64,000 nucleotides of DNA, taken from positions 6,960 through 70,959 of IMG/VR virus record IMGVR_UViG_3300038456_000361; one strand, given 5' to 3'. Shown here one piece after another: positions 1 through 64,000 of the stretch (the first letter of the stretch is position 1; every line of letters begins with the position of its first letter). The notes under the pieces are model-generated. The model searched no databases. It was not told the origin of the DNA and saw only the letters and a list, made by a program, of their open reading frames with translations. A program made the translations under genes and the position numbers. This DNA comes from a virus.

Positions 1-1926
1 CGCGAGGGAGTTGATGCCCACGGTGGTGAAACCCGTGTTCGAGTTGATGAAGGATTGGGCCGTGAAGGTGTACACGGGCACAGGTCCGGCGGCCACGGTC
101 ACGTAGAAGGCCGTCACCGTAGCAGCAAGGGGCGGGGCCGTGAGGAAGTTGACGTTGATGACCCCGCTCGCGTAGTCCACGGTGGAGCCCGCGGCGATGG
201 TGGTGCCGACGATGACGCCAGCCCCAGTATCGGTGCCCACGGGGAGCCCGTTCACGAGCACCACGAGGGTGTTCGCCTGGATGGGGAGCTGAAGGGCCGT
301 GGTGGCGAAGTTCGTCGCCACGTCGTCGCCGGTGCCCACGGTCAGATTCACCTGTGCGGGGCTCGCGGTGCCGTCCACCTGGACGATGAGGGTCTCCACG
401 GGGTTCAACAGCCCCCACGTGCTCACGGGGCGGCTCTGCACGGACGCGACCTGGCCATCCTTGCTCAGGAGCCGGTCGTTCTTGTACAGGCGCATGGTCT
501 CGGTGAGACCCACGGGGAAGTCCAGGCTGAGGTTCGCGTCCACGGCACCCTTGGGCAGCTCGTCGCTGGCCATCTGCAGGGTCTCGTTGGTATCAGCTCG
601 AGCCGTGATGGTGACGGTGGTCGCGCTGTTGCTGAGACGCGCCTGGAAGGCGATACCCGCGTCGCGGTTGATGCTCGCAACCACCTCGAAGGCGCTCGCC
701 GCCAGGGGGTTCTGGAAGTCCGAGGCGGAGAAACTGTGCAGGGAGAGCACTCTACCCACCAGGATGGCCAGCGTGGCCCCCGGGGTCATGCTGAAGGGCG
801 CCACAATCAGGGACGTGAGGTTCGCCTTCGTGACGGGCGGGTCTGACGCGATTTGGAAGTACTGCTCGCCCCCGTTGGCCTGCGCGACCACGCTCTCGAA
901 GGGGACGCCCGTCCAGATTTCCTCGTACCCGGTGCCGTCGTCGATGTACAGTGCCGCCGGGAGGCCGCCCTGGGGGAGTACGAAGGCCGCCGAGGTCACG
1001 GTCTTGTTCTCGTCGGGGCTCGTGATGCCCGTCACGCCAGTGGTGATGGCGAGGGGCGTGCCCTGGGCGCGCGTGGCCCGGATTTCGCGGATGCGCTCGC
1101 GCAGCTCGTCGTCGGTCTCGGCGGCCTGGGCGTTCGCGAAGGGGAGGGAGTTCGTGACCGCGGCGCCCGTGAACGGGGGGTTCACCCAGCCCGTGATGGT
1201 GTTGTACTGGACGTTGCCTCCGATGCCCGGGAGGAGCGCGATGACCTGGATGCCGTCCACCTCGGTCTCGCCGTCGGGGAGCGTGGCCGTGTAGAGGACC
1301 TTGAACTGCGTGCTCGTGCTCGCGTTCCCCTGCGGGGTCTGCGCGATGGTGCCCGCGGGGACCTGGCGGTTGCCACCCTGGGCGAGGATGACGCTCTCGC
1401 CGATGTTGTGGAAGTTCTGGGTGGTGACGCCCGCCGAGAGCGCGATGGTCCAGTACACGCCCACCTGGGTGATGCTCGAGTAGGCCAGCGGGCCCTCGTA
1501 GTCGGAGGTGCCGCGGCCGATGTAGATGGAGCCTGAGGCGGGGAACGTCGAGCCGTCGACGACGTTGATGGTGGCGACGCCGGCAATGGGCGCGCTCGTG
1601 CCCTGGAAGATGGTCGAGACCACCTTGGTGAACCTCGTGTCCGTGACGTTCACGCCCCCGGAGGCGTACGTGTCGACCTCGCGCTGCGTGCCCTCGTCGA
1701 GGGCGAGCCGGTCGAGCGCGGTGCCCGTGGCCTGGCCAAGGGTGGTGGCCCGAAGAAGGGCGAAGATGTCCTGGCTGTTGCGGAGGTCGCTCTCAGCTGC
1801 CGCCTCGAAGATGGACAGCACCGGGGAACCGACCTTGAGGGCTTTTAAGCCGTAGGAGGCCAAAAAACTATCAATCATCCCGCCGACAATTTGCGAAAAA
1901 CTTCGTGGAACTGGGATGTTAGACAT
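1..1926 (-). CDS. Baseplate J-like (wedge) protein, truncated by the window start
   Basis: Missing from the ORF track because no stop lies in the window. Manual translation from ATG 1926 gives MSNIPVPRSFSQIVGGMIDSF...LSIFEAAAESD...GTALDRLA, later PGIGGN and ETDDELRERIR, typical of baseplate J proteins. Confidence 0.85.
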   Translation of the reverse strand, partial: MSNIPVPRSFSQIVGGMIDSFLASYGLKALKVGSPVLSIFEAAAESDLRNSQDIFALLRATTLGQATGTALDRLALDEGTQREVDTYASGGVNVTDTRFTKVVSTIFQGTSAPIAGVATINVVDGSTFPASGSIYIGRGTSDYEGPLAYSSITQVGVYWTIALSAGVTTQNFHNIGESVILAQGGNRQVPAGTIAQTPQGNASTSTQFKVLYTATLPDGETEVDGIQVIALLPGIGGNVQYNTITGWVNPPFTGAAVTNSLPFANAQAAETDDELRERIREIRATRAQGTPLAITTGVTGITSPDENKTVTSAAFVLPQGGLPAALYIDDGTGYEEIWTGVPFESVVAQANGGEQYFQIASDPPVTKANLTSLIVAPFSMTPGATLAILVGRVLSLHSFSASDFQNPLAASAFEVVASINRDAGIAFQARLSNSATTVTITARADTNETLQMASDELPKGAVDANLSLDFPVGLTETMRLYKNDRLLSKDGQVASVQSRPVSTWGLLNPVETLIVQVDGTASPAQVNLTVGTGDDVATNFATTALQLPIQANTLVVLVNGLPVGTDTGAGVIVGTTIAAGSTVDYASGVINVNFLTAPPLAATVTAFYVTVAAGPVPVYTFTAQSFINSNTGFTTVGINSLA

Positions 1927-2413
1927 TCTGCTTCCTCAGATATTCGATGGCTGCCTGAAGGCTGTCCATATTGTCCTTGAACGACCCAAGACCAACATTG
2001 CAACGATTACAGAGAAGACCTCGCACCACACCAGTTACATGGTCATGGTCCACGGAGAAGTGCTTGTGCTTACTGTGTCCGATGTCTTTGCTCTTGCAAA
2101 TTGCACATGCGCCGCCCTGGACCTCAAGTAGTCTCTCGTACTGCTCGAGAGTGATTCCGTATCGTTCCTTGAACTTCTGCCGGCGCATCGCTTCGGGATG
2201 GTCACGATGCCATTGTCTGGCATAGGCTCTTCCTTCCTCGCTCTTGTTCCATCGACGTTTGGCGGCATCCCTGTTCGGGTCCTTGCTCTGGCATTCTTTG
2301 CGGGGCTGAACAAGAAGACCCGCCCCGCGGGTATAGAAGATGTCCTCGCCACCATAGGCTCCGCACCCAGTGCAAGTCTTGGCTGTTGCCGGCTGAACTC
2401 CTCGAAGTCCCAT
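1919..2413 (-). CDS. Endonuclease VII-like (His-Me) homing endonuclease
   Basis: YGITLEQY...QGGACAICK...VDHDHVTGVVRGLLCNRCNVGLG; visibly lower GC than neighbours; AGGAG SD. Confidence 0.9.
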   Translation of the reverse strand: MGLRGVQPATAKTCTGCGAYGGEDIFYTRGAGLLVQPRKECQSKDPNRDAAKRRWNKSEEGRAYARQWHRDHPEAMRRQKFKERYGITLEQYERLLEVQGGACAICKSKDIGHSKHKHFSVDHDHVTGVVRGLLCNRCNVGLGSFKDNMDSLQAAIEYLRKQNV

Positions 2414-2464
2414 CGTCTATCTCCTGCGGTGTGGGGAGGGCAGAGTGGCTCTGCTCATAGGGGG

Positions 2465-2472
2465 TAGATTGC
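2465..2472 (-). promoter_or_regulatory. Putative late promoter GCAATCTA
   Basis: One of 18 YAATCTA copies; ATG 6 nt downstream at 2458. Confidence 0.65.
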
Positions 2473-2483
2473 CGCCCTGGGAT

Positions 2484-2494
2484 TGTGGTATAGT
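2484..2494 (+). promoter_or_regulatory. Extended -10 promoter TGTGGTATAGT (leaderless)
   Basis: Recurrent motif; ATG at 2501, 6 nt downstream; no SD. Confidence 0.7.
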
Positions 2495-2500
2495 CCACCC

Positions 2501-2863
2501 ATGCCCATCGACTGGTTGCTAGACCCCGGGGTCCCCGCGGTGGCCCTCAAGGCCCCCGTTGTCGAGACCTGGCCGGACGACGTGGCCGGCGGGTTCACAT
2601 GGAACACGGCCTTGGGCGAGGAGCAGGGGCCCGTGTTCTGCGACACCGAAGCGGGCGTCGCCACGGCCTGGCACGCGGCGCTCGCGTCCCGGTACAAGGC
2701 CATCCACCTGAACGGGCGCCTCGTCAAGGCCGTGCACCTCCCGCATCTCTGCGGGTGCATCGGCTGTCACCCCGAGTACCACGGGCGCGCCCCTCGGGTC
2801 TACGGGAAGGGTGTCATGTACAGCAGCGACACGCGTTCGTGCCTCTGCCATCCTCGAGGCTAG
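2501..2863 (+). CDS. Hypothetical protein
   Basis: Fills the gap between minus-strand genes; start placed after the extended -10. Confidence 0.6.
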   Translation: MPIDWLLDPGVPAVALKAPVVETWPDDVAGGFTWNTALGEEQGPVFCDTEAGVATAWHAALASRYKAIHLNGRLVKAVHLPHLCGCIGCHPEYHGRAPRVYGKGVMYSSDTRSCLCHPRG

Positions 2864-5385
2864 TGCACGTCGAAGGCCACGGGGAGGATGTTGCTGCTCC
2901 CGGCCACGCCCACGCCCATGTAGATGCGCGCGCTCGGCCCGTTCACGGCCACGCTCACGCTCTGGACGCCCGTGAAGGTGGGGTCGCCGTCGAAAAGCCC
3001 CTTGGCGGCCGCGAGGATGGTCGTGGCGGGCGTGTCGGCGATGCTCTGGCCCACGAGCTTGGGGAATCCGTAGTAGGGGTGGTGGATGAGCGTGCCCTTG
3101 GGGGTGTTGAAGGCCAGCCACACGCTCTGGATGACGTTGTTGATGCCGATGGCGAGCCGGCAGTCCCCGTCCGGGGTGACCACGAGGTCACCCTGGCTCG
3201 TGAGCAGGAGGTCCACGCCCCCGATTTGGAACCAGTCCTTGTACGTGAGCCCGGGGATGCCGGGCGTGTCGTACTCGGGCGTGCTCGCGGCCTGCGCCGA
3301 GGGGATGTATAGGCTCATTTGGGAGTTTACTGTCCCCGGGAGGAAGGCCTGCAGGAACGCGCCCTGCGCGGTCGTGTACGAGCCCAGGTTCGGGGTCCCG
3401 TCGAGGATGAGCACGTAGTAGCTGCCGCCGTTGACGGGGGTGATGCTGACGATGTGCCTGGCGAGACGCGGTTGCCCGCCCGCGTACACGTACACGAGCT
3501 GCTGCGTCTCCAGGTTCTGCACGCTCGAGACCGTGACCTGGCTGCCGTTGCCGTTCGTGAGGAAGGGGATGGTGAAGCCGACCTCGTCCACGTAGGGCTC
3601 GCGGAGCCCGTTCAGCGCCGCTATCTCCTCCCAGCGGTCTGGCGTGCCCAGGTAGGTCGCCGCGAGCACCTCGAGGGTGCCCCCGTAGGGGAAGGGCACG
3701 AGGAACTTGCCGGGGCTGCTCTGGAAGGGGATTTGCGTGCCCGCGTAGAAGCCCGCCGCGTAGTCCATGGGGTTCGTGGGGACGGCCGTGAGGTTGTTGT
3801 AGGCGGCGTAGCGGTTCAGCTGCATGATGAAGGCGTTGAACTGGAAGAGGACCTCGAAGTCGTTGTCGCTGGGCGTGCGCGACGCCGGCAGGGGCACGCG
3901 GTTGAAGGTGGCGTTGAACGTGGGGTCGCCCGCGCCCACGAAGTCCGCGAAGTTCTCACCCGCGGCCTGGGTGCTCTCGAGCACGTTCGCGAAGTCCTGG
4001 CGCGTGAAGGCGCGCACGCGATTGCGCTCGGCCGTGATTTTTGCTTGCACGACCGAGGGGATGTTCAGGTCCGAGGTGTTGATGGTGGAGAAGTACTGGT
4101 AGTACTGCTTGGGGTTCGCGAAGATGGTGCTCAGGGGGTCGCCCGCGCTCGGGCCGTAGAGCGTGCTCAGGTTCTGGTTCGCCGTCGGGGGCACCGTGGA
4201 CGTCATGGGGGCGCCACTGCTGGACCTCGTGCTGCGCGTGCTCGTGTTCCCCGAGCCCACCTGGTCCTTGGTGCTCCTCAGGGCCGCGGCCTGGATGAGC
4301 CGCTGGAACTGGGGGTTGATGCCCGCCGGGGCCGTGGTGGGATTGGCGTAGACGGCGATGACGGCGCCCTTCAGGGCGGCGATGACCTGGTCGGGGAGGT
4401 CCGCGACCGTGTACACCTGTCCTATCTGGTCCTTGCCCCAGGCGCTCGTGCTCCTGAGGTTCTCGAGGAGGGTGGATGCGACGGCGTTGCCGGTGGCGCC
4501 CTGGAGGATGGTGATGTAGTCCTGGCTCTGCAGGGACACCTGGATGTCGGCTACGGCCCCGAGGAGCTGCCGCGTCGCCAGGGGCGTCTGGTTATTCGCC
4601 GTCACCCCGGAGTTGACGGGCTGGATGTTGTTGCCGTTGTAGTTGATGCGCTTCCACGCCTTCATCCTCAGGGTGAAGTTGTACTCCCAGGGGCTCGCGG
4701 AGCTGCGTTGCACGTCGAGGGCGCCCGGCGTCACCAGGTACACGGCCTGGTCCTTCCAGAGCGCGAGGGCCAGCCTTAGCGTGAGGCCACCCTTGGTCTT
4801 CTTGGCGGTGACGTAGCTCTCGAGGAACTGCTGCAGGAGCCGGATTTGGTAGTAGCCCGTCTCCGAGCCTGGCTCGTTCGGGACCGCGGAGGCGAAACTC
4901 GAGTTGGGCTCGACCCCGCCCTGGCCCGTGAACGCGGGGACGCCGCTGATGCCTCCCGCGACCACGGCGTTCGCGGTGGCGCCCGTGAAGGGGGGCTGGC
5001 TCGAGCGCCCCGGCCACACGCCCGTCGTGCCCGAGAGGCTGATGTTCCTGATGGGGGCGCCGTTATGCTGCTCCGTGATGCCCCCGAGGGTGACCGTGGT
5101 CTCGATGGCGAAGGGCGTGCTCAGCCCCAGCTCCTGCGGGGGGATGGGGAGCGTGAACGTGGCCTGGGGGCTGTAGTTCCCGTTCGCGTAGTTGAGGATG
5201 ACGAGCTGGTAGGGGTAGCTCTGGTTCCACCTCTGGGGCTGGATGGTGGCGTAGTACCAGAACGGGTCCTGGGTGGTGGGGATGTTCAGGGACGAGAAGA
5301 TGGTCGTGTCGGCGATGGCGGCGTTGCCGGCCACGGCCGTCGTCAGGCTCCCGCCTGTGGTTGCGTTAACACTCTCGTCGGGCAT
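2860..5385 (-). CDS. Baseplate protein with LysM-like and C-terminal gp25/wedge-like domains
   Basis: TLEVLAATYLGTPDRWEEIAALNGL (LysM-like); DLLLTSQGDL...TPKGTLIHHPYYG (gp25-like); promoter motif at 5395. Confidence 0.75.
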   Translation of the reverse strand: MPDESVNATTGGSLTTAVAGNAAIADTTIFSSLNIPTTQDPFWYYATIQPQRWNQSYPYQLVILNYANGNYSPQATFTLPIPPQELGLSTPFAIETTVTLGGITEQHNGAPIRNISLSGTTGVWPGRSSQPPFTGATANAVVAGGISGVPAFTGQGGVEPNSSFASAVPNEPGSETGYYQIRLLQQFLESYVTAKKTKGGLTLRLALALWKDQAVYLVTPGALDVQRSSASPWEYNFTLRMKAWKRINYNGNNIQPVNSGVTANNQTPLATRQLLGAVADIQVSLQSQDYITILQGATGNAVASTLLENLRSTSAWGKDQIGQVYTVADLPDQVIAALKGAVIAVYANPTTAPAGINPQFQRLIQAAALRSTKDQVGSGNTSTRSTRSSSGAPMTSTVPPTANQNLSTLYGPSAGDPLSTIFANPKQYYQYFSTINTSDLNIPSVVQAKITAERNRVRAFTRQDFANVLESTQAAGENFADFVGAGDPTFNATFNRVPLPASRTPSDNDFEVLFQFNAFIMQLNRYAAYNNLTAVPTNPMDYAAGFYAGTQIPFQSSPGKFLVPFPYGGTLEVLAATYLGTPDRWEEIAALNGLREPYVDEVGFTIPFLTNGNGSQVTVSSVQNLETQQLVYVYAGGQPRLARHIVSITPVNGGSYYVLILDGTPNLGSYTTAQGAFLQAFLPGTVNSQMSLYIPSAQAASTPEYDTPGIPGLTYKDWFQIGGVDLLLTSQGDLVVTPDGDCRLAIGINNVIQSVWLAFNTPKGTLIHHPYYGFPKLVGQSIADTPATTILAAAKGLFDGDPTFTGVQSVSVAVNGPSARIYMGVGVAGSSNILPVAFDVH

Positions 5386-5403
5386 GGTGTCTACTAGATT
5401 GCC

Positions 5404-5727
5404 TTAGGGTAACTTGGGGATGGAGCTGGCGGGGCACTCGTAGGGCACGCCCGGGGGCAGGGCCTGGGCCGCGGCCGTGGCGGCCGCCTGGGCCTGGGCG
5501 AGCGCCTCCTGGTACGCCTGCTGCGCCGCCGCCTGTATGGCTGCCTGTGCCACGGCCTGGAGCTGCTGCTGGGCCTCGGTGATGAGCGAGCCCGCCCCCG
5601 CGGACTGCGCGGCCTGGATGACCTGCTGGGCCTCGACGACAGCCTGCTGTGCCGCGGCGGCGGTGGCGCGTGCGCACGCGAGGACCTGGCGTTGGAGTTT
5701 GATGCTGAGTGCGACCGTGGATGCCAT
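5404..5727 (-). CDS. Ala/Gln-rich hypothetical protein in the baseplate operon
   Basis: Tightly packed ORF in the operon. Confidence 0.6.
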   Translation of the reverse strand: MASTVALSIKLQRQVLACARATAAAAQQAVVEAQQVIQAAQSAGAGSLITEAQQQLQAVAQAAIQAAAQQAYQEALAQAQAAATAAAQALPPGVPYECPASSIPKLP

Positions 5728-5744
5728 AATGGGGGTAACCCTCT

Positions 5745-6788
5745 CTAATCGTTACTGTTCTTGCCGGACACGAAGGTGGTTGCCTGCGCCTCGAAAGCGT
5801 CCACGGACGCACCCCAGGCCTCGAGCAGCGGCGCCGCTGCGGTCAGGGACGCCCCGGCGGTGACCAGGAAGGGCTGGGCGAGAGGGAAGGCAGAGGCGCC
5901 CCCCGCCGAGGTCAGGGCCGCCCCGGCCACGCCCAGGAGCGCGCCTATGGCCTGCGCCTGCGCGGACACTGCGGTGTCCATGGTCGTCTGGGCGAAACGG
6001 TAGTTGCTGAACAGGGGCATGGCGTTGTTGCCCCCGCCCATGACGATGCCCGAGCTTTGGATGTTCACCTGGCCGGCGCACGTGAGGTTGAGCTGGGAGT
6101 TCGCGGCCACGTTCACGACGTTGTTCGTCTGGTCGATGGTGACGCTCTGGAGGGCGTCCGCGCTCGTGAAGCTGATGCTCCCGTCCTGGGTCATGCGTAC
6201 CACGCTCCCCTGGGCGTCCTCGGAGGCGCTGTCAGCCAGGCTGCCGTCGGCGTTGGTGGCGCCGTTGAAGGTCACCGCCAGCTCCCCGGCGCTGTTGATG
6301 ACGACGTTGAGGCCGTTGAACTCGAACTCGAGGTTGTGCCCGTCGGACTGCTGGTCGACGTTGTCGTCGTTGGTGGCGTCCCGGGTGCCCCCGAGGATGA
6401 CGGCCTGCGCGGTGTCGCCGTTGACGCAGAGGAGCAGCACCTTCGCTCCCTCCCCGTACTGGCCCGGCTGGGGCGGGTCGCCCTCGGCCGTGGTCCTGAG
6501 GGTGTACCTGAGGATGTCCGCCACGCTCCCGAAGAGGTTGCTCAGGGACACGCAGTTGTAGAAGGTGTTCACGTTCGAGCCCGCGCCGTCCTGCTGCGCC
6601 ACCATGACCACGTACTCGATGTACTTCTTCAGCTGCCCGGTGTTGCTCGCCGCCGAGGGGTAGACGATGCTCTGCACCTCGCCCCAGCGCAGGCTCAGGT
6701 TCGTCTGGTCGTCGTAGTCCTTCGAACGCCCCATGGTCTCGAGACCGAGGAAGTGGGGGATGATGGACCCGTCTGCCAGTCTGGACAT
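5745..6788 (-). CDS. Baseplate central spike (gpV/gp5-like)
   Basis: OB-fold-like end GAKVLLLCVNGDTAQAVILG followed by beta-repeat sequence; follows the hub gene. Confidence 0.7.
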   Translation of the reverse strand: MSRLADGSIIPHFLGLETMGRSKDYDDQTNLSLRWGEVQSIVYPSAASNTGQLKKYIEYVVMVAQQDGAGSNVNTFYNCVSLSNLFGSVADILRYTLRTTAEGDPPQPGQYGEGAKVLLLCVNGDTAQAVILGGTRDATNDDNVDQQSDGHNLEFEFNGLNVVINSAGELAVTFNGATNADGSLADSASEDAQGSVVRMTQDGSISFTSADALQSVTIDQTNNVVNVAANSQLNLTCAGQVNIQSSGIVMGGGNNAMPLFSNYRFAQTTMDTAVSAQAQAIGALLGVAGAALTSAGGASAFPLAQPFLVTAGASLTAAAPLLEAWGASVDAFEAQATTFVSGKNSND

Positions 6789-6791
6789 GTG

Positions 6792-8852
6792 CTAGGCCAC
6801 TCCCGTTCCGTCGCTACCGCCCGGGACCTGGAAATCCCCCGCGGAGGCCGTGGAGGGAGCCACCGCCCCCGTCGCGGTCCCGAACTGCGAGGTCGTGGTC
6901 GTGCTGGTCTGGGCGTCGTAGGTGAGCCCGGGGTTGTACTGGGTCTGGTCGTCACCGGTCGTGGCCGCGTAGATGCCGATGTCCTGGTGGTCGACGGGCA
7001 CGAGCGCGAGGGGGTCGTGGTCACTGCGGAGCCCGTGCGAGAAGTTGACTGTGGTGTGGAAGGCGCGCTTGCCGTCGACTATCCTCGCCGTGTGCAGCAC
7101 GGTCTCGATGTGGGCGACGACGCCGTCGAACTCGATGTTGTCACCGATGCAGATGGGGGCCGTGATGCCGTGCATGTTGAGGGTGCCCGTGAGGTCCAGG
7201 TGCATGCCCATGCGCCAGTCCGACACGAGGGCCATCCACAGGCTCGGCCCGAAGCCCCCCGAGGCGGCCGTGATGTCCGAGGGGGCACAGCTCACCTGGG
7301 AGATGTGCGCGCGCAGGCCCGAGCGCTTGACGTCCGCGAGGTCCTGAATCGGGGGGTTCTTGACAATCTGGGCCTGGGCGGTGTTGTCCCTGAGGGTGTG
7401 CACGGGCTGACCGTAGATGTGCACGAAGTTGCAACGAAGGGCGTCCGTCTTGGAGAGCCTCGCGCTCGTCACGAGCAGGGGGTGCACCTCCCACCGGGGA
7501 AGCTCGAGGAAGCGCGTGAGGGGGAGTTCGACCCCCTGCGTGTACGCGCTCTGCAGGTACTGGTTGTTGACGATGGCACCCGGGGCGGTGGAGGTGCCCG
7601 GAGCCGCCTGCAGGGTGTTCGCGAACACGTCCGAGGTGAAGGGAATCTGGCGGATGATGAGCGAGGGCACCACGAGCCCGTTCTCGTTCACCCTCAGGGT
7701 GACGTAGCGCTCGTTGATGGCCTCGTTGACGTACTTGCCGATGAGCGTCCACACCGTGGGGCTGCCCGTGAACTCGGGGAAGTTGGGTGTGAACGCGCCC
7801 AGCAGGGGTTTGGGCGTGAAGGAGTAGTTGTTGCTCCCGCCCTCGGTGTTGCTCCCCACGGTCAACCCGTCGGGCTTGAAGATGTCCTTGATGCTCTGGG
7901 ACGCGCTCTGGGTGTAGTTCTGGACCCCGATGATGGCCTCCGTGAAATCGAAACCCGAGAGCGTGACCCCGACGTGTGTGGGGTTGGTCTTGCCGATGAG
8001 GGCCCCGACCTGCGAGGGTATCAGGTACGCGTAGGGGGCGTCCTCGGCCTGGACCCCGTTGTCCTGCCCGATGGCGCCCGCCACCGTGGAGGGCACGCCC
8101 GCCGCGTTTGGGTCCGGCTGCTGGATGGCGGGAGGCAGACCCGCGCCGAGCAGGAGGTGCATGAGGAAGGGCACCGCCTTCTGGGTGCGTACCACCGAAT
8201 CCCCGCTGATGAAGTCCTCCACCTTCTGGGCGAGTTTCGCCAGGAAGTTCCCCAGCCGGGCGTTCGTGCTGTCGAGGAGCGCGGGGTTGAAGAAGACCAC
8301 GGATTCCATCTCCATGAAGCTCGAGGCCTGGAGGTCGTAGCTCACGGTCCTCGGGCCGCCCGGGGCCTGCGTGAGCGTCTTCCCCATGGACATGACCCTG
8401 CCGATGAACTTGAAGCCATCCTGCGGGAGGTTGCAGGGCTGGGTGTAGTCCTGGGCGTAGATGCGCTTCAGCAACGCCTTAGCGTCGTCCTCGCTCTGGA
8501 GAATCCAGGCCGCGCACCAGTCCCCGGGGGAGATGGCCGAGAGGTAGTTGGTGTCGCCAAAGGTGAGCACGGCCTGCATGTTCCCAATGGGGGTGTCCTT
8601 GCTCGTGTGCACCGACAGGGTCGTGCAGTCGCTGGTGATAATCAGGGGAGCCCCGTTCGTCTTCACGGCCATGCTCGGGTCGGGGTCGTAGCTCTTCTCC
8701 TTGAGACGGGAGAAGGTGACCTCCTCCTGGAAGGGGAAGACGGCGATGACCCAGTAGGGGTTGAGGGGGACCTCGTCGGCCAGGAGTGTGGCGTCCTGGC
8801 CCTGGCTGAGCCCGTAGAAGTCGTTGATGAGCTTGTACGCGGGCGCCGTCAT
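6792..8852 (-). CDS. Baseplate hub (gp27/gpD-like)
   Basis: Lies between tape measure and spike; C-terminal GTLNMHG...ICIGDNIEF...HIETVLH. Confidence 0.7.
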   Translation of the reverse strand: MTAPAYKLINDFYGLSQGQDATLLADEVPLNPYWVIAVFPFQEEVTFSRLKEKSYDPDPSMAVKTNGAPLIITSDCTTLSVHTSKDTPIGNMQAVLTFGDTNYLSAISPGDWCAAWILQSEDDAKALLKRIYAQDYTQPCNLPQDGFKFIGRVMSMGKTLTQAPGGPRTVSYDLQASSFMEMESVVFFNPALLDSTNARLGNFLAKLAQKVEDFISGDSVVRTQKAVPFLMHLLLGAGLPPAIQQPDPNAAGVPSTVAGAIGQDNGVQAEDAPYAYLIPSQVGALIGKTNPTHVGVTLSGFDFTEAIIGVQNYTQSASQSIKDIFKPDGLTVGSNTEGGSNNYSFTPKPLLGAFTPNFPEFTGSPTVWTLIGKYVNEAINERYVTLRVNENGLVVPSLIIRQIPFTSDVFANTLQAAPGTSTAPGAIVNNQYLQSAYTQGVELPLTRFLELPRWEVHPLLVTSARLSKTDALRCNFVHIYGQPVHTLRDNTAQAQIVKNPPIQDLADVKRSGLRAHISQVSCAPSDITAASGGFGPSLWMALVSDWRMGMHLDLTGTLNMHGITAPICIGDNIEFDGVVAHIETVLHTARIVDGKRAFHTTVNFSHGLRSDHDPLALVPVDHQDIGIYAATTGDDQTQYNPGLTYDAQTSTTTTSQFGTATGAVAPSTASAGDFQVPGGSDGTGVA

Positions 8853-8855
8853 GCC

Positions 8856-11363
8856 TTATTTCTCATTGTGTAGTCTGTTGGGACCGCCCTTGCCGCCCAC
8901 GGTGCCAATGCCGGGCTTGGCCTTCTCATCCGCGCGCCTCTTGTCCGAGGCTTCGATGAACTCGTCCACGTTCTCGCTCGTCATCCCGAAGGCCTTGAGG
9001 GCCTTGCGTGCCACCCACTCGAGGGCGTCCCCGAGGTGCTCGGCGTTCGCCTCCAGCTCCTTCACGGCACCCCCGAAGGCGGTCATGGCGGGCGCGAGGA
9101 CGTCCGAAGAGGCCTTGATGATGCCCATGTTGGCGTCGACGGTCTCCTTGTCGTTCTTGGCCACCTCGGCCTGCGCCCGGAGTGCCTCCTCGGATGAAGC
9201 ACTCTTGACGCGACCCCGGCCACCCACATTCAGGTCACTGCCGAAGCCCGTCGTGGTCTTGATGAAACCCGCCCAGCCGGCGTCGTCGCTGATGCCCGTC
9301 TCGGCGCCGCCCGCACCTAGGTTTTCCGCGAGGTCCCGCGCCGCGGCCGTGCCCTTGATGATGCCGTGCATCTTCATGTACGCGCCGACGTCACCCCCGG
9401 CTTCGTTCTGCACAGCCATGATAGCGCGCTGCCCCGGGTCCGCGCCTGTCTCCTGCGCGGCCGCGCGTCCGATGAGGGAGGCGCCGCTCTTCCTCACGAA
9501 TTCCGAGACCTCCTCCTTGGTGATGCCGTGGGCGGCCATCCACTTCTTGGTGGAGGCGCTCGCGTTCGGGCTGAGGATGTCCGCGACGAGGTTGGGGTCC
9601 TTGCCGAAGACCGTCGAGAGATACTGCTGGCGGCTCATGTCCCCGCCACCGAAGGCGGTGCCCGCGTTCGCGAAATTGACGGCCTGCTGGTACTGGTCGA
9701 TGCCACCCCCGAGGAGCCCGCTCATGAGCTGGAGCCCGCCCTGGGCCTCGCGGGTGTTCCAGAGGTCGCCCTCGCCACCCGTGGTGCCGAAGCCCTGCTG
9801 CATCGCCCCCAGGAGCCCGAGGCCCGTGGTCTGCACCCCGGCCGCGCCGAGCGTGCCCGCGGCGAGCCCGCCCATGCCCATGGCGGCGGCGTCGAGGCCA
9901 CCCATGCCCATGACCCCGCCTAGGAAGCGCCCGCTGGCGCCCCCGATGGCCGCCTGGCCGGCGAGCCCACCGGCGCCACCCCAGGCCCCGCCCGCGCCTA
10001 TGGCGCCAGCGATGAGAGCCTGCGCGCTTCGCGCCCCGGAGATGCGCACCTGCTCGGCCGCCGCGGCGTCATCGGCCTGGAGGACGCCCCGGTTCGCGAG
10101 GGCGATAGCGCGTTCGTGCAGGGGGTCCCCGTAGCCGACCTCGATGCCCGCGTAGTCGTAGTCGGCCTGGTATTTCTTGTAGTCTATGAGTTCGTCCTTG
10201 TTGGACTTCGTGAGCTTGCCGTTGACGTTCTTCCAGTAGCCGCCCCCGTACCCGTACTGGCGTTCGAGCCCTATCTGGGTCCCAATCTGGCCCTGGAACC
10301 GGTTGATGGCGGTCATCATGGGCAGGCCGGTGCTCTGCATGGCGTTCTCGGCCACGGCCGCCATGGCCTGTCCGCGGAGGGCCGCGGCTCGCTGCTCGTT
10401 GAAGGCGGCGTCACGGAACTTGGTGATGTCCATGTCCAGGACCCCACTCATGTCCCCGAGCATGGTCTGCCACTCGTCGGCCGTCTTGGCGCCCTTGATG
10501 CTCTCCATGACCTTGTTGTACTTGTCGAAGCCCCCGCCGGTGAGCCCACCCCCGAGGAACAGGGACTTGTACCCGGTACCGATGTCCTGGTTGTACGCGC
10601 CCTGGTACATGCCACCCCAGGTCTTGCCCTGCGCGGCCATGAGATTCGACTGCCAGACAGAGCCGCCGGAGCCCATCATGCCCGCGAACTGCTGTCCCAC
10701 GTTCAGGACCATCTTGATGGCGCCCAGGCCGATGGCGCTCTTGACGGCCTCGTCGGTGAACGTGGGTGGCGCCTTCCCCGCGCCCCCGGCTGCGACGGCG
10801 GCCGAGGGTGTGCCCGCGCCTCCACCGCCACCGCCGCCACCACCACTTATGGGCCGGCCGTAGGCGTCGTAGAGAGTGGGTCCGGCCCCGCCACCGACGG
10901 AGGAGACGTCCCCGAGTTTACCGTAGGTGTTGACGAGGTTGTTGAGCTTGCTCTGGAGGCTGTCGATGTTGCGCCCCTGGTCCAGGGCGCTCGCGCGCAC
11001 CGCCTCCGTGAGGGACTTGATGGCGTCCGCGCTGGAAGTGGCGACGCCCTTGAGGGCTTGGGCGTCGTTCGTGACCGCGCCGGTGATGCGCTGCAGGGGG
11101 TTCTGCTGGGCCGTGAGGTTGGTGTTGCCGGCCAGGGGTCTCCCGTCGGGCCCAACGAGGCCACCGCCGCCGAGGAGGCTGGCTCCGCCGCCGCCACCCC
11201 CGCCGCCGATGGTGCCCCCGCCGATGCTCGTATGCTTGAGCACGTTCGCGAGCTTCGTGGCCTCGATGATTAGCTCGCCGATGGCCTGCTTGGCGCGCTG
11301 CACCGAGGCCGTATCGACCGTAAAACTGAGTTTTACCTGCTTATCGCTTTCCCCAGCGGCCAT
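8856..11363 (-). CDS. Tape measure-like protein
   Basis: 835 aa, Gly/Ala-rich and helical; downstream of the chaperones and upstream of the hub. Confidence 0.7.
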   Translation of the reverse strand: MAAGESDKQVKLSFTVDTASVQRAKQAIGELIIEATKLANVLKHTSIGGGTIGGGGGGGGASLLGGGGLVGPDGRPLAGNTNLTAQQNPLQRITGAVTNDAQALKGVATSSADAIKSLTEAVRASALDQGRNIDSLQSKLNNLVNTYGKLGDVSSVGGGAGPTLYDAYGRPISGGGGGGGGGAGTPSAAVAAGGAGKAPPTFTDEAVKSAIGLGAIKMVLNVGQQFAGMMGSGGSVWQSNLMAAQGKTWGGMYQGAYNQDIGTGYKSLFLGGGLTGGGFDKYNKVMESIKGAKTADEWQTMLGDMSGVLDMDITKFRDAAFNEQRAAALRGQAMAAVAENAMQSTGLPMMTAINRFQGQIGTQIGLERQYGYGGGYWKNVNGKLTKSNKDELIDYKKYQADYDYAGIEVGYGDPLHERAIALANRGVLQADDAAAAEQVRISGARSAQALIAGAIGAGGAWGGAGGLAGQAAIGGASGRFLGGVMGMGGLDAAAMGMGGLAAGTLGAAGVQTTGLGLLGAMQQGFGTTGGEGDLWNTREAQGGLQLMSGLLGGGIDQYQQAVNFANAGTAFGGGDMSRQQYLSTVFGKDPNLVADILSPNASASTKKWMAAHGITKEEVSEFVRKSGASLIGRAAAQETGADPGQRAIMAVQNEAGGDVGAYMKMHGIIKGTAAARDLAENLGAGGAETGISDDAGWAGFIKTTTGFGSDLNVGGRGRVKSASSEEALRAQAEVAKNDKETVDANMGIIKASSDVLAPAMTAFGGAVKELEANAEHLGDALEWVARKALKAFGMTSENVDEFIEASDKRRADEKAKPGIGTVGGKGGPNRLHNEK

Positions 11364-11959
11364 TAGACGCCCTTATTGCTCTTTCTTAGATTCTCTTCAG
11401 CCCAGAGGGGCTGCAGATTGGTGTAGCGGAAGCACTGACGCTGTTGCTCAGGGTCACTCAGGTCAAAGTCTGCACAGGGGCGGATGTGGTCAATGTGCCA
11501 ACCACGGTATCCGTAGTTCTCCCAGGTCATATCCGGCTTGAACTGTGATTCCAGGTGCTTCTTGAGTTCCTCTGGAGTACATCCCAAAAGCTCAAGGGTC
11601 CTTGCGGACTTGGTAAATCCCTTGATTGCTTGACGAACGCGATGTCTGAGGTTTTTTGTCAATCTAAACGCCTCATCCACCTGAATGCGGGCCTTCTCGT
11701 AAACCCGCACCTTGACCTTGATTTCTTCGGTGTGAGCCGCATAATAGGCGGCGCTCGCGTCCTTCAGCTCTTCTTTGTTGGCCTCTCGCCAAATCTTATT
11801 TTGGGCCCTCATCTTGTCCTTATTGGCCTGGTAATAAGCGGCCTGGTAGGCCTTGTTCTTTTCAGAGTGGGCATTTCTGTAAGCCCGGCCCTGTTCAGGA
11901 TGAGCCATTCTGTAAGCGCGGTTCCTGGCGCGGTTCTTGGCGGGGTCCTTGTAGGGCAT
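11363..11959 (-). CDS. HNH-type homing endonuclease with N-terminal helical repeats
   Basis: MTWENYG..WHIDHIRPCADFDL...CFRYTNLQPLWAEEN; start reassigned to MPYKDP, 6 nt after the late promoter at 11966; low GC. Confidence 0.85.
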   Translation of the reverse strand: MPYKDPAKNRARNRAYRMAHPEQGRAYRNAHSEKNKAYQAAYYQANKDKMRAQNKIWREANKEELKDASAAYYAAHTEEIKVKVRVYEKARIQVDEAFRLTKNLRHRVRQAIKGFTKSARTLELLGCTPEELKKHLESQFKPDMTWENYGYRGWHIDHIRPCADFDLSDPEQQRQCFRYTNLQPLWAEENLRKSNKGV

Positions 11960-11976
11960 GTAACTTAGATTGCTGG

Positions 11977-12633
11977 CTACTTTCTGGAGGGTCGACGTGG
12001 AGCCTTTACTACAGAGAACGGGTCTTGAGCATCCGCTTCCATCTCCTCGGGGGTCATGAAGACGATACGTTCCCCCTCGGGCAACTTTGTGTCCACGGGG
12101 GCGTGTTTGAGCGTGGCCACCGGGGGCAGAGGGGGTGTAGGTGCCTGTTTTTGCACGGGCACGCTCGGCAGTTGGACCTCGCGGATGGGCTTGTTGGTGA
12201 GAATCCGGCCCCCGTCGGTGTCCGTGCTCGTGACCTTGGCTTCCTCGAGCTTTTCCTTCTTCTGCGCCTCGAGTTCCTTCTCTTTTTTGGCGATGACCTG
12301 CTTCTCGACCATGCGCGCGAAGCCCCAGTTGTCGGCCTCCTTGGCGTCCTCGGCTGCGGCGGCCGCGCGCTCCTCCTCGGGGGTGCGCAGGAGCAGTCTC
12401 AGCTCCGCCTCGAGCGCGGCTTCGTCCATTTCCTGGTAGCGGACCTCGTAGAACGTCCTCAGGGCCTCCTCGAGGGGGACCCGGCCGTCGATGGTGCCGA
12501 CCTCGTGCAGGGGCGTGCTGTAGCGCTGGCTGTACCACCGGCAGATGGTACGGAGCGTGAACTCCGCACTCTCCCCGTGCACGGCCAGCATGGCCTCCAG
12601 GCGGAGGGCCATCAGCTCTTGGATGTTAATCAC
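11977..12633 (-). CDS. Second tail assembly chaperone-like protein
   Basis: GTG start (VINIQELMAL); RWYSQRYSTP; position upstream of the tape measure. Confidence 0.55.
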   Translation of the reverse strand: MINIQELMALRLEAMLAVHGESAEFTLRTICRWYSQRYSTPLHEVGTIDGRVPLEEALRTFYEVRYQEMDEAALEAELRLLLRTPEEERAAAAAEDAKEADNWGFARMVEKQVIAKKEKELEAQKKEKLEEAKVTSTDTDGGRILTNKPIREVQLPSVPVQKQAPTPPLPPVATLKHAPVDTKLPEGERIVFMTPEEMEADAQDPFSVVKAPRRPSRK

Positions 12634-12680
12634 GGCCTGTCCGGTTCCGGGGCCTGTCCGCTGCTGACGGACAGACGAGC

Positions 12681-13106
12681 CTACGGGACAGTGGGCGTCG
12701 GCAGCGCGGCCTTGAGTTCCCCGCGGGCGGCCTTGATGGCGTCGGCGACGAGTTTCGAGCGCTCGGCGATGCCCTTGTTCAGCTCCGTGGTGATGGCGAG
12801 CACGACGTTGTCGTCTTTGAGGTCGAGGCCGCCGTCTGCGTCCGTCCACCAGCTCGGGGCGCTGCCCTGGTCACCGGTGATTCTGGAGTTAATTTCAGAA
12901 AAAAGCTCCGCTTGATTCGCCGCGCGCGGGCTCGGGGCCGCGTTCTGGGAGAAGGACCCCAGGTACAGGCGCCGAAGCTCGTCACGGCGCAGCTGTTCCT
13001 TGTGGGAGAGCACGGTCTTGAGGGCGAACTTGCCTTGGAACTTCACGGCGGTGGTGTCGCCAATCTCGTCAACCACGAATTCATGAACTCCGGGTATAGA
13101 AGCCAT
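12681..13106 (-). CDS. Tail assembly chaperone
   Basis: About 140 aa; APSWW motif; AAGGAG SD; synteny. Confidence 0.65.
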   Translation of the reverse strand: MASIPGVHEFVVDEIGDTTAVKFQGKFALKTVLSHKEQLRRDELRRLYLGSFSQNAAPSPRAANQAELFSEINSRITGDQGSAPSWWTDADGGLDLKDDNVVLAITTELNKGIAERSKLVADAIKAARGELKAALPTPTVP

Positions 13107-13141
13107 CTTTGCTACTCCTTTGGGTGTTTGCGGGAAATAAG

Positions 13142-13227
13142 CCCCGACGGGTAGACATAGACACCCGTCGGGGGTCCGTCACGCAGCGTTGGAGCAGCGC
13201 CACCGAGGTACCCCGGGGGCGCACTCC
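13142..13227 (-). ncRNA. Structured 5' leader with two hairpins
   Basis: Perfect 11-bp stem CCCCGACGGGT/ACCCGTCGGGG (13142-13173) and an imperfect stem at 13191-13227, between the promoter at 13229 and ATG 13106. Confidence 0.45.
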
Positions 13228-13241
13228 CTAGATTGTGGCCC

Positions 13242-13271
13242 TTGACATCAGGCCCGCGACCCGTGTATAGT
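13242..13271 (+). promoter_or_regulatory. Sigma70-type promoter TTGACA-N18-TATAGT
   Basis: Near-consensus; GTG 6 nt downstream. Confidence 0.75.
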
Positions 13272-13277
13272 GCGACT

Positions 13278-13664
13278 GTGAGCACCGACCTCGAGTACAA
13301 CAAGAGCGTCTTCAAGGACACCGCCGCCAAGCTGCAGGCCATGGGCGAGGAGTACGGCCTCGAGCACGCCCCCGAGAACGTCAAGAGGGCCCTCAAGGAC
13401 ATCCTCACCTCCGAGTACCCGGACATCAAGTCCGCGTCCGCGCTCATGAAGATGGAGATGGCGTGCCTGGCGGCCTGGTCCCGGGGCGAGATTGACGGCC
13501 CGGACAGCGTGGAGAGCCTGGAGCGCCGCGCCAAGCAGGCGGAGAGCCTCGCCAAGATGATGGACAAGAAGGACAACCCCAAGGGCGCGAAGAAGCAGCG
13601 CGACCGTGCTGCCGTCCTCCGCGAACGAGCTGCGCTACAGTCCACCAAGGAGAAAACGATATGA
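13278..13664 (+). CDS. Hypothetical protein
   Basis: Leaderless GTG start; phage-like codon usage. Confidence 0.7.
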   Translation: MSTDLEYNKSVFKDTAAKLQAMGEEYGLEHAPENVKRALKDILTSEYPDIKSASALMKMEMACLAAWSRGEIDGPDSVESLERRAKQAESLAKMMDKKDNPKGAKKQRDRAAVLRERAALQSTKEKTI

Positions 13665-13981
13665 GCTTCGTCGGAGACAAGGAAGAGGGCATCGGGTTCG
13701 AGGTCGAGACGGCCACGGAACCCGCGGAGCGCCGCTCACCCACGCGCCACGAGAACAAGACGAGGCACCTCTGGAAAATCCACTGCGCCGGGGGGGCCTG
13801 CTTCGAGCCCGTCATCGACGAGAAGGGCGTGTGCACGTCCTGCTGGTCCCCGCACGGGGAGCCCCACCACCGGGGCTGCGGCCAGAACCCGGAGCGTGTC
13901 CTGCCAGAAGAGGTCGAGGAAGTCCTTGACGCGGACCCGGCACCAGAGGTACAGTCAGGGGCACAAGGAGCCACACCATGA
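13661..13981 (+). CDS. Hypothetical protein (Cys/His-containing)
   Basis: AGGAG SD; ATGA overlap with the previous gene. Confidence 0.65.
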   Translation: MSFVGDKEEGIGFEVETATEPAERRSPTRHENKTRHLWKIHCAGGACFEPVIDEKGVCTSCWSPHGEPHHRGCGQNPERVLPEEVEEVLDADPAPEVQSGAQGATP

Positions 13982-14337
13982 TGTTCACCGAAGAGGCCGC
14001 TGTCCTGCTCGTGCTCGCACGCAACTCCAAGGTCAGTCTCAAGCGCTCGGCCCTGGCCCGGGAAGCGCGTCTCGTCGGCAAGGTCATCCTTGGCACGGAC
14101 GTGGACATCAGCGTCACCAACGCGGCCGTGGACACCCTCGTGGCCCAGAGGATGGTGGACCGCGTCGACGGCGGGGTGATGTTGAACCTCACGGGCGCCA
14201 AGGCTCTCCTGTCCCTGTCGCAGCGCACGCAGATGCTCGGTCAGGCCCTCACCTACATCGGGGCCGAGGTCGTCGCCGCCCAGGACGAGGAGGAACTCGA
14301 GGGCATCCACATCGAAGTCGTCGAGCCCCTGGCGTGA
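13978..14337 (+). CDS. Hypothetical protein, possibly winged-helix
   Basis: AGGAG SD; ATGA overlap. Confidence 0.6.
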   Translation: MMFTEEAAVLLVLARNSKVSLKRSALAREARLVGKVILGTDVDISVTNAAVDTLVAQRMVDRVDGGVMLNLTGAKALLSLSQRTQMLGQALTYIGAEVVAAQDEEELEGIHIEVVEPLA

Positions 14338-14678
14338 GTGCCAAGAGCTACTTCCAGCTGGAAGAAGAGAACACGGCCCTGCGCCTGCTCCTCGAGGACG
14401 CGCACACCTTCGGCACGCACAGCTGGGCGTGCTCGCGGGAGCTGAACATCTCCACCGACTGCGACTGCTGGTTCGGGAGGACCGAGGAAGCGCTCACGGA
14501 GCCCATCCAGCTCACAGGCCCCCTTGAGAGCGTCGCCTGCAAGTGCGGGCACCTCCCGGGGGAGCACACGGGGCGCATCACGGGGCAGCCCCAGGCCGTG
14601 TGCGTGATGTGCGGGTGCCCCTGCACGGCCTTCACCCCGAGGCCCGACCCGATGGGGAAATCCCCGACCAAGAGTTGA
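14334..14678 (+). CDS. Cys-rich hypothetical protein
   Basis: GTGA overlap; CKCGH...H...CVMCGCPC. Confidence 0.6.
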   Translation: MSAKSYFQLEEENTALRLLLEDAHTFGTHSWACSRELNISTDCDCWFGRTEEALTEPIQLTGPLESVACKCGHLPGEHTGRITGQPQAVCVMCGCPCTAFTPRPDPMGKSPTKS

Positions 14679-14704
14679 CAGCAAACCCGAAAGAGAGGTA
14701 TAGT
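14675..14704 (+). promoter_or_regulatory. Sigma70-type promoter TTGACA-N18-TATAGT
   Basis: ATG at 14711, 6 nt downstream. Confidence 0.75.
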
Positions 14705-14710
14705 ACCGCC

Positions 14711-15280
14711 ATGACAACGACGACCGACGCGAGCTGGACCCAGATTCACCTCCCCGAGTGGAAGGGACACGCTGTCTCGAAGGGGCTGCTGCCGAAGCTC
14801 CTCCAGGACTACGCGGGGCGCGGGCACGGGGTTGCCCCGGTGCCGGAGTTCATCCAGGACATCGCCGAGATGGCCCTCGACCGCCCGGGCATGGTCTCGG
14901 CCACGCGCCGGTGGATAGACGTGCCCGTGGAGCCGGGATTCCAGCTGAGCTTCCCCTACCAGGACGCCGAGTACTTCCTGGGGGAGCTGGACCGTCTCCC
15001 CGTTCGTCACTTCTCCGACGGCATGCCCTACGTCAAGCTCCACGGCTGGATTCACTGCGTGGTCCTGGACATGTTCCAGCATGGCCGCGTCCGGGATTAC
15101 CTGCGAGCGCACCTCGCGGACATCCGCGCCGTCGCCAAGGAGGAGGGCGACCGCTTTGATGCCGCCATGGCCGACATCGAGAAGGCCAGCGGCGGGCGCG
15201 TGATTCGCATCCAGGCCCTCAAGAACGACGACATCCCCGCGGGGGTGCCCGTGGCCCCCGTCAACCGGGAGAGGAACTGA
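14711..15280 (+). CDS. Hypothetical protein
   Basis: Leaderless start MTTTTDASW. Confidence 0.7.
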   Translation: MTTTTDASWTQIHLPEWKGHAVSKGLLPKLLQDYAGRGHGVAPVPEFIQDIAEMALDRPGMVSATRRWIDVPVEPGFQLSFPYQDAEYFLGELDRLPVRHFSDGMPYVKLHGWIHCVVLDMFQHGRVRDYLRAHLADIRAVAKEEGDRFDAAMADIEKASGGRVIRIQALKNDDIPAGVPVAPVNRERN

Positions 15281-15282
15281 CC

Positions 15283-15528
15283 ATGAAAGCCCTTCTCGCC
15301 TCGGCGCTCTTCCTCCTCCTCGCCGCCGGCAGCAGCGGGTGCGCGTCCCTGCTGGCGCTCGAGGTGCGCACGCACCCCGCGCCCACCGCGGAGCAGTGCA
15401 TGCAGGCCTGCATCGACGACCGGGACGCGTGCTACCTCTCCGGACGGGACGTGTTCGAGTGCCGCAACGACCTCTGGGTGTGCCTGCCCGGGTGCCAGGG
15501 CGTGTTCATGCTCCCGGTGAACTCGTGA
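15283..15528 (+). CDS. Small Cys-rich secreted or lipoprotein
   Basis: Signal peptide ending SSGC; repeated Cys. Confidence 0.6.
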   Translation: MKALLASALFLLLAAGSSGCASLLALEVRTHPAPTAEQCMQACIDDRDACYLSGRDVFECRNDLWVCLPGCQGVFMLPVNS

Positions 15529-15646
15529 AGGTCCAGCTCACGCTCATCCGCGTCGGCGGCGGGAAGAAGGAGCGCCGCCCAGTCTTGACGGCGGCTCGCG
15601 TCGCGGGTATCATAGCCCTAGGCCTCTTCGCCCTGGCGGTGTTCCG

Positions 15647-15790
15647 GTGATTGACAAACTCGTGCAGGGCATCACCTACGTCATCGTCACGGTGGCCCTG
15701 GCGGGCCTCGCGGCGATGCTCTTCCAGGTCGTGCTCGGGGTCGCCTTCGACATCTGGGACACATGGCAGGACCACAAGGAGCGACGGTGA
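15647..15790 (+). CDS. Small membrane protein
   Basis: VIDKLVQGITYVIVTVALAGLAAMLF; GTGA overlaps at both ends. Confidence 0.45.
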   Translation: MIDKLVQGITYVIVTVALAGLAAMLFQVVLGVAFDIWDTWQDHKERR

Positions 15791-16359
15791 CCAAGACTGG
15801 CTGGGTCAAGGGGAAGAAGATGTACTGGTACGAGTACCCGGAGAGCCATTGGAAGTTCCGGGTTTGGCGCTTCTTCGCTCGCAGCAAGAAAATCCCCGGG
15901 AACATCTGGTGGTGGGTGCGCTACCACACCACGGACCGCTACCACATCCTCGACCTCAGGCACAAGGGTTACCCCTACGGCTGGCGGGACGTGCCCGAGA
16001 AGATGGAGATGGCGCTCTTCGCACTCCTCGTGGACTTCGTGGAGAAGGAGAAGGGCTTCGAGGGGCACGTGGACTGGGACTACAACCGTGAGGTGCGGGC
16101 GGTGCGCGCCAAGGCGATGGAGCTGCACGAGTGGTGGACCCGCGGGCAGCACAGAGAGGACGAGTTCCTCGCCCTCATCACCCGCGACGCCCCGAGCCCC
16201 ATGGAGTTCGTGGACATCCCCGGCTCGGACTGCAGCGAGATGGTACTCTCGGACCACCCGCGGTGGGGGGTCTACACGGACTACCGCGAACGCTTCGAGG
16301 CCAAGCGGGAGCGGATGATGACACTGTTGCTGAGCATCCGGAAGTACCTGTGGACGTGA
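15787..16359 (+). CDS. Hypothetical phage protein
   Basis: Ends LLLSIRKYLWT; AGGAG SD. Confidence 0.7.
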   Translation: MTKTGWVKGKKMYWYEYPESHWKFRVWRFFARSKKIPGNIWWWVRYHTTDRYHILDLRHKGYPYGWRDVPEKMEMALFALLVDFVEKEKGFEGHVDWDYNREVRAVRAKAMELHEWWTRGQHREDEFLALITRDAPSPMEFVDIPGSDCSEMVLSDHPRWGVYTDYRERFEAKRERMMTLLLSIRKYLWT

Positions 16360-16577
16360 GCGACGAGACCGCCAAGCCCAGGGAATTCGAAGGGCACCTC
16401 TACAAGCTCGAGGGGAATCGCATCTTTTTCCTCGCCGAGGGGTACACCTTCGACTTCGGGGTTACGCCCGAGAAGGCCGCCGAGGTGCGAGCGATGCTGG
16501 AAGGGGCTGGCGACGGTAAACTCGTGGGCACGATGACAATCATGCCCCCGTTCGTCAACGGAAAAGCGATTCCCTGA
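16356..16577 (+). CDS. Hypothetical protein
   Basis: GTGA-coupled ORF. Confidence 0.5.
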   Translation: MSDETAKPREFEGHLYKLEGNRIFFLAEGYTFDFGVTPEKAAEVRAMLEGAGDGKLVGTMTIMPPFVNGKAIP

Positions 16578-16581
16578 GAGT

Positions 16582-17157
16582 ATGACTACATTTTTTACGT
16601 CTGACACGCATTTCAATCACCGGTCCATCCTCCAGTACTGCCCGGGGCGCGAGGAGCACTGGGCCACGATGGAGGACATGAACGAGGGCCTCATCGCGCG
16701 CTGGAACGCCAGGGTCGCACCCGAGGACGTGGTCTACCACCTCGGGGACTTCGCGCTCGGCCAATTCGAGCACGCCCAGCCCATCTTTGACCGGCTGCAG
16801 GGCGTCAAGCACCTCATCCTCGGGAACCATGACCGCACGGCCACGCAGATGCGCAAGATGGGCTGGGCGAGCGTCGCCAAGGGCGCCACCATCAAGGCCC
16901 CTGACGGGCGCGTGCTGCACCTGGCCCACCACCCCCAAAGCTATGAGCGCCTGGACAAGATGCGGGTGGACTTACAATTATGCGGGCATGTGCATGAACA
17001 CTGGGCTCGGGGCGCTACCATGGTCCGGACCTCGATGACGCCGCCCTATAGGGACTACGTGTCCTCGTGGGCGGCACCAGATGGCCGTGTCCTGAATGTC
17101 GGGGTGGATGTTCGGGACTTCCAGCCAGTTACTTTGGCTGAGCTGCTCGGCGCTTAG
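16582..17157 (+). CDS. Calcineurin-like metallophosphoesterase
   Basis: FTSDTHFNH, YHLGDF, LGNHD, GHVH, NVGVD motifs. Confidence 0.92.
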   Translation: MTTFFTSDTHFNHRSILQYCPGREEHWATMEDMNEGLIARWNARVAPEDVVYHLGDFALGQFEHAQPIFDRLQGVKHLILGNHDRTATQMRKMGWASVAKGATIKAPDGRVLHLAHHPQSYERLDKMRVDLQLCGHVHEHWARGATMVRTSMTPPYRDYVSSWAAPDGRVLNVGVDVRDFQPVTLAELLGA

Positions 17158-17320
17158 CTTCGTACTTCGCGAAGCACCCGGGCTTCACCGCGTCGAGGCC
17201 GGCCACGCACGCGCCACAGAGGTAGTACCCGCCTTGGGCTATCACGCGTCCCCCGCTGTCCCCGTACTCGGGGTCGATGACGTACCGGCAGAAGCTGCAC
17301 TTCAGGGGACGCTCACTCAT
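17129..17320 (-). CDS. Stand-alone ClpX-type C4 zinc finger protein
   Basis: KCSFC...RVIAQGGYYLCGACV resembles ClpX ZBD CSFC...LIAG..VYICDECV. Confidence 0.55.
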   Translation of the reverse strand: MSERPLKCSFCRYVIDPEYGDSGGRVIAQGGYYLCGACVAGLDAVKPGCFAKYEAKRRAAQPK

Positions 17321-17516
17321 TGGGGTCTGGGTCCATGATGGGGATGGTGACGACACCGCGCTCCTCGCCGGCACTGCTCTCCTCCTCGTCGTCCCAGCGC
17401 CGGCCCGGCGGTTCCGGCAGGGGCAAGCGCGGGCGCTCCTCGGTCGCCGGCTGGCGCCTGCGGCGGTCCCTCTCCACCAAATCCGAGAAAGAACTCCAGG
17501 GTGTGCCACCACGCAT
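17313..17516 (-). CDS. Small hypothetical protein
   Basis: AAGGAGG SD; upstream TTGACA-N17-TAGAGT at 17565-17537. Confidence 0.55.
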   Translation of the reverse strand: MRGGTPWSSFSDLVERDRRRRQPATEERPRLPLPEPPGRRWDDEEESSAGEERGVVTIPIMDPDPNE

Positions 17517-17617
17517 GAGGACCTCCTTCTCTTGCTACTCTAGTAGGTTGCCGTTCCCGTGTCAAGGGCCGGTAATCTAGGAAGAGGCACCCTCTCGAGC
17601 CCAAACCAGGAGCTGTA

Positions 17618-18448
17618 ATGACCCTCTTCCAGCGCGTTACGATGACCCTCATGGCCCTCACGGTCCTCAGCCTCCAGGTGGTCACGAACACGGGCTGCGC
17701 GCACGGCCTCGGGGCCGCCACCCCGGACACGAGCATCCCCTCGCCGACGCAGCTCCCGGCCCTGGCTCGCGCGGATGCGACGCCGACGACCCCCTCCTTC
17801 GCCGCCGGGGGCCTGCACAAGCCCGCGGGCGTGAAGCACTTCGTCGTCGAGGTCACCCTCAGGGGCGAAATCAACGACGACGCCGCGAAGTCCATCGCCC
17901 CCATCGTGGAGGCCGTGAACGCGAGCCACCACGACCCCAGCCAGGACCCCGTGGAGGCCGTGGTGTTCATCATCGACACCCCCGGGGGGAGCATGATGGC
18001 GGGGACCGTCATCGCCGAGGAGCTGCAGGGCCTCGAAACGCCACTCGTGTGCGTGGTCGACAGCCACGCCTACAGCATGGGCTTCTTCCTGCTCGAGAAC
18101 GTGTGCCCGGTGCGTCTGGCGACCTCGCGGGCGTCCCTGATGGTGCACGAGCCCCACTTCAGCGGGGACGTCACCCTCAACAACCCCAAGAGGGGCGACT
18201 TCCAATCCATTTCCGAGAGCCTGCGCGTCGAGACCGAGGCGTGGCTGGCGCGCTGCGCCGAGCGCATGGACCTCTCCCTGGCGGAGCTGGCGGCCCGCAT
18301 CAGGGGCCAGGAGTGGTGGCTCACCGCTGACGAGGCCCTGAAGGCGCACGCCGTCGACGGGGTCGTGACGAGCATCGGACGCGATGTGGAGCGCCCGCTC
18401 GAGCGCGACCTGAAACTCCCGAGCGGCATCCCCCTGCAGCTCCCGTAG
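17618..18448 (+). CDS. ClpP-family (S14) peptidase with N-terminal export signal
   Basis: LRGEI, IDTPGGS, AYSMG (catalytic Ser), LMVHEP (His); hydrophobic N-terminus ending TGC; TAATCTA at 17573. Confidence 0.85.
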   Translation: MTLFQRVTMTLMALTVLSLQVVTNTGCAHGLGAATPDTSIPSPTQLPALARADATPTTPSFAAGGLHKPAGVKHFVVEVTLRGEINDDAAKSIAPIVEAVNASHHDPSQDPVEAVVFIIDTPGGSMMAGTVIAEELQGLETPLVCVVDSHAYSMGFFLLENVCPVRLATSRASLMVHEPHFSGDVTLNNPKRGDFQSISESLRVETEAWLARCAERMDLSLAELAARIRGQEWWLTADEALKAHAVDGVVTSIGRDVERPLERDLKLPSGIPLQLP

Positions 18449-18481
18449 GGGGCCACCCCCGTCTGTGGTATAGTATCGACC

Positions 18482-19279
18482 ATGGACACAAACGACAAGG
18501 CCAAGCTCGCCCTCACGGGCGTGGTTCTCACCTCCCTGGTGGGGCTCGCGCTCCTCGCGTCCCACCTCCCCGTGCTCCAGCAGCTGTACATCCAGGTGAG
18601 CGGCTCCCTCCTGGGGCTCCTGGGGCTCCACCACGGGCACGACATCCTCTCCGGGGGCTCAGATGCCCCCCAGGACGTCCCAGACGGTCCCCCAGCCCCT
18701 CAGGCAGCCCCGGCCTCGCCGCTGGGCCTCGCGCTCACAGTCGAGCAACTGCAGGCCATCATGCCCGAGGCACACCCGGCCCTCTGCCAGGCGCACATCG
18801 ATGGCATCAACACCGCCGCGGCCAAGTGGGACATCAACACACCCGCACGCATGTCCATGTTCCTGGGGAACTGTGCCCTGGAGTGCAACCAGCTGCGCGA
18901 GATGGAGGAGCACTGGGTGCCAACCCAGGCCCAGCTGGACTACGAGCCCCCGAAGCACGTCGCCAAGGTGCTCGGCAACACCCAGACCGGGGACGGGGTG
19001 CGCTACAAGGGGCGTGGGGTCATCCAGCTCACGGGTCGTTCAAATTACCACCAAGCCGGGCGAGCCATCGGCCAGGACCTCGAGGGCGCCCCCGAGCAGG
19101 CTGCGACGCCCAGCAACGCCTGGCAGATTGCCGGCTGGTTCTGGAGTGAGCGCGGCCTGAATGCGGTCGCCGACAGCGGCAACTTCCAGGAGACGGTGCT
19201 CAAAATCAATGGCGGCCTCACCGACCTCGCGGCTCGGGAGACCTTCTACGCCAGGGCCAAGAAGGCCCTTGGGGCCTAG
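18482..19279 (+). CDS. GH19-family endolysin with N-terminal membrane anchor
   Basis: LGNTQTGDGVRYKGRGVIQLTGRSNY, AGWFW, KINGG; hydrophobic N-terminus; TGTGGTATAGT at 18464. Confidence 0.9.
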   Translation: MDTNDKAKLALTGVVLTSLVGLALLASHLPVLQQLYIQVSGSLLGLLGLHHGHDILSGGSDAPQDVPDGPPAPQAAPASPLGLALTVEQLQAIMPEAHPALCQAHIDGINTAAAKWDINTPARMSMFLGNCALECNQLREMEEHWVPTQAQLDYEPPKHVAKVLGNTQTGDGVRYKGRGVIQLTGRSNYHQAGRAIGQDLEGAPEQAATPSNAWQIAGWFWSERGLNAVADSGNFQETVLKINGGLTDLAARETFYARAKKALGA

Positions 19280-19632
19280 TGGCCCAGGAGTTTGGGGATG
19301 TGCTCGACGAACTTCAGGAGCACGTCACCAACTACAAGGGCTATGGCCGGCAGGAACACGTACTTGCTCCACTTGTCCTTGCCCTTCTGCGTCTGCTCGA
19401 GGTCGTGAACGCGTAGGGCCACGTCCTGGTCGGCCTCCTCATGCTTGATGAGGGCGTCCTGACGGACGTCGAGTTTCAGGTCTATGCCCTTGACGGTGTC
19501 CCCGATGGCCTCAAGGGTGGCGCCCTGCTTGGCGACGCTGGAGAGCAGCTCCGAGGTCACGTCCTCGACGCGCTGCAGCCTGCCTTCGTGGGACTTCAGG
19601 AGAGCGCCATTCGTCGCAGCTGGGGGTGCCAT
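19276..19632 (-). CDS. Coiled-coil protein with C-terminal TM segment (holin-like)
   Basis: Convergent with the endolysin; late promoter at 19658. Confidence 0.5.
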   Translation of the reverse strand: MAPPAATNGALLKSHEGRLQRVEDVTSELLSSVAKQGATLEAIGDTVKGIDLKLDVRQDALIKHEEADQDVALRVHDLEQTQKGKDKWSKYVFLPAIALVVGDVLLKFVEHIPKLLGH

Positions 19633-19717
19633 GCGGGAACCTCGTCTTTCGCACCCCTAGATTGCCTTCCGCGCGGACTTGTGGTACAGTAAGCCCAGAC
19701 CCACTAGGAGGACCGCT

Positions 19718-20086
19718 ATGCCGACTGAGAAGGAACTCGAAGCCCTGACCAACCCCCTGAAGGTGATGAACGAGCATCTGCCGGAAATCATTGCCGATTC
19801 CCAGAGACGGAGGAAGCAGTTCTTCGCCGACCTGGAGACGTTCACACCCCCGCTCGTGGGCCCCGCCCTCCCCGACGAGCAGCGCGGGTACCAGCGGGGT
19901 TTCGACGACGGCGTCGCCGAGGGTCGAGCCCGCTTCCTGCGGGAGCTGCACGCCAAGCTCGACGCCCTCTACGACCGCCTCGGGGACGCCGGCCAGGCCC
20001 GCTACAACGTGGAGATGGCGGACCTCCTCGAGGACACCTGCGCCCTCGAGGAGAGCGCGGACGGCCAGTCCGAGGTCGGGAAGTGA
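19718..20086 (+). CDS. Hypothetical protein
   Basis: AGGAGG SD after TGTGGTACAGT at 19680. Confidence 0.65.
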   Translation: MPTEKELEALTNPLKVMNEHLPEIIADSQRRRKQFFADLETFTPPLVGPALPDEQRGYQRGFDDGVAEGRARFLRELHAKLDALYDRLGDAGQARYNVEMADLLEDTCALEESADGQSEVGK

Positions 20087-20547
20087 CCACCCACAACCCC
20101 AGGGAGGGCATCTGGAAGCTCAGTGCGCCCCGCTTCGACCCCCGGGGCGTGCTCGGGCGCGAGGTCGCCCCCCGGGACGACTGGCGCAAGACCCTGCTCG
20201 CGGAGATGGGCGTGCAGGGCCGCCTCGAGCCCACCCTCATCCCCGATGGGTGGGAGTTCGTGCTCCGCTGCCTCTTCAAGGAGCTGCTGGACCTGGGGTG
20301 GAACCGCCAGCTCGTCTCCGCCGTGGACATGCACGGGGGGCTCCTGGTGGAGCTGGGCGCGGACCGCTCGCCCGCCATGGAGTTCGCGTGCCGCCGGGCC
20401 CAGAGGTGGAGCTTCAGCACGTGCTCCCGCTGTGGAACCAGTGGGGCGACCCTGAGGCCCCGGGGACGCCGCATGGAGACCACGTGCGCGACCTGCCACG
20501 ACACCCTCATGGAACGGGACGAGAGGAGCGCCCATGGGCTCTACTAG
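20083..20547 (+). CDS. Hypothetical phage protein with C-terminal CxxC..CxxC
   Basis: IPDGW..V; TCSRCG...TCATC. Confidence 0.65.
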   Translation: MTTHNPREGIWKLSAPRFDPRGVLGREVAPRDDWRKTLLAEMGVQGRLEPTLIPDGWEFVLRCLFKELLDLGWNRQLVSAVDMHGGLLVELGADRSPAMEFACRRAQRWSFSTCSRCGTSGATLRPRGRRMETTCATCHDTLMERDERSAHGLY

Positions 20548-20827
20548 TATCCCCCGCAGGGCCGGCAGAGGCCCCTACGCGGCCGCGCTGCGTCACGCCA
20601 CGGCGCCACATCGGTGCTACATCTGCGCCGACCCACGTCGCAGCGCCGGCCTGATGATGACCACGCCGAATTGGGCGATGTTCATCTGCGTGGGCTGCGC
20701 GACCTACCAGGGCTTTATCAAGACCATGGTGTTCATCCCCGCCGACACGCCGCCATCACCGCATGACGCAAAGGCCGAGCAGCACGACGCCGCCGACGAC
20801 CTGGACCTGTTACCCCTGAACGACTGA
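20534..20827 (+). CDS. Hypothetical zinc-finger protein
   Basis: CYIC...CVGC; GAGGAG SD. Confidence 0.5.
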   Translation: MGSTSIPRRAGRGPYAAALRHATAPHRCYICADPRRSAGLMMTTPNWAMFICVGCATYQGFIKTMVFIPADTPPSPHDAKAEQHDAADDLDLLPLND

Positions 20828-20845
20828 GAAAGGAGAAGCACCGTC

Positions 20846-21274
20846 ATGAAGGACATCGTGGAAGCGAGCCTCCCGGAGGCGCAGCGCCGCATCTACCAGG
20901 AGGACAAGAGTGTGGCCCAGCTCATGCGCAGGGCCTGCGCCGAGGACGAGCGCGAGAGCCGGGAGGCCCTGCTCGAGCTGCGCAGCGTCTTCTACGAGAA
21001 GAAGCGGCGCCTCGAGGAGCTGCAGCGGGAGGCCAACGCGGCGAAGGCCCTCGGGGGTGACGCGAAAGCCCACTTCTGGGCGAACGACCCCGGCCGGGAG
21101 CTGGGCCGGCTCACGAACCTCTGCAGGAGCATCGTGGCCCTCTTCAACGACATGGACCTGTCCCTGCACGAGCGCAAGACCGCGGTGCGCGCCGGCGCCG
21201 GGAGCACATCCACCACCAACAACAGCAACAAGCACCTGGGCCGCCACTACACGGGCCTCGGCAAGGAGGAGTAA
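20846..21274 (+). CDS. Hypothetical coiled-coil protein
   Basis: AAGGAG SD. Confidence 0.65.
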   Translation: MKDIVEASLPEAQRRIYQEDKSVAQLMRRACAEDERESREALLELRSVFYEKKRRLEELQREANAAKALGGDAKAHFWANDPGRELGRLTNLCRSIVALFNDMDLSLHERKTAVRAGAGSTSTTNNSNKHLGRHYTGLGKEE

Positions 21275-21278
21275 GACC

Positions 21279-21842
21279 ATGAGCGATACCGTCGACAAGA
21301 CCGAGGCCCCAGAGACCGCTCCTGAAACCCTACCGGCCACCATCGTGGAGGCCGAACTCAGCCCCTTCGGGCGCGACCCGCGGCTCAATCAAATCAGCGC
21401 CGAGGATGCGGCGCTGCTCACGCAAGAACCCCCCAAGACCCCCGAGCCGCAGGAGGAGCCCGACATCTTCTACGGGGCCGTGCGCGTGCTCAACCGCGAC
21501 GGCGTCCCCGACACCCAAGGGGACGTCTTCACGCCCGAGACGGTCATCGAGCTGCCCAACCACGCCGTGAACGTGCACTCGACCTTCGACGACCCACACT
21601 CGCATCCGGAGACGGTCATCGGCTGGGCAACCCTCAGCCTCGACAAGCAGGGCGTCCTGGCGGACCTCTGGCTCTTCAAGAGCGGCGAGGGCCTCACACC
21701 CGCCATCGGGGGCTCCTGCCTGGACCGCAACGCCGACATCATGCGCAAGGTCCGCATCGACTACCTGGTGCTGGCCCCCAGCAGGAACTGCGACCACCGC
21801 ATCGCCCCCCTCGGGGCGCCCCCGACGGAGGACCAGTCGTGA
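21279..21842 (+). CDS. Prohead-protease-fold (HK97/XkdF-like) protein, possibly degenerate
   Basis: PDTQGDVF, VIGWA..D.QG, PAIGG in place of SIGG. Confidence 0.45.
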   Translation: MSDTVDKTEAPETAPETLPATIVEAELSPFGRDPRLNQISAEDAALLTQEPPKTPEPQEEPDIFYGAVRVLNRDGVPDTQGDVFTPETVIELPNHAVNVHSTFDDPHSHPETVIGWATLSLDKQGVLADLWLFKSGEGLTPAIGGSCLDRNADIMRKVRIDYLVLAPSRNCDHRIAPLGAPPTEDQS

Positions 21843-22036
21843 CCTACAAGAAGAAGCTGTTCCTGCTCGTGGTGGCCGTCCTCGCCTTCGACGTGTGGCT
21901 GTGCTCGGGGTGTGAACCGGTGCCTGCGGACATCACCAGGGACGGCGTGATGGTGATGCACATCCCGGACGCGGGCGTGACCTGCTATGTCTACGAAATG
22001 ATGGCCGGCATCTCCTGCCTCAAGGACGCGCCGTGA
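21839..22036 (+). CDS. Small lipoprotein
   Basis: Signal peptide with CSGC; GVTCY...GISCL. Confidence 0.6.
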   Translation: MTYKKKLFLLVVAVLAFDVWLCSGCEPVPADITRDGVMVMHIPDAGVTCYVYEMMAGISCLKDAP

Positions 22037-22251
22037 CCAGAGAGTGCCCGCACAGGTACTCCACGGACTGCTGTACGCAATGCGATTGGGAGCGTGAGAA
22101 GCGCGTTCTTAGGGCCGCGGTGACGTTCATCCGTGACACGGACCTCCCCGCGCCCCGGGGTCTGCAGCGGCACCTCGCCGCCGCCGTGGACGCGTACCTG
22201 AAGAAGCTCATGCCGAGGAAGAGCGCAAAAACGCGACGGCCACCTCGTTGA
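22033..22251 (+). CDS. Hypothetical protein
   Basis: GTGA-coupled ORF. Confidence 0.45.
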   Translation: MTRECPHRYSTDCCTQCDWEREKRVLRAAVTFIRDTDLPAPRGLQRHLAAAVDAYLKKLMPRKSAKTRRPPR

Positions 22252-22265
22252 GGTGGCATCGTCGC
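22227..22265 (-). terminator. Rho-independent terminator after the tail tube gene
   Basis: GCGACG-AT-GCCACCTC-AAC-GAGGTGGC-CGTCGC followed by GTTTTT on the minus strand. Confidence 0.75.
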
Positions 22266-22294
22266 TCGAAACCCTAGATGGCTTCGTGCCGGAT

Positions 22295-22825
22295 TTACGG
22301 CAAAACTGCGCCGTACGCGCTGTTCGCGCCGTTGATTGGCGGCGTCTCGGCCTGTACGGTCGCGGTCTCGTCCTCGACGGGCAGCAGGCCAAGGAAGTTG
22401 AGGTTCATGGTCTCGAGCTGGCGGGCCACGATGGCGGTGTTGTAGCCGGTGGGGCGCACGCTCACGAGGGTGGCGATGGTGTTGCCCGTCTGGCGGTCGA
22501 CCACGGTCATGGTGATGTACTCGTGCAGGAGCAGCTCCTGCAACGTGGGGACGTGACCCTGCACGTGCGGGCCGTTGTAGATGACGCGCCACCCGGAGGC
22601 GCTGATGCTCACGGGCTCGGTGTGCGTGTACCCAATCTCGACCGGCGCGAACGCCCCGAGGATGTACGCGGGCTGCGCCCCCAGGACGACGGCGTAGCTG
22701 AGATTGTCGAAGGTGCCGCAGACGGTCGTGGCAGCCACACCCGAGGGGGTGTTTGCCCCACCCGAGTTCGGGTCCGAGATGGAGACAACGGCGCGTGCGC
22801 CTGTAAATACCTTTGGAGGAGCCAT
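22295..22825 (-). CDS. Tail tube protein
   Basis: 176 aa directly after the sheath; FTGARA, YILG..APVEI. Confidence 0.8.
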   Translation of the reverse strand: MAPPKVFTGARAVVSISDPNSGGANTPSGVAATTVCGTFDNLSYAVVLGAQPAYILGAFAPVEIGYTHTEPVSISASGWRVIYNGPHVQGHVPTLQELLLHEYITMTVVDRQTGNTIATLVSVRPTGYNTAIVARQLETMNLNFLGLLPVEDETATVQAETPPINGANSAYGAVLP

Positions 22826-22844
22826 GGTTTATCTTCGCCTTTCC

Positions 22845-25667
22845 TTACGCGCTTGCAGTCTGCTGAACCTGATTGATTTGGAACACGATGGGCACGAAGT
22901 ACAGGAGCCCCGCCAGGTAGACCGTGAGGTTCACCGTCATGACCGTGCCGCTGATTTTGCAGACAATGCTCCCCGGCTGGTAGCCCTTGGGGGCGCCGTC
23001 CGAGGGGGCGATGAGCTTCAGGGTCAGGAAGTCCGCGAGGATGTTCTGGACCGTGCTGACCGCCTGGGCGGCGCTGATGTCCGCCAAGGACTGTCCCACG
23101 AAGGCGCGCTGCATGCGCATGGCGAGCGTGAGCGCCATCGTGTCGGCGACGTAGATGGCCTGGATGGAGTTGAAGACGAAGTTGCTGTCGCTGCCGTACG
23201 TGGTCTGGTCGCTGACGAAGAACACCCCGCCCGCGTTCAGGTCCCGCTTGGCCGGCAGGAGGCCCGCCTGCAGTGCCGTGGTCTCGTTGTCGTCATTCTG
23301 GTCGTTGTAGTCGGGGATTGCCCCGGCTCCGGCCTGGATGACGCTGCTGCAGTTGATGTACTTGTTGACGATGCCCTTGTACCCGGCAGCGGCCTGCATG
23401 CTGGCCGCGAGGCCCGCGAGCATCCACGGCTGGAAGAGGACGATGGCGTTCGCGCTCGCGCTGATGTTCTGCACGGACTGGAAGGCCATGGAGCAGCGGA
23501 AACTGGCGATGCTGCCCGACGCGCTCTGGTCGTTCACGAAGGTGTCGTTGATGCTCAGGAACGCCTGCCGGCTCTTCTTGCGCTTCGGCTGGCTGCAGAG
23601 GAGCACGTTCGTCTTCGCGTAGGCGTTGATGAGGTCGATGGTGTACGTGCTCGAGGGGTCCGTCTCGCCGATGAGGATGTCCGCGCTGGCATCCTGGCTG
23701 AAGAGGGTGACCGTGAAGTTCCCGACCACGTTCTGGGTCGCGTCGAGAGCGCCCGTCACGTTCGCGTTCGTGGTGAAGCCCCTGGTACCACCCGTGAGGG
23801 ACGACGCCGTTGCCATGACTGCCGGAAGGCCCGCGGTGGGCAGCGTGCCCACAAGGCCGATGAGGGAGCTGGCGGCGATGTCGCGCGTGATGAACCGGTA
23901 GGCGTCAATCTTGATGTTCCCCGTGGGCGCCCCGAAGGTGCTGGCAATCTGGTACGTACCCTCATCCAGGGCCGTGCTCGGGAGGAAGCCCAGGAGGTTC
24001 GTCCCCGCGGACGCCGTGAACCCCAGCTGGGTGTTCAGGAAGGCCGCAATGGAGGCGATGTTCGGGTAGTTCTTGAACGTCAAGGTGAACGTGTGACCAG
24101 GCGCGAGGTTCGGACCGCCCGTGAACGTGAACACCAGGGAGGTGGCGTTGACCACAACCTGAGCCGTGGTGCCGGCATAGCCAAGCGAGAGCCCAATCTC
24201 GCCACCCACGGCCGGAAGGGTCTCCTGGACGTTGGTGACGACGTTGTTGACCAGAAGCTGAATCTGGTTGCCAGAACTGCCCGTCAAGGGAACGCTGTCC
24301 TGGGTGCCCGTGGGGTTCGCCGCGGTCGATACGAATTCGACTGGCGTTGAAGTCCCCAGTTGGAACGCCGTGGTGGTGAAGGAAGCTCCGGTCCCGAGGT
24401 CCGCAATCTCAAGGGTCTGGACCTGACCGTTCAGGGTCCCGCCCGGCAAGTAGACTTCGTTGCCAGTGGTGATGGTGCCGGTACCACCCGAGACGCCCGT
24501 GAAGGTGCTCCCGGTGACACCCGTATACGTGAGGGTCTGGAGACCCGTGCTCGAGGCCACGATGATGGTCCCGGAGGTGGGGAAGCCCGCGGTCGTGGCC
24601 ACATTCAGCGTGGCCTGGGGCAGGGCTGCGCTATTGCTGGCGGCCGCAATTTGCGTGGCCGCGGCCGTGATATTGATGGCGATAGGCGAGTACGCGTTGA
24701 TTTCCGAGGCACCAACGGCGCCGATGGCGGTCGCCACTACCGGGGTCGGGTCTGTAATGGGCGAGAGGCCAGCCCCGGGGGTGTTGGCGACCTTGGTGGC
24801 AGTGATGGTGTTCGAAGTGACGGCCGTGATTACGTACGAGCCCTCATTCGCGGCGGTTCCCGCGGTGACGAGTACAGAGGCCGCAGGAACGACAAGAGTG
24901 TCGCCGACAGCGGGCTGTGTGTCCCAGGCCAGGGCCCCGGGCGGGGTGGTGCGCGTGATGGTCACGCTCAGCCCCGACACGGTCATACTCAAGTCCCCGG
25001 TGGACGCGTTTACCAGGATTCCCCTGTTCACACCGCCCGAGGCGATAGCCCCAGAGCCGGTGAGGTTCGTGTTGAACTCAGCCACGGTCACGGTGGGGGT
25101 GACCGAGACGGCAATGGTGAGGGGAAGCGAGGGGCCTCCATTGACGCGAGCCGCGAGGTCGACAGCGGTCTCCGGGGGAGCGAACGAGAACGTGCCAGTG
25201 GAGGGGGCGTACTGGGGCACCGCTGTTGAAGTCGCAGCCACGACCTGGTAGGTGATGTTGTTCCCACCGGCGCCGCGGAGGAGAGCCCCGAGGGTGGCGT
25301 ACGTGCTGGGGGTGGACGTGAGGAGCAAACCCGTGGCCTGAGCCGAGGGGTTCGTCTTGGCGATGATGAACGCCGTGGGGGAGCCGGGGATGTTCGCGTC
25401 ATTGGCAGGAGCAGACCAAGCCGAAACCGCGTCCACGATGGGTCCGCTCTGGTACTTGGCGATGACGTCGCCGACGCTGTTGGGGCCGAAGCTGTTCGCG
25501 TTGAGGTCCGCTTCGAGGGTGTAGTCGGGGCCCGCGTCTGCCTCGCCGACAATCATGACGATACCGTTGGCGGCAAGCCCCGAGTTCGAGGTCTGCACGT
25601 TGTAGGTCGCCACCGCCTGTGGGATGGTCAACGTACCAAAAGTTGCGGACTGATATTGCTGTGCCAT
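22845..25667 (-). CDS. Contractile tail sheath protein with inserted beta-rich domains
   Basis: IVGEADAGP at the N-terminus; VSDQTTY, AFVG at the C-terminus; late promoter at 25689. Confidence 0.88.
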   Translation of the reverse strand: MAQQYQSATFGTLTIPQAVATYNVQTSNSGLAANGIVMIVGEADAGPDYTLEADLNANSFGPNSVGDVIAKYQSGPIVDAVSAWSAPANDANIPGSPTAFIIAKTNPSAQATGLLLTSTPSTYATLGALLRGAGGNNITYQVVAATSTAVPQYAPSTGTFSFAPPETAVDLAARVNGGPSLPLTIAVSVTPTVTVAEFNTNLTGSGAIASGGVNRGILVNASTGDLSMTVSGLSVTITRTTPPGALAWDTQPAVGDTLVVPAASVLVTAGTAANEGSYVITAVTSNTITATKVANTPGAGLSPITDPTPVVATAIGAVGASEINAYSPIAINITAAATQIAAASNSAALPQATLNVATTAGFPTSGTIIVASSTGLQTLTYTGVTGSTFTGVSGGTGTITTGNEVYLPGGTLNGQVQTLEIADLGTGASFTTTAFQLGTSTPVEFVSTAANPTGTQDSVPLTGSSGNQIQLLVNNVVTNVQETLPAVGGEIGLSLGYAGTTAQVVVNATSLVFTFTGGPNLAPGHTFTLTFKNYPNIASIAAFLNTQLGFTASAGTNLLGFLPSTALDEGTYQIASTFGAPTGNIKIDAYRFITRDIAASSLIGLVGTLPTAGLPAVMATASSLTGGTRGFTTNANVTGALDATQNVVGNFTVTLFSQDASADILIGETDPSSTYTIDLINAYAKTNVLLCSQPKRKKSRQAFLSINDTFVNDQSASGSIASFRCSMAFQSVQNISASANAIVLFQPWMLAGLAASMQAAAGYKGIVNKYINCSSVIQAGAGAIPDYNDQNDDNETTALQAGLLPAKRDLNAGGVFFVSDQTTYGSDSNFVFNSIQAIYVADTMALTLAMRMQRAFVGQSLADISAAQAVSTVQNILADFLTLKLIAPSDGAPKGYQPGSIVCKISGTVMTVNLTVYLAGLLYFVPIVFQINQVQQTASA

Positions 25668-25702
25668 GGTCTCTCCTCTAGCGTTCTATAGATTGCGAGC
25701 GC

Positions 25703-26125
25703 CTAGTAGACATTCTGGTGAACTTCGAGGTACTGGGCGGCGTTATGGATGACGGAGTGTCTATCCTGCAAGAGACCGATGGCTACGTTGCACTGCCTAC
25801 AGAGAAGGCCTCTCATAACCCCCGTCTCATGGTCATGGTCTATAAACAGGCCAATGGGGCCTCCTGTCCTAGAACAGATGGCACATCGCCCGGCTTGGGC
25901 ACAAAGAATGGCGTCCCACGCTTCTCTCGTCATACCGTAATCGCGAGCCAGTCTATTGTCCCAAATGCGACGTCCATCGGTCTGTCGACGCTTCGTCTCT
26001 CGAGCCCGAACCTCATCCAGGTGTCTATCTCGATGTCGCTTGCTCGATGCACGCCGCTTCTCTGGGTTTGCCTTCGACCAAGCGGCTTGATTAGCGGCCT
26101 GACGCGCTGGGTCCTTGTAGGGCAT
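25703..26125 (-). CDS. Endonuclease VII-like homing endonuclease
   Basis: YGMT...QAGRCAIC...IDHDHETGVMRGLLCRQCNVAIG. Confidence 0.9.
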   Translation of the reverse strand: MPYKDPARQAANQAAWSKANPEKRRASSKRHRDRHLDEVRARETKRRQTDGRRIWDNRLARDYGMTREAWDAILCAQAGRCAICSRTGGPIGLFIDHDHETGVMRGLLCRQCNVAIGLLQDRHSVIHNAAQYLEVHQNVY

Positions 26126-26127
26126 GG

Positions 26128-29100
26128 CTACTTCTTACTCTTTTCGCTGCGTTGAAGCTGTTGCTGACCACCCTGGCGACCAAAGACCGCCTTGAGTTTG
26201 GGGAGGTGCATGCTCGCACCGGTACCCATGGGTTTGGGCTTGGCTCCAAAGGCGGATGCGCTGCTGACGGGCAGGCTCCCCGAGGACGGGGCTTTGATGC
26301 CCCCCACCGGGGCTGCGGGCTTGGCTGCAGGAGCTGGCGCCGGGGGCCCAGCGGGCTTCGCGACCGCGGCCGGAGCGCCTGCGGCGGCAGGCTTCGGGGC
26401 GGCGCCGGGGGTTGCCGCGGGGGCACCACCTGCGGGGGCGAACTTCCCAGCGGGCATCGCGGCTTGGAAACCCGCGGCGCGCTGTTCGTGTTCACCCGGG
26501 GTGGGCATCTTCGGAGCGGCTGCGGCAGGAGCGGCTGCCGGTGCGGCAGCATGTGCACCCTGGAGGGCTCCTGCCTTCTTGGAACCGATGTCGAAGGCCT
26601 TGCTCATGGCCATCTTGAGGCCACCGACAGCGCCTCCGCCCATCTTGGGGGTCTTCATGCCACCCGCGCTTGGCTTGCTCTGGGCAGGCGGCTTGGGGGC
26701 CACACCCGAGCCGCCGCTGGGCGGCTTCGCCATGGGGACGTCATCCTTGCGGATGGGCGCCTCAGCGACTTTGTTGCTCGGGGCCTTGCCACCTGGCTCG
26801 AGGGGGGCGGGGTGGATGTTCCCGCTGGCGTCCCCGTGGCTGACCTCCGGGGGGACCTTGTCACCAGGCAGGGTCCCGCCAGTGGGGTCCTTGGGCTTGA
26901 GGGTGTTCGTCCTGCCGGGCGTGCGCAGGCTCGCGTCCAGCTCGGCCTTGAAGTTGTTCCCCGAGGTGACGAAACTGTTCGAGCGCGGGTCGCTTGTCTT
27001 CACTGGCACAGACTGCTTCTCCCGGAGGTTGTTCGGCTGGGGCTCACCGCGGTTGAGGTTGCCCTGGGCCTGGTCGACCGCGTTGGCACCCGAGGGCATG
27101 CCGCCTTCGGCCATCATCATGCCTGGCATGCCGGAGCTGACGTTCTCGCTGCCCCCGGTCATGTTCTTCTTGGTGTCCTTGCCGTGGTTGTAGCTCGCCC
27201 ACGCGATTTTGAACGCCGAGGCGGTGCCTACCTTGGGCTTGAGCGCGCGGACCTGCTCCTCGCGGCCCGGGGGAGCGACCTTCTCGAGGCCCTCGGACTT
27301 GTAGTGACCGGCGAGCTGGCGGTGCTGATTGGAAGCCGCGTCGTGAATCTTCGCCTGCTTGATGTTCCCAGCCCTGGCGTTGATGGTCGAAGCCTCGCTG
27401 TGGGTCGCGGCGGCATCGTAGTGGGCACGAGGAGTGCCGGCGGCGTGAGCGGCCTTGGAAGAGCGCTGGGCGATAGCCGAGGCTTCCTCGGGCTCCCACT
27501 TCTCGAGAGTGCCGGTTTCGCGCTTCTGGAGCGTCACCAGGACATCAGCATAGCCGCTGATGCGTTCCGTGAGGGCCTTGGCGAGAATCAGCCGAGCCTG
27601 CTCGGGGGTGAAGTACTTCGGGTCGTTTTTGCCGTCAGCCATAGACCTTAACTCCGTGGTTTCTGGGGTGGTAGATTGTCGCTCGGACTTGGTCAGGCCC
27701 AGGCGGCGGCCGTGCTCGTTGACCAGCCCCAGGGCCGTCTCGAGGGGCACGAGGTGCTGATGGGGCTGGAATCCCTCGGCCCCGGGCTCGGTGAACTTCC
27801 CAGTCACGGCGCGGTGAGCGGCGTCGTGCATGATGGTGTTCATCTCCCGGTTGAAGTCGTTGTCGTTGACGTGTATCCCCACCTGGGCTGCCAGCTCGCG
27901 CTGCTTGTGCCCGGCAAGCCATTCCCAGTGCACGGCGCGTCGGGCCTCATTGAGGTTCCTGTGCACGCCCAGCTTACCAATGCGTCGGCCCTCGCCGTAT
28001 ATCTGGTTGATGGCTGGGTATGTGAGTGCGTGTGCGAGTTCGTGCTGGGCGCGCCAGGCGTGCGTGTACCCGGCATCCCAGCCGGTGCCCGCCTCGGGGT
28101 CGTAAATCATGAGGTGCTTGGTGTTGTAGTTCTTGTTCGCCAGGTCGGGCTTGCCGTGCCGGCCCCCGGCCAGGTACGTCTGGAACCCGTGGTCCCGGAC
28201 CTGGCGCTGCACGTCCCCGAGGCGGCCCTCGTAGTGGTAGTGGCGCAGCTCCTGGGGGTTCTCGTGGTCGATGTTCCCGTAGGGGGCGGCGAAGTGCTCG
28301 TACTCGGGGGCCTTCCCGACGCCCGGGGCCTGGTCGTTCTGGAAGGGCTTGGCGCCCTCGCCGGGGTGGGGCTCGTCCTTGCCGAGGCCGCCGTCCTCGT
28401 GGTGCCCGCGCGTGTTCGCCATGTGCGCGAAACTGCCCCTGGGGTCGGGCACGCCCATGTCCCCGGCGGAGTTGCAGCCGTCGTCTTTCCGGATGCCGGC
28501 GGCGATGCTGCCCTTGAAGGGCTGCAGCCCCAGGTCCGGCTCGGTGATGGCACCCTTGGCGAAGCTCCCCTTCTGGCTCTCCGCGGGGTCCCACATGAGG
28601 CCCTTGTCGGTGCGGCCGCCGTCGTTCTTGCGCACGAGCACCGCACCCGGGGTGGCGTGGAGGCTGTTATGCTGCGTGTGCCCATCATGCCAGGGGTACG
28701 CGTGCGGGTGTAGGCGCAGGGGCCGGCGAGAGGCCGCGTCAGCGAGGTTCTTCGTGAGGTCCGGCCGGGGCGTGGCCGGGGCCGCGAGCGCCTGGGGGTG
28801 CCGGCTGCCCACGTTCAGGGGCACCGGGTGGAGCTTGTCCATGTCGTAGTTGAGGCGGAAGGCGCTGCCGTCCTTGGCGCCGGGCACGTGCGTGTAGTAG
28901 TTCTCCGGGGCGGTCTTGAAGTGCTCCACGTGAGGCATGTGCTCCACGGGCAGGTGAGCCTTGCCAGCGTGGGCCCCATTCGTGTACAACAGCTCTGAGT
29001 GCGTGCCCGGGTGGCCCTTGTGCGAATGGCCCCAAATCGTGCTCTCTTGACCGAAGCGCCTACCCAGTTCGTACATCTGCTCCCGCGAGGGGTTGTAGAC

Positions 29101-29313
29101 CACGACCGTGCGCTCCGGTCCGTCGTAGTTGCCCGTGGTCTCGTCGTGCTTCAGGCCCAGGAGCTGCAGCTGGGCCTTGAGGCCCTCGTGCCCGAGGTGG
29201 GAAAGCTCGCCCGTGTACCGGGGCTTATCCCCGGAGATGATGCCGAAGGACGAGCCCGGGGCGAACATCGGGTGTGCTGCGAGTTCTGGGGGAATTTTAT
29301 TCGTCGTCGCCAT
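26128..29313 (-). CDS. Polyvalent protein: SAM-lyase/DUF3293-like domain, zincin (HELAH) and low-complexity C-terminus
   Basis: GNYDGPERTVVV...LGRRFGQESTIW; AQHELAH; many LxK motifs; internal start at 27642. Confidence 0.65.
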   Translation of the reverse strand: MATTNKIPPELAAHPMFAPGSSFGIISGDKPRYTGELSHLGHEGLKAQLQLLGLKHDETTGNYDGPERTVVVYNPSREQMYELGRRFGQESTIWGHSHKGHPGTHSELLYTNGAHAGKAHLPVEHMPHVEHFKTAPENYYTHVPGAKDGSAFRLNYDMDKLHPVPLNVGSRHPQALAAPATPRPDLTKNLADAASRRPLRLHPHAYPWHDGHTQHNSLHATPGAVLVRKNDGGRTDKGLMWDPAESQKGSFAKGAITEPDLGLQPFKGSIAAGIRKDDGCNSAGDMGVPDPRGSFAHMANTRGHHEDGGLGKDEPHPGEGAKPFQNDQAPGVGKAPEYEHFAAPYGNIDHENPQELRHYHYEGRLGDVQRQVRDHGFQTYLAGGRHGKPDLANKNYNTKHLMIYDPEAGTGWDAGYTHAWRAQHELAHALTYPAINQIYGEGRRIGKLGVHRNLNEARRAVHWEWLAGHKQRELAAQVGIHVNDNDFNREMNTIMHDAAHRAVTGKFTEPGAEGFQPHQHLVPLETALGLVNEHGRRLGLTKSERQSTTPETTELRSMADGKNDPKYFTPEQARLILAKALTERISGYADVLVTLQKRETGTLEKWEPEEASAIAQRSSKAAHAAGTPRAHYDAAATHSEASTINARAGNIKQAKIHDAASNQHRQLAGHYKSEGLEKVAPPGREEQVRALKPKVGTASAFKIAWASYNHGKDTKKNMTGGSENVSSGMPGMMMAEGGMPSGANAVDQAQGNLNRGEPQPNNLREKQSVPVKTSDPRSNSFVTSGNNFKAELDASLRTPGRTNTLKPKDPTGGTLPGDKVPPEVSHGDASGNIHPAPLEPGGKAPSNKVAEAPIRKDDVPMAKPPSGGSGVAPKPPAQSKPSAGGMKTPKMGGGAVGGLKMAMSKAFDIGSKKAGALQGAHAAAPAAAPAAAAPKMPTPGEHEQRAAGFQAAMPAGKFAPAGGAPAATPGAAPKPAAAGAPAAVAKPAGPPAPAPAAKPAAPVGGIKAPSSGSLPVSSASAFGAKPKPMGTGASMHLPKLKAVFGRQGGQQQLQRSEKSKK

Positions 29314-30553
29314 TGTCGTCGTCTTCGTATGGTTCCCCGTCCTCGTACGACCTGACGCCCTTGTCCGTAGCCACGGTTAGATTGCCCTCGGTACCCACCT
29401 CTGCGTCGTTCTGGGTCGCGGACGCCATCTGCCCGTTCGGGGCTGGGTCCACCGCGGGCCCCTGGGCCCCATCCGGGGGTCCGAGGTCCTCGGGCGCGCC
29501 GGTGGCGACGGCGTTGCCACGGATACCGTACAGGCGGGTCTGCGCCTCGAGGGTGGACTTGTCTCCGTCCCCAATCCAGGGGTACTCGGCCAGGCCCAGG
29601 GGGTTGTCCACGGGGTTGACGGGCGCCTGCGCGAGGGGCTCGCCATGCACGCCAAACGCGGGCTGCGCCATTACCGAGGTAATGCGTGGCACGATTTGCT
29701 TCGGCCAGTACTGGCGCACGAAGCCGGTGATGCTCACGTAGCGCGTGAACACGTTCTCCTGCGCGAAGAAGGCGTTGCGGCTCACCTCGGTGCTGCCAAT
29801 CTTGGTGCGCTCGAACCCCCGGCCCTCGAGGAGGACCTCGCGGTAGCGCAGGAGGATGAACACCAGGATGGAGTGCAGGTACGTGAGGCGCACGGGCTCG
29901 CCGTGCACGTGCACGCCGATGCTGTAGCTCTCGCGGAAGCTCGCGCTCTCCATGTGTCGGAGCATGGCCGGGCGCGCGGCACGTATGACACAGTTCCGGA
30001 AGTTCGTGTTCGAGCTGGCGGTGATGTTCAACGTGGTGGCGTTGATGACGGCCTCGACCCCGTAGGCGTTGCCGTCCGCGGTGACCACGACCATGCCCTC
30101 GGCGAGGTCCAGCTGGTTCCCGATGGCGTCGGGGAGCACGAACGTGCTCGTGGCCGCGTTCCAGGACGTGGGCGTGAAGGGGTCGCAGAGGTCCGGCCAG
30201 GGCGTGTTCGGGCCCGCGAGAAGCTCCGTGGCGTGATAGTGAATATCCCCTAACGTATTCTCGTCTGCCTCTTCACTCCCGGACAGCTCGATGCTTATGC
30301 AGGGCAGCTTGTCCCCGGAGTTCATCTGGGTCGCCATCACGACCCGGCAGTCATTCTTGAGGAACCACTCCTTGCCGTTCCGGACCTCCTTGGCGCCGTA
30401 GTACTGGGCCGTGAGGGCGTCCTTGGTCAGGGAGCTGAACACGTAATCCAGAAGGGAGGGGTTGGCGCGCAAGTCCGCCATGCCCGCTTGGATGGCAGTG
30501 CGGAGGATAACGTCGCTTTGAAAAATTCCAAGGGCATCGCCTTCGTAAGGCAT
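29297..30553 (-). CDS. Tail completion/terminator-like structural protein
   Basis: LPCISIELS.SE motif; position upstream of the sheath; leaderless late promoter at 30560. Confidence 0.55.
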   Translation of the reverse strand: MPYEGDALGIFQSDVILRTAIQAGMADLRANPSLLDYVFSSLTKDALTAQYYGAKEVRNGKEWFLKNDCRVVMATQMNSGDKLPCISIELSGSEEADENTLGDIHYHATELLAGPNTPWPDLCDPFTPTSWNAATSTFVLPDAIGNQLDLAEGMVVVTADGNAYGVEAVINATTLNITASSNTNFRNCVIRAARPAMLRHMESASFRESYSIGVHVHGEPVRLTYLHSILVFILLRYREVLLEGRGFERTKIGSTEVSRNAFFAQENVFTRYVSITGFVRQYWPKQIVPRITSVMAQPAFGVHGEPLAQAPVNPVDNPLGLAEYPWIGDGDKSTLEAQTRLYGIRGNAVATGAPEDLGPPDGAQGPAVDPAPNGQMASATQNDAEVGTEGNLTVATDKGVRSYEDGEPYEDDDNGDDE

Positions 30554-30579
30554 AGCCCCTAGATTGCCGCGTGCTGACG

Positions 30580-30927
30580 CTACTCTACGTCAACCCCGGC
30601 GGCCCTGAGGAAGCGCGCCTTCGTGGTCGAGAGCACATCCAGGAAGTCCCCGAGGAGCACGATGTCGTAGGGGTAGGTGCCGTTGAACTCGTGCGCGGTC
30701 CTCATGAGCGCGTCCACGAGGGCGTTACTCGAAGCCACGACCCACTCGGCGCGGTGTCCGGTCGCGTTCCCGGTCTCGAGCTGGGCGTGCATGGCCTCAC
30801 GGTTCTTCTTGGCGAAGCGCTGCCTGCTGTCCTCCTCGGTGACGAAGCGCCAGAGGAGGTTGCGCGCGAGGGCTGCGTCCACGACCAGGGGCGTCTGCGG
30901 CGGGTACAGGAGTTCGGGCTCGGCCAT
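30580..30927 (-). CDS. Hypothetical late protein
   Basis: CAATCTA-N6-ATG. Confidence 0.7.
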   Translation of the reverse strand: MAEPELLYPPQTPLVVDAALARNLLWRFVTEEDSRQRFAKKNREAMHAQLETGNATGHRAEWVVASSNALVDALMRTAHEFNGTYPYDIVLLGDFLDVLSTTKARFLRAAGVDVE

Positions 30928-30946
30928 GTGTCCTAGATTGGCGTGC

Positions 30947-31789
30947 TTACAGCGACTTCACGACCGCGGCGACCATCTCCGGCCCCACGATTCGTTCCCA
31001 CTGTTGGGCCGCCCAGATGGCGCCCTCCTCGAGCATGTGCTTGGGCTCGAGCCCCGGGTGTTTCCACATCCCCTTGCCCGCCTGTTTGCTGCTGGCCACG
31101 CGGAACGTGGTGATGGAGCGCTTCACGCTCTCCTTGCCCGTCTTGGGGTCCTTGACGTTCTTCTGGGAGATGCGGATACCCTGCAGGAACGGGATTCCCG
31201 TCGGGCCCTGGCGGACGTCACCGACGGCACCCCAGCCCTGGCCGGGGCCCTCGGCGGTCTTCACGGGCGCCTTGGTGATGTCGATGTTGTGGAGGTTTCC
31301 GAGCAGGGGTTTCCCGTCGGGGCCCTTCTCGATTTTGCCGAAGGGGATGCCACGCGTCTTCAGCTCGCCGCGGATGGTGTCGATGAGGGTCTTGCCGGCG
31401 GGCGTGGTGCCCGTCTTGCCCTTGCCCGGGCTGTGGTCGAAGGGGATGGTGATGTAGCGGCTGCCGTCCTTGCTCGTCTTCGCCTTGGGGCTCTTCAGGA
31501 GGTCCTCGAGCATCTCATGCTCGTCCATGCCGTCGTCAATCCAGCGGTACTTCTTGTCAAGGTTGACAATCCACACGCCCTGACCGCTCTGTTCCAGGGG
31601 GAAGACAGTGAGGTGCTCGATGAACATCTGGCGTCGCGTGTGCAACTTCGCCTGCGCCTGCTCGATGATGTGCGAGTGCGTGGCCTGGGCCAGTTTGGCG
31701 CCGGCCTTGTTCAGGCTGTCCCGGATGGCGGGCTCGAGCCCCTTCTGGATGGAGAGCAACGCGGAGATGTCGAGGTTGAGGCGAATCAC
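30947..31789 (-). CDS. Neck/tail-completion-like virion morphogenesis protein
   Basis: SRYITIPF.H, TFRVASSK, WKHPG; synteny. Confidence 0.6.
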   Translation of the reverse strand: MIRLNLDISALLSIQKGLEPAIRDSLNKAGAKLAQATHSHIIEQAQAKLHTRRQMFIEHLTVFPLEQSGQGVWIVNLDKKYRWIDDGMDEHEMLEDLLKSPKAKTSKDGSRYITIPFDHSPGKGKTGTTPAGKTLIDTIRGELKTRGIPFGKIEKGPDGKPLLGNLHNIDITKAPVKTAEGPGQGWGAVGDVRQGPTGIPFLQGIRISQKNVKDPKTGKESVKRSITTFRVASSKQAGKGMWKHPGLEPKHMLEEGAIWAAQQWERIVGPEMVAAVVKSL

Positions 31790-31790
31790 G

Positions 31791-32021
31791 TTAGTTCCCA
31801 GGGACGAACTTGATGTCGTCGGTCATGTCCCTCTTGCCAAGGAGGTCGAGCATACCTTTGGCGTCGGTGTTGGGCCCACAGTCGGCCTTCAGGTCCCCGA
31901 GCTTCCAGCGCATCTGCCCGCACCAGTCACCCGTGTCCAGGCGGCTGCCATTCAGGGCCTCGAAGAGCGCCTGGAGGTTCGCCAGCTCGTAGTCGTCGAG
32001 GGTGATGACGTGGTCGGCCAT
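31791..32021 (-). CDS. Hypothetical protein
   Basis: Packed ORF in the operon. Confidence 0.55.
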   Translation of the reverse strand: MADHVITLDDYELANLQALFEALNGSRLDTGDWCGQMRWKLGDLKADCGPNTDAKGMLDLLGKRDMTDDIKFVPGN

Positions 32022-32023
32022 GG

Positions 32024-33619
32024 TTACCTGCCCCCGGGGTTCCTGGCACTGATGGCGTGCCCGTCCTGGCTCATGACCACGCCCGAGCGAACTTCCACCC
32101 AGCCCACGGCGCCGTCGGCGTGCCGGACCTTGACCTTGCCATCCTTGGCGCTGCCCACCGGGAGATTCAGGTGATGCGTGGCTGGCCCCGGGTCGGGCAT
32201 GGGCAGCTCGGCCTTGTTGTGGGGGGCGTTGAAGGGCTCGAAGACGACCTGCTTGCCGGTCATGGAGCGGTGGACCATCTTGGCTTGTACTGGCTGCACC
32301 TCGTAGCCGAGCATCCTCAGTTTGCGCATGCCCTCACGACCAAACCACTCCTCGGCGTGCTCGGGGCGCTCGAAGGCGTACAGGCCTTGTTTGCGCTCGA
32401 CCATCTTCGAGGCGCTGTAGTCATCGCTGAAGTCACGACGCGGCAGCGGCTGATTGTCTGCTGGCACCTTCAAGTCCGTAAGGGCGTCCATGTGCTGAGC
32501 ATCCATCTTGGCCCCACCGAGGCCTCTGGAGGCGCGGCTCTCGTATGGTCCCTCGCCGTTGCTGTTCTGCACCCTGTAGACCGTCATGGGCTTGGTGGTG
32601 CTGTCGTGGATGAGCGCCATCTTCTCGAGGGGCTCGGACTTGCCCATCTCCCCATCGGGAGACCCTGCACCGCTTTCAGCCGCAGCCTCGTCGGCAGACC
32701 CACCCGCGATGGAGCCCCCCTTCTCCCCATCGGGAGAACCATCCGGAGATTCCGGAGAGTTGCCCCCGGTGAGCTGCTTGGCCATGGCGACCATGGCCTG
32801 GACCGCGCCCAGGACGGCCTTGTAGACCTCCGGGGACTGGGCCTTGGCCTCCTCGAGGAGGGGTGCGGCCGCCTTGACCTGCTTGAGGACCTTGACGACC
32901 TGCTGGCGCATGGCCTCGCGGCCGCTCTGCTGCTGTTGCACCGCGAGGGTGGCCCCGTCCTGGCTTTTCTGCTTTTGCGCGTGCGCGTGCAGGCGCTGCT
33001 CCGCGGGGCTCTCCCCGGGCAACGGGGGCGCCTGGGGGGCGTCCAGGCGCTGCGCCGCGGCGGCACCGAGCTGCTGGCGCGCCTGCATGCCCTGGCTGCC
33101 GGACGCGCTCTGGGTCTCGTGCTGGGGCTGGGCCGGGCCCGGCGCCTCGGCCTTGGTCAGGTACTCGTCGGCGATTCTGCCGATGGGGTCCTGTCGGCCC
33201 TTCGCCCGCTCCTCGGCCGCCTCCTCGAGTTCCTCGCCGACGTCCGGGGTGTAGAAGCACACGCGGTTGCCCCCGTGCATCTTCGCGTAGGCCAAGGCCT
33301 TGACGCTCTCCGAGAGTTCGAGGCCCACGCCGACGCTGCAGCTGCAGCCCGTCGCGCCCCGGTACTGGGCCTGCATGCCGGGCAGCTCCCCGAGCTTCGC
33401 CGCGGGCACCTCCAGCGTTCCCTCGTCCCCGCCGAGGCTGATGATGGTGCCCCCGCTGTTCACGGCCCACGCGCCCCAGAGTTCGTTCCCCTGCTCGATG
33501 CCCTGGCTGAGCTTCCGCAGGCCATCTGCGTCGTTGTTGAGGCTCGCACGCTCGATTTCCTTGCCGATTTTGTCCCCGTTGAAGGAGACGTAGACTGAAG
33601 TGCCCAGATAGTCTGACAT
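32024..33619 (-). CDS. Polyprotein: mCpol (Cas10/GGDEF-like palm), helical linker, ART-like domain and small beta domain
   Basis: YVSFNGDKIG...IISLGGDEG...SVGVG...ALAYAK..G.NR; VYRVQN..GEGPY...AF...EEWF...QVVF; start set by CAATCTA-N6-ATG. Confidence 0.7.
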   Translation of the reverse strand: MSDYLGTSVYVSFNGDKIGKEIERASLNNDADGLRKLSQGIEQGNELWGAWAVNSGGTIISLGGDEGTLEVPAAKLGELPGMQAQYRGATGCSCSVGVGLELSESVKALAYAKMHGGNRVCFYTPDVGEELEEAAEERAKGRQDPIGRIADEYLTKAEAPGPAQPQHETQSASGSQGMQARQQLGAAAAQRLDAPQAPPLPGESPAEQRLHAHAQKQKSQDGATLAVQQQQSGREAMRQQVVKVLKQVKAAAPLLEEAKAQSPEVYKAVLGAVQAMVAMAKQLTGGNSPESPDGSPDGEKGGSIAGGSADEAAAESGAGSPDGEMGKSEPLEKMALIHDSTTKPMTVYRVQNSNGEGPYESRASRGLGGAKMDAQHMDALTDLKVPADNQPLPRRDFSDDYSASKMVERKQGLYAFERPEHAEEWFGREGMRKLRMLGYEVQPVQAKMVHRSMTGKQVVFEPFNAPHNKAELPMPDPGPATHHLNLPVGSAKDGKVKVRHADGAVGWVEVRSGVVMSQDGHAISARNPGGR

Positions 33620-33638
33620 AAGGCCTAGATTGCCCCTC

Positions 33639-33667
33639 TTGACAGAGGCACCGCTACCCGGTAGGCT
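33639..33667 (+). promoter_or_regulatory. Sigma70-type promoter TTGACA-N17-TAGGCT
   Basis: Back-to-back with the late promoter at 33626. Confidence 0.6.
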
Positions 33668-33709
33668 TGGAACCATGACCGACCAAGACGCTTTCGAGGG
33701 GAGCCCGAC

Positions 33710-34006
33710 GTGAAGAAGACCCGGAAAGCGAACCAGACGCGGGCGTGCCGCATCTGCGGCTCCGACTTCGAGCGGGCCGCCGGGGGCTTCGACGTCATCT
33801 GCTCCTCATGCTTCTCCGAGCACGACAACCAGACCCTCGAGGACGCGATGGCGATGACGCCCGCCGGGGACGATGGTGAGGGGGGTGCGACAACATCCCA
33901 CACGGAGGGCTGCCGGCGCCTCCTGGACGAGGACCTCGAGTGCAGCTGCGGCGCCTCCGACATGGACGCTCGGGCCCTGGACTTCAACGAGGCCGAGAAC
34001 TTCTGA
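33710..34006 (+). CDS. Zinc-finger hypothetical protein
   Basis: CRICG...CSSC. Confidence 0.55.
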   Translation: MKKTRKANQTRACRICGSDFERAAGGFDVICSSCFSEHDNQTLEDAMAMTPAGDDGEGGATTSHTEGCRRLLDEDLECSCGASDMDARALDFNEAENF

Positions 34007-34043
34007 TGGGGCTGCTGTGGTATAGTCAAACTGGAGGCTTGCG

Positions 34044-34340
34044 ATGAAGGCCGTGCTCGTATTCCTGCTGACCCTGCTGTCGTGCCTGAGTGGGTGCCGC
34101 GCGGACGCGACCCCTCGCCGAGGGCTTGTGCGCCCAATGACCGGCTTCACGGTCAAGCGCCGGCCCCCGATTATCGCCCCTCGTCGGAGACCCCCGCCGC
34201 CGCAGCCGCCGCGGGAATCCCCACAGGAGCTGCAGCAGGGCTACCAGCAGGAGCTGCAGCAAATCCAACAGGTGGTACTGGAGCAGGTGCAGGGCGAGTT
34301 GCAGCAGGCGATGGAGATGCAGTCGCAATTCAACAGGTAG
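34044..34340 (+). CDS. Pro/Gln-rich lipoprotein
   Basis: LSGC lipobox; TGTGGTATAGT at 34016; GGAGG SD. Confidence 0.6.
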   Translation: MKAVLVFLLTLLSCLSGCRADATPRRGLVRPMTGFTVKRRPPIIAPRRRPPPPQPPRESPQELQQGYQQELQQIQQVVLEQVQGELQQAMEMQSQFNR

Positions 34341-34365
34341 GACCCCCCACAGAGGAGATGACCAC

Positions 34366-34593
34366 ATGCATGAATCCACGATGAAGTACCTGAAGCCCAG
34401 CGAGGAACAACTGGCGACCATGGACACGGTCCGCGCGGTTTTCGCGGATACCCTGACCCTCGTCGACAACCTCCTGCCCCCGGGCCGGTACAAGAGCCTC
34501 GCCATCACCGCCATCGAGGAGGCCGCCATGTGGGCGAACAAGGCCATCACGCGCGAGAGCGACGGCACCCCGCGGGAAGGGGCGACGACGTGA
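34366..34593 (+). CDS. Acb2/Tad1-like helical hairpin protein (putative nucleotide-signal sponge)
   Basis: PPGRYKSLAITAIEEAAMWANKAI matches the R-x-x-SLA-x-T-x-x-EEA-x-MW family pattern. Confidence 0.65.
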   Translation: MHESTMKYLKPSEEQLATMDTVRAVFADTLTLVDNLLPPGRYKSLAITAIEEAAMWANKAITRESDGTPREGATT

Positions 34594-35999
34594 GCGTTGG
34601 GCCACAAGTATTTGCGTTCTCCGGACGCAAGGGGTCGGGCAAGGGGGTTATGTCGAGCCTACTTGAGCGCCGAGGGGCCGTTAAAGTGTCCATGGCCGGT
34701 TGGCTGAAGAACACCACCTCCTATCTTTGTGGCGTCAGTGCGGCTCAACTAGATGCTCTGAAGCTGGCTGGGGCACCACTCCCCCAAATAGACCCATCCC
34801 GACTGTCCATACTCGCCAGCAATTATCCCATCCTAGCCCCTTATCTGGATGGACTTCCGGCCCAGACGCACAACACTAGGACATTCCTTCAGTACCTGGG
34901 CACAGAGGTCTGCAGGTCCGCGGACCCAGAGTTCCACGTCAAGGTCGCTCTCAAGACCATCCAAGACCTTCAAGGACAGGGCAAGACGGTTGTTTGCGAT
35001 GACGTTCGATTTCCCAACGAACTCGCACTCAGGGGCATCGGAGCCCACTGTTTCTTCGTGGTCTCCCCCTGGAATTGGAGCCTCTCCAATCACCCCAGCG
35101 AAAACTCTGTCCTTTGGACCGACTTCGACCCCGAGCATATCATCTTCAATGATATACCCCTACACAAACTCGAGAAGAGGTATGGGGCGTTCTTCGATAG
35201 ATTCTTGAAACAGGGAGCCCCCACCGATGAACAGCCAGCATCGGTCGTCGCCATGGCAAAAGAGGGTCTGTCGTCGACGGACATCGCTACTAAACTGGAG
35301 CTGTCGAGGGACGCCATGGTCTGGTGGGCTGTACGCGCCAACGTTAGATTTCGGCGTACGGAGTACACTTCTGACGACCGAGCTTTCCTTGAGGGAACAC
35401 CAGAAGCCGCCTATTGGGTCGGGTTCCTGACGGCCGACGGCTGCATCAAAAGGTCGGGAAACTCTCACAGCCGGTATGTGGTCGAGTTTGGTTCTGTGGA
35501 CAAAAAGGCCGTTGATGGATTCCAGGCCTTCGTGGGGAGTAGGAAGCCCCTCTATGTAAAGAAGGAGCGAATGCAGGAGTTTAACGGAAAGAACTACGCG
35601 TGCCAGGAATACTTCTACACTGTCATTGAAAACCCTCTCATCCTGGAAAATCTCAAGTTATGGGATGTAGTCCCCCTAAAAACAGCTCGAACGACACCCC
35701 CCTATATGGTCACAAAGAACTCCGAGTTGTTCTACCCGTGGCTCAGGGGCCTCATCGATGGAGACGGCTCTGTGTTTAAGACATACCAGTACGGAAAACC
35801 CCTCCCTCATGTCAGCGTTCTGGCTTTCTCCCCATTGGCAGACTGGGTGCAGAAGACGGTTGAGTTGCCGTGCAGTCGACAAGACAATCACAAGGACGTT
35901 CCCGGCCTCAGTGTGCTATCGTATACCGGTCAGTACGCAAATGAACTAACGGCAAGAACAAAGGGAGCGCCGTGTCTCTCCAGAAAGTGGACCCCATGA
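34590..35999 (+). CDS. dNMP kinase fused to a double-motif LAGLIDADG endonuclease
   Basis: SGRKGSGK, RTFLQYLGTE, DDVRFPNE, HPSE; then AYWVGFLTADGCI and WLRGLIDGDGS; low GC. Confidence 0.85.
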   Translation: MSVGPQVFAFSGRKGSGKGVMSSLLERRGAVKVSMAGWLKNTTSYLCGVSAAQLDALKLAGAPLPQIDPSRLSILASNYPILAPYLDGLPAQTHNTRTFLQYLGTEVCRSADPEFHVKVALKTIQDLQGQGKTVVCDDVRFPNELALRGIGAHCFFVVSPWNWSLSNHPSENSVLWTDFDPEHIIFNDIPLHKLEKRYGAFFDRFLKQGAPTDEQPASVVAMAKEGLSSTDIATKLELSRDAMVWWAVRANVRFRRTEYTSDDRAFLEGTPEAAYWVGFLTADGCIKRSGNSHSRYVVEFGSVDKKAVDGFQAFVGSRKPLYVKKERMQEFNGKNYACQEYFYTVIENPLILENLKLWDVVPLKTARTTPPYMVTKNSELFYPWLRGLIDGDGSVFKTYQYGKPLPHVSVLAFSPLADWVQKTVELPCSRQDNHKDVPGLSVLSYTGQYANELTARTKGAPCLSRKWTP

Positions 36000-36331
36000 C
36001 CCAGGAACAGCAGCTCCTCGAGCACCACATCAAGCACGCCGGGGACGCGCTTGTCGCAGTCCGGACCCAGTACGAGGCGCTTCGGGCCGAGCTTGCGCAT
36101 GAGCGGCGGCGCGCCGAGGACGCGGAGGCGAGCCGGGACACCATCCGCGCCCACGCCCAGGCCGCTCTGGAGAAGTACCGGGACGACAAGGCGCGCACGG
36201 GCGAGCTTGAGACCCTTCTCGAGGCCGCTATCCACTCCTGGGACAGCGACGACGAGAACCTCACGCCCATCCTCGAGACAGCGCGAGACCTCCTGAGCGG
36301 CGGGGACCCGGTGGAGAAGAAACCCGCATGA
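35996..36331 (+). CDS. Coiled-coil hypothetical protein
   Basis: ATGA overlap. Confidence 0.6.
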   Translation: MTQEQQLLEHHIKHAGDALVAVRTQYEALRAELAHERRRAEDAEASRDTIRAHAQAALEKYRDDKARTGELETLLEAAIHSWDSDDENLTPILETARDLLSGGDPVEKKPA

Positions 36332-37557
36332 AGAGACAGTTCCTGGTCCTCGGCATCGCCGCCGTGCTCACGTGCTGCGCCCCCGACAACGTACTCGTGG
36401 GGGTCCCCCAGGGGGACGCTGGCTTCGACGCAGGACCTGATGCCGGCCCGGACGGGGGGCTCGACAGTGGCGTGGATGCGGGGCCCGATGGCGGTCCTGA
36501 CGCGGGGCCGACCATCCCCGACGGGGGCTGCGTGCCGGGCACCACCCAGGTCTGCTACACGGGCCCGGCAGGCACGGTCGGGGTGGGCATCTGCCACGCG
36601 GGCACACAGGCCTGCGCCTCGAGCTACGCCTACGGCCCCTGCGAGGATGAGCAGGTCCCCACCGCGGAGACCTGCGACTGCCAGGATGATGACTGCAACG
36701 GCACCATCAACGACATCTACCCGGGCGCGTGCTACAGCGGCCCGACGGACACAATCGGGGTGGGCGCGTGCGACTACGGCGTGACCGAGTGCACGCCCGA
36801 GTGCACCCAGGTTTGCGCCAACGAGGTCACCCCGGAGCCGGACCAGTGCGCGGGCGTCGACCTCGAGTGCAATGGCGACCCCCCGTCGGTGAGCGCACCC
36901 GTGGACCTCGTGTTCATGGTCGACGACACCAACACGGGCTGCGAGTACCCCATGGGGCAGGCCGAGTTCAACCAGGTCCAGGACACGCTCACCACGTACG
37001 GGAGTTTCCCAACGACCCTGCCGGCCTTTATCCGGTGGACCCTCATCGCCATGCCGGGATGCAACGGGCAGGGCTGGCCCGCGGTCGATGACGGTGGCTA
37101 CTCCGTCTTCCAGGAGCTGACGGACCAGGAGGGGTTCCTCGTCGGCTCGGACTTCGACGGGGGCATCCCCGGATACGCCCCAAACTTCGGCATCGAAATC
37201 CAGTGCTACGACACCACCCCGCAGTGCATGAGCGGGTACGCGTACTACCCCTACGACCTCCTGTACGAACAGGTCCAGGGCCAGCTCACGCCCTGGAGCG
37301 ATGGCGGCATCCAGAGGTACATCGTCATGATGACGGCCCAGCCCGGTGCGGGGCTCACCTACGACGTCGCGGACATCAACGCCGCGCTCGCCGCGTCCCC
37401 GGTCCCCACCACGGTGCTCATCTTCGCCGAGCCCCGGTACGAGCCCGACTACGAGGGCATAGACGCGGATGCCGACGACCGGGTCTTCGCGCTCAGCGAC
37501 TACCAGAGCATGGACTTCGAGCTGCAAGAGAACATCGCCTTCATGTGCAAACAGTAG
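36328..37557 (+). CDS. Myxobacterial-type lipoprotein (DAG/DGG repeats, Cys-rich metal-binding motifs, vWA-like domain)
   Basis: LTCC lipobox; DAGPDGG repeats; CYTGPAGTVGVGICHAGTQAC; ETCDCQDDDCNG; DLVFMVDDT. Confidence 0.8.
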   Translation: MKRQFLVLGIAAVLTCCAPDNVLVGVPQGDAGFDAGPDAGPDGGLDSGVDAGPDGGPDAGPTIPDGGCVPGTTQVCYTGPAGTVGVGICHAGTQACASSYAYGPCEDEQVPTAETCDCQDDDCNGTINDIYPGACYSGPTDTIGVGACDYGVTECTPECTQVCANEVTPEPDQCAGVDLECNGDPPSVSAPVDLVFMVDDTNTGCEYPMGQAEFNQVQDTLTTYGSFPTTLPAFIRWTLIAMPGCNGQGWPAVDDGGYSVFQELTDQEGFLVGSDFDGGIPGYAPNFGIEIQCYDTTPQCMSGYAYYPYDLLYEQVQGQLTPWSDGGIQRYIVMMTAQPGAGLTYDVADINAALAASPVPTTVLIFAEPRYEPDYEGIDADADDRVFALSDYQSMDFELQENIAFMCKQ

Positions 37558-37574
37558 GAAAAAGGAGAAACACC

Positions 37575-37796
37575 ATGGCCAAGATAGCCCCAAAGTTCCG
37601 CAGACAGGAAGTCGGACCCGCCGATATAGATGAGGTGAGCGAAGCTATCGCCAACCTCATCCGAGCAGCAATGGGCGCCGTAGAATTAAGCCGCGCCACT
37701 TCTGGTGGCGTCCAGGAGAACGCCATGCTAACGGCCCTAAATATAAGCAAGGCGGCTCATGGCCTGAGCCAGCACCTGGCGGGGCTTGACTTCTAG
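37575..37796 (+). CDS. Hypothetical protein
   Basis: AAGGAG SD. Confidence 0.55.
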   Translation: MAKIAPKFRRQEVGPADIDEVSEAIANLIRAAMGAVELSRATSGGVQENAMLTALNISKAAHGLSQHLAGLDF

Positions 37797-37820
37797 TCAG
37801 AACCTGGTACAGTGGGTTCT

Positions 37821-39335
37821 ATGACGACGACGACCCCGAGCTGGAGCGCGCAGCAGAAAGCCATCTTCGCCTTCTTCGCGACCGGCGCCGGGAACTTGGT
37901 GGTGCGGGCCCGCGCCGGCACCGGCAAGACCACGACCGTCATCCAGGGCATCGAGGTCGCCCCCGAGACCAAGATTCTCCTCGCCGCCTTCAACAAGCGC
38001 ATCGCCCAGGAGCTGGAGGCGAAGCTCACCAAGGACGGCGCCGACGCCAAGACCCTGCACTCCGTGGGTTTCGGGTTCGTGCTCGCGAACTGGAAGGGCG
38101 TGCGCGTCGACAACGACCGTGGCATGAAGATTGCCCAGAGGGTCTGCGGGCTCGCGGCACCCCGGGCCGCGGCTCGCCTGGTGGCGAACCTCGTCTCGAA
38201 GGCGAAGGGTATCGCCCCCTTCGCGACCCTCCTGGACCTCGAGAACATCGCCGAGGACTTCGACCTCACGCCCGAGGAGGACCTGGAGATGGCCGGCTTC
38301 GGGCTCAAGCGCATCATCTCCCTGGCGCAGGAGGCGATGGCCGCTGCCGCGCTCCCGAACGTGAGCGAGGCGCCCAGCATCGACTTCGATGACATGCTCT
38401 TCGTGCCCGTGCGCAACCACTGGGTCAAGGGCAAGTACCAGATGGTCGTCATCGACGAGTGCCAGGACATGAACGCGACGCAGCTGCGGCTCGCCCAGGA
38501 CGTGTGCAAGAAGGGTGGACGTGTGGTGGTGGTCGGTGATGACCGGCAAAGTATTTATAAATTTCGTGGCGCGGACACAACCGCCTTCACCCGCCTCAAG
38601 AAGGAACTGAACGCGCACGAGCTGGGGTTGACCATCACGTACCGCTGCCCCAAGAAGGTCGTCGCCCTGGCCGCCCAGCTCGTGCCCGACTACGAGGCCG
38701 CGGCGAGCGCGCCCGAGGGCATCGTGCGCGACATCCGCGAGGCCGCCCTGACCACGGACGCCCAGCCCGGGGACTTCGTGCTCTCGCGGAAGAACGCGCC
38801 CCTGGTGCGCTTCTGCCTGGCGATGCTCCGCACGGGCAAGCGCGCCCGCATCGAGGGCCGGGACATCGGCGCCGGCCTCCTCGCGCTCGTGCGCAAGTTC
38901 AAGGCCCGGGACCTCGCGTCCCTGACGAAGAAGCTCCTCGAGTGGGAGGGCAAGCAGGTCAAGCGCGCCATCGCCGCCAAGGGCGGGGACGTCGAGGCCG
39001 CGGCCCCGAAGGTCCAGCAGGTCGTCGACACCCGCGAGACCATCGTCTCCCTCGCGGAGGGCCTCGCCACGGTCGCCGAGCTGGAGATGCGCATCGAGAC
39101 CCTCTTCGCGGACAGCGGCGAGGGCCAGGTGGTGTTCTCGTCCGTGCACAAGGCCAAGGGCCTCGAGAAGGAGCGCGTGTTCCTCCTGGAGGAGAGCTTC
39201 AAGCGCAAGGCCCGCGGCGAGGAGGTCGCCACCTTCAGCAACGATGTCGAGGAGGTCAACATCCGCTACGTCGCCATCACGCGCGCCAAGGCCGAGCTTG
39301 TCTGGGTCAAGGCCAAACTCCAGGAGGCAGCATGA
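37821..39335 (+). CDS. UvrD/Rep-like SF1 helicase
   Basis: ARAGTGKTT, IDECQD, VGDDRQSIYKFRGA, TYRCP, SVHKAKGLE, YVAITRAK. Confidence 0.93.
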   Translation: MTTTTPSWSAQQKAIFAFFATGAGNLVVRARAGTGKTTTVIQGIEVAPETKILLAAFNKRIAQELEAKLTKDGADAKTLHSVGFGFVLANWKGVRVDNDRGMKIAQRVCGLAAPRAAARLVANLVSKAKGIAPFATLLDLENIAEDFDLTPEEDLEMAGFGLKRIISLAQEAMAAAALPNVSEAPSIDFDDMLFVPVRNHWVKGKYQMVVIDECQDMNATQLRLAQDVCKKGGRVVVVGDDRQSIYKFRGADTTAFTRLKKELNAHELGLTITYRCPKKVVALAAQLVPDYEAAASAPEGIVRDIREAALTTDAQPGDFVLSRKNAPLVRFCLAMLRTGKRARIEGRDIGAGLLALVRKFKARDLASLTKKLLEWEGKQVKRAIAAKGGDVEAAAPKVQQVVDTRETIVSLAEGLATVAELEMRIETLFADSGEGQVVFSSVHKAKGLEKERVFLLEESFKRKARGEEVATFSNDVEEVNIRYVAITRAKAELVWVKAKLQEAA

Positions 39336-39844
39336 ACGCCATAACGAAGATTGCCGATGCACTGAAGAGCATGAAGGTTGACGGACCAGACACAGCACAG
39401 GGCTGCAACTACTGTGGCCGTGGGCACTCCCGGGACTTCGTCTCGGACGAACCCCATATCCAAGAGCCCTCGGCCGAGATTGACAAGTTCGGCTATAGGG
39501 TCAGTGACAACTGCACCATCTGCCGGGGCACGGGCGAGGACTACAAGGAGCATAAGCTCCTCATTGCCGGCGACGGCAAGGGCAACGGCTCCGTCCTTGA
39601 ATACCGGGGTTGGGGCCCAACCATGGACATCCGCGAGAGCGGACTGACGGACCTCGGGGACATGGGCCTGGACGAGGCGCCCCTGGGCCTGAGCATCTTC
39701 GAGGCCACCAAGTACAATGCCGGTGGACACTACAACGGTTTCACCGGGGATTACTCGGACCCCACCGGGTACGAGGACGGCGACTTCCGGGAGTTGACAC
39801 GCCAGGAGTGGGACGCTATCATCGAGAAGAAGCGCCTTTTCTAG
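39332..39844 (+). CDS. Hypothetical protein
   Basis: GGAGG SD; ATGA overlap. Confidence 0.6.
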   Translation: MNAITKIADALKSMKVDGPDTAQGCNYCGRGHSRDFVSDEPHIQEPSAEIDKFGYRVSDNCTICRGTGEDYKEHKLLIAGDGKGNGSVLEYRGWGPTMDIRESGLTDLGDMGLDEAPLGLSIFEATKYNAGGHYNGFTGDYSDPTGYEDGDFRELTRQEWDAIIEKKRLF

Positions 39845-39853
39845 GAGAACACC

Positions 39854-40096
39854 ATGAACCCAAAGAGTGGAGAGGCCGTAATCAAGGCGCTGGAGACCCT
39901 CCAGAACAACGCCGGCATCGCCGTCGAGGACATCGAGAGCGCCGAGGCCATCGTGGACGACATCTACGAGCTGGTGCTCCAGCACGTCGTCAAGCATGAG
40001 TACCGCAAGGCCTTCTACCTGCGCATCAACGCCCTCCAGTGCTGCCTGACGTCTGCTATGAACAGGCTCGAGCCTGATGAGAAGGAGGAAGCATGA
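39854..40096 (+). CDS. Hypothetical protein
   Basis: AGGAG SD. Confidence 0.6.
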   Translation: MNPKSGEAVIKALETLQNNAGIAVEDIESAEAIVDDIYELVLQHVVKHEYRKAFYLRINALQCCLTSAMNRLEPDEKEEA

Positions 40097-40530
40097 GCCA
40101 CGCATTCCTACAGGGACAGGTCCAGAAGCACAAGCGCGGCTGCAGCACCTGCAAGGCGGCTCGCTTCTTCCACAGGGGGCGGCGGTACTCCCTCTGCACC
40201 GAGCACCTCGCGTATGCCAGGGATGGGTGGCGCACGCATGTTCGACGCTGTCGCGCCGCGGGGCGTTGCATCGACTGCCACGACAAGAAGCTCCACAAGG
40301 AGCAGCGCTGCGCCGTCTGCAAGGAGCGCAATCGCAGCAAGTGTCTGGCATGGAGCCGGGCGCGACCAGAGGTGAGCCACAGATACTGGCTGACCGTCAG
40401 GCGCATGTATCTTCAGAACGGACTATGCATCTGCAAGGGGCACCCGCAGCTTCCCGCGGGTTATCGCCGCTGTGACGAGTGTCGGCACAAGAAGGCCCTC
40501 CGTGACCGGCGTCAGCGCGCATCTAGTTGA
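40093..40530 (+). CDS. Basic protein with repeated zinc-finger-like units
   Basis: Three repeated (G)xCxxC...CxxC/H-like units. Confidence 0.65.
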   Translation: MSHAFLQGQVQKHKRGCSTCKAARFFHRGRRYSLCTEHLAYARDGWRTHVRRCRAAGRCIDCHDKKLHKEQRCAVCKERNRSKCLAWSRARPEVSHRYWLTVRRMYLQNGLCICKGHPQLPAGYRRCDECRHKKALRDRRQRASS

Positions 40531-40915
40531 GGTAGTCGGGCGTGAGGATGGCGTCCAGGACCTTGCGCTGGGCCTCGGCCTCTGGCGTGAGGAAGAACTG
40601 CCACCTGGCGCCTATGAGGGCCTCCTGGTCGCGCATGGTTCGCTCGTCCACGACCCTGCCACCGATGTCCCTGAAGCTGGGGTTGTACTTCCTGGCAGCA
40701 TGGAGTTTGCCCCTGAGGTGCGCCTGGAGGCTGTACAGGACGGATGCGTAGTCGGGGAGATACCACCTGCCCCGATGTAGGAGGTCCAGACTGCATCTCT
40801 CCTGAGCCCACCAGCGCAAACGGTCAGCTGCAGGCAGAGCCTCCCACCAACCATGGGGGTTCTTGCAGGCGGCCGTGAGGGCCTTCCGGTCTATCAGGGA
40901 GCGGTCGATGGGCAT
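40523..40915 (-). CDS. Hypothetical protein
   Basis: LYSLQAHLRGKLH; last gene of a minus-strand cluster. Confidence 0.6.
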   Translation of the reverse strand: MPIDRSLIDRKALTAACKNPHGWWEALPAADRLRWWAQERCSLDLLHRGRWYLPDYASVLYSLQAHLRGKLHAARKYNPSFRDIGGRVVDERTMRDQEALIGARWQFFLTPEAEAQRKVLDAILTPDYLN

Positions 40916-41063
40916 GGCTCAGCGCTCGTCCGTCAGGTCCCGGGATGCGATGAAGGTGGCACCACAGCGACACTTCCAGTGACTGTTTTCCTTGATGTAC
41001 TTGGGGTACTCGTAGTTGCACAGCGGACATCTTGGGTGCTCGTCGTACATCCGGTGAACCTCA

Positions 41064-41363
41064 TCATGACGGCCTCTTGCGGCGGTCGTCAACATCGATA
41101 CCCGCGGGACCATTCCCTCGGGTTTCCGCAAGACGTTCGGACTGAAGGTATGCCTCGTACTTGGCGAGGAGCTGGGGGTACATGGGCGCAGGCAGGAGGC
41201 TCTGAATCCAGGCATCGAGGTCGTGACTGTGGTCCACGCCGAAGTCCGCGACAGCGCTCTGGTAAGCGGCTTCGATGCATGCCGCGGTAATGGGTCCAGG
41301 CGCGGGGACGATGTAGGTGGTACCGTCCTTGCCAAAGTCGACGCCGAAGAAGGGTTCGCTCAT
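41064..41363 (-). CDS. Hypothetical protein
   Basis: AGGAGG SD. Confidence 0.55.
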   Translation of the reverse strand: MSEPFFGVDFGKDGTTYIVPAPGPITAACIEAAYQSAVADFGVDHSHDLDAWIQSLLPAPMYPQLLAKYEAYLQSERLAETRGNGPAGIDVDDRRKRPS

Positions 41364-41555
41364 GTCCTACCTCCTAGATTCAGTCCCCGGTGATGGTGAC
41401 CGTGTCCTCGTAGATGTCCGGCTTGCAGCCATCCGGGGTCGTCTGGGCATGGACAACTAGCTTGGTGTCATGACCACCGAAGTCCACGTACCAAATCTGC
41501 TTGTCGTCCAGGTCAGTGTCGATGGCTGCTATGAAGGCCTTCAGCTCTTTTACGG

Positions 41556-41753
41556 TCATTGGCGCTCCTCCAGGTACATGCGTATGGCCGCCCACGCGCT
41601 CGCCAGGAAGAAGCAGGGCAGCATCCACAGCGCGTGCGCGACCGCCCGCCAGCCGCGGACGTTCCCGACCACGAGGAAGAGCGAGAACACGAGGATGGAG
41701 AACGTCACGAGCATGAGCAGCACCCCGAAGGCGTCTCGGAGCGCGCGCTTCAT
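41556..41753 (-). CDS. Small protein with two TM segments
   Basis: Two hydrophobic helices. Confidence 0.55.
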   Translation of the reverse strand: MKRALRDAFGVLLMLVTFSILVFSLFLVVGNVRGWRAVAHALWMLPCFFLASAWAAIRMYLEERQ

Positions 41754-42245
41754 GACGCCCGGCGGTCGTCCACGAGGACCCGCGGGGGCTTGTCGCGGGC
41801 GAGCCCCAGCTCGATGGCGAGGTCGTCCAGGTCCTCGGTGGTCATGCTGGCCACGTCCAGGCCCTCCAGGACCTCGTCGATGGCCCTGAGGGCCTCATCC
41901 CGCTCGGCCCGCGTTGGGGTGGTCCCGAGGTTCGTCAGGTAGGTCTTCTCGACCTCTTCGTAGAGCTGGTCGCGCATGGCCTCGGCGACGGCGTCGAGTT
42001 TGTCCTGGTCGCTCACTTGCGCCTCCGGTCGTCGATGGCGACAGGGAATAAGCCACGCAAGCCACGCGCCCATTCCTCGACACCAGCCTTCCTGCGGGTC
42101 TCGCAGGACGTGTAGGCTTTGGTGACCTCGCTCCTGGGGGCGTTCGGCCGGAAGTCCGCGACCAAGCCACAGTCCCTGCAGGTGTACACGACCTCGCCGC
42201 TATCCATGAACGGCGGGTCGAAGCTGTGGAAGTAGTGGACGTAGC

Positions 42246-42632
42246 TCACGCGGAGAAGCTCCGACCACAACCGCACTGGGCCTTGGCCATTGGATTGGCA
42301 AAACGGAAGCCCGACTGGAGGCCATCGCGCACGTAGTCAATGACGCACCCCTTCAGGTACTGGGCGCTCACGGGGTCGACGGCGATGCGGATGGGAGCGT
42401 CTGCGTGGTCACCAGGTATCGGGTCGGTCTGGTCCCAGATGATGTCCTTAGGGGAGGGGTCTCCGAACCCCACTAGGTCGATGTTGTACTCGAACCCCGA
42501 GCACCCCCCGCCAGTAATACCCACACGCAGGTAAATCCAGGAGCCCTTGCGGCCAGCTCGCGAGCCTCTCTCGTCATGGACAGCCCTGTTGACCTGCTTC
42601 CAGGCGTCCTCCGTGAGGGTCAGGAGGCCCAT
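42246..42632 (-). CDS. iscA: A-type Fe-S cluster carrier (HesB/IscA/ErpA family)
   Basis: LRVGITGGGCSGFEY...IDY...SGFRFANP.A..CGCGRSF. Confidence 0.92.
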   Translation of the reverse strand: MGLLTLTEDAWKQVNRAVHDERGSRAGRKGSWIYLRVGITGGGCSGFEYNIDLVGFGDPSPKDIIWDQTDPIPGDHADAPIRIAVDPVSAQYLKGCVIDYVRDGLQSGFRFANPMAKAQCGCGRSFSA

Positions 42633-42633
42633 G

Positions 42634-42849
42634 TCAGAGCACCCGGTCCTGGATAATGACGTTCTTCCCCAGGATGTCCTGGATGGCTTTGTGGAGGAGT
42701 TTTTGGACTTCCTCGAGAGTGGCTGCATGAGCATAAACCAGTGGGGCGTCCTCGGCGACCTCGGGCACGCTCCCGGTCCAGTTACCACCCTCGAGCAGCT
42801 CGTAGGTGGCGACGAAGCGCTGGGTAGGGACCGATGTCTTAGTTGCCAT
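42634..42849 (-). CDS. Solo HicB-like antitoxin domain
   Basis: GNWTGSVPEV...YAHAATLEEVQKLLHKAI. Confidence 0.55.
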   Translation of the reverse strand: MATKTSVPTQRFVATYELLEGGNWTGSVPEVAEDAPLVYAHAATLEEVQKLLHKAIQDILGKNVIIQDRVL

Positions 42850-43105
42850 GCCCGACGACCTCCACCTTGACGGGGCCGTACTTCCCGGGCACATTCGTGG
42901 TGTCGATGCCCCCACCCACATACTCGAGCCCCGTCAGGGCGCCAGGCTGGCCGCAGATGATGGTGTAGCCCTGATGAGGGGTGCTGGTGGACTGCAACAC
43001 GAAGGAAGACAGCCCCAGGGCCGCCTTGATGCCCTCGCAGACCTCGTACTGAGTGCCCTCGAGGTCCACGGTGGTGCCGACGGCGAGCTTGACGGTGGCC
43101 TTCAC
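42839..43105 (-). CDS. Hypothetical protein
   Basis: Coupled ORF. Confidence 0.55.
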   Translation of the reverse strand: MKATVKLAVGTTVDLEGTQYEVCEGIKAALGLSSFVLQSTSTPHQGYTIICGQPGALTGLEYVGGGIDTTNVPGKYGPVKVEVVGHGN

Positions 43106-43449
43106 TTGGAACCTTCTTTCCTAAAGTACTTCCGCGTCACCGCGGGGATGAGGGTGTGGACGCGCGCGAACTCCCGGGCGCGTGCCTCGAAGGCGGCGTC
43201 CCCGCGGGCTTCCTCTCGGACGTCATCCTCAGAGTATACCACAGACCCGGGCGAGGCGCTCTTGTAGACGGCGGAGCGCTGCACGCCCAAGCTCGTCTCG
43301 TTCACGAGCACGTAGAGGCCGTTCTTGTCGGGCGCGGGCGCCGAGATGGCGGACATGGCCTTGTCGGGCTCGAGCACGCCCCGTCGCGCCCGGTCGGCCT
43401 GCGCGAGTACCTTCCCGTGGATATACCGGAGCAACGCAGCGTTGGGCAT
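43102..43449 (-). CDS. Hypothetical protein
   Basis: GAGGAG SD. Confidence 0.55.
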   Translation of the reverse strand: MPNAALLRYIHGKVLAQADRARRGVLEPDKAMSAISAPAPDKNGLYVLVNETSLGVQRSAVYKSASPGSVVYSEDDVREEARGDAAFEARAREFARVHTLIPAVTRKYFRKEGSK

Positions 43450-43627
43450 GATGGGGTTTACTCCTCTTGGGGTGGGTTGTTCTTGCCGCGGAGGTGCAAG
43501 CGAAAGTTGTGCAGGTACTGGCCCTGACCGCCCGCGGAGCGCAGGCTCACCGTCACCCAGAGTTTCAGGCCCACGAGCCCCAGGACGCGGTTGATGTTCT
43601 CGAGTTTCACGGGGGTGTTCCCCTTTC

Positions 43628-44509
43628 CTAGCTGTTCTGCACCTTGCGGAACGTGCGCCAAGAATTGCAGAGCACCACCGAGGCGACGTGGTCGAAGCTC
43701 ATGTAGAAGCAGCCCTGGAGGCTCGGGTCCGACCCGGGGGCGTTGCCGAGGCCCCAGCTGGCGCCCCAGCTGTTCTGGACGAGGAAGAGGCGCTTGGCGA
43801 GGTCGTACCCGCGGATGACCAAGAAATGGCCCCCGAGGATGTCGTCCGTGTCCGTCGGCAGCGGGCACACCCAGCCGGTGGCGTCGCTCATCGTCGAGAA
43901 GCTCGAGAAGAGCACCGTCCCGAAGGCGATGGGGTAGCCCTGGTTGAGGCTGTGGAGGATGTGCTCCAGCGAGAGCGTGTAGAAGCTGTCCGTGAGCTTG
44001 CGCTTCGCGGCGTCGACGTACGCGGGCTGTGGGGGCTTGACCGCGAACTGGGTGATGTCGTAGGGCCACACGCTCTCCACGGGCACGCCGAGCAGGCGCG
44101 CGACCCAGGAGGCCCCGCCGCCGGTGCTGCCCGTGTCCTTGCTCTTGTCGATGCGCGCGTTCCAGTAGAGGAACAACCGCGAGAGCTGCAGGAGCTGGCC
44201 CGTCTCCTTGGCCTCGACGTCCGCCAGGCACGTCCCGATGGCGTTCTCGACGCAGGAGCCGAGCGTGAGCTGGTCCTGCACGGGCGGCCACAGGGGGTTG
44301 CCCGCCTTGAGGTCCAGGGAAGCGGGGAACTTCAGGGACAGGGGAATCAGCTCGAGCAGGGGCAGGAACCTGAGCTTCGCGAGGCCCTTGAACAGGTCCG
44401 TGTAGACCTTGCTCTCGAGCGTCTCCAGCTCGGTGTCAATCTTGGCCGAGAGCTGAACTCCGGCGGGGATGCAACCAAAGGGCTTCGACGCGTCTCTGAA
44501 CACTGACAT
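43628..44509 (-). CDS. Papain-like cysteine peptidase (C1A)
   Basis: PVQDQ...GSCV, GGHFLVIRGYD, QNSWGASWG; GGAGG SD before MSVF. Confidence 0.9.
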   Translation of the reverse strand: MSVFRDASKPFGCIPAGVQLSAKIDTELETLESKVYTDLFKGLAKLRFLPLLELIPLSLKFPASLDLKAGNPLWPPVQDQLTLGSCVENAIGTCLADVEAKETGQLLQLSRLFLYWNARIDKSKDTGSTGGGASWVARLLGVPVESVWPYDITQFAVKPPQPAYVDAAKRKLTDSFYTLSLEHILHSLNQGYPIAFGTVLFSSFSTMSDATGWVCPLPTDTDDILGGHFLVIRGYDLAKRLFLVQNSWGASWGLGNAPGSDPSLQGCFYMSFDHVASVVLCNSWRTFRKVQNS

Positions 44510-44522
44510 GGGTGCTACCTCC

Positions 44523-44628
44523 AAAAAGGAGCCAGCTGAGGGGGCTTCACCCTCACCATCCCTTTTCCCCGGCGCCGGGTACTTCCGGGGAGACTGCCGG
44601 ACCGCCTTGCGGCGGCCGACAAGCTGGC
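44523..44628 (-). ncRNA. Candidate multi-stem cis-regulatory RNA
   Basis: Closing stem GCCAGC/GCTGGC encloses three hairpins, followed by a U-tract and SD; promoter TGTGGTATAGT at 44654-44644. Confidence 0.5.
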
Positions 44629-44679
44629 ATAGAAGACGGGGCTACTATACCACAAGTCCTGCGGCTGGGGCAGCGCCTA

Positions 44680-46125
44680 CTACTTCTTGGCGGCGCTGTC
44701 CAGGGCGAAACGGGCCGCCACGTACAGATTGTGGAGCCGCTGTTGCACGGCCTGGGGGTCAACCCCGGTGGTGCTGCCGTCCTTGGCGGTCCCGAAGACG
44801 TTCACGTCCGGGGTGCCGGTGGCGAGGCTCTTCTGGAGCAGGGCCTTGCCGGCTTCGATGGCGGCCTTGTGCTCGGCCTCGGCGACAGCGGCCTGGGAGG
44901 CCAAGCCTTCCGACTTGGTCATCCCCGAGCACTTGCAGAGGTTGGTGGCCTTGTTGCACTTCTTGCACAGCTCGGACTTCCCTAGGTTGCCACAGCAGCA
45001 GGCGTCTGCCTTGGACCCGCACTTGCCGCACTTCTCCGACATCGAGAAGAAGTCGCGCTCGCCGGAGGTGCCACCCGGTTCGGACTTGCTGTAGCTGGCG
45101 CCCGAGGCGCCCATGCCCTCGCTGGTCTCGTAGCCGCCCTTGCTCTGGGCGGAACGCACCGCGGAGATTCCGGATTCATCGGCCTTTTCGACCGAGCTGG
45201 CCGTGGAGGTCTCGCTCGAGCCCGACCGGCTCGAGGAACTCCCCTCCCAGGGCTTGCTGCCCTTGCCGACGCTGGAGCCGCTCGAGGCGGAACCCTCGGC
45301 AGACGAATCCTCGTCGATGCGGCCGCCGCCGGTACCCTTCTGGGCGGCGTGCACGGCGCGCAGGCCGGAGTTGTCGGCCTTCTCGACCTTGGCGGTCTGG
45401 GCGACGCTGTTCGGGGTCAGGTCCAGCTGCTGCCCCTCCTTGGTGAGGCTCTCCGCCTTCGCCATGGCGGCGTGACGGCTCTCGAAGTACCCGAGGGCGC
45501 GCTGGCTGAAGCCGTCGCTCTTGACGAGCACGTGCTGGCTCGGGCGGGCGCCGTGGGGCACCTCCCAGGTCCGGTAGAGGACGCCCTCGGCCTTGTCGAG
45601 GTGCTCGTGGAAGCCCCCGCTGTTGTCGTCCTTGCGCGTCCACTCCAGATTCAGGGTCTCGTTGTTGTCGGCCATGTGCTTCTCCTTCTTTCCTAGATTG
45701 TCCAGGACGAAAATGTCACCCCTGTGGGGCTTGAATGAGTAGAACTTCTGTCTCTCGCTGCCAGATGCGGCGTCAAGGTGCTGCTGCACTTCCTTGGGAA
45801 CGGGCCCGACGGCGTCATGCCCGAGCTGCTTGCAGTGCATCTGGTACATGAGGCCGTGCTTACGGGCTTCGCGGTTGTCCCCCGCGGCCTCGGCGAGTTT
45901 GATTCCTTGGAGGTGGTGCGCGGCGGCCTTGGCGTGCGTCTGGTGCTTGTACTCGCCGTAGGCCTTGTCCTCGGCCTCGTGACGCGGGAGTTTGCCATCA
46001 AATTCTGCGAGCGCGGCCTCGCGGTCAAGCTCGGTGCCATGGCTCGCCTCGGTGACGTCGCGGCCAGCCCATTGAGGGCGCAGGTGCTTGTGCTGCTCTT
46101 TCGGCTTGTGGCTCTCATCCGGCAT
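44680..46125 (-). CDS. Putative internal head protein with many xxK|AE/SE motifs
   Basis: Start set by TAATCTA-N6-ATG; internal promoter and start at 45675. Confidence 0.65.
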   Translation of the reverse strand: MPDESHKPKEQHKHLRPQWAGRDVTEASHGTELDREAALAEFDGKLPRHEAEDKAYGEYKHQTHAKAAAHHLQGIKLAEAAGDNREARKHGLMYQMHCKQLGHDAVGPVPKEVQQHLDAASGSERQKFYSFKPHRGDIFVLDNLGKKEKHMADNNETLNLEWTRKDDNSGGFHEHLDKAEGVLYRTWEVPHGARPSQHVLVKSDGFSQRALGYFESRHAAMAKAESLTKEGQQLDLTPNSVAQTAKVEKADNSGLRAVHAAQKGTGGGRIDEDSSAEGSASSGSSVGKGSKPWEGSSSSRSGSSETSTASSVEKADESGISAVRSAQSKGGYETSEGMGASGASYSKSEPGGTSGERDFFSMSEKCGKCGSKADACCCGNLGKSELCKKCNKATNLCKCSGMTKSEGLASQAAVAEAEHKAAIEAGKALLQKSLATGTPDVNVFGTAKDGSTTGVDPQAVQQRLHNLYVAARFALDSAAKK

Positions 46126-46142
46126 GGGTCCTAGATTACCGT

Positions 46143-47135
46143 CTACTCCTGCCGGGCTAGCCCCTGCAGACCCTCGAGGAATACCTCGATGTTCTCGGGT
46201 TCCCACTCGTGGCCGAAGGTGACCGTGTACCCGTCTTGCGTGCGCGTCGCGGATGCGCTTTTAGCCAATTCGAGGTAGCACCCACACCCAACCAGGCGCT
46301 CGCCCCGGAACTGGGGGAGCCCGCACACGGGGCACGGGCGCTGGGCCTGGCTGCGCGTGAGCTTGATTTGGGGCGCCGTGTCCGGCTGTTTGTCCGGTTG
46401 TGCTCCCCCCGAAGCCGGGGGTTTCACTGAGGGAATCTTGGCCGCGCGCCCCACCGTGTCCAGTTTCGTGTCCGGTTTCTTCTTGGCGTTGTTGACCTTG
46501 GGCTGCTTGATGGGGGCCACCGCGGCCAGGGGCTTGCCCTGTTTCATGGGTGCGGCCGCGGGTCCCGGCGGCTCGGCCTTGGAGCACTTGAAGCACGTGT
46601 CGCTATCCACGTGTGCCCCCATGGTGCCCTTGCACTTCTGGCAGTGAGTGACACGCACGCCCTTCTGCAGGTAGCCGTCACCAACCCACTCGAAACTCCT
46701 GGCCTCCTCGGCCCTGTTGATTTCCGCCACGGCCTTGCGTGCCTTCGCGAGGAGGTCGATGCTCCTCCCGAGACGCTGCAGGTCCACGTCCCTGAGGCTG
46801 GGGTCGAGGGCGTCCGCGTCCACGCCCAGGGCGATGCCGATGCTCGCCGCGAGCTGGAGGCGCGTGGCCCCCTCGAAGCCGTAGCTGGCGTCCCCGACGG
46901 AGATGACGCCCGTGAGGGTGTCCGTGGGCTCGCCCTTGCTGAAGCTCAGGTAGCTGTTGCTCACGCCCGGAAGCTCGCCCTCGTAGTCGCAGCCCTGGAG
47001 CTGGAGCCAGGAGAGGAGCGCGCGCGGCACGAGCACGGGCGCGAGCACGGGGGAGCGCTCCGCGGCCTTTGCGAGGGCGGTCGCGCCGTCCTCACCGAGG
47101 GTGGCTGCCAGAAAGCCGTAGCGAATCACGTCCAT
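46143..47135 (-). CDS. Late protein with zinc-ribbon motifs and LxK motifs
   Basis: CAATCTA-N6-ATG; CQKC..CFKC; CPVCG..GCGC. Confidence 0.65.
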   Translation of the reverse strand: MDVIRYGFLAATLGEDGATALAKAAERSPVLAPVLVPRALLSWLQLQGCDYEGELPGVSNSYLSFSKGEPTDTLTGVISVGDASYGFEGATRLQLAASIGIALGVDADALDPSLRDVDLQRLGRSIDLLAKARKAVAEINRAEEARSFEWVGDGYLQKGVRVTHCQKCKGTMGAHVDSDTCFKCSKAEPPGPAAAPMKQGKPLAAVAPIKQPKVNNAKKKPDTKLDTVGRAAKIPSVKPPASGGAQPDKQPDTAPQIKLTRSQAQRPCPVCGLPQFRGERLVGCGCYLELAKSASATRTQDGYTVTFGHEWEPENIEVFLEGLQGLARQE

Positions 47136-47153
47136 AGGGACTAGATTGCGGGC

Positions 47154-48071
47154 TTATCTTGGCCCGAACCCGCCGCCACGTGGCGCGAGTATCTGCCGGA
47201 GGTTCGACTGCCCCAGGCTGGCGGGCAACCCGGTCACGGGTTTCCCCGGGGACTGGTCCTCGCCCTTGTTGTCCTGGTTCTCGAACACGTACTCGCGCTG
47301 GAGGAGCGCCTGCTGGGGCATGCGCACCGTGTGCCGGATGCCCGTCGCGGGGTCCTCGAGCTGGGTGACCCGGATTTCGTGCGGGAGGTCCTTCACGTAC
47401 CAATATGGCCGGTAGCAGTAACGGATGCTGCAGATGCCCCCCGTGCCCGCCTCGGGGTTTGACACGGGCTGGCGGCCGCCCTCGAGCCACCTGAGGAGGC
47501 CATTGTCGATGGTGAAGTCCTGGCCCTGTACGAGGTCCCGACCCTGGCTGTCCACGAGCTGCTCCACGCGCACAAGCGGGTAGTCGAGCTTGTCCGTGGG
47601 TCCCCCGCAGGCCTCGAAGAGCTGCCAGTTGCCGACGATGATGGTCTCCTCGGCGAGGTACATGCGGTCATAGGGCAGGAGCAGACACTCGAAGGGCTCC
47701 CCGCCGGCCGAGAGCACGTCGTAGGTCCGCGGGGGCGTGACCATGATGTTCGCCTGGTTCACGATGCCGATGTCCAGGACCTGGGGGTTGTCGCTGTTGT
47801 TGCTGACGGCGCAGGTGATGGGTGCCACGAGTTTGTACAGGAAGCCGTTACTGCACTCGCCGTGCTCGCCATGCGGGTGGCGCTCGTCGTCGGCGTCGAC
47901 CATGCCAATGGGGCACTTCATCGCTCGCCAGTGGACCAAGGTTAGCCCGTGAGACCTGAGCATGTTATCGAACGCATCTGCGTCGAAATTTACAGCCTCG
48001 GTGGGGAGCTGCGTATCCTGGACTTGGGAGAATTGTTGCTTGGGAAATGGCTTGAAGGGCGGGCGTGGCAT
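47154..48071 (-). CDS. Neck / head-closure protein
   Basis: WRAMKCP...CSNGFLY; SIRY.YRP.WYV....HEIR, resembling SPO1-type neck proteins. Confidence 0.65.
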   Translation of the reverse strand: MPRPPFKPFPKQQFSQVQDTQLPTEAVNFDADAFDNMLRSHGLTLVHWRAMKCPIGMVDADDERHPHGEHGECSNGFLYKLVAPITCAVSNNSDNPQVLDIGIVNQANIMVTPPRTYDVLSAGGEPFECLLLPYDRMYLAEETIIVGNWQLFEACGGPTDKLDYPLVRVEQLVDSQGRDLVQGQDFTIDNGLLRWLEGGRQPVSNPEAGTGGICSIRYCYRPYWYVKDLPHEIRVTQLEDPATGIRHTVRMPQQALLQREYVFENQDNKGEDQSPGKPVTGLPASLGQSNLRQILAPRGGGFGPR

Positions 48072-48103
48072 CTGGGATGGCCCTCCAGGGACCGATGTGG
48101 CGG

Positions 48104-48319
48104 CTAGCGGTTGTAGGTGATGAGGGCGTCCTTCTCGAGGACGGCGTCGTTGAGAATCTCGACGGTCCCCTCGGGAGTGAGCCTGTAGTCGGTGCCGCTC
48201 ACGAGCGTGGTGGCACCCGCGTCGACGATGACGCTCTCGATGTTGATGGGCCGGAGCACCAGGCGCGTGTTCTTGTAGAGCTTGGAGACTTCGACCTGTC
48301 GGATTCCGATGATGGACAT
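48104..48319 (-). CDS. Small beta-rich structural protein
   Basis: LVSGTDY.L..EGTV; AAGGAG SD. Confidence 0.55.
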   Translation of the reverse strand: MSIIGIRQVEVSKLYKNTRLVLRPINIESVIVDAGATTLVSGTDYRLTPEGTVEILNDAVLEKDALITYNR

Positions 48320-48323
48320 GGTG

Positions 48324-48632
48324 TTACTCCTTCGCCTCGAGGGCGTTGAAACGGTCCGTGAGGTCCTCGTAACTTTGCAGAAGGTGCGCGTACGCCTCAA
48401 CGGGCACGTAGTCGGCCTTGCTGAGTTCGGTGATTTCCAGCTCGGGCTCGCGCTTGCGGGCGATATGACGTGCGATGGCGCGGTGGCTGCCGGTGCCGAA
48501 GGTGTGCTGTTCGCCGTTCTTGAGGCCCACCAAGAGATGAAATCCTCCGGATGTTGCAATTTCGAACACGGGCTTGCCCTTGAAGAGGCCGACTTGTTTG
48601 CGGTAGGCCAGGTGCTTTAGAGATATATCCAT
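48324..48632 (-). CDS. Hypothetical late protein
   Basis: TAATCTA-N6-ATG; LSKAD motif. Confidence 0.65.
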   Translation of the reverse strand: MDISLKHLAYRKQVGLFKGKPVFEIATSGGFHLLVGLKNGEQHTFGTGSHRAIARHIARKREPELEITELSKADYVPVEAYAHLLQSYEDLTDRFNALEAKE

Positions 48633-48637
48633 GACCC

Positions 48638-51600
48638 TTAGATTACTGGCGCGAGGGCGTTACTGGTCTCCCAGCTGTCCAGGCCCACCCACATGCGGTT
48701 GATGGTCAGGTCCACGGGCGTACCCTCACGGATGGTGGTCTTGAGTTTGGCGAGGCGCCGTAGGCACGGCCCAGGGTCGAGGCCGAAACGCGCCATGATG
48801 GTCTCGAGAGCGTCGGCGTGCAGGCCGTTCACCCAATCCCGGAGCAGGGCCTCCACGTGCGCATCCGCACGGGGGAGACGCCGGAGCTTCTCCTCAGGGT
48901 CGAGGGTGTTGAATTTTCGGGGGGACCACGCGCGCAGGTAGTAGGCGACAAAGGACGAGCGGTCGTGCCCGGGGTTGAAGCCGTTGCCCGCGAACGCGCT
49001 CCCGTGGTCGATGAGGTACATCCTCTCGGGCTGGCCGTTGTCCGCGAGGATGTTCTGCCCGTGCCTGTCCACGTTCCCGAGGATGCCGTCGAGCACGGCC
49101 CACTTGTGCAGGGTGCCCGTCTTCAGGTACGAGTGCAGGCTCCAGAGCACGTGCATGCTGTCCTCCTTGGCGCGCTTCTCCAGGGACCGGAACTCAGGTG
49201 GCAGGAACTGCATGGCCGCGACGGGCTTGCCGTCGATGAGGAGCAACTCGCACTTGGGGACGCTGTCCCCGAGCCCGAAGACGGTCTTCGCGCACGCGTA
49301 AAAGCAGGCCTCGCGGGCGCTCTGACTGCCCTGGGTCTCGCGGATGCCCGCCGCGGGGCTCGGAGAGCCCGAGCCGGGCTTGAGCAGCCACACGTCATCG
49401 CTGTCGGGGTCGTGCGCGACGAGCGTGCCCTTGCTGTGCTTGCCCTTGAGCTGGATGGCCTCGACGCGCTTGTGCCGGAAGGCGGCGCGCACGGCCTCGG
49501 CTACGCCGTCGGCGCTCGCCGTGCCTGCGACGATGCTCCCGGGCGTGCGCGGGCGGTCCTGGGGCTCGAAGTTCTGCTCCCCCTTGCCGAGACGCTCCTC
49601 CTCGTTGTGGACGGCGAAGTGGGAGGGGCGTGCGAGTTTGCGCTCCTGCTGCTGGGTCGCCACCACGGAGAGGATGCCCTGCAGGGACAGGCGGTGCTCC
49701 TCGTCGGGCTCCATGCCGTAGGCGCGCAACGCGGCCGCGTCGCGGTCTCCGTCCTCCTCCCAGACGAAGCGGCGCATGTCCTCGGGCGCGAGCCGGGCCT
49801 TGCCCCCGGAGAGGAAGCGTGCCGCCTCGAAGACCTGGTCCTCATCGAGGTGGTGTCCCTCGAAGTCGGCCACGAAGTCGGGGTCCGCGAGGGGCAGGAG
49901 GTCATGGCTGCCCCCGTCCTGGCCGCGGATGGCGTTGCCCGGCTGGTGCGCGCCCTCGGCGCTCACGCTCTCGTAGCTCTGGTCGGGGTTGTGCTGGTCC
50001 GGGGTGTCGATGGCGCCCGGCATGCCGTTCACGTGCCCGTACTCGGCCTTGGCGAGGTTGCGTCCACGGGCCCAGGGCTGGATGCTGCGCGCCCAGTCCG
50101 CGGGGGCGACCGCGGCGGCCGTCAGCAGGGAGTTGTGGGCGCGCTTCATCTGCGTCCCGAACTCCTGGACGGCCTCGGGGGTGTGACCCTTGCACGTGTG
50201 GTACGCGGCGCGCTCCCCGGGGTTGTTCAGGTAGTTCAGCATCAACGCCATGCGCTCCTCAAAGGGGTAGGGGTGCTCGTGCTCGAGCTGGCCATTGGAG
50301 GCGTGCGTGACGCGCGTAGTGGGGGCGCGGTCCCGCATGAACGTGTCCACGTACTCACGCTGGTGCTTGGGGATGGAGTGGTAGAGGTTGTGCGCGAACG
50401 TGAGGCGCCCCACGGGCCCGTACTTCGCGTTCACGCGGTTGAGCATCTGGTGCAGGTCCTCGTGGGGCTTGGTCGACTGACCGGACCTGGGGTTCGAACT
50501 CGCCCAGGTGTTGATGTTCTTGGGGTCATGTTTGACGCCCCGGAGGGCGGCGTCCTTGCTGTAGGCGATGTTCGTCCTGCCCGTGCCAGCCCCGGGACCC
50601 GTGTACGTGGCCCCGAGGTCCGATGCGTTCTCGCTCGCGATTTGCTCCGCCTGGTCCGCGCGGCCGTTCGTGCGCACCGCGTTGACCACGGCCCGGTTCT
50701 TGATGTTGAACTCCCGCGGCGTGTGTATGACGGGCGTCTCCCGGGGGTTGTCCCCGAGGCCCATCTTCGGGAAGGTGGGCGTGGTGCGGTCCTTCTGGAG
50801 GAGCCACTCCTGGGCCTCTCGGGCGAAGCCCGCGTCCAGCTGGGTGCCGACCGCCTTCCGGAGGCCCGCGGGCAGGTGCGGGTGCTCGGCCACGAGCGCC
50901 TTCGTGGCGGCGCTGACGCCCGGGTTCACGAGGATGGCCACGGCCTGGTCCTGGGTCAACGCGGGGTTCGTGGCCACGCCCTCGAGGACCTCGGGGTCAC
51001 CTCCGTCGAGGAGCTGCTGCAGCTGGTCCGGCTCGAGGTTCGGGCTCGTCGCGAGCGCGCGCCTGACCAGGGGGTTCGTGTCCGCGAGGGCCTGCTCGAT
51101 GTGCGTGGCGTCCGCCAGGGGGTGCCTGGCCGCCTCTATGCGCACGTTCGGGGCCGAGTGCGCCAACGCCTGGGTGAGGACCTCGGGGTCCACCAGGGCG
51201 TGTTTCAGCGCAGCCAGGGCCACCTGCGCGTCGGGGTCCTCGACGCCCCGGCGCACGTCCGCCTGGGTCACGCCCGGGAGCTTGAGGGCCATCATGCGCT
51301 CGGCGCGCGCGGGATGCTGCATGAGGGTCTCGACATCAGTCTTTTCAAGGACTTCCCCGGCTGATGGGTAATTACGGGCACTCTTGGCCAGGGGCTTCAC
51401 GTCCAGGGGGTAGAAGACCGCGACGGCGTTGGGGACCGTGGGGTGGTAGTTCTTGTACCCGTGGTATTTCTTACGGATTTTCCGCTCCACCTCATCGAGG
51501 TCCGCGGGCTCGTAGATGCGGCCCTCGTCGGTCTGGCGCCACTTGGGGCGCATGTACCCCTCGGGGTCCTTGCCGATGTCGTAGAGTTTCCACCCCTTGG

Positions 51601-53104
51601 GGAGCTTGGCGCGGTACTTCTGGTACTGGCCGGCCTTGAACGTGCTCTCGGGCTCGGTGCCGGCGTGGTAGAGGTAGGTGCGGGGGATGCGGTTCTGGCG
51701 CTGGGCCTCGCCCCCGTGCAGGCCGAACGCGCCAGTACCCTGCATGCTGGGGTCGAGGCGCTTGAGGCCGCGCATGGGGCTGTAGTGGTCGAACTCCTCC
51801 TGGGGGGCCTCGGGCTCGGCCTTACCGAAGACAGGCTTGTTGCGGTATGAGAGGACGTGCTTGACCTCTTGCTGGTGCTGTGCCTGGGTGTCGGTGATGC
51901 TCGCGGGCGCGTTCTGACGTGCCAGGTCTCGACGCTGGATATTGTCTCCCAGGGCGTTGACGCGGGCATCCACGTTCCCCGGCAGGGTGCGGTCGTAGTG
52001 GCTCGTGGGCCCGATGACCTTCCGAGGATAGTGCTGGTGCACCTCGAACTCGGCCATGTTGGGGACGATGACCTCTTCCTCGGGGGAGTGGCTATCATGC
52101 CCGGCCTGCGTGGGAGAGAAGCGGATGTGATGTTCCGGCACCCAGGCGCTGACGACCCCTCCGGGGCGGTTGAAACCCTGGGCGATGCCGAGGTTTGGTG
52201 TCCAGCTACTGGCAGAGGTCGTGGCAAAGCGCTTTCCGTCGGGGCTCATACCGCGGTTGCGCTCGACGTCGCCCATGCCCCTGTGGAGCAGGAACTCACG
52301 TTTCTGGGTCTTGGGGTCGATACGGACCTGGGTACTACCGTGCAGGCCATGTAGGAGCCTCTGGGTGTCCTCGTGGGGCATTCCCTCGACAGCCAGCCCT
52401 TCTCGAGCGTCTTTGTCCTGGAGGCCTACCCAGTCTGCGGCGTGCCCATAGGTCTCGTCGCTGATATTACCCTTGCCCTCACGGTTACCCTCGGAGGGCC
52501 AGCGCTTGGTGGCGACGCCCTTCTGCAGCTCGGACTTGAAGGTGGTGGCGGGGTGAGCCACGGGCTCGACCTGCATCTGCAGGTGCGGTGCCTGGAAAGG
52601 CGCCAGGACCTCGCCCAGGGGCTGCTCAGGTCCTTCCTCGACCTCGTTCCAGTCCTGGAGGCCGAGCATGCGCAGGACCACGTTCTTGGGCGAGTGGAGG
52701 TTCTCGAGGATGTACGAGGGAATGAACTCCGGGTCCACCCACTCATGGTCGTGGAACTCTCCATCGGGGTCGTTGTCGAACTTGACGTCCTGGCCCGGGG
52801 GGATGTTACAGCGGAAGGCGTGCACGCGGATGGTGTCTCCCCGCCAGCCCGTGACGACGTCATTGCCGAGCGCCTTCAGGGTCTCGCTCTCGGGGATGAG
52901 GCCCACCTCCTCGAGAAGCTCCCTGGCTGCGCAGCGCTCGGGGCGCTCGTCGGGTTCCAGGTGCCCACCTGGTAAAGACCATTTCCCGTCATCCCTCCTT
53001 AGGCCGAAAAGAAGTTTGCCGTCCGGATTAAAGACTGCTACCGAGGCCACTTCCCTCTCGGGGTAGTCCTTTTGTTCCGGGGCAATATCGCCTTTACGAA
53101 GCAT
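48638..53104 (-). CDS. Polyvalent protein: Nudix, ART-like x2, HEAT-like repeats, zincin, PI3/4K/HipA-like kinase
   Basis: GGHLEPDE...ARELLEEVG; LHRG..SSWT..EEEVIV; HYS..LDP..GTG..RTYLY; LA..PNL repeats; HEDLH; LLKP..GNVDRHGQN..LIDHG. Confidence 0.8.
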   Translation of the reverse strand: MLRKGDIAPEQKDYPEREVASVAVFNPDGKLLFGLRRDDGKWSLPGGHLEPDERPERCAARELLEEVGLIPESETLKALGNDVVTGWRGDTIRVHAFRCNIPPGQDVKFDNDPDGEFHDHEWVDPEFIPSYILENLHSPKNVVLRMLGLQDWNEVEEGPEQPLGEVLAPFQAPHLQMQVEPVAHPATTFKSELQKGVATKRWPSEGNREGKGNISDETYGHAADWVGLQDKDAREGLAVEGMPHEDTQRLLHGLHGSTQVRIDPKTQKREFLLHRGMGDVERNRGMSPDGKRFATTSASSWTPNLGIAQGFNRPGGVVSAWVPEHHIRFSPTQAGHDSHSPEEEVIVPNMAEFEVHQHYPRKVIGPTSHYDRTLPGNVDARVNALGDNIQRRDLARQNAPASITDTQAQHQQEVKHVLSYRNKPVFGKAEPEAPQEEFDHYSPMRGLKRLDPSMQGTGAFGLHGGEAQRQNRIPRTYLYHAGTEPESTFKAGQYQKYRAKLPKGWKLYDIGKDPEGYMRPKWRQTDEGRIYEPADLDEVERKIRKKYHGYKNYHPTVPNAVAVFYPLDVKPLAKSARNYPSAGEVLEKTDVETLMQHPARAERMMALKLPGVTQADVRRGVEDPDAQVALAALKHALVDPEVLTQALAHSAPNVRIEAARHPLADATHIEQALADTNPLVRRALATSPNLEPDQLQQLLDGGDPEVLEGVATNPALTQDQAVAILVNPGVSAATKALVAEHPHLPAGLRKAVGTQLDAGFAREAQEWLLQKDRTTPTFPKMGLGDNPRETPVIHTPREFNIKNRAVVNAVRTNGRADQAEQIASENASDLGATYTGPGAGTGRTNIAYSKDAALRGVKHDPKNINTWASSNPRSGQSTKPHEDLHQMLNRVNAKYGPVGRLTFAHNLYHSIPKHQREYVDTFMRDRAPTTRVTHASNGQLEHEHPYPFEERMALMLNYLNNPGERAAYHTCKGHTPEAVQEFGTQMKRAHNSLLTAAAVAPADWARSIQPWARGRNLAKAEYGHVNGMPGAIDTPDQHNPDQSYESVSAEGAHQPGNAIRGQDGGSHDLLPLADPDFVADFEGHHLDEDQVFEAARFLSGGKARLAPEDMRRFVWEEDGDRDAAALRAYGMEPDEEHRLSLQGILSVVATQQQERKLARPSHFAVHNEEERLGKGEQNFEPQDRPRTPGSIVAGTASADGVAEAVRAAFRHKRVEAIQLKGKHSKGTLVAHDPDSDDVWLLKPGSGSPSPAAGIRETQGSQSAREACFYACAKTVFGLGDSVPKCELLLIDGKPVAAMQFLPPEFRSLEKRAKEDSMHVLWSLHSYLKTGTLHKWAVLDGILGNVDRHGQNILADNGQPERMYLIDHGSAFAGNGFNPGHDRSSFVAYYLRAWSPRKFNTLDPEEKLRRLPRADAHVEALLRDWVNGLHADALETIMARFGLDPGPCLRRLAKLKTTIREGTPVDLTINRMWVGLDSWETSNALAPVI

Positions 53105-53723
53105 AGGTGAAAACGCGCCCCCCAGCGTGGCTCCGGCGACCCTTAAGAACCGCTACGATATTCCCAGCAGGAATGCCCAGTTGTCGAGCCGCAGTAGAAA
53201 CTCCGGAATAACGATTTCCATCCTGGTCCACAACTGGGCGCTGCAGATGTGCATTCGCAATCGTATGAGTGACCGACATCCTGACACGCGTCTCGGGGGA
53301 TACTACATGTGGCCCCCTGGTGGCCTCTCTCTTTGCAATAGATTCTGGGGAGAGCTTCCTCCCTCTGAGAGCCGACGACATCTTCAGGCGAACCCCCGCG
53401 GTTGGATTCAGGTTCCCGTCCCCACCGGCAGTTCCGTTTGTGAGCTTGTACCCCATTTTCTTGAAGTAGGCTATCCAGTGCATCTCTGCCTCGGGCAAGA
53501 TGGCTGGGTCATCAAAACTCTGAATGACGACCACCTCAGGTTGCGCCCCAGTGGACAAAAGTTGGCGTATCCAGTTTGCCTTGTGGGTGTTTCCGTCTTC
53601 CCTGAGAGACCACCCCTTAGAGTGCTCTCGGGGGCGTCGCATGCCATTCTTGCTCAGGCCTATGTAGCGGAGTTGGCGGTCACGGGGGTCTACTAGCCCG
53701 TAGATGATAGCGATGTCGCCCAT
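53094..53723 (-). CDS. GIY-YIG homing endonuclease with NUMOD-type tail
   Basis: IIYGLVDPR...RYIG; E.HWI; LTN.TAGGDG. Confidence 0.88.
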   Translation of the reverse strand: MGDIAIIYGLVDPRDRQLRYIGLSKNGMRRPREHSKGWSLREDGNTHKANWIRQLLSTGAQPEVVVIQSFDDPAILPEAEMHWIAYFKKMGYKLTNGTAGGDGNLNPTAGVRLKMSSALRGRKLSPESIAKREATRGPHVVSPETRVRMSVTHTIANAHLQRPVVDQDGNRYSGVSTAARQLGIPAGNIVAVLKGRRSHAGGRVFTYAS

Positions 53724-53740
53724 GCCCCTTAGATTGCGGC

Positions 53741-54163
53741 CTATACAAACACGCGCGAGGCCTTAGCCTTTGCCTCGATAACGCCCCTCAAGGAGGGTTC
53801 GACGAAGACCGCGGCGGCGTCCTTGCGCACGTCGGGGTTGTACGCGCGCCAGTCGTCGCCGTGGCCGATGCGCAGGTGGCACTCGGCCGGGCCCATGCAG
53901 AGCGTGATGAGGTTGCGCCGGTCCAGCTCCAGCTCGGGCCGGAGGTGGAAGGGGCGCACGTGATGCACCTGCAGGCGCGCCGTGCCCCGGCAGGCCTGGC
54001 AGAGCGGGTACTGCGCGAGGTGCTCCCGTTCGACGCGCCCCCACCCTCCGCTCCGAGGTGGCTCCCCGGACAGGAAGGTGGCGAAGGGGCTCCCGCGTTT
54101 CGCGCGTTCCCGCAGGGCCGCGAATGATACCCTATAGAGATGCTTAAGCAGCAGGAATGACAT
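53741..54163 (-). CDS. HNH endonuclease
   Basis: CQAC..LQVHHVRPFHLRPELELD..NLITLC...CH...GH. Confidence 0.85.
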   Translation of the reverse strand: MSFLLLKHLYRVSFAALRERAKRGSPFATFLSGEPPRSGGWGRVEREHLAQYPLCQACRGTARLQVHHVRPFHLRPELELDRRNLITLCMGPAECHLRIGHGDDWRAYNPDVRKDAAAVFVEPSLRGVIEAKAKASRVFV

Positions 54164-54175
54164 CTTAAAGGGTGT

Positions 54176-55039
54176 TTAGAATGCGGTTGTGACGATGCCT
54201 TGTCCGAACATCCTACGGAGTTTCTTGATGATTTTGTCCTTTTCCTTCTCGAGCTGGTCGACGCGCGCGGTCAGGAGCGCGATGTTGGGCGCGCCCACGC
54301 TCTGGCTCATGCCGTCCATGCCGAGGCTGTGCGAGGTCAGGAACATGCACGTGGCCACGATTTTCTCGAGCACCTGGTACGCGGCCTGGGCGCCGATGGC
54401 CTCGTTGACGACCACGGGGAGGATACCGTTCGGCCAGCCCGTCGTGTAGGTGATGCGCCAGTACGCGGGAATCCAGCTATTCTGGGCGAGGATGGAGAGG
54501 AACACGGCCCCGCCCGCGGACTGCGAGGGGATGAAGCCCCCGTTCTGCACGGCCACGTTCAGGGGCACGATATTGATTTGGCCCCAGCTCAGGTACGCGG
54601 TCTCAATCCAGTCCAGGGGGACGATGTAGACCTCGATGTTGTTCGCGGGCACGATGGAGAACTCTTCGATGCTCTGCACGGGCTTGTGTCGCGTCTTCAG
54701 GTACCCGAAGCTCGAGTAGTCGAAGCGGTTGAACTCCTGTTTCTCGGCGTGCTGGACGGGCATGATGTCGATGCTCGCCTCGGTCTCGATGTTGAGGATG
54801 GCGCGCCGGATTTCCTCCTCGAGGTCGGTCTTCGACCAGGTCGCGTACTTGCCCGTGAAGGGGTCCTTGATTTTGGACACGAGGGGGATGCCCTTGAGGA
54901 ACCTGTTAACGAGCTGCTCGGGCGTGAGCAGGGGCTCGAGGCGGGCGAACCCGCTGTCCACCTGGCCCGTGGGGAGGTTCGCGCCCAGGCCTGGCTTGGA
55001 GCTGTACCCGCCGTTGTCACTGCCGTTGTAGATGGCCAT
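54176..55039 (-). CDS. Head-tail adaptor (neck) protein
   Basis: P.YWRITYTTGW; S.SLGMDGMSQS. Confidence 0.7.
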   Translation of the reverse strand: MAIYNGSDNGGYSSKPGLGANLPTGQVDSGFARLEPLLTPEQLVNRFLKGIPLVSKIKDPFTGKYATWSKTDLEEEIRRAILNIETEASIDIMPVQHAEKQEFNRFDYSSFGYLKTRHKPVQSIEEFSIVPANNIEVYIVPLDWIETAYLSWGQINIVPLNVAVQNGGFIPSQSAGGAVFLSILAQNSWIPAYWRITYTTGWPNGILPVVVNEAIGAQAAYQVLEKIVATCMFLTSHSLGMDGMSQSVGAPNIALLTARVDQLEKEKDKIIKKLRRMFGQGIVTTAF

Positions 55040-55045
55040 GGTCGC

Positions 55046-55945
55046 CTACTTCTCCCACCCGAGGTCGTCGTTGATGAAGTCCGGATAGGGGCTCTGGTAC
55101 CTCACGGCGTACTGGTCCATGGTCTGGATGCGGAGCTTGCCCTGCGTGAGGCCGCTCGTGGTCTGCATGGTGCCCACGCGGATGTCCCCGGAGTTGGTGA
55201 GGTGCAGGGGGTAGGTGATGCCCACGCTCCGAGGCGGCAGCGACGGCCCCGAGAAGAGGCCGGAAATCTTGGTGGCGGTGATTTGCGTGCTCGTGCTCGT
55301 GCCCGTCACGAGGTAGAAACCCCCGTTGGCGTTGCTCCCGTGCCAGTGCGGGACGTACATGTTGTACTCGTCCCAGTAGGGCCAGTCCGGGTAGCCCCAC
55401 CAGCGGAAGAACTGCAGGTAGAGGTCGCTGTCCACGCCGATGACAATCGTGGAGCCCGCGGCGGGGAGCTGCGCGAAGGTGGCACCGCCCGTGAGGGTGA
55501 TGGTGACGTTGTTGCTGACCGCGAGGAGGCTGATGCCCGGGTAGGTCGGGGGCGTGTCAACGGGGAACGGGTACGTGATGCCCGGGGTGCTGTACTCGGT
55601 CAGGGACAGGAGGATGTCCGGGGTGCCCAGGCACGCGAGGTCCGTGGGCATGAGCTGGAGCGCGAAGATGCTCGGGTCCTGGTAGGGCACGGGCTGCGTG
55701 GCGACGCGCTTGATGCACTTGCAGTCGTCTATGTTGTGGATGTCCACCATCAGGTACGCGCCCGAGGCGGGCACATATCTCATCCCCGGCCAACGGTACT
55801 CGCTGCCGTTGGTGTCCTTGCTGACGTCGGTCAGCTGGAAGTAGAGCGTGACCGGGGTCGTGCTCTTGTTCAGGCGCCAGGAATCGACGCGCCGGAAAGA
55901 ATTGACAGAATTGAAGTCTTCAAGTGGCTGGAATGACAAAAGCAT
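55046..55945 (-). CDS. Putative structural protein
   Basis: LYFQL.D...RYVPA; late promoter at 55971. Confidence 0.6.
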   Translation of the reverse strand: MLLSFQPLEDFNSVNSFRRVDSWRLNKSTTPVTLYFQLTDVSKDTNGSEYRWPGMRYVPASGAYLMVDIHNIDDCKCIKRVATQPVPYQDPSIFALQLMPTDLACLGTPDILLSLTEYSTPGITYPFPVDTPPTYPGISLLAVSNNVTITLTGGATFAQLPAAGSTIVIGVDSDLYLQFFRWWGYPDWPYWDEYNMYVPHWHGSNANGGFYLVTGTSTSTQITATKISGLFSGPSLPPRSVGITYPLHLTNSGDIRVGTMQTTSGLTQGKLRIQTMDQYAVRYQSPYPDFINDDLGWEK

Positions 55946-55984
55946 AGGGCAGAGACCTCTTCTCTGCCCCTAGATTGCCGCCCT

Positions 55985-56725
55985 TCAGGCGGGCATCTTG
56001 TCGCCCTTCTGGATGTTCTCCCACCACCACAGGGGCTGCAAGTTCGTGTAGTGGAAGCATTGGCGCTGCTGCCTCAGGTCGCTCAGGTCGAAGCTCGCGC
56101 AGGGGCGGATGTGGTCGACGTGCCAGCCTTTGACGCCGTAGTTCTCCCAGGCCATGCCCTTCTTAAAGAGTTTTTGAAGATGGGCTCGAAGAAATTCCAC
56201 ACTACATCCAACAAGCTCAAGGGTGCTGGCCATCTTCTTCTTGCCGCGAAGAGCCAGTCGGATGCGGGCCCGTAAGCGGTGGCGCATCCTATAGTCAGGG
56301 TCCTCGAGACAACGCCGCTGCGCATACGCATTGTTTCTGGCTGTGATTTCCTTACGATGGGCTTTTCGGTACTCGGCCTCTTTGCGTAAAATCTTCTTAA
56401 GATTGGCCTTACGGTATGCGGCGTCACGAACCCTCTTTTCCTTGCGATGAGCCTTGTTGTACGCCCTGGACTTAGCCTTAAATCTCTCGATATTGGTTCT
56501 GTAGTAGGAGGCTCTTTTAGTCCTGATTTTCTCTGAGTTGGTTTTGTAATAAGCGGCCTTCTTGGAACCAATCTGCTTAGCATGGGTACGATAGTATGCA
56601 GCACTCTTGAGCTTAAGCTCCCGAGCATGAGCCTTGCGGTACGCCCGTGACTGAATACGGAGCTTCTTGGAATGAACCCTTCGGTATTCTCTCTGATAGG
56701 CCGCCGTCTTCTCTTTTTTTGTCAT
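55985..56725 (-). CDS. HNH-type homing endonuclease with 15-aa tandem repeats
   Basis: WENYG..WHVDHIRPCASFDL...TNLQPLW; start MTKKEK; low GC. Confidence 0.85.
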   Translation of the reverse strand: MTKKEKTAAYQREYRRVHSKKLRIQSRAYRKAHARELKLKSAAYYRTHAKQIGSKKAAYYKTNSEKIRTKRASYYRTNIERFKAKSRAYNKAHRKEKRVRDAAYRKANLKKILRKEAEYRKAHRKEITARNNAYAQRRCLEDPDYRMRHRLRARIRLALRGKKKMASTLELVGCSVEFLRAHLQKLFKKGMAWENYGVKGWHVDHIRPCASFDLSDLRQQRQCFHYTNLQPLWWWENIQKGDKMPA

Positions 56726-57423
56726 CGCCTGTTCTCCAAGGCCGCCACCAGCCACGGCTCGAGGGCTTCCTCGTAGGCCGCCCGGGGCTCCGGGGACGCG
56801 GTGTTGTACCGCGACCACCAGTTCCGGGGCTCGTCGGCACCGTACTCGCGCTGGAGGATGGCGAGCACGCGAGCCCCGAACCACAGCGCGTACGCGTCGT
56901 CCTCGACCAGGCGGTCGGGCTCCAGGTCCCAGTGGTCCACCCATACCGTGTTCACCTGGGTGAGGCCGTGGTCGCACACGGGCACGCTAGCACGGTTCCG
57001 GGCCACCAGGTAGCAGGACAGCGTGTGCGCCCTGAAGTTGCTCTCCTGACGAACTACCGCCGCCAGCAGCAGGGGGTCTACCCCGAAGTGGCGTGCCGCG
57101 AAGACAATGCCCCGGGCGAGCTGCCATGCCCTCGAAGCCCCTACTTGCGGGGCGACTTCTTGGACGTAGGCTTTGACTTCTTGGGCGCCGGTTTGGGACC
57201 TGCCTTGCGCTTGACGCGGAGCAGGAGATTCTTGACCTGCTCGTGAATCGTGGCCACATGGCTGACTGGCATCTCGCGGAAGCGCTCCTCGAGTGTCCGC
57301 AACTTGCGCGGTGGGGGATTCAGGAACTCGTCCAGAGGGTCTCGGGGTTGCAGGGGACTGACCCCCACTGGAAGCGGCGAGGGTGGCTGCGAGGGCGAGG
57401 GCGGCGGCTGTTTGAGGAACCAT
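56722..57423 (-). CDS. Lytic transglycosylase (SLT domain) with signal peptide
   Basis: GVDPLLLAAVVRQESNF, GLTQVN, RYN; AAGGAG SD. Confidence 0.85.
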   Translation of the reverse strand: MVPQTAAALALAATLAASSGGQSPATPRPSGRVPESPTAQVADTRGALPRDASQPCGHDSRAGQESPAPRQAQGRSQTGAQEVKAYVQEVAPQVGASRAWQLARGIVFAARHFGVDPLLLAAVVRQESNFRAHTLSCYLVARNRASVPVCDHGLTQVNTVWVDHWDLEPDRLVEDDAYALWFGARVLAILQREYGADEPRNWWSRYNTASPEPRAAYEEALEPWLVAALENRR

Positions 57424-57656
57424 TCGTCAATCTCCTTCCCTTCAGTAGACACCCTTTCCTCGCCTTTGACAACCCTGCGCAGCCAGGAGATGAGGAACAC
57501 CGCATGTAGGGCTAGCACCCACACACTCAGAGCCGCGTACGCGCGCCAGTTGCCGGGGAGGAAGAGGTCGGCGCCCAGCTTGTAGTTCAGGCAGGCCATG
57601 CCGGTCATGAGCAGGACCGCCACGTAGTCCATGGCCTTGCGGAGGAGGCTAATCAC
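57141..57656 (-). CDS. Membrane protein with Pro/Lys-rich tail, overlapping the SLT gene
   Basis: Two TM segments; GTGA coupling. Confidence 0.55.
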   Translation of the reverse strand: MISLLRKAMDYVAVLLMTGMACLNYKLGADLFLPGNWRAYAALSVWVLALHAVFLISWLRRVVKGEERVSTEGKEIDEWFLKQPPPSPSQPPSPLPVGVSPLQPRDPLDEFLNPPPRKLRTLEERFREMPVSHVATIHEQVKNLLLRVKRKAGPKPAPKKSKPTSKKSPRK

Positions 57657-57858
57657 GCTTGCACTTCTCCTTCCACTCCTCGAGGCGGCTCTTCTTGGCG
57701 GGCAGCTTCTCTGGGAGATTCAGGACGATGGCGAGGAAGTTGAGGCCGAGCGCCACCACGAACACGGGCACGGACCCCGGGGGCCCGAAGGCGACCCCCA
57801 CGAGGGAGAGGGAGAAGCACGCGATGTTCATGCCCAGGGAGAACTGGCGGAGCGTCAT
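57649..57858 (-). CDS. Small protein with two TM segments
   Basis: Hydrophobic; GGAGG SD. Confidence 0.55.
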   Translation of the reverse strand: MTLRQFSLGMNIACFSLSLVGVAFGPPGSVPVFVVALGLNFLAIVLNLPEKLPAKKSRLEEWKEKCKRD

Positions 57859-57863
57859 CGCCG

Positions 57864-58493
57864 TCACCCCTCCTCGGGCAGCGGAAACACGGGTGGGGTG
57901 CTGGCATCGATACACGCGTCCGCCGAGAGCAGGAGCTTCGTCACCCTCACGAGCGTGTAGGGGATGACCCGCGCCTTGGTCTCGGCGGCCTTGGCGAGAC
58001 GCGCCCGGATGATGTCCTGGGTGGCGGCCTCGTCAGCACCCGCCTTGAGCGCCTCCAGGCGAGCGTCGATGAGGATGGATGTGGCGTTGTGCTCGTCGTC
58101 GGTGCCGTACAGGTAGTTCACGCTCGATTCCGGGTGGAAATAGAGGGGTAGCCCCTCCTCGATGTCCAAGCGCTCCGGGCACCCGTACTGGATGAGGGCG
58201 TCCGCGACAATCCCCCGGGAGCCAGGGCCGTCCTCGATGAGGACCCTGGCCGTCCCTATGGTCTTACCCCCGGCATCCACGACGACCACGGGGTTCTCGA
58301 CGTCGAGGTTCAGGCCCATCCTCTCGGGGAAGGAGAGGACGACGCCCCTGACCCGGAAGAGGCGCACCTGCTCGTCCGTGAAGGCACGCTCGATGTCCAC
58401 GCCGGTGGTGTCCCCGACGGTGACCTCCGCCGCGCCCGCCGTCGGCGTTGTCGTATCGTCTTTGTACACGTCGCCACTGAGGTGCATGCTCAT
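57864..58493 (-). CDS. Hypothetical protein
   Basis: TGTGGTATATT promoter at 58523-58513; AAGGAG SD. Confidence 0.7.
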   Translation of the reverse strand: MSMHLSGDVYKDDTTTPTAGAAEVTVGDTTGVDIERAFTDEQVRLFRVRGVVLSFPERMGLNLDVENPVVVVDAGGKTIGTARVLIEDGPGSRGIVADALIQYGCPERLDIEEGLPLYFHPESSVNYLYGTDDEHNATSILIDARLEALKAGADEAATQDIIRARLAKAAETKARVIPYTLVRVTKLLLSADACIDASTPPVFPLPEEG

Positions 58494-58526
58494 CGTCGTT
58501 CTCCTTGGTGGGAATATACCACAGCC

Positions 58527-58868
58527 TCAGGCCTTCGCCAGGGGCTGCGTGAAACGGGGTAGGGGGTTGCCGTCGATGAGACCCGCGTCCACAAGCGCCT
58601 TCGCGAGCGCGATGACAATCCCCGCGTACGTGGGGTCGGCTTCCATGTCGTCCCGCTGGTCTGCGAGGAAGTACTGGGGCTCGCAGCGGCGGACGAGGTC
58701 CGTGGCCCGGGTTATCTCGCCGTGGTCCACGAGGTAATCGTGCGCGAGCGCGACCTGGCCCTTGAAGTACACACGCTTGGAAATCTTGCCCGTGTTGAGC
58801 AACTCCTCGAGCGCGAGTTCGGCGCGCTGGAGCTGCTGCAGGCGGAAGAGCTTCTCCTCGGGGGTCAT
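58527..58868 (-). CDS. Hypothetical protein
   Basis: Start MTPEEK. Confidence 0.6.
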   Translation of the reverse strand: MTPEEKLFRLQQLQRAELALEELLNTGKISKRVYFKGQVALAHDYLVDHGEITRATDLVRRCEPQYFLADQRDDMEADPTYAGIVIALAKALVDAGLIDGNPLPRFTQPLAKA

Positions 58869-59143
58869 CACTCTCCGCCCTCCGTGCCCGTCTTGGCGAG
58901 GATGGCGCGGGTATCCAGACAGACAGTGCAGTGCGGGTCTCCGTGAGGGTCCCGACACCAGCAAAAGTCCGGCGGTTCGTACATCCCCCCGAGCCTTTGA
59001 AGCGCCCCGCGCAACTCCGCCCGCTCCTCGCGTAAGCGGCGCAGCTCGGCGATGAGGTCGTCCCAGGCCTTGATGCACTGCCAGATGGCCTCTACCGGCG
59101 ACTTCATCTCCTCGGACGTGGGGTTGGGCATGGGCTTCATCAT
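58868..59143 (-). CDS. Hypothetical protein
   Basis: Coupled ORF; CWC..H...C. Confidence 0.55.
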   Translation of the reverse strand: MMKPMPNPTSEEMKSPVEAIWQCIKAWDDLIAELRRLREERAELRGALQRLGGMYEPPDFCWCRDPHGDPHCTVCLDTRAILAKTGTEGGE

Positions 59144-59352
59144 CGGTGGCTCCTCTCCCAGCCCTCGGCCTTCTCGGGGTCGTCACTTCCAAGCTCGGGC
59201 TCGAGACCTATCCACACATCGACGAGCTGCCGCAGGTGCTCGGTGAACTTGCCGTCCTTTATCATGTCCGGGGTGATGGCGGCCATGGCCCTACGGAGGC
59301 TCTTCTCGTCCGCAATGACTTCCCTACCGTGGGTGTCGCAGAGGTCGCACAT
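59140..59352 (-). CDS. Hypothetical protein
   Basis: Start MCDLC. Confidence 0.55.
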   Translation of the reverse strand: MCDLCDTHGREVIADEKSLRRAMAAITPDMIKDGKFTEHLRQLVDVWIGLEPELGSDDPEKAEGWERSHR

Positions 59353-59356
59353 GGGC

Positions 59357-59566
59357 TCAGTTCCTGTCTTTCTCTGTGGATGTCTGTAGGAAGAGGATGA
59401 CCCGGCCCGTGCCATTCGCCTTGGCCTCGGCCAGGAGGCCCGCGAGCGTCTTCTCGGAGAACATGAGCACCTTCCCGTCCTCGACGCTGAGCAGGCCCAC
59501 GCCCTTCAGCTCGCACTGGGTGAGGAGGTACTCTGCCGCGGCGGCCTCGCGCTCTTCGTCAGTCAT
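59357..59566 (-). CDS. Hypothetical protein
   Basis: Coupled ORF. Confidence 0.55.
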   Translation of the reverse strand: MTDEEREAAAAEYLLTQCELKGVGLLSVEDGKVLMFSEKTLAGLLAEAKANGTGRVILFLQTSTEKDRN

Positions 59567-60242
59567 TGGCGTTCCACCCGAGGGCCTCTGTCGTGGCCGG
59601 AAAGTTCTCAGCGAAGATGGCGCGGATGTCGTTGGCGATGTCCCGGTGCTCCTTCTGGGCGTGGACGTCCGTGCGCACCTGCAGATAGTGCAACCAGCTT
59701 CTCAGAGACCCCTTCATGTACAGGCGCGTCTCCGTGTTCAGGGGCAGGAGGAAACGTGCACACTCCTTGGCAATGCCCTTCTTGAGCGCCTCCTCGTAGA
59801 GGCCGAAGCTCCGGTCCCAGACCAGGGACTGGGCGTCGTCGAACCACCCGCGGGTGTGCTCGGGGAGGTCATCGACGCTGTCCTGACGGTTCTTCTCGGC
59901 CTGCCGGCGGGCGTCGTAGCGCACGTAGTCGGTGGCCTTGGCGTAGCGCTGGCTGAACTCCTGGAAGCTGAAGCTGCGGTGACGGAGAATCTGGGCGGCA
60001 ATGGCCCTGCTGGTGTTGATTTCCACTGTCAGGTCAACCATCTCGAACGGCGACCAGTGTTTTTGCCGAATGAGGTAGGCAATGAGCTTGGCGCTCGTCT
60101 CGAATTTCCCCTGGTTCTCGGGATTGCTGACACGGGCGATGTACACGAGCAGCTCCTCGGCAGTGAAGTCGGAGGAGCACCCCGGTGTACCCAGGCGGGA
60201 CGCGGTGAGGCTGACCAGACTGACCCTCTTTGGCTCGCTCAC
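59559..60242 (-). CDS. thyX: FAD-dependent thymidylate synthase
   Basis: HWSPFE, QILRHRSFSFQEFSQRY, ECARFLLP, AQKEHR. Confidence 0.96.
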   Translation of the reverse strand: MSEPKRVSLVSLTASRLGTPGCSSDFTAEELLVYIARVSNPENQGKFETSAKLIAYLIRQKHWSPFEMVDLTVEINTSRAIAAQILRHRSFSFQEFSQRYAKATDYVRYDARRQAEKNRQDSVDDLPEHTRGWFDDAQSLVWDRSFGLYEEALKKGIAKECARFLLPLNTETRLYMKGSLRSWLHYLQVRTDVHAQKEHRDIANDIRAIFAENFPATTEALGWNAND

Positions 60243-60661
60243 GTCGGCTCCTTCGGGGGTGGGTCCTGGTAGGGCTCGCCCGTGAACTCGATGAACTCGC
60301 AAGGCTCCCCCGTCTTCAGGGACCGCGCGGCCATGACGGCTCGCAGGGGCACACGCACGCGGTGGTTCTTGCCCTGGAAGCTCAGGGTCTGCTCGATGGC
60401 CTCGTCCGTGACCACGAGGTCGTTGATGTCGAACCTCACGCTGAAGTTGAGCCGGAGGTTCATGTCCCCCCCCCATGCGTCCGGCACGTTCACGCCCGGG
60501 AGCGTGGCGTCCACCTGCACCTGGATGCCCCCCTGGGCGAGGAGCCGCTCGAGGGCGGCGCGCTTCTTGGGCTGCGCCGGTTGGGTGGGCTCGACCACCC
60601 GGGCGGCGCTGAGCTGCCTCTGGGCTTCGAGCGTTTCCGCGAAGAGGATGTCGAGGTTCAT
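60239..60661 (-). CDS. sspB: SspB-like ClpXP adaptor
   Basis: VQVDATLPGVNVP...LRLNFS.RF...DL.V...TLSFQG...VRVP..AV.A. Confidence 0.8.
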   Translation of the reverse strand: MNLDILFAETLEAQRQLSAARVVEPTQPAQPKKRAALERLLAQGGIQVQVDATLPGVNVPDAWGGDMNLRLNFSVRFDINDLVVTDEAIEQTLSFQGKNHRVRVPLRAVMAARSLKTGEPCEFIEFTGEPYQDPPPKEPT

Positions 60662-61101
60662 TTCTTGGCCTTCACGTAGGAGGCGACGGCCCCGTTGACG
60701 ATGCGCAACTGAAAGTCGCTCCACTCATCGCTTCTGATGGGTCGCAGGTAGTGGTGCCCGTGACCCTTGCGGTCATCGTAGGTGAGTACCTGCACGTCTT
60801 CCTTGCTGCTGTACTGGCGCGCCACGTACACGAGCTGCTTCAGGCGCACCATGGACATCCTCTCCAGCTCGAGGTCGCGGAAGAGCAGGTTTGCCGGCGC
60901 GGTACAGCCATAGCAGGTCCACGTGCTCGCGGGCGCGTCCTTGCTGTCGAGGTTGTAGCAGAGTTTCTCATTGCAGGCGTCGTGACGCAGCTCGAAGGGC
61001 AGAGGCGCATCGTAGGCGCCCGTGACGATGTCCCTGTACATGTCCATGTGCGCGCGGCTCACGTGGTCACGCACCTCGCGGTCGAAGTTCCCGAACATCA
61101 C
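60658..61101 (-). CDS. Hypothetical protein
   Basis: Coupled ORF. Confidence 0.55.
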   Translation of the reverse strand: MMFGNFDREVRDHVSRAHMDMYRDIVTGAYDAPLPFELRHDACNEKLCYNLDSKDAPASTWTCYGCTAPANLLFRDLELERMSMVRLKQLVYVARQYSSKEDVQVLTYDDRKGHGHHYLRPIRSDEWSDFQLRIVNGAVASYVKAKK

Positions 61102-61294
61102 CGACCCCGCTTCTTGGTGGGCTTCTTCATGCCCTTGACCCTACTGGGGCGCGTGCCGGCTGTCAACTTCACGGGGCGCCTCAGGGCCTGGACCACGAGT
61201 TTCACCAGGGAATTGGAGTGAGCGCAGGCCGTACCTTTGGCGGCCTCCAGGCCCTTGTACTGGTCCCCGCAGTTGACGCAAACCCAGGTGGCCA

Positions 61295-61702
61295 TCAGCG
61301 AATTCTCCAGGTGTCGGCATAATCGGACATGACGAAAAATCGAACATCCTCGGCGAGGGATGCTTCGGGCCATACCCGCGCGGCCAGGAACACCCCCAGG
61401 CCGGCCACCGAGGCCAATTCCAACTCCCTGCGCATGCCCGCGGTGACGCCCTTGGGACTGTCGAGCCACCAGATGTCCTCACACGTCAGGAGGAAGTTCA
61501 GACCCGCGTTGATACCCTGGTCGCGCTCGCTCTCGACGGCGTCGTTCAGAGCCCCAGGGTAGAGTAAATGAGGGGCAAATGGCGCACGGCCATTCCGTAC
61601 AGCATGCGCCAGGAGCGCCTTAGCTGTATCGACATTGTCAGCCTGCTCCTCGGGGGTTGCGCCTCGGAAAGGACTGCAGATGAAGACGCGCTTGTTGGGC
61701 AT
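61295..61702 (-). CDS. DUF4406-like / nucleoside deoxyribosyltransferase-fold protein
   Basis: VFICSPFRG, APFAPHLLY, ER..G, GM.RE. Confidence 0.75.
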   Translation of the reverse strand: MPNKRVFICSPFRGATPEEQADNVDTAKALLAHAVRNGRAPFAPHLLYPGALNDAVESERDQGINAGLNFLLTCEDIWWLDSPKGVTAGMRRELELASVAGLGVFLAARVWPEASLAEDVRFFVMSDYADTWRIR

Positions 61703-61706
61703 GGCA

Positions 61707-61904
61707 TCAGACCTCTTTCCGGAGGCGTGTCTCGAGGAGGCTCTCCGCGGCGGACCTCAGGGCCAGGAAGGCGCGAAGCTTGGACTTCGTGGTCACGCGC
61801 TCGGTGTCGCTCATCTCCGACCACGTCTTGCCCGTGAGGGCCTTCTCCCGGGCCTGGCGCTTGCGCTGGTGCTTCATCTGGGCTCGGAACTTGCTGGGGC
61901 TCAT
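61707..61904 (-). CDS. Small basic protein
   Basis: Packed ORF. Confidence 0.5.
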   Translation of the reverse strand: MSPSKFRAQMKHQRKRQAREKALTGKTWSEMSDTERVTTKSKLRAFLALRSAAESLLETRLRKEV

Positions 61905-62082
61905 GGCTTGCTCTCCTCTGGGCGGGAAACCCGCACGTAGTTGACGACGTTCAACGCGGCTTTGACGGCCTCGAGGTCCTCGGGGCTTGTGGCGACGACG
62001 TCCTGGAACTCTGGGCTGGCCTCGAAGGCGGTGAGAAGCTCGTGGAGCTGCTGCAGCTCCTCCAGGGTTAGGTTGCTCATAC

Positions 62083-62253
62083 TCAGCTCTTCTTCGCGAG
62101 ACGTGCCGCGAGCTTGGCGCGCTCCTTCTTGGCGGCGAACCCCTTGGTGTCGAGGTACTGCAGCTGCGCCTCCGGGCTCCGGGCTCGGGCCTGGCGGTCG
62201 AGGGCCCCCTCTTGACGACGTGCTTGCGCTACCTTGTTCTGGTCTGTCTTCAT
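62083..62253 (-). CDS. Small basic protein
   Basis: RSPEAQLQYLD...KERAKL; GGAGG SD. Confidence 0.55.
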   Translation of the reverse strand: MKTDQNKVAQARRQEGALDRQARARSPEAQLQYLDTKGFAAKKERAKLAARLAKKS

Positions 62254-62288
62254 TGGCGTGTTCGCCTCCGACGTTGTGGGTGGGACTA

Positions 62289-62525
62289 CTACTTGGCTGT
62301 GGACGGCCCGGTCGGGCACTTCACGTCATCCAGGATTACGATGGCGGGGATGATGAGCGTCTCCGAGAAGATGAGGCCGATGACGATGTTCTTGACGCTG
62401 AAATCGTAGTTGAGGGTCTTGACCTCCTCGGTCTGGACGCCGATGCACTTCCCGTAGTTGGTGTTGCGCGTGCACCCCCCGAGGAGGGCGAGGGCGGCGA
62501 CGACAGCTACAGTGGTCTTCTTCAT
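62289..62525 (-). CDS. Small phage lipoprotein
   Basis: LGGC lipobox; TNYGKCIG; IFSETLIIP. Confidence 0.7.
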   Translation of the reverse strand: MKKTTVAVVAALALLGGCTRNTNYGKCIGVQTEEVKTLNYDFSVKNIVIGLIFSETLIIPAIVILDDVKCPTGPSTAK

Positions 62526-62540
62526 GGTGATGTTCCTTTC

Positions 62541-62810
62541 CTAGGCTTGGCCTAGCGTGGGCTTGAAACTGGTGTCCTTGGCGCGCAGCTCCTGCGTGAG
62601 CTGCTCGATGGTGACGCGCATCTCCAGGGCCTCCTTGTTGGCCTGCTCGAGCTGCAGCAGGGCCTGGTCGAGGGACTGCTGGAAGGACCTGCAGCTCCCC
62701 ATCCAGTCCGCGGCGGAGTCCCGCTCCTCCTGGGCGCTGCGAAGCGGGAACTGGGCGAGGTACCTCTTGGCCTCCTGGAAGTTCTTGTCCTCGTCCTTTG
62801 CGTTGGGCAT
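62541..62810 (-). CDS. Coiled-coil hypothetical protein
   Basis: TGTGGTATAGT-N6-ATG. Confidence 0.65.
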   Translation of the reverse strand: MPNAKDEDKNFQEAKRYLAQFPLRSAQEERDSAADWMGSCRSFQQSLDQALLQLEQANKEALEMRVTIEQLTQELRAKDTSFKPTLGQA

Positions 62811-62817
62811 GGGCGTA

Positions 62818-63042
62818 CTATACCACAGCCGACGAGCAGGCCACGAGGGCCTTGCGCGCCTCCCTAGCCCGGGAGTTCGCGTAGCCCCGCACGTCCATGA
62901 GGTCCGCGAGCATGGGCTGGTCCCGACCACCGGCTAGCGAGAGCGTCTCCAGCGAGCGCGTGGAGGCCTCCAGGGCCTTCCACAGCGCCTGGACCCGGCG
63001 CTCGAGCGCCTGGGTGTAGGAATGCTCGTGGTCATCGCCCAT
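62818..63042 (-). CDS. Hypothetical protein
   Basis: DVRGYANSRA. Confidence 0.55.
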   Translation of the reverse strand: MGDDHEHSYTQALERRVQALWKALEASTRSLETLSLAGGRDQPMLADLMDVRGYANSRAREARKALVACSSAVV

Positions 63043-63238
63043 GGGACACCTTCCCTTCGCCGACGCGGACACGCGCGCCCGCCCGCATGCGCGCGAGCAG
63101 GTCCGTCTCCATGGCCTCGATGACGCCCTCGGTCTCGCGCACGCGCTTGCGGAGCATCTCCAGGGTGGACCTGAGCGTCTCCAGGGCCATGACCTCCACG
63201 ACGGTGATGTCTCGCGCCTCGTTCCTCTTACTGGACAT
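63032..63238 (-). CDS. Hypothetical protein
   Basis: AAGGAG SD. Confidence 0.55.
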   Translation of the reverse strand: MSSKRNEARDITVVEVMALETLRSTLEMLRKRVRETEGVIEAMETDLLARMRAGARVRVGEGKVSHGR

Positions 63239-63430
63239 AGGGGTTCTCCTTGAGAGGGTGGTGCAAGTCTAATCCAAGGGGCCTCTGATACGGCAAGAAT
63301 CTGTAGGGGGAGACGCGAACCTCGATGACCTCTGCGGGCTTGAGGACGCCGTCACAGACGTACCACGTCTTGCCACTGCTGTCCGTCATGGTCATCACAC
63401 CACCGAGAGTACCCGAGTTCTGGTCCATTG

Positions 63431-64000
63431 TCAAATCCCGCCCTGGCTCTGCGTGCAGGGGAGCACGAAGTTCAACTCCAGGCCCATGATTTCGCTGGAC
63501 TTCAGCAGGCCGAATGTCTGCGACTGGAACCCGTACCCGCCCACGACGCTGCTGAAGTCGTACCCGGCGGCGTCGCTGAAGATGAAGAGGTCCTCGTAGG
63601 GCAGATACCCGTACCCGCCGTCCGGGGTGTCGAGGGTGTAGGGCTGCACGTCCGCGCACGCGCCCACCACGGTCGTGGCGTCGTAATTCTTGAGCGTCTC
63701 GCCGTCGTCGTGGGTGAAGACGAGGATGTCCCGGCCCGCGTCGGCGCGCCACGTATTCCCCAGGCCACCCGTGCACGCGTCCTGGATGGCGTCCCAGCTC
63801 CCCATGGGCTCGTACGCGAACTCCGAGGCGGGGTTGGCCTGGAGGGTCTGCACGTACGCGAGCGCGGCGCCTGCGGTGGTGAACTGCAGCCCGAGGATGT
63901 CATCGCCCCCATCCGGGGCGGCCATGAGCCCGACGCCGAAGCGGTACGTGCCCCCGTCGGGGGGGAACTGCTGCAGCCACGTCTCGATGGCGGAGAGGAT
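63431..64000 (-). CDS. Acidic PDGG-repeat protein (5' end outside the window), possible paralog of 36328-37557
   Basis: Frame is open to the window end; repeated PDGG/DAG; similar C-terminal pattern ending in Cys. Confidence 0.6.
   Translation of the reverse strand: MLSAIETWLQQFPPDGGTYRFGVGLMAAPDGGDDILGLQFTTAGAALAYVQTLQANPASEFAYEPMGSWDAIQDACTGGLGNTWRADAGRDILVFTHDDGETLKNYDATTVVGACADVQPYTLDTPDGGYGYLPYEDLFIFSDAAGYDFSSVVGGYGFQSQTFGLLKSSEIMGLELNFVLPCTQSQGGI

Follow-up and report, generated by a model that had tools for sequence, protein, structure and literature searches.

A seven-module polyvalent-type protein of an Mx1-like phage carries, at its module boundaries, a motif resembling the cutting site of a phage head protease

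Introduction

What is a 1488-residue chain of unlike predicted enzymes doing among the structural genes of a phage, and would it act as one protein or as several? The chain, a polyvalent-type precursor (P0001), is encoded in a window of 64,000 nucleotides, the whole stretch of DNA analyzed, by a single open reading frame at 48638..53104; this gene and all features described within it lie on the minus strand. An earlier note, made from the sequence alone, described it as a six-module effector in which a lysine-ended motif brackets nearly every module. The base composition of the ORF (GC3 0.89, GC2 0.44) is as expected for a real gene in a genome of 65% GC, so that we regard the multi-module chain as the product of one real gene.

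Genomic setting

The gene belongs to the structural module on an incomplete contig of an Mx1-like phage, a relative of Myxococcus phage Mx1. Virion genes nearby encode a phrog_1004 virion structural protein (47154-48071) and a phrog_772 tail fibre (54176-55039), and a baseplate protein is encoded at 2860-5385 of the window. In Mx1, the same genomic position is occupied by a gene pair annotated “NUDIX hydrolase” and “kinase”, with the major capsid gene on one side and structural genes on the other. The contig of P0001 itself, which is 43% complete, contains neither the protease gene nor the capsid gene.

Predicted modules of the chain

Module 1 (residues 5-195; 52520..53092; 21.5 kDa if cut) is firmly predicted, on the strength of its Pfam match and Nudix box, to be a Nudix hydrolase. 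The Nudix domain spans residues 17-128, and the module also includes a linker of roughly 45 residues; the domain matches PF00293 (E 3.9e-18), phrog_1198 (E 1.2e-18) and Nudix structures in the PDB (down to E 5.7e-7), and the box GX5EX7REUXEEXGU is complete in the translation. Module 2 (residues 196-428; 51821..52519; 25.9 kDa) is predicted to be an R-S-E type ADP-ribosyltransferase (ART), an assignment supported by a fold model (AF2, residues 217-375; pLDDT 81.7, pTM 0.74) and by conserved residues: among 27 sequences the R of LHRG is invariant, the S of SSWTP is near-invariant and E-x-E-V-I-V can be aligned in most, while one of the 27 has a Pfam DRAT match (E 6.3e-4). Module 3 (residues 429-574; 51383..51820; 17.0 kDa) is likewise supported by its model (residues 427-590; pLDDT 78.2, pTM 0.70) as a probable second ART-fold domain, closest to ParT/RES/MbcT. 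The fold matches of both modules are middling (Z < 8, Foldseek E >= 1.2e-3) and, by the tool's own warning, may mean a shared arrangement only: in the wide VIA search nearly all of the best 50 rows for module 2 are ART-fold chains (top Z 6.4; best Foldseek E 1.2e-3), and the top rows for module 3 are ParT (Z 6.9), Xre-RES (Z 6.5) and MbcT (Z 6.2), then diphtheria-toxin homologues (Foldseek weak, best E 0.19). Searches of Pfam and PHROG with module 3 gave no match; five of its 30 Atlas feature matches are clusters with PF18760 ART-PolyVal, and its conserved residues are H14, S16, R49, Y51, Y53 and E60.

Module 4 (residues 589-750; 50855..51340; 17.1 kDa) may consist of HEAT/LRV-like alpha-solenoid repeats. 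The HEAT repeats named in the earlier note do have a Pfam signal (E 3e-4; LRV E 1.1e-3), but at 21.2 bits it falls under the cut-off of 23.5; PF02985 and PF13646 are precomputed on the relatives P0013 and P0017. Module 5 (residues 772-1019; 50048..50791; 27.6 kDa) is a putative zincin metallopeptidase by its HExxH...EE motif, of which H117, E118, H121, E185 and E186 are invariant in a seven-sequence alignment; Pfam, PHROG and PDB yielded no profile match. The six modules listed earlier mostly stand, but a seventh conserved one had been overlooked: module 6 (residues 1020-1174; 49583..50047; 17.1 kDa) precedes the kinase in relatives and matches neither Pfam nor PHROG. In 20 of 22 relatives, the HSP that reaches the kinase begins no later than query residue 1120, and stand-alone kinase genes, of about 440 codons, open with module 6.

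Module 7 (residues 1175-1488; 48641..49582; 34.5 kDa) is predicted to be a PI3/PI4-kinase-like kinase, supported by Pfam and PDB profile scores that are borderline: PF00454 reaches 28.1 bits on the kinase segment alone (cut-off 27.1) and 25.2 in the whole protein, and a 36-sequence family profile matches the catalytic loops of PI3K delta, ATM, Tel1 and Vps34 at E 6e-3. Its invariant residues are K67, E90, D171, N176 and D191. The position of the kinase at the C-terminus is constant: among the 150 best representatives, in proteins of 244-2445 residues, the match ends at most 20 residues from the C-terminus in 146. P0002 and P0024 are without a kinase HSP in the BLAST comparison with P0001. Nudix, R-S-E ART, ART-like and kinase modules had all been proposed earlier, and these proposals held up; the catalytic motifs given for the chain (LHRG/SSWT/EEEVIV, HEDLH, LLKP, GNVDRHGQN, LIDHG and the Nudix box) are all in the translation.

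A lysine-ended motif at module boundaries

L-x-K-[AGSTD] occurs nine times in P0001, starting at residues 2, 193, 501, 572, 586, 748, 769, 1017 and 1172, and a wider pattern adds F-G-K/A-E at 426 and I-G-K/D at 510 (the slash marks the candidate cut, after P1). These computed sites agree with the motif coordinates of the earlier note, from which 501 and 510 were absent; both fall within the fold of the second ART-like domain, and their conservation is poor, with the lysine present in 3 of 13 aligned relatives at the first and in 4 of 13 at the second. The motif scan places L-Q-K/G (P1 = K195; 52517..52528) at the Nudix/ART junction, and L-x-K/G also begins ART modules in unrelated viral contigs. 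F-G-K/A-E (P1 = K428; 51818..51829) lies at the junction of the two ART-fold modules, where the residue preceding the second is R in P0005 and P0006 and K in P0007 and P0009. L-A-K/S (P1 = K574; 51380..51391) has the motif within 12 residues in 6 of 11 aligned relatives. At the start of the HEAT module, L-E-K/T-D (P1 = K588; 51338..51349) keeps its P1 lysine in 6 of 11, and visual inspection shows x-x-K/[AST] ahead of the HEAT modules in relatives; at the end of the module, L-R-K/A (P1 = K750; 50852..50863) has a lysine in the same column in only 3 of 13 relatives and the motif within 12 residues in 6 of 13. L-Q-K/D at the zincin start (P1 = K771; 50789..50800) has the P1 lysine in 12 of 12 aligned relatives and a hydrophobic P3 in 11. 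L-A-K/A-E at the zincin end (P1 = K1019; 50045..50056) has the motif within 12 residues in 10 of 15 (P1 lysine in 5 of 15), and L-G-K/G-E at the module 6/kinase junction (P1 = K1174; 49580..49591) in 26 of 45, with a same-column lysine in 21 of 45.

The motif is over-represented. P0001 has nine L-x-K-[AGSTD] against 2.0 expected, a count reached by 0.05% of 2000 shuffles, and five of the strict form [LMIFV]-x-K/[AGST]-[ED] against 0.59, reached by none of 2000. Across 77 family proteins the strict form occurs 197 times against 44.1 +/- 6.3 when shuffled (4.5-fold; maximum 63 in 200 shuffles), compared with 61 for the mirror motif and 43 for an Arg variant; Leu at P3 is enriched 4.3-fold (116 of 301 K[AGST][ED] sites). 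Genome-wide, 14 of 19 strict sites fall within four adjacent genes (44680-53104) that account for 12% of the residues. The motif is loose, its P1' and P2' varying by class (A-L/M in capsids, G-V before ART, D/N/T before zincin), and only five of the nine P0001 sites named earlier are of the strict form. Column-by-column conservation across relatives is partial.

That the motif brackets modules, as had been claimed, was borne out by the relatives: of the 110 aligned relative-cells at the eight candidate sites, 60 have it within 12 residues, whereas in-domain control positions give 187 of 3535. Clusters of BLAST breakpoints fall within 12 residues of a motif in 186 of 652 cases against 91 expected, although these are only 29% and the observations are non-independent. 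The motif sits at module boundaries, and it is there that modules are exchanged, reordered or split among relatives; the comparison of homologues suggested by the earlier note thus gave module variation at those places. In P0007 the ART is located after the HEAT module, in P0008 the Nudix module is joined straight to the zincin, and in Mx1 and many viral contigs the kinase is a separate gene. Between P0010 and a module of a different virion gene (32024-33676), an alignment (41% identity, E 2e-33) begins eight residues ahead of both motif lysines and passes through them.

The motif in head proteins and a proposed processing scheme

The same motif occurs in head proteins. L-x-K/A is present at residues 9-16 in each of the 12 related major capsid proteins that were compared, with variable sequence ahead of it and conserved sequence behind; scaffold-like proteins encoded upstream of the capsid gene have two to six sites each, and the Mx1 portal has two. 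In both protease homologues examined, L-x-K/A stands just after the protease domain, and behind it the N-terminal sequence of the capsid protein is repeated. The “prohead protease” assignment in Mx1 stems from a PHROG match (E 1e-4 across 47 residues), with no match in Pfam or PDB. The motif looks like the cutting site of a phage head protease, and because regular L-x-K/ sites are common to capsid and scaffold-like proteins, we favor such a protease as the probable cutter.

We consider P0001 to be probably a polyvalent internal head (ejection) protein, which the head protease would divide into separate enzymes for injection along with the DNA. The 1488-residue precursor with its seven modules would be synthesized late and incorporated into the prohead, where the head-maturation protease would cleave after Lys at [LMIFV]-x-K/[AGST]-[ED]-like sites at module boundaries. 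Cleavage would release the seven modules as free proteins (17-35 kDa) and leave three short peptides (4, 14 and 21 residues). Together with the DNA, the free modules would pass into the host, where proteins or nucleotides of the host would be their targets as infection starts. The earlier suggestion of putative writers and an eraser with Alt-like delivery is plausible.

Comparison with known systems

The nearest known kinds are polyvalent proteins and T4 Alt-like processed head proteins. The former, described from phages and conjugative elements by Iyer, Burroughs, Anand, de Souza and Aravind (2017, PMC5512222), are a closer published concept than the Alt analogy of the earlier note. According to that account, they likewise carry enzymatic domains of very different chemistry on one polypeptide, their genes lie beside phage packaging and late genes, and they are predicted to be injected with DNA and proteolytically processed (PMC5512222). 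The P0001 family combines ART, kinase and metallopeptidase domains, with GNAT and ParB in relatives. However, PMC5512222 describes the ARTs of polyvalent proteins as distinct from the R-S-E Alt/VIP2 clade, assigns their kinases to a clade of truncated Ser/Thr/Tyr kinases and proposes zincin autoprocessing for them, whereas in P0001 the ART is of R-S-E type, the kinase is PI3/PI4-kinase-like and nearly always C-terminal, and the L-x-K/ motif points to a head protease. The text of that paper mentions Nudix once and neither “Myxococc” nor “HEAT”; architectures of this sort may be included in its supplement.

T4 Alt and internal proteins and the ejection proteins of SPN3US and phiKZ are also head-packaged, injected enzymes, including an R-S-E ART, and their processing by a head protease takes place at a short motif used in maturation of the capsid protein as well. 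In T4, gp21 cleavage follows L/I-x-E. SPN3US gp245 is described as cleaving after a P3-x-P1 motif ending in Glu, removing propeptides of 20-254 residues (PMC10052503). The P1 residue is Glu in T4/SPN3US-type sites but Lys in P0001, where cleavage is predicted from sequence, and the P0001 sites would part a train of seven functional modules, whereas the T4/SPN3US type loses one N-terminal targeting peptide.

The best structural matches to module 3 are the NAD-using toxins ParT, Xre-RES and MbcT (113-123 residues aligned, rmsd 4.5-4.7), but sequence identity to ParT/RES/MbcT/diphtheria-toxin-type ARTs is just 5-11%, and the R-E-S residues of RES toxins could not be placed on it. ParT, RES and MbcT belong to toxin-antitoxin pairs, whereas module 3 is part of a polyprotein from a phage structural region. 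The kinase shares with PI3K/PI4K/PIKK (PF00454) the catalytic loop G-N-x-D-R-H-x-x-N, the DFG-like I-D-H-G motif and, throughout its family, an invariant Lys and Glu upstream; at only about 310 residues, it is without their helical and C2 accessory domains.

Alternative explanations

The chain might instead be cut by its own HExxH module, with L-x-K as the site of the zincin. The invariant HExxH...EE residues, the conserved P-x-F-P-x-L-G segment directly after the site at the zincin N-terminus and the role proposed for zincin-like domains of polyvalent proteins (PMC5512222) would all fit such autoprocessing. The zincin profile, however, has matches in 2 of the 5 complete genomes of the group, in a search whose positive control passed (window's own genome, E 2e-104), and on this count the embedded zincin was rejected as a general protease. 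Capsid, scaffold-like and polyvalent proteins have the motif even in genomes where the zincin profile found no match, such as Mx1 and the L025 genome, and about half of 20 relatives are without a zincin HSP, so that we judge autoprocessing improbable. It is unlikely, too, that the chain stays uncut, as a large multi-enzyme scaffold, packaged or not, with the motif conserved as a linker or for docking where modules join. Although the virion RNA polymerase of N4, itself a polyvalent protein, is packaged without processing (PMC5512222), and the looseness and partial column-wise conservation of the motif would suit a linker, the lack of enrichment of the mirror motif, the variable-to-conserved transition at L-x-K/A in the capsid proteins and the sites in scaffold-like proteins, which are not multi-enzyme chains, all argue for cleavage.

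The modules could alternatively be late intracellular, unpackaged enzymes of nucleotide or NAD metabolism, or of counter-defence in replication, for which the neighborhood of structural genes would be incidental. In Mx1, thymidylate synthase and dNMP kinase genes lie between the capsid gene and the P0001 counterpart, and the region is therefore not purely structural. We nevertheless give this explanation little probability, since the motif is shared with head proteins and the site-rich downstream neighbors are virion-type proteins. Portal-fused Nudix domains also exist (phrog_15528 match, E 8.4e-10), and ART-fold domains are found in a solved phage pre-ejectosome (9k3a_B, Z 5.2).

Genomic setting and module order

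The protein is encoded by one uninterrupted ORF of 1488 codons at 48638-53104 (-) of the window, and its GC content by codon position (GC3 0.89, GC2 0.44) is typical of real genes in this genome, in agreement with the earlier proposal of a single multi-module gene. The source viral contig is a single sequence of 70,959 bp, rated 43% complete. Nearby genes on its strand match the virion structural protein family phrog_1004 and the tail fibre family phrog_772, and a baseplate protein lies farther away on that strand. Among phage records, Myxococcus phage Mx1, which can be grown on a laboratory host, is the only one similar at the protein level, and its genes have the same order in this region. 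The equivalent place in Mx1, after the capsid gene and before structural genes, is taken by two separate genes, one of 1479 aa annotated "NUDIX hydrolase" and one of 619 aa annotated "kinase". Megablast of the 1488-aa gene against phage records gave no match, and a scan of viral contigs with the single protein as query found no relatives.

Along the chain lie a Nudix module (module 1), an R-S-E ADP-ribosyltransferase (ART, module 2), a second ART-fold module (3), HEAT-like repeats (4), a zincin-like module (5), a conserved module 6 and a kinase (7). The architecture described in the earlier note is largely upheld, with the motif at module boundaries and exchange of modules among relatives, and with HEAT and zincin as its weaker parts. 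Its count of six has to be corrected to seven, since the conserved segment at residues 1020-1174 (module 6), which precedes the kinase in relatives, was absent from that list.

Predicted activities of the modules

The Nudix box, with the pattern GX5EX7REUXEEXGU, is intact in the translation. Module 1 scores 66.2 bits against PF00293 (cut-off 21.1, E 3.9e-18) and also matches phrog_1198 and many solved Nudix enzymes; by sequence it is firmly assigned to the Nudix hydrolase superfamily, as first read.

The R-S-E ART segment has no Pfam match, and a PDB profile search was also empty. We collected 26 relatives from viral contigs, giving an alignment of 27 sequences in which R59 of L-H-R-G is invariant, S84 of S-S-W-T-P is near-invariant and E-x-E-V-I-V is aligned in most; one of the 27 members matches Pfam DRAT (E 6.3e-4). 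In the AlphaFold model (pLDDT 81.7, pTM 0.74), the Arg and Ser lie on strands 53-60 and 83-86 and the E-x-E just before strand 139-143, which is the order of the R-S-E group (strand 1 Arg, strand 2 Ser-x-Ser/Thr, [QE]-x-E before strand 5). A VIA structural search with this model gave a top 50 composed almost entirely of ART superfamily members: diphtheria toxin is best (Z 6.4, 102 aa, rmsd 3.4), followed by RhsP2 (Z 5.9), KptA (Z 5.7) and C3bot2, iota-like and VIP2 (Z 5.0), and PARPs are also present. The weak top rows of Foldseek agree with the ART fold (best E 1.2e-3). In a BFVD fold search every row was above E 0.001; among these weak rows are T4-type ModA and several viral entries annotated as ADP-ribosyltransferases. 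The segment is modelled as an R-S-E ADP-ribosyltransferase fold, as the earlier reading had it, with putative NAD-dependent transfer.

Module 3, the "HYS...RTYLY" domain, was modelled separately from the R-S-E ART; a composite alignment misplaced the last ART strand. Built from 10 sequences, its model (pLDDT 78.2) has as best VIA rows ParT (Z 6.9), Xre-RES (Z 6.5) and MbcT (Z 6.2), then diphtheria-toxin homologues, and Foldseek was not significant (best E 0.19). The segment has no Pfam match, a viral-contig scan with its alignment gave none, and no stand-alone relatives (84-270 aa) were found. From its modelled fold it appears to be a second ART-fold domain, RES/ParT/MbcT-like in its fold rows, in keeping with the label "ART-like" given to it before. 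Because all Z scores are below 8, the case for both ART-fold modules is drawn from the uniformity of the structural lists, to which the conserved triad is added for the first. The neighbours of the module 3 model include 9k3a_B, a chain of the cyanophage A4 pre-ejectosome (Z 5.2), and 6kyf, an anti-CRISPR entry (Z 4.8), which places the ART fold in phage proteins of ejection and counter-defence whose structures are solved. A different second ART-like module, with conserved W-V-P-x-K and G-P-E-[DN]-E-F-L, replaces the R-S-E ART of the 1488-aa protein in L016, L018 and L008 and in the relatives P0011 and P0023.

The HEAT-like repeats score just below the Pfam cut-offs (HEAT 21.2 bits vs 23.5; LRV 19.6 vs 21.6), and HEAT families are precomputed for two relatives, P0013 and P0017; the HEAT assignment of the 1488-aa protein is tentative. 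For module 5, the zincin proposal is based on the motif, HExxH and EE being invariant in 7 sequences (with the EE 64 residues downstream in the 1488-aa protein); Pfam (including all 7 members), PHROG and PDB profile searches gave no match. An Atlas search returned one LPD23 lead among 30 matches and was uninformative. We regard the module as a putative zincin metallopeptidase on the strength of the invariant HExxH and EE. Module 6 has no Pfam match, and PHROGs gave no match for four segments, module 3, the zincin and module 6 among them.

The kinase segment scanned alone scores 28.1 bits against PF00454 (cut-off 27.1), and 25.2 within the whole protein. In an alignment of 36 sequences, K67, E90, D171, N176 and D191 are invariant and H173 is near-invariant; the five invariant positions are those expected of an active kinase, and activity is predicted. 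A profile built from these sequences matched the catalytic loops of PI3K delta, ATM, Tel1 and Vps34 in the PDB (E 6e-3). By its score, DRHxxN loop and DFG-like Asp, module 7 is a borderline PF00454 member, and the kinase proposed in the earlier note is sustained at that level. A profile of the kinase found 2166 representative proteins at an E-value threshold of 1e-3, of which 859 also pass 1e-10 and 424 pass 1e-30. The best 150 of them include 146, of 244 to 2445 aa, in which the match reaches to within 20 residues of the C-terminal end. The kinase is therefore a fixed unit at the C-terminus, preceded by N-terminal cargo that varies.

A lysine motif at module boundaries

The 1488-aa protein contains nine L-x-K-[AGSTD] matches (2.0 expected) and five of the strict form [LMIFV]xK[AGST][ED] (0.59 expected). 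Across 77 non-identical family proteins the strict motif occurs 197 times, vs 44.1 +/- 6.3 in shuffles, with 61 occurrences of its mirror image and 43 of an Arg version as controls, and Leu is enriched 4.3-fold at P3. This over-representation is not due to chance. Among the contig's 70 called genes, 14 of 19 strict sites fall in four adjacent genes (44680-53104).

The motif marks the module boundaries of the protein and its relatives. BLAST segments against 22 relatives start or stop near residues 141-200, 193-196, 421-440, 584-594, 746-778, 1003-1013 and 1045-1120. A motif lies within 12 residues in 60 of 110 aligned relative-cells at eight candidate sites, vs 187 of 3535 at in-domain controls, in line with the earlier observation that the motif brackets the modules. 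Over the whole family, 186 of 652 breakpoint clusters are near a motif where 91 are expected, a twofold excess that is noisy and comes from observations that are not independent. Column-exact conservation of the motif Lys ranges from 12/12 (K771) down to 3/13 (K750). The two matches that begin at residues 501 and 510, inside module 3, show poor conservation and are probably not true sites.

Module variation at the motif, which the earlier note proposed to look for in homologues, takes the form of swaps, permutation and gene splitting. In the relative P0007 the ART is placed after the HEAT module, in P0008 the zincin is joined directly to the Nudix module, and further relatives have in their place GNAT, ParB, a lytic-transglycosylase-like segment (recognized by eye only), long arrays of HEAT repeats or another type of ART. 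The locus takes one of two forms in 37 viral contigs, a single fused gene or a pair of genes with the kinase gene starting at module 6, and ART modules of unrelated viral contigs likewise start with L-x-K/G (the slash marking the candidate cut after Lys). The C-terminal module of the virion gene at 32024-33676 matches a module of the relative P0010 (41% identity, E 2e-33) in an alignment that runs across the motif lysine of each protein, having begun 8 residues ahead of it.

This gene, 32024-33676 (-), encodes a 550-aa virion-region protein with an N-terminal mCpol (minimal CRISPR polymerase) nucleotide-cyclase domain (PF18182, E 3.4e-14) and two motif sites. Three genes downstream of the 1488-aa gene, a 508-aa ORF at 44680-46206 (-) has seven strict sites, stretches of low-complexity Ser/Gly sequence and a segment rich in Cys, with no PHROG or Pfam match; its features suggest an internal head protein, or one of scaffold type, that is heavily processed. 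A 2523-aa ORF at window positions 1-1926, which extends past the window start (1314-8885 (-) of the contig), has no strict site and three L-x-K-[AGSTD] matches.

A possible link to head maturation

Residues 9-16 of the capsid protein contain L-x-K/A in Mx1 and 11 relatives (12/12); the residues ahead of it vary and those behind it are highly conserved, as is typical of a short propeptide. Ala/Pro-rich, scaffold-like proteins whose genes directly precede the capsid gene have 2-6 sites each, and the Mx1 portal has two. In both protease homologues examined, from Mx1 and L015, the protease domain is followed directly by L-x-K/A and a copy of the capsid N-terminal sequence, a pattern expected of self-cleavage. 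The Mx1 "putative prohead protease" (L002:13002-16721) is 1239 aa long, and the L015 homologue, of 963 aa, shares the capsid-mimic element. The protease assignment in Mx1 is weak (PHROG E 1e-4, no Pfam or PDB match), and the C-terminus of that protein bears a weak resemblance to the kinase region (27% identity, E 2e-4). A motif common to capsid, scaffold-like proteins and two of two protease homologues is suggestive of cleavage of the 1488-aa protein by the head protease. The embedded zincin was also considered as a general maturation protease and rejected: its profile matches only two of five complete genomes of the group, with the window's own genome as positive control (E 2e-104).

The nearest known mechanism is the cutting of packaged proteins by the head protease, exemplified by T4 Alt and SPN3US, and such cleavage is predicted here. 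T4 Alt is a packaged protein processed by the head protease with Glu at P1. In SPN3US, P1 of the packaged proteins is likewise Glu, according to PMC10052503. The nearest concept is the polyvalent protein (PMC5512222), defined by at least two domains of disparate biochemistry in one phage or conjugative-element polypeptide with a packaging or late-gene context; here seven modules share one chain in a structural-gene context, and delivery with the DNA is predicted. From the polyvalent proteins described in the text of PMC5512222, the 1488-aa protein differs by its R-S-E ART, its PI3/PI4-kinase-like kinase and a regular motif shared with head proteins. The literature searched contained no report of a Lys-specific prohead protease motif and no publication on the Mx1 Nudix/kinase genes, and the Mx1/myxophage literature examined made no mention of Nudix, kinase, polyvalent or ADP-ribosyl.

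We suggest tentatively, and with well under even confidence, that Mx1-like phages use plug-in cargo, in which any enzyme module flanked by L-x-K/ could be inserted before a constant C-terminal unit made up of module 6 and the kinase-like domain. This unit would carry the train into the prohead, where the head protease would free the enzymes for injection, and the motif would serve as both recombination joint and processing signal. If so, capsid cargo would be programmable. Should processing and injection occur as predicted, a simple rule would account for the conversion of polyvalent proteins into separate injected enzymes, and the head protease would have a new specificity, cutting after Lys in L-x-K/, unlike the Glu-specific T4 and phiKZ/SPN3US groups. 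Several uncharted enzyme families would be added, namely the R-S-E ART, the RES-like ART-fold, the HExxH domain and the PI3/PI4-kinase-like kinase (424 representative clusters at E 1e-30 or better), and all four may have a part in early takeover of the host or in counter-defence. With its variable N-terminal cargo, the constant kinase at the C-terminus could also serve to load foreign proteins into capsids.

Endonuclease genes near the locus

Directly upstream of the 1488-aa gene are two homing/HNH endonuclease genes, at 53094-53723 (-) and 53741-54163 (-), matching phrog_314 and phrog_144. In Mx1, the homologue of 54176-55039 adjoins the Nudix gene at the place of these two genes, which are likely mobile insertions. 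Two more endonuclease VII-like ORFs are found at 55985-56977 and 11363-12538.
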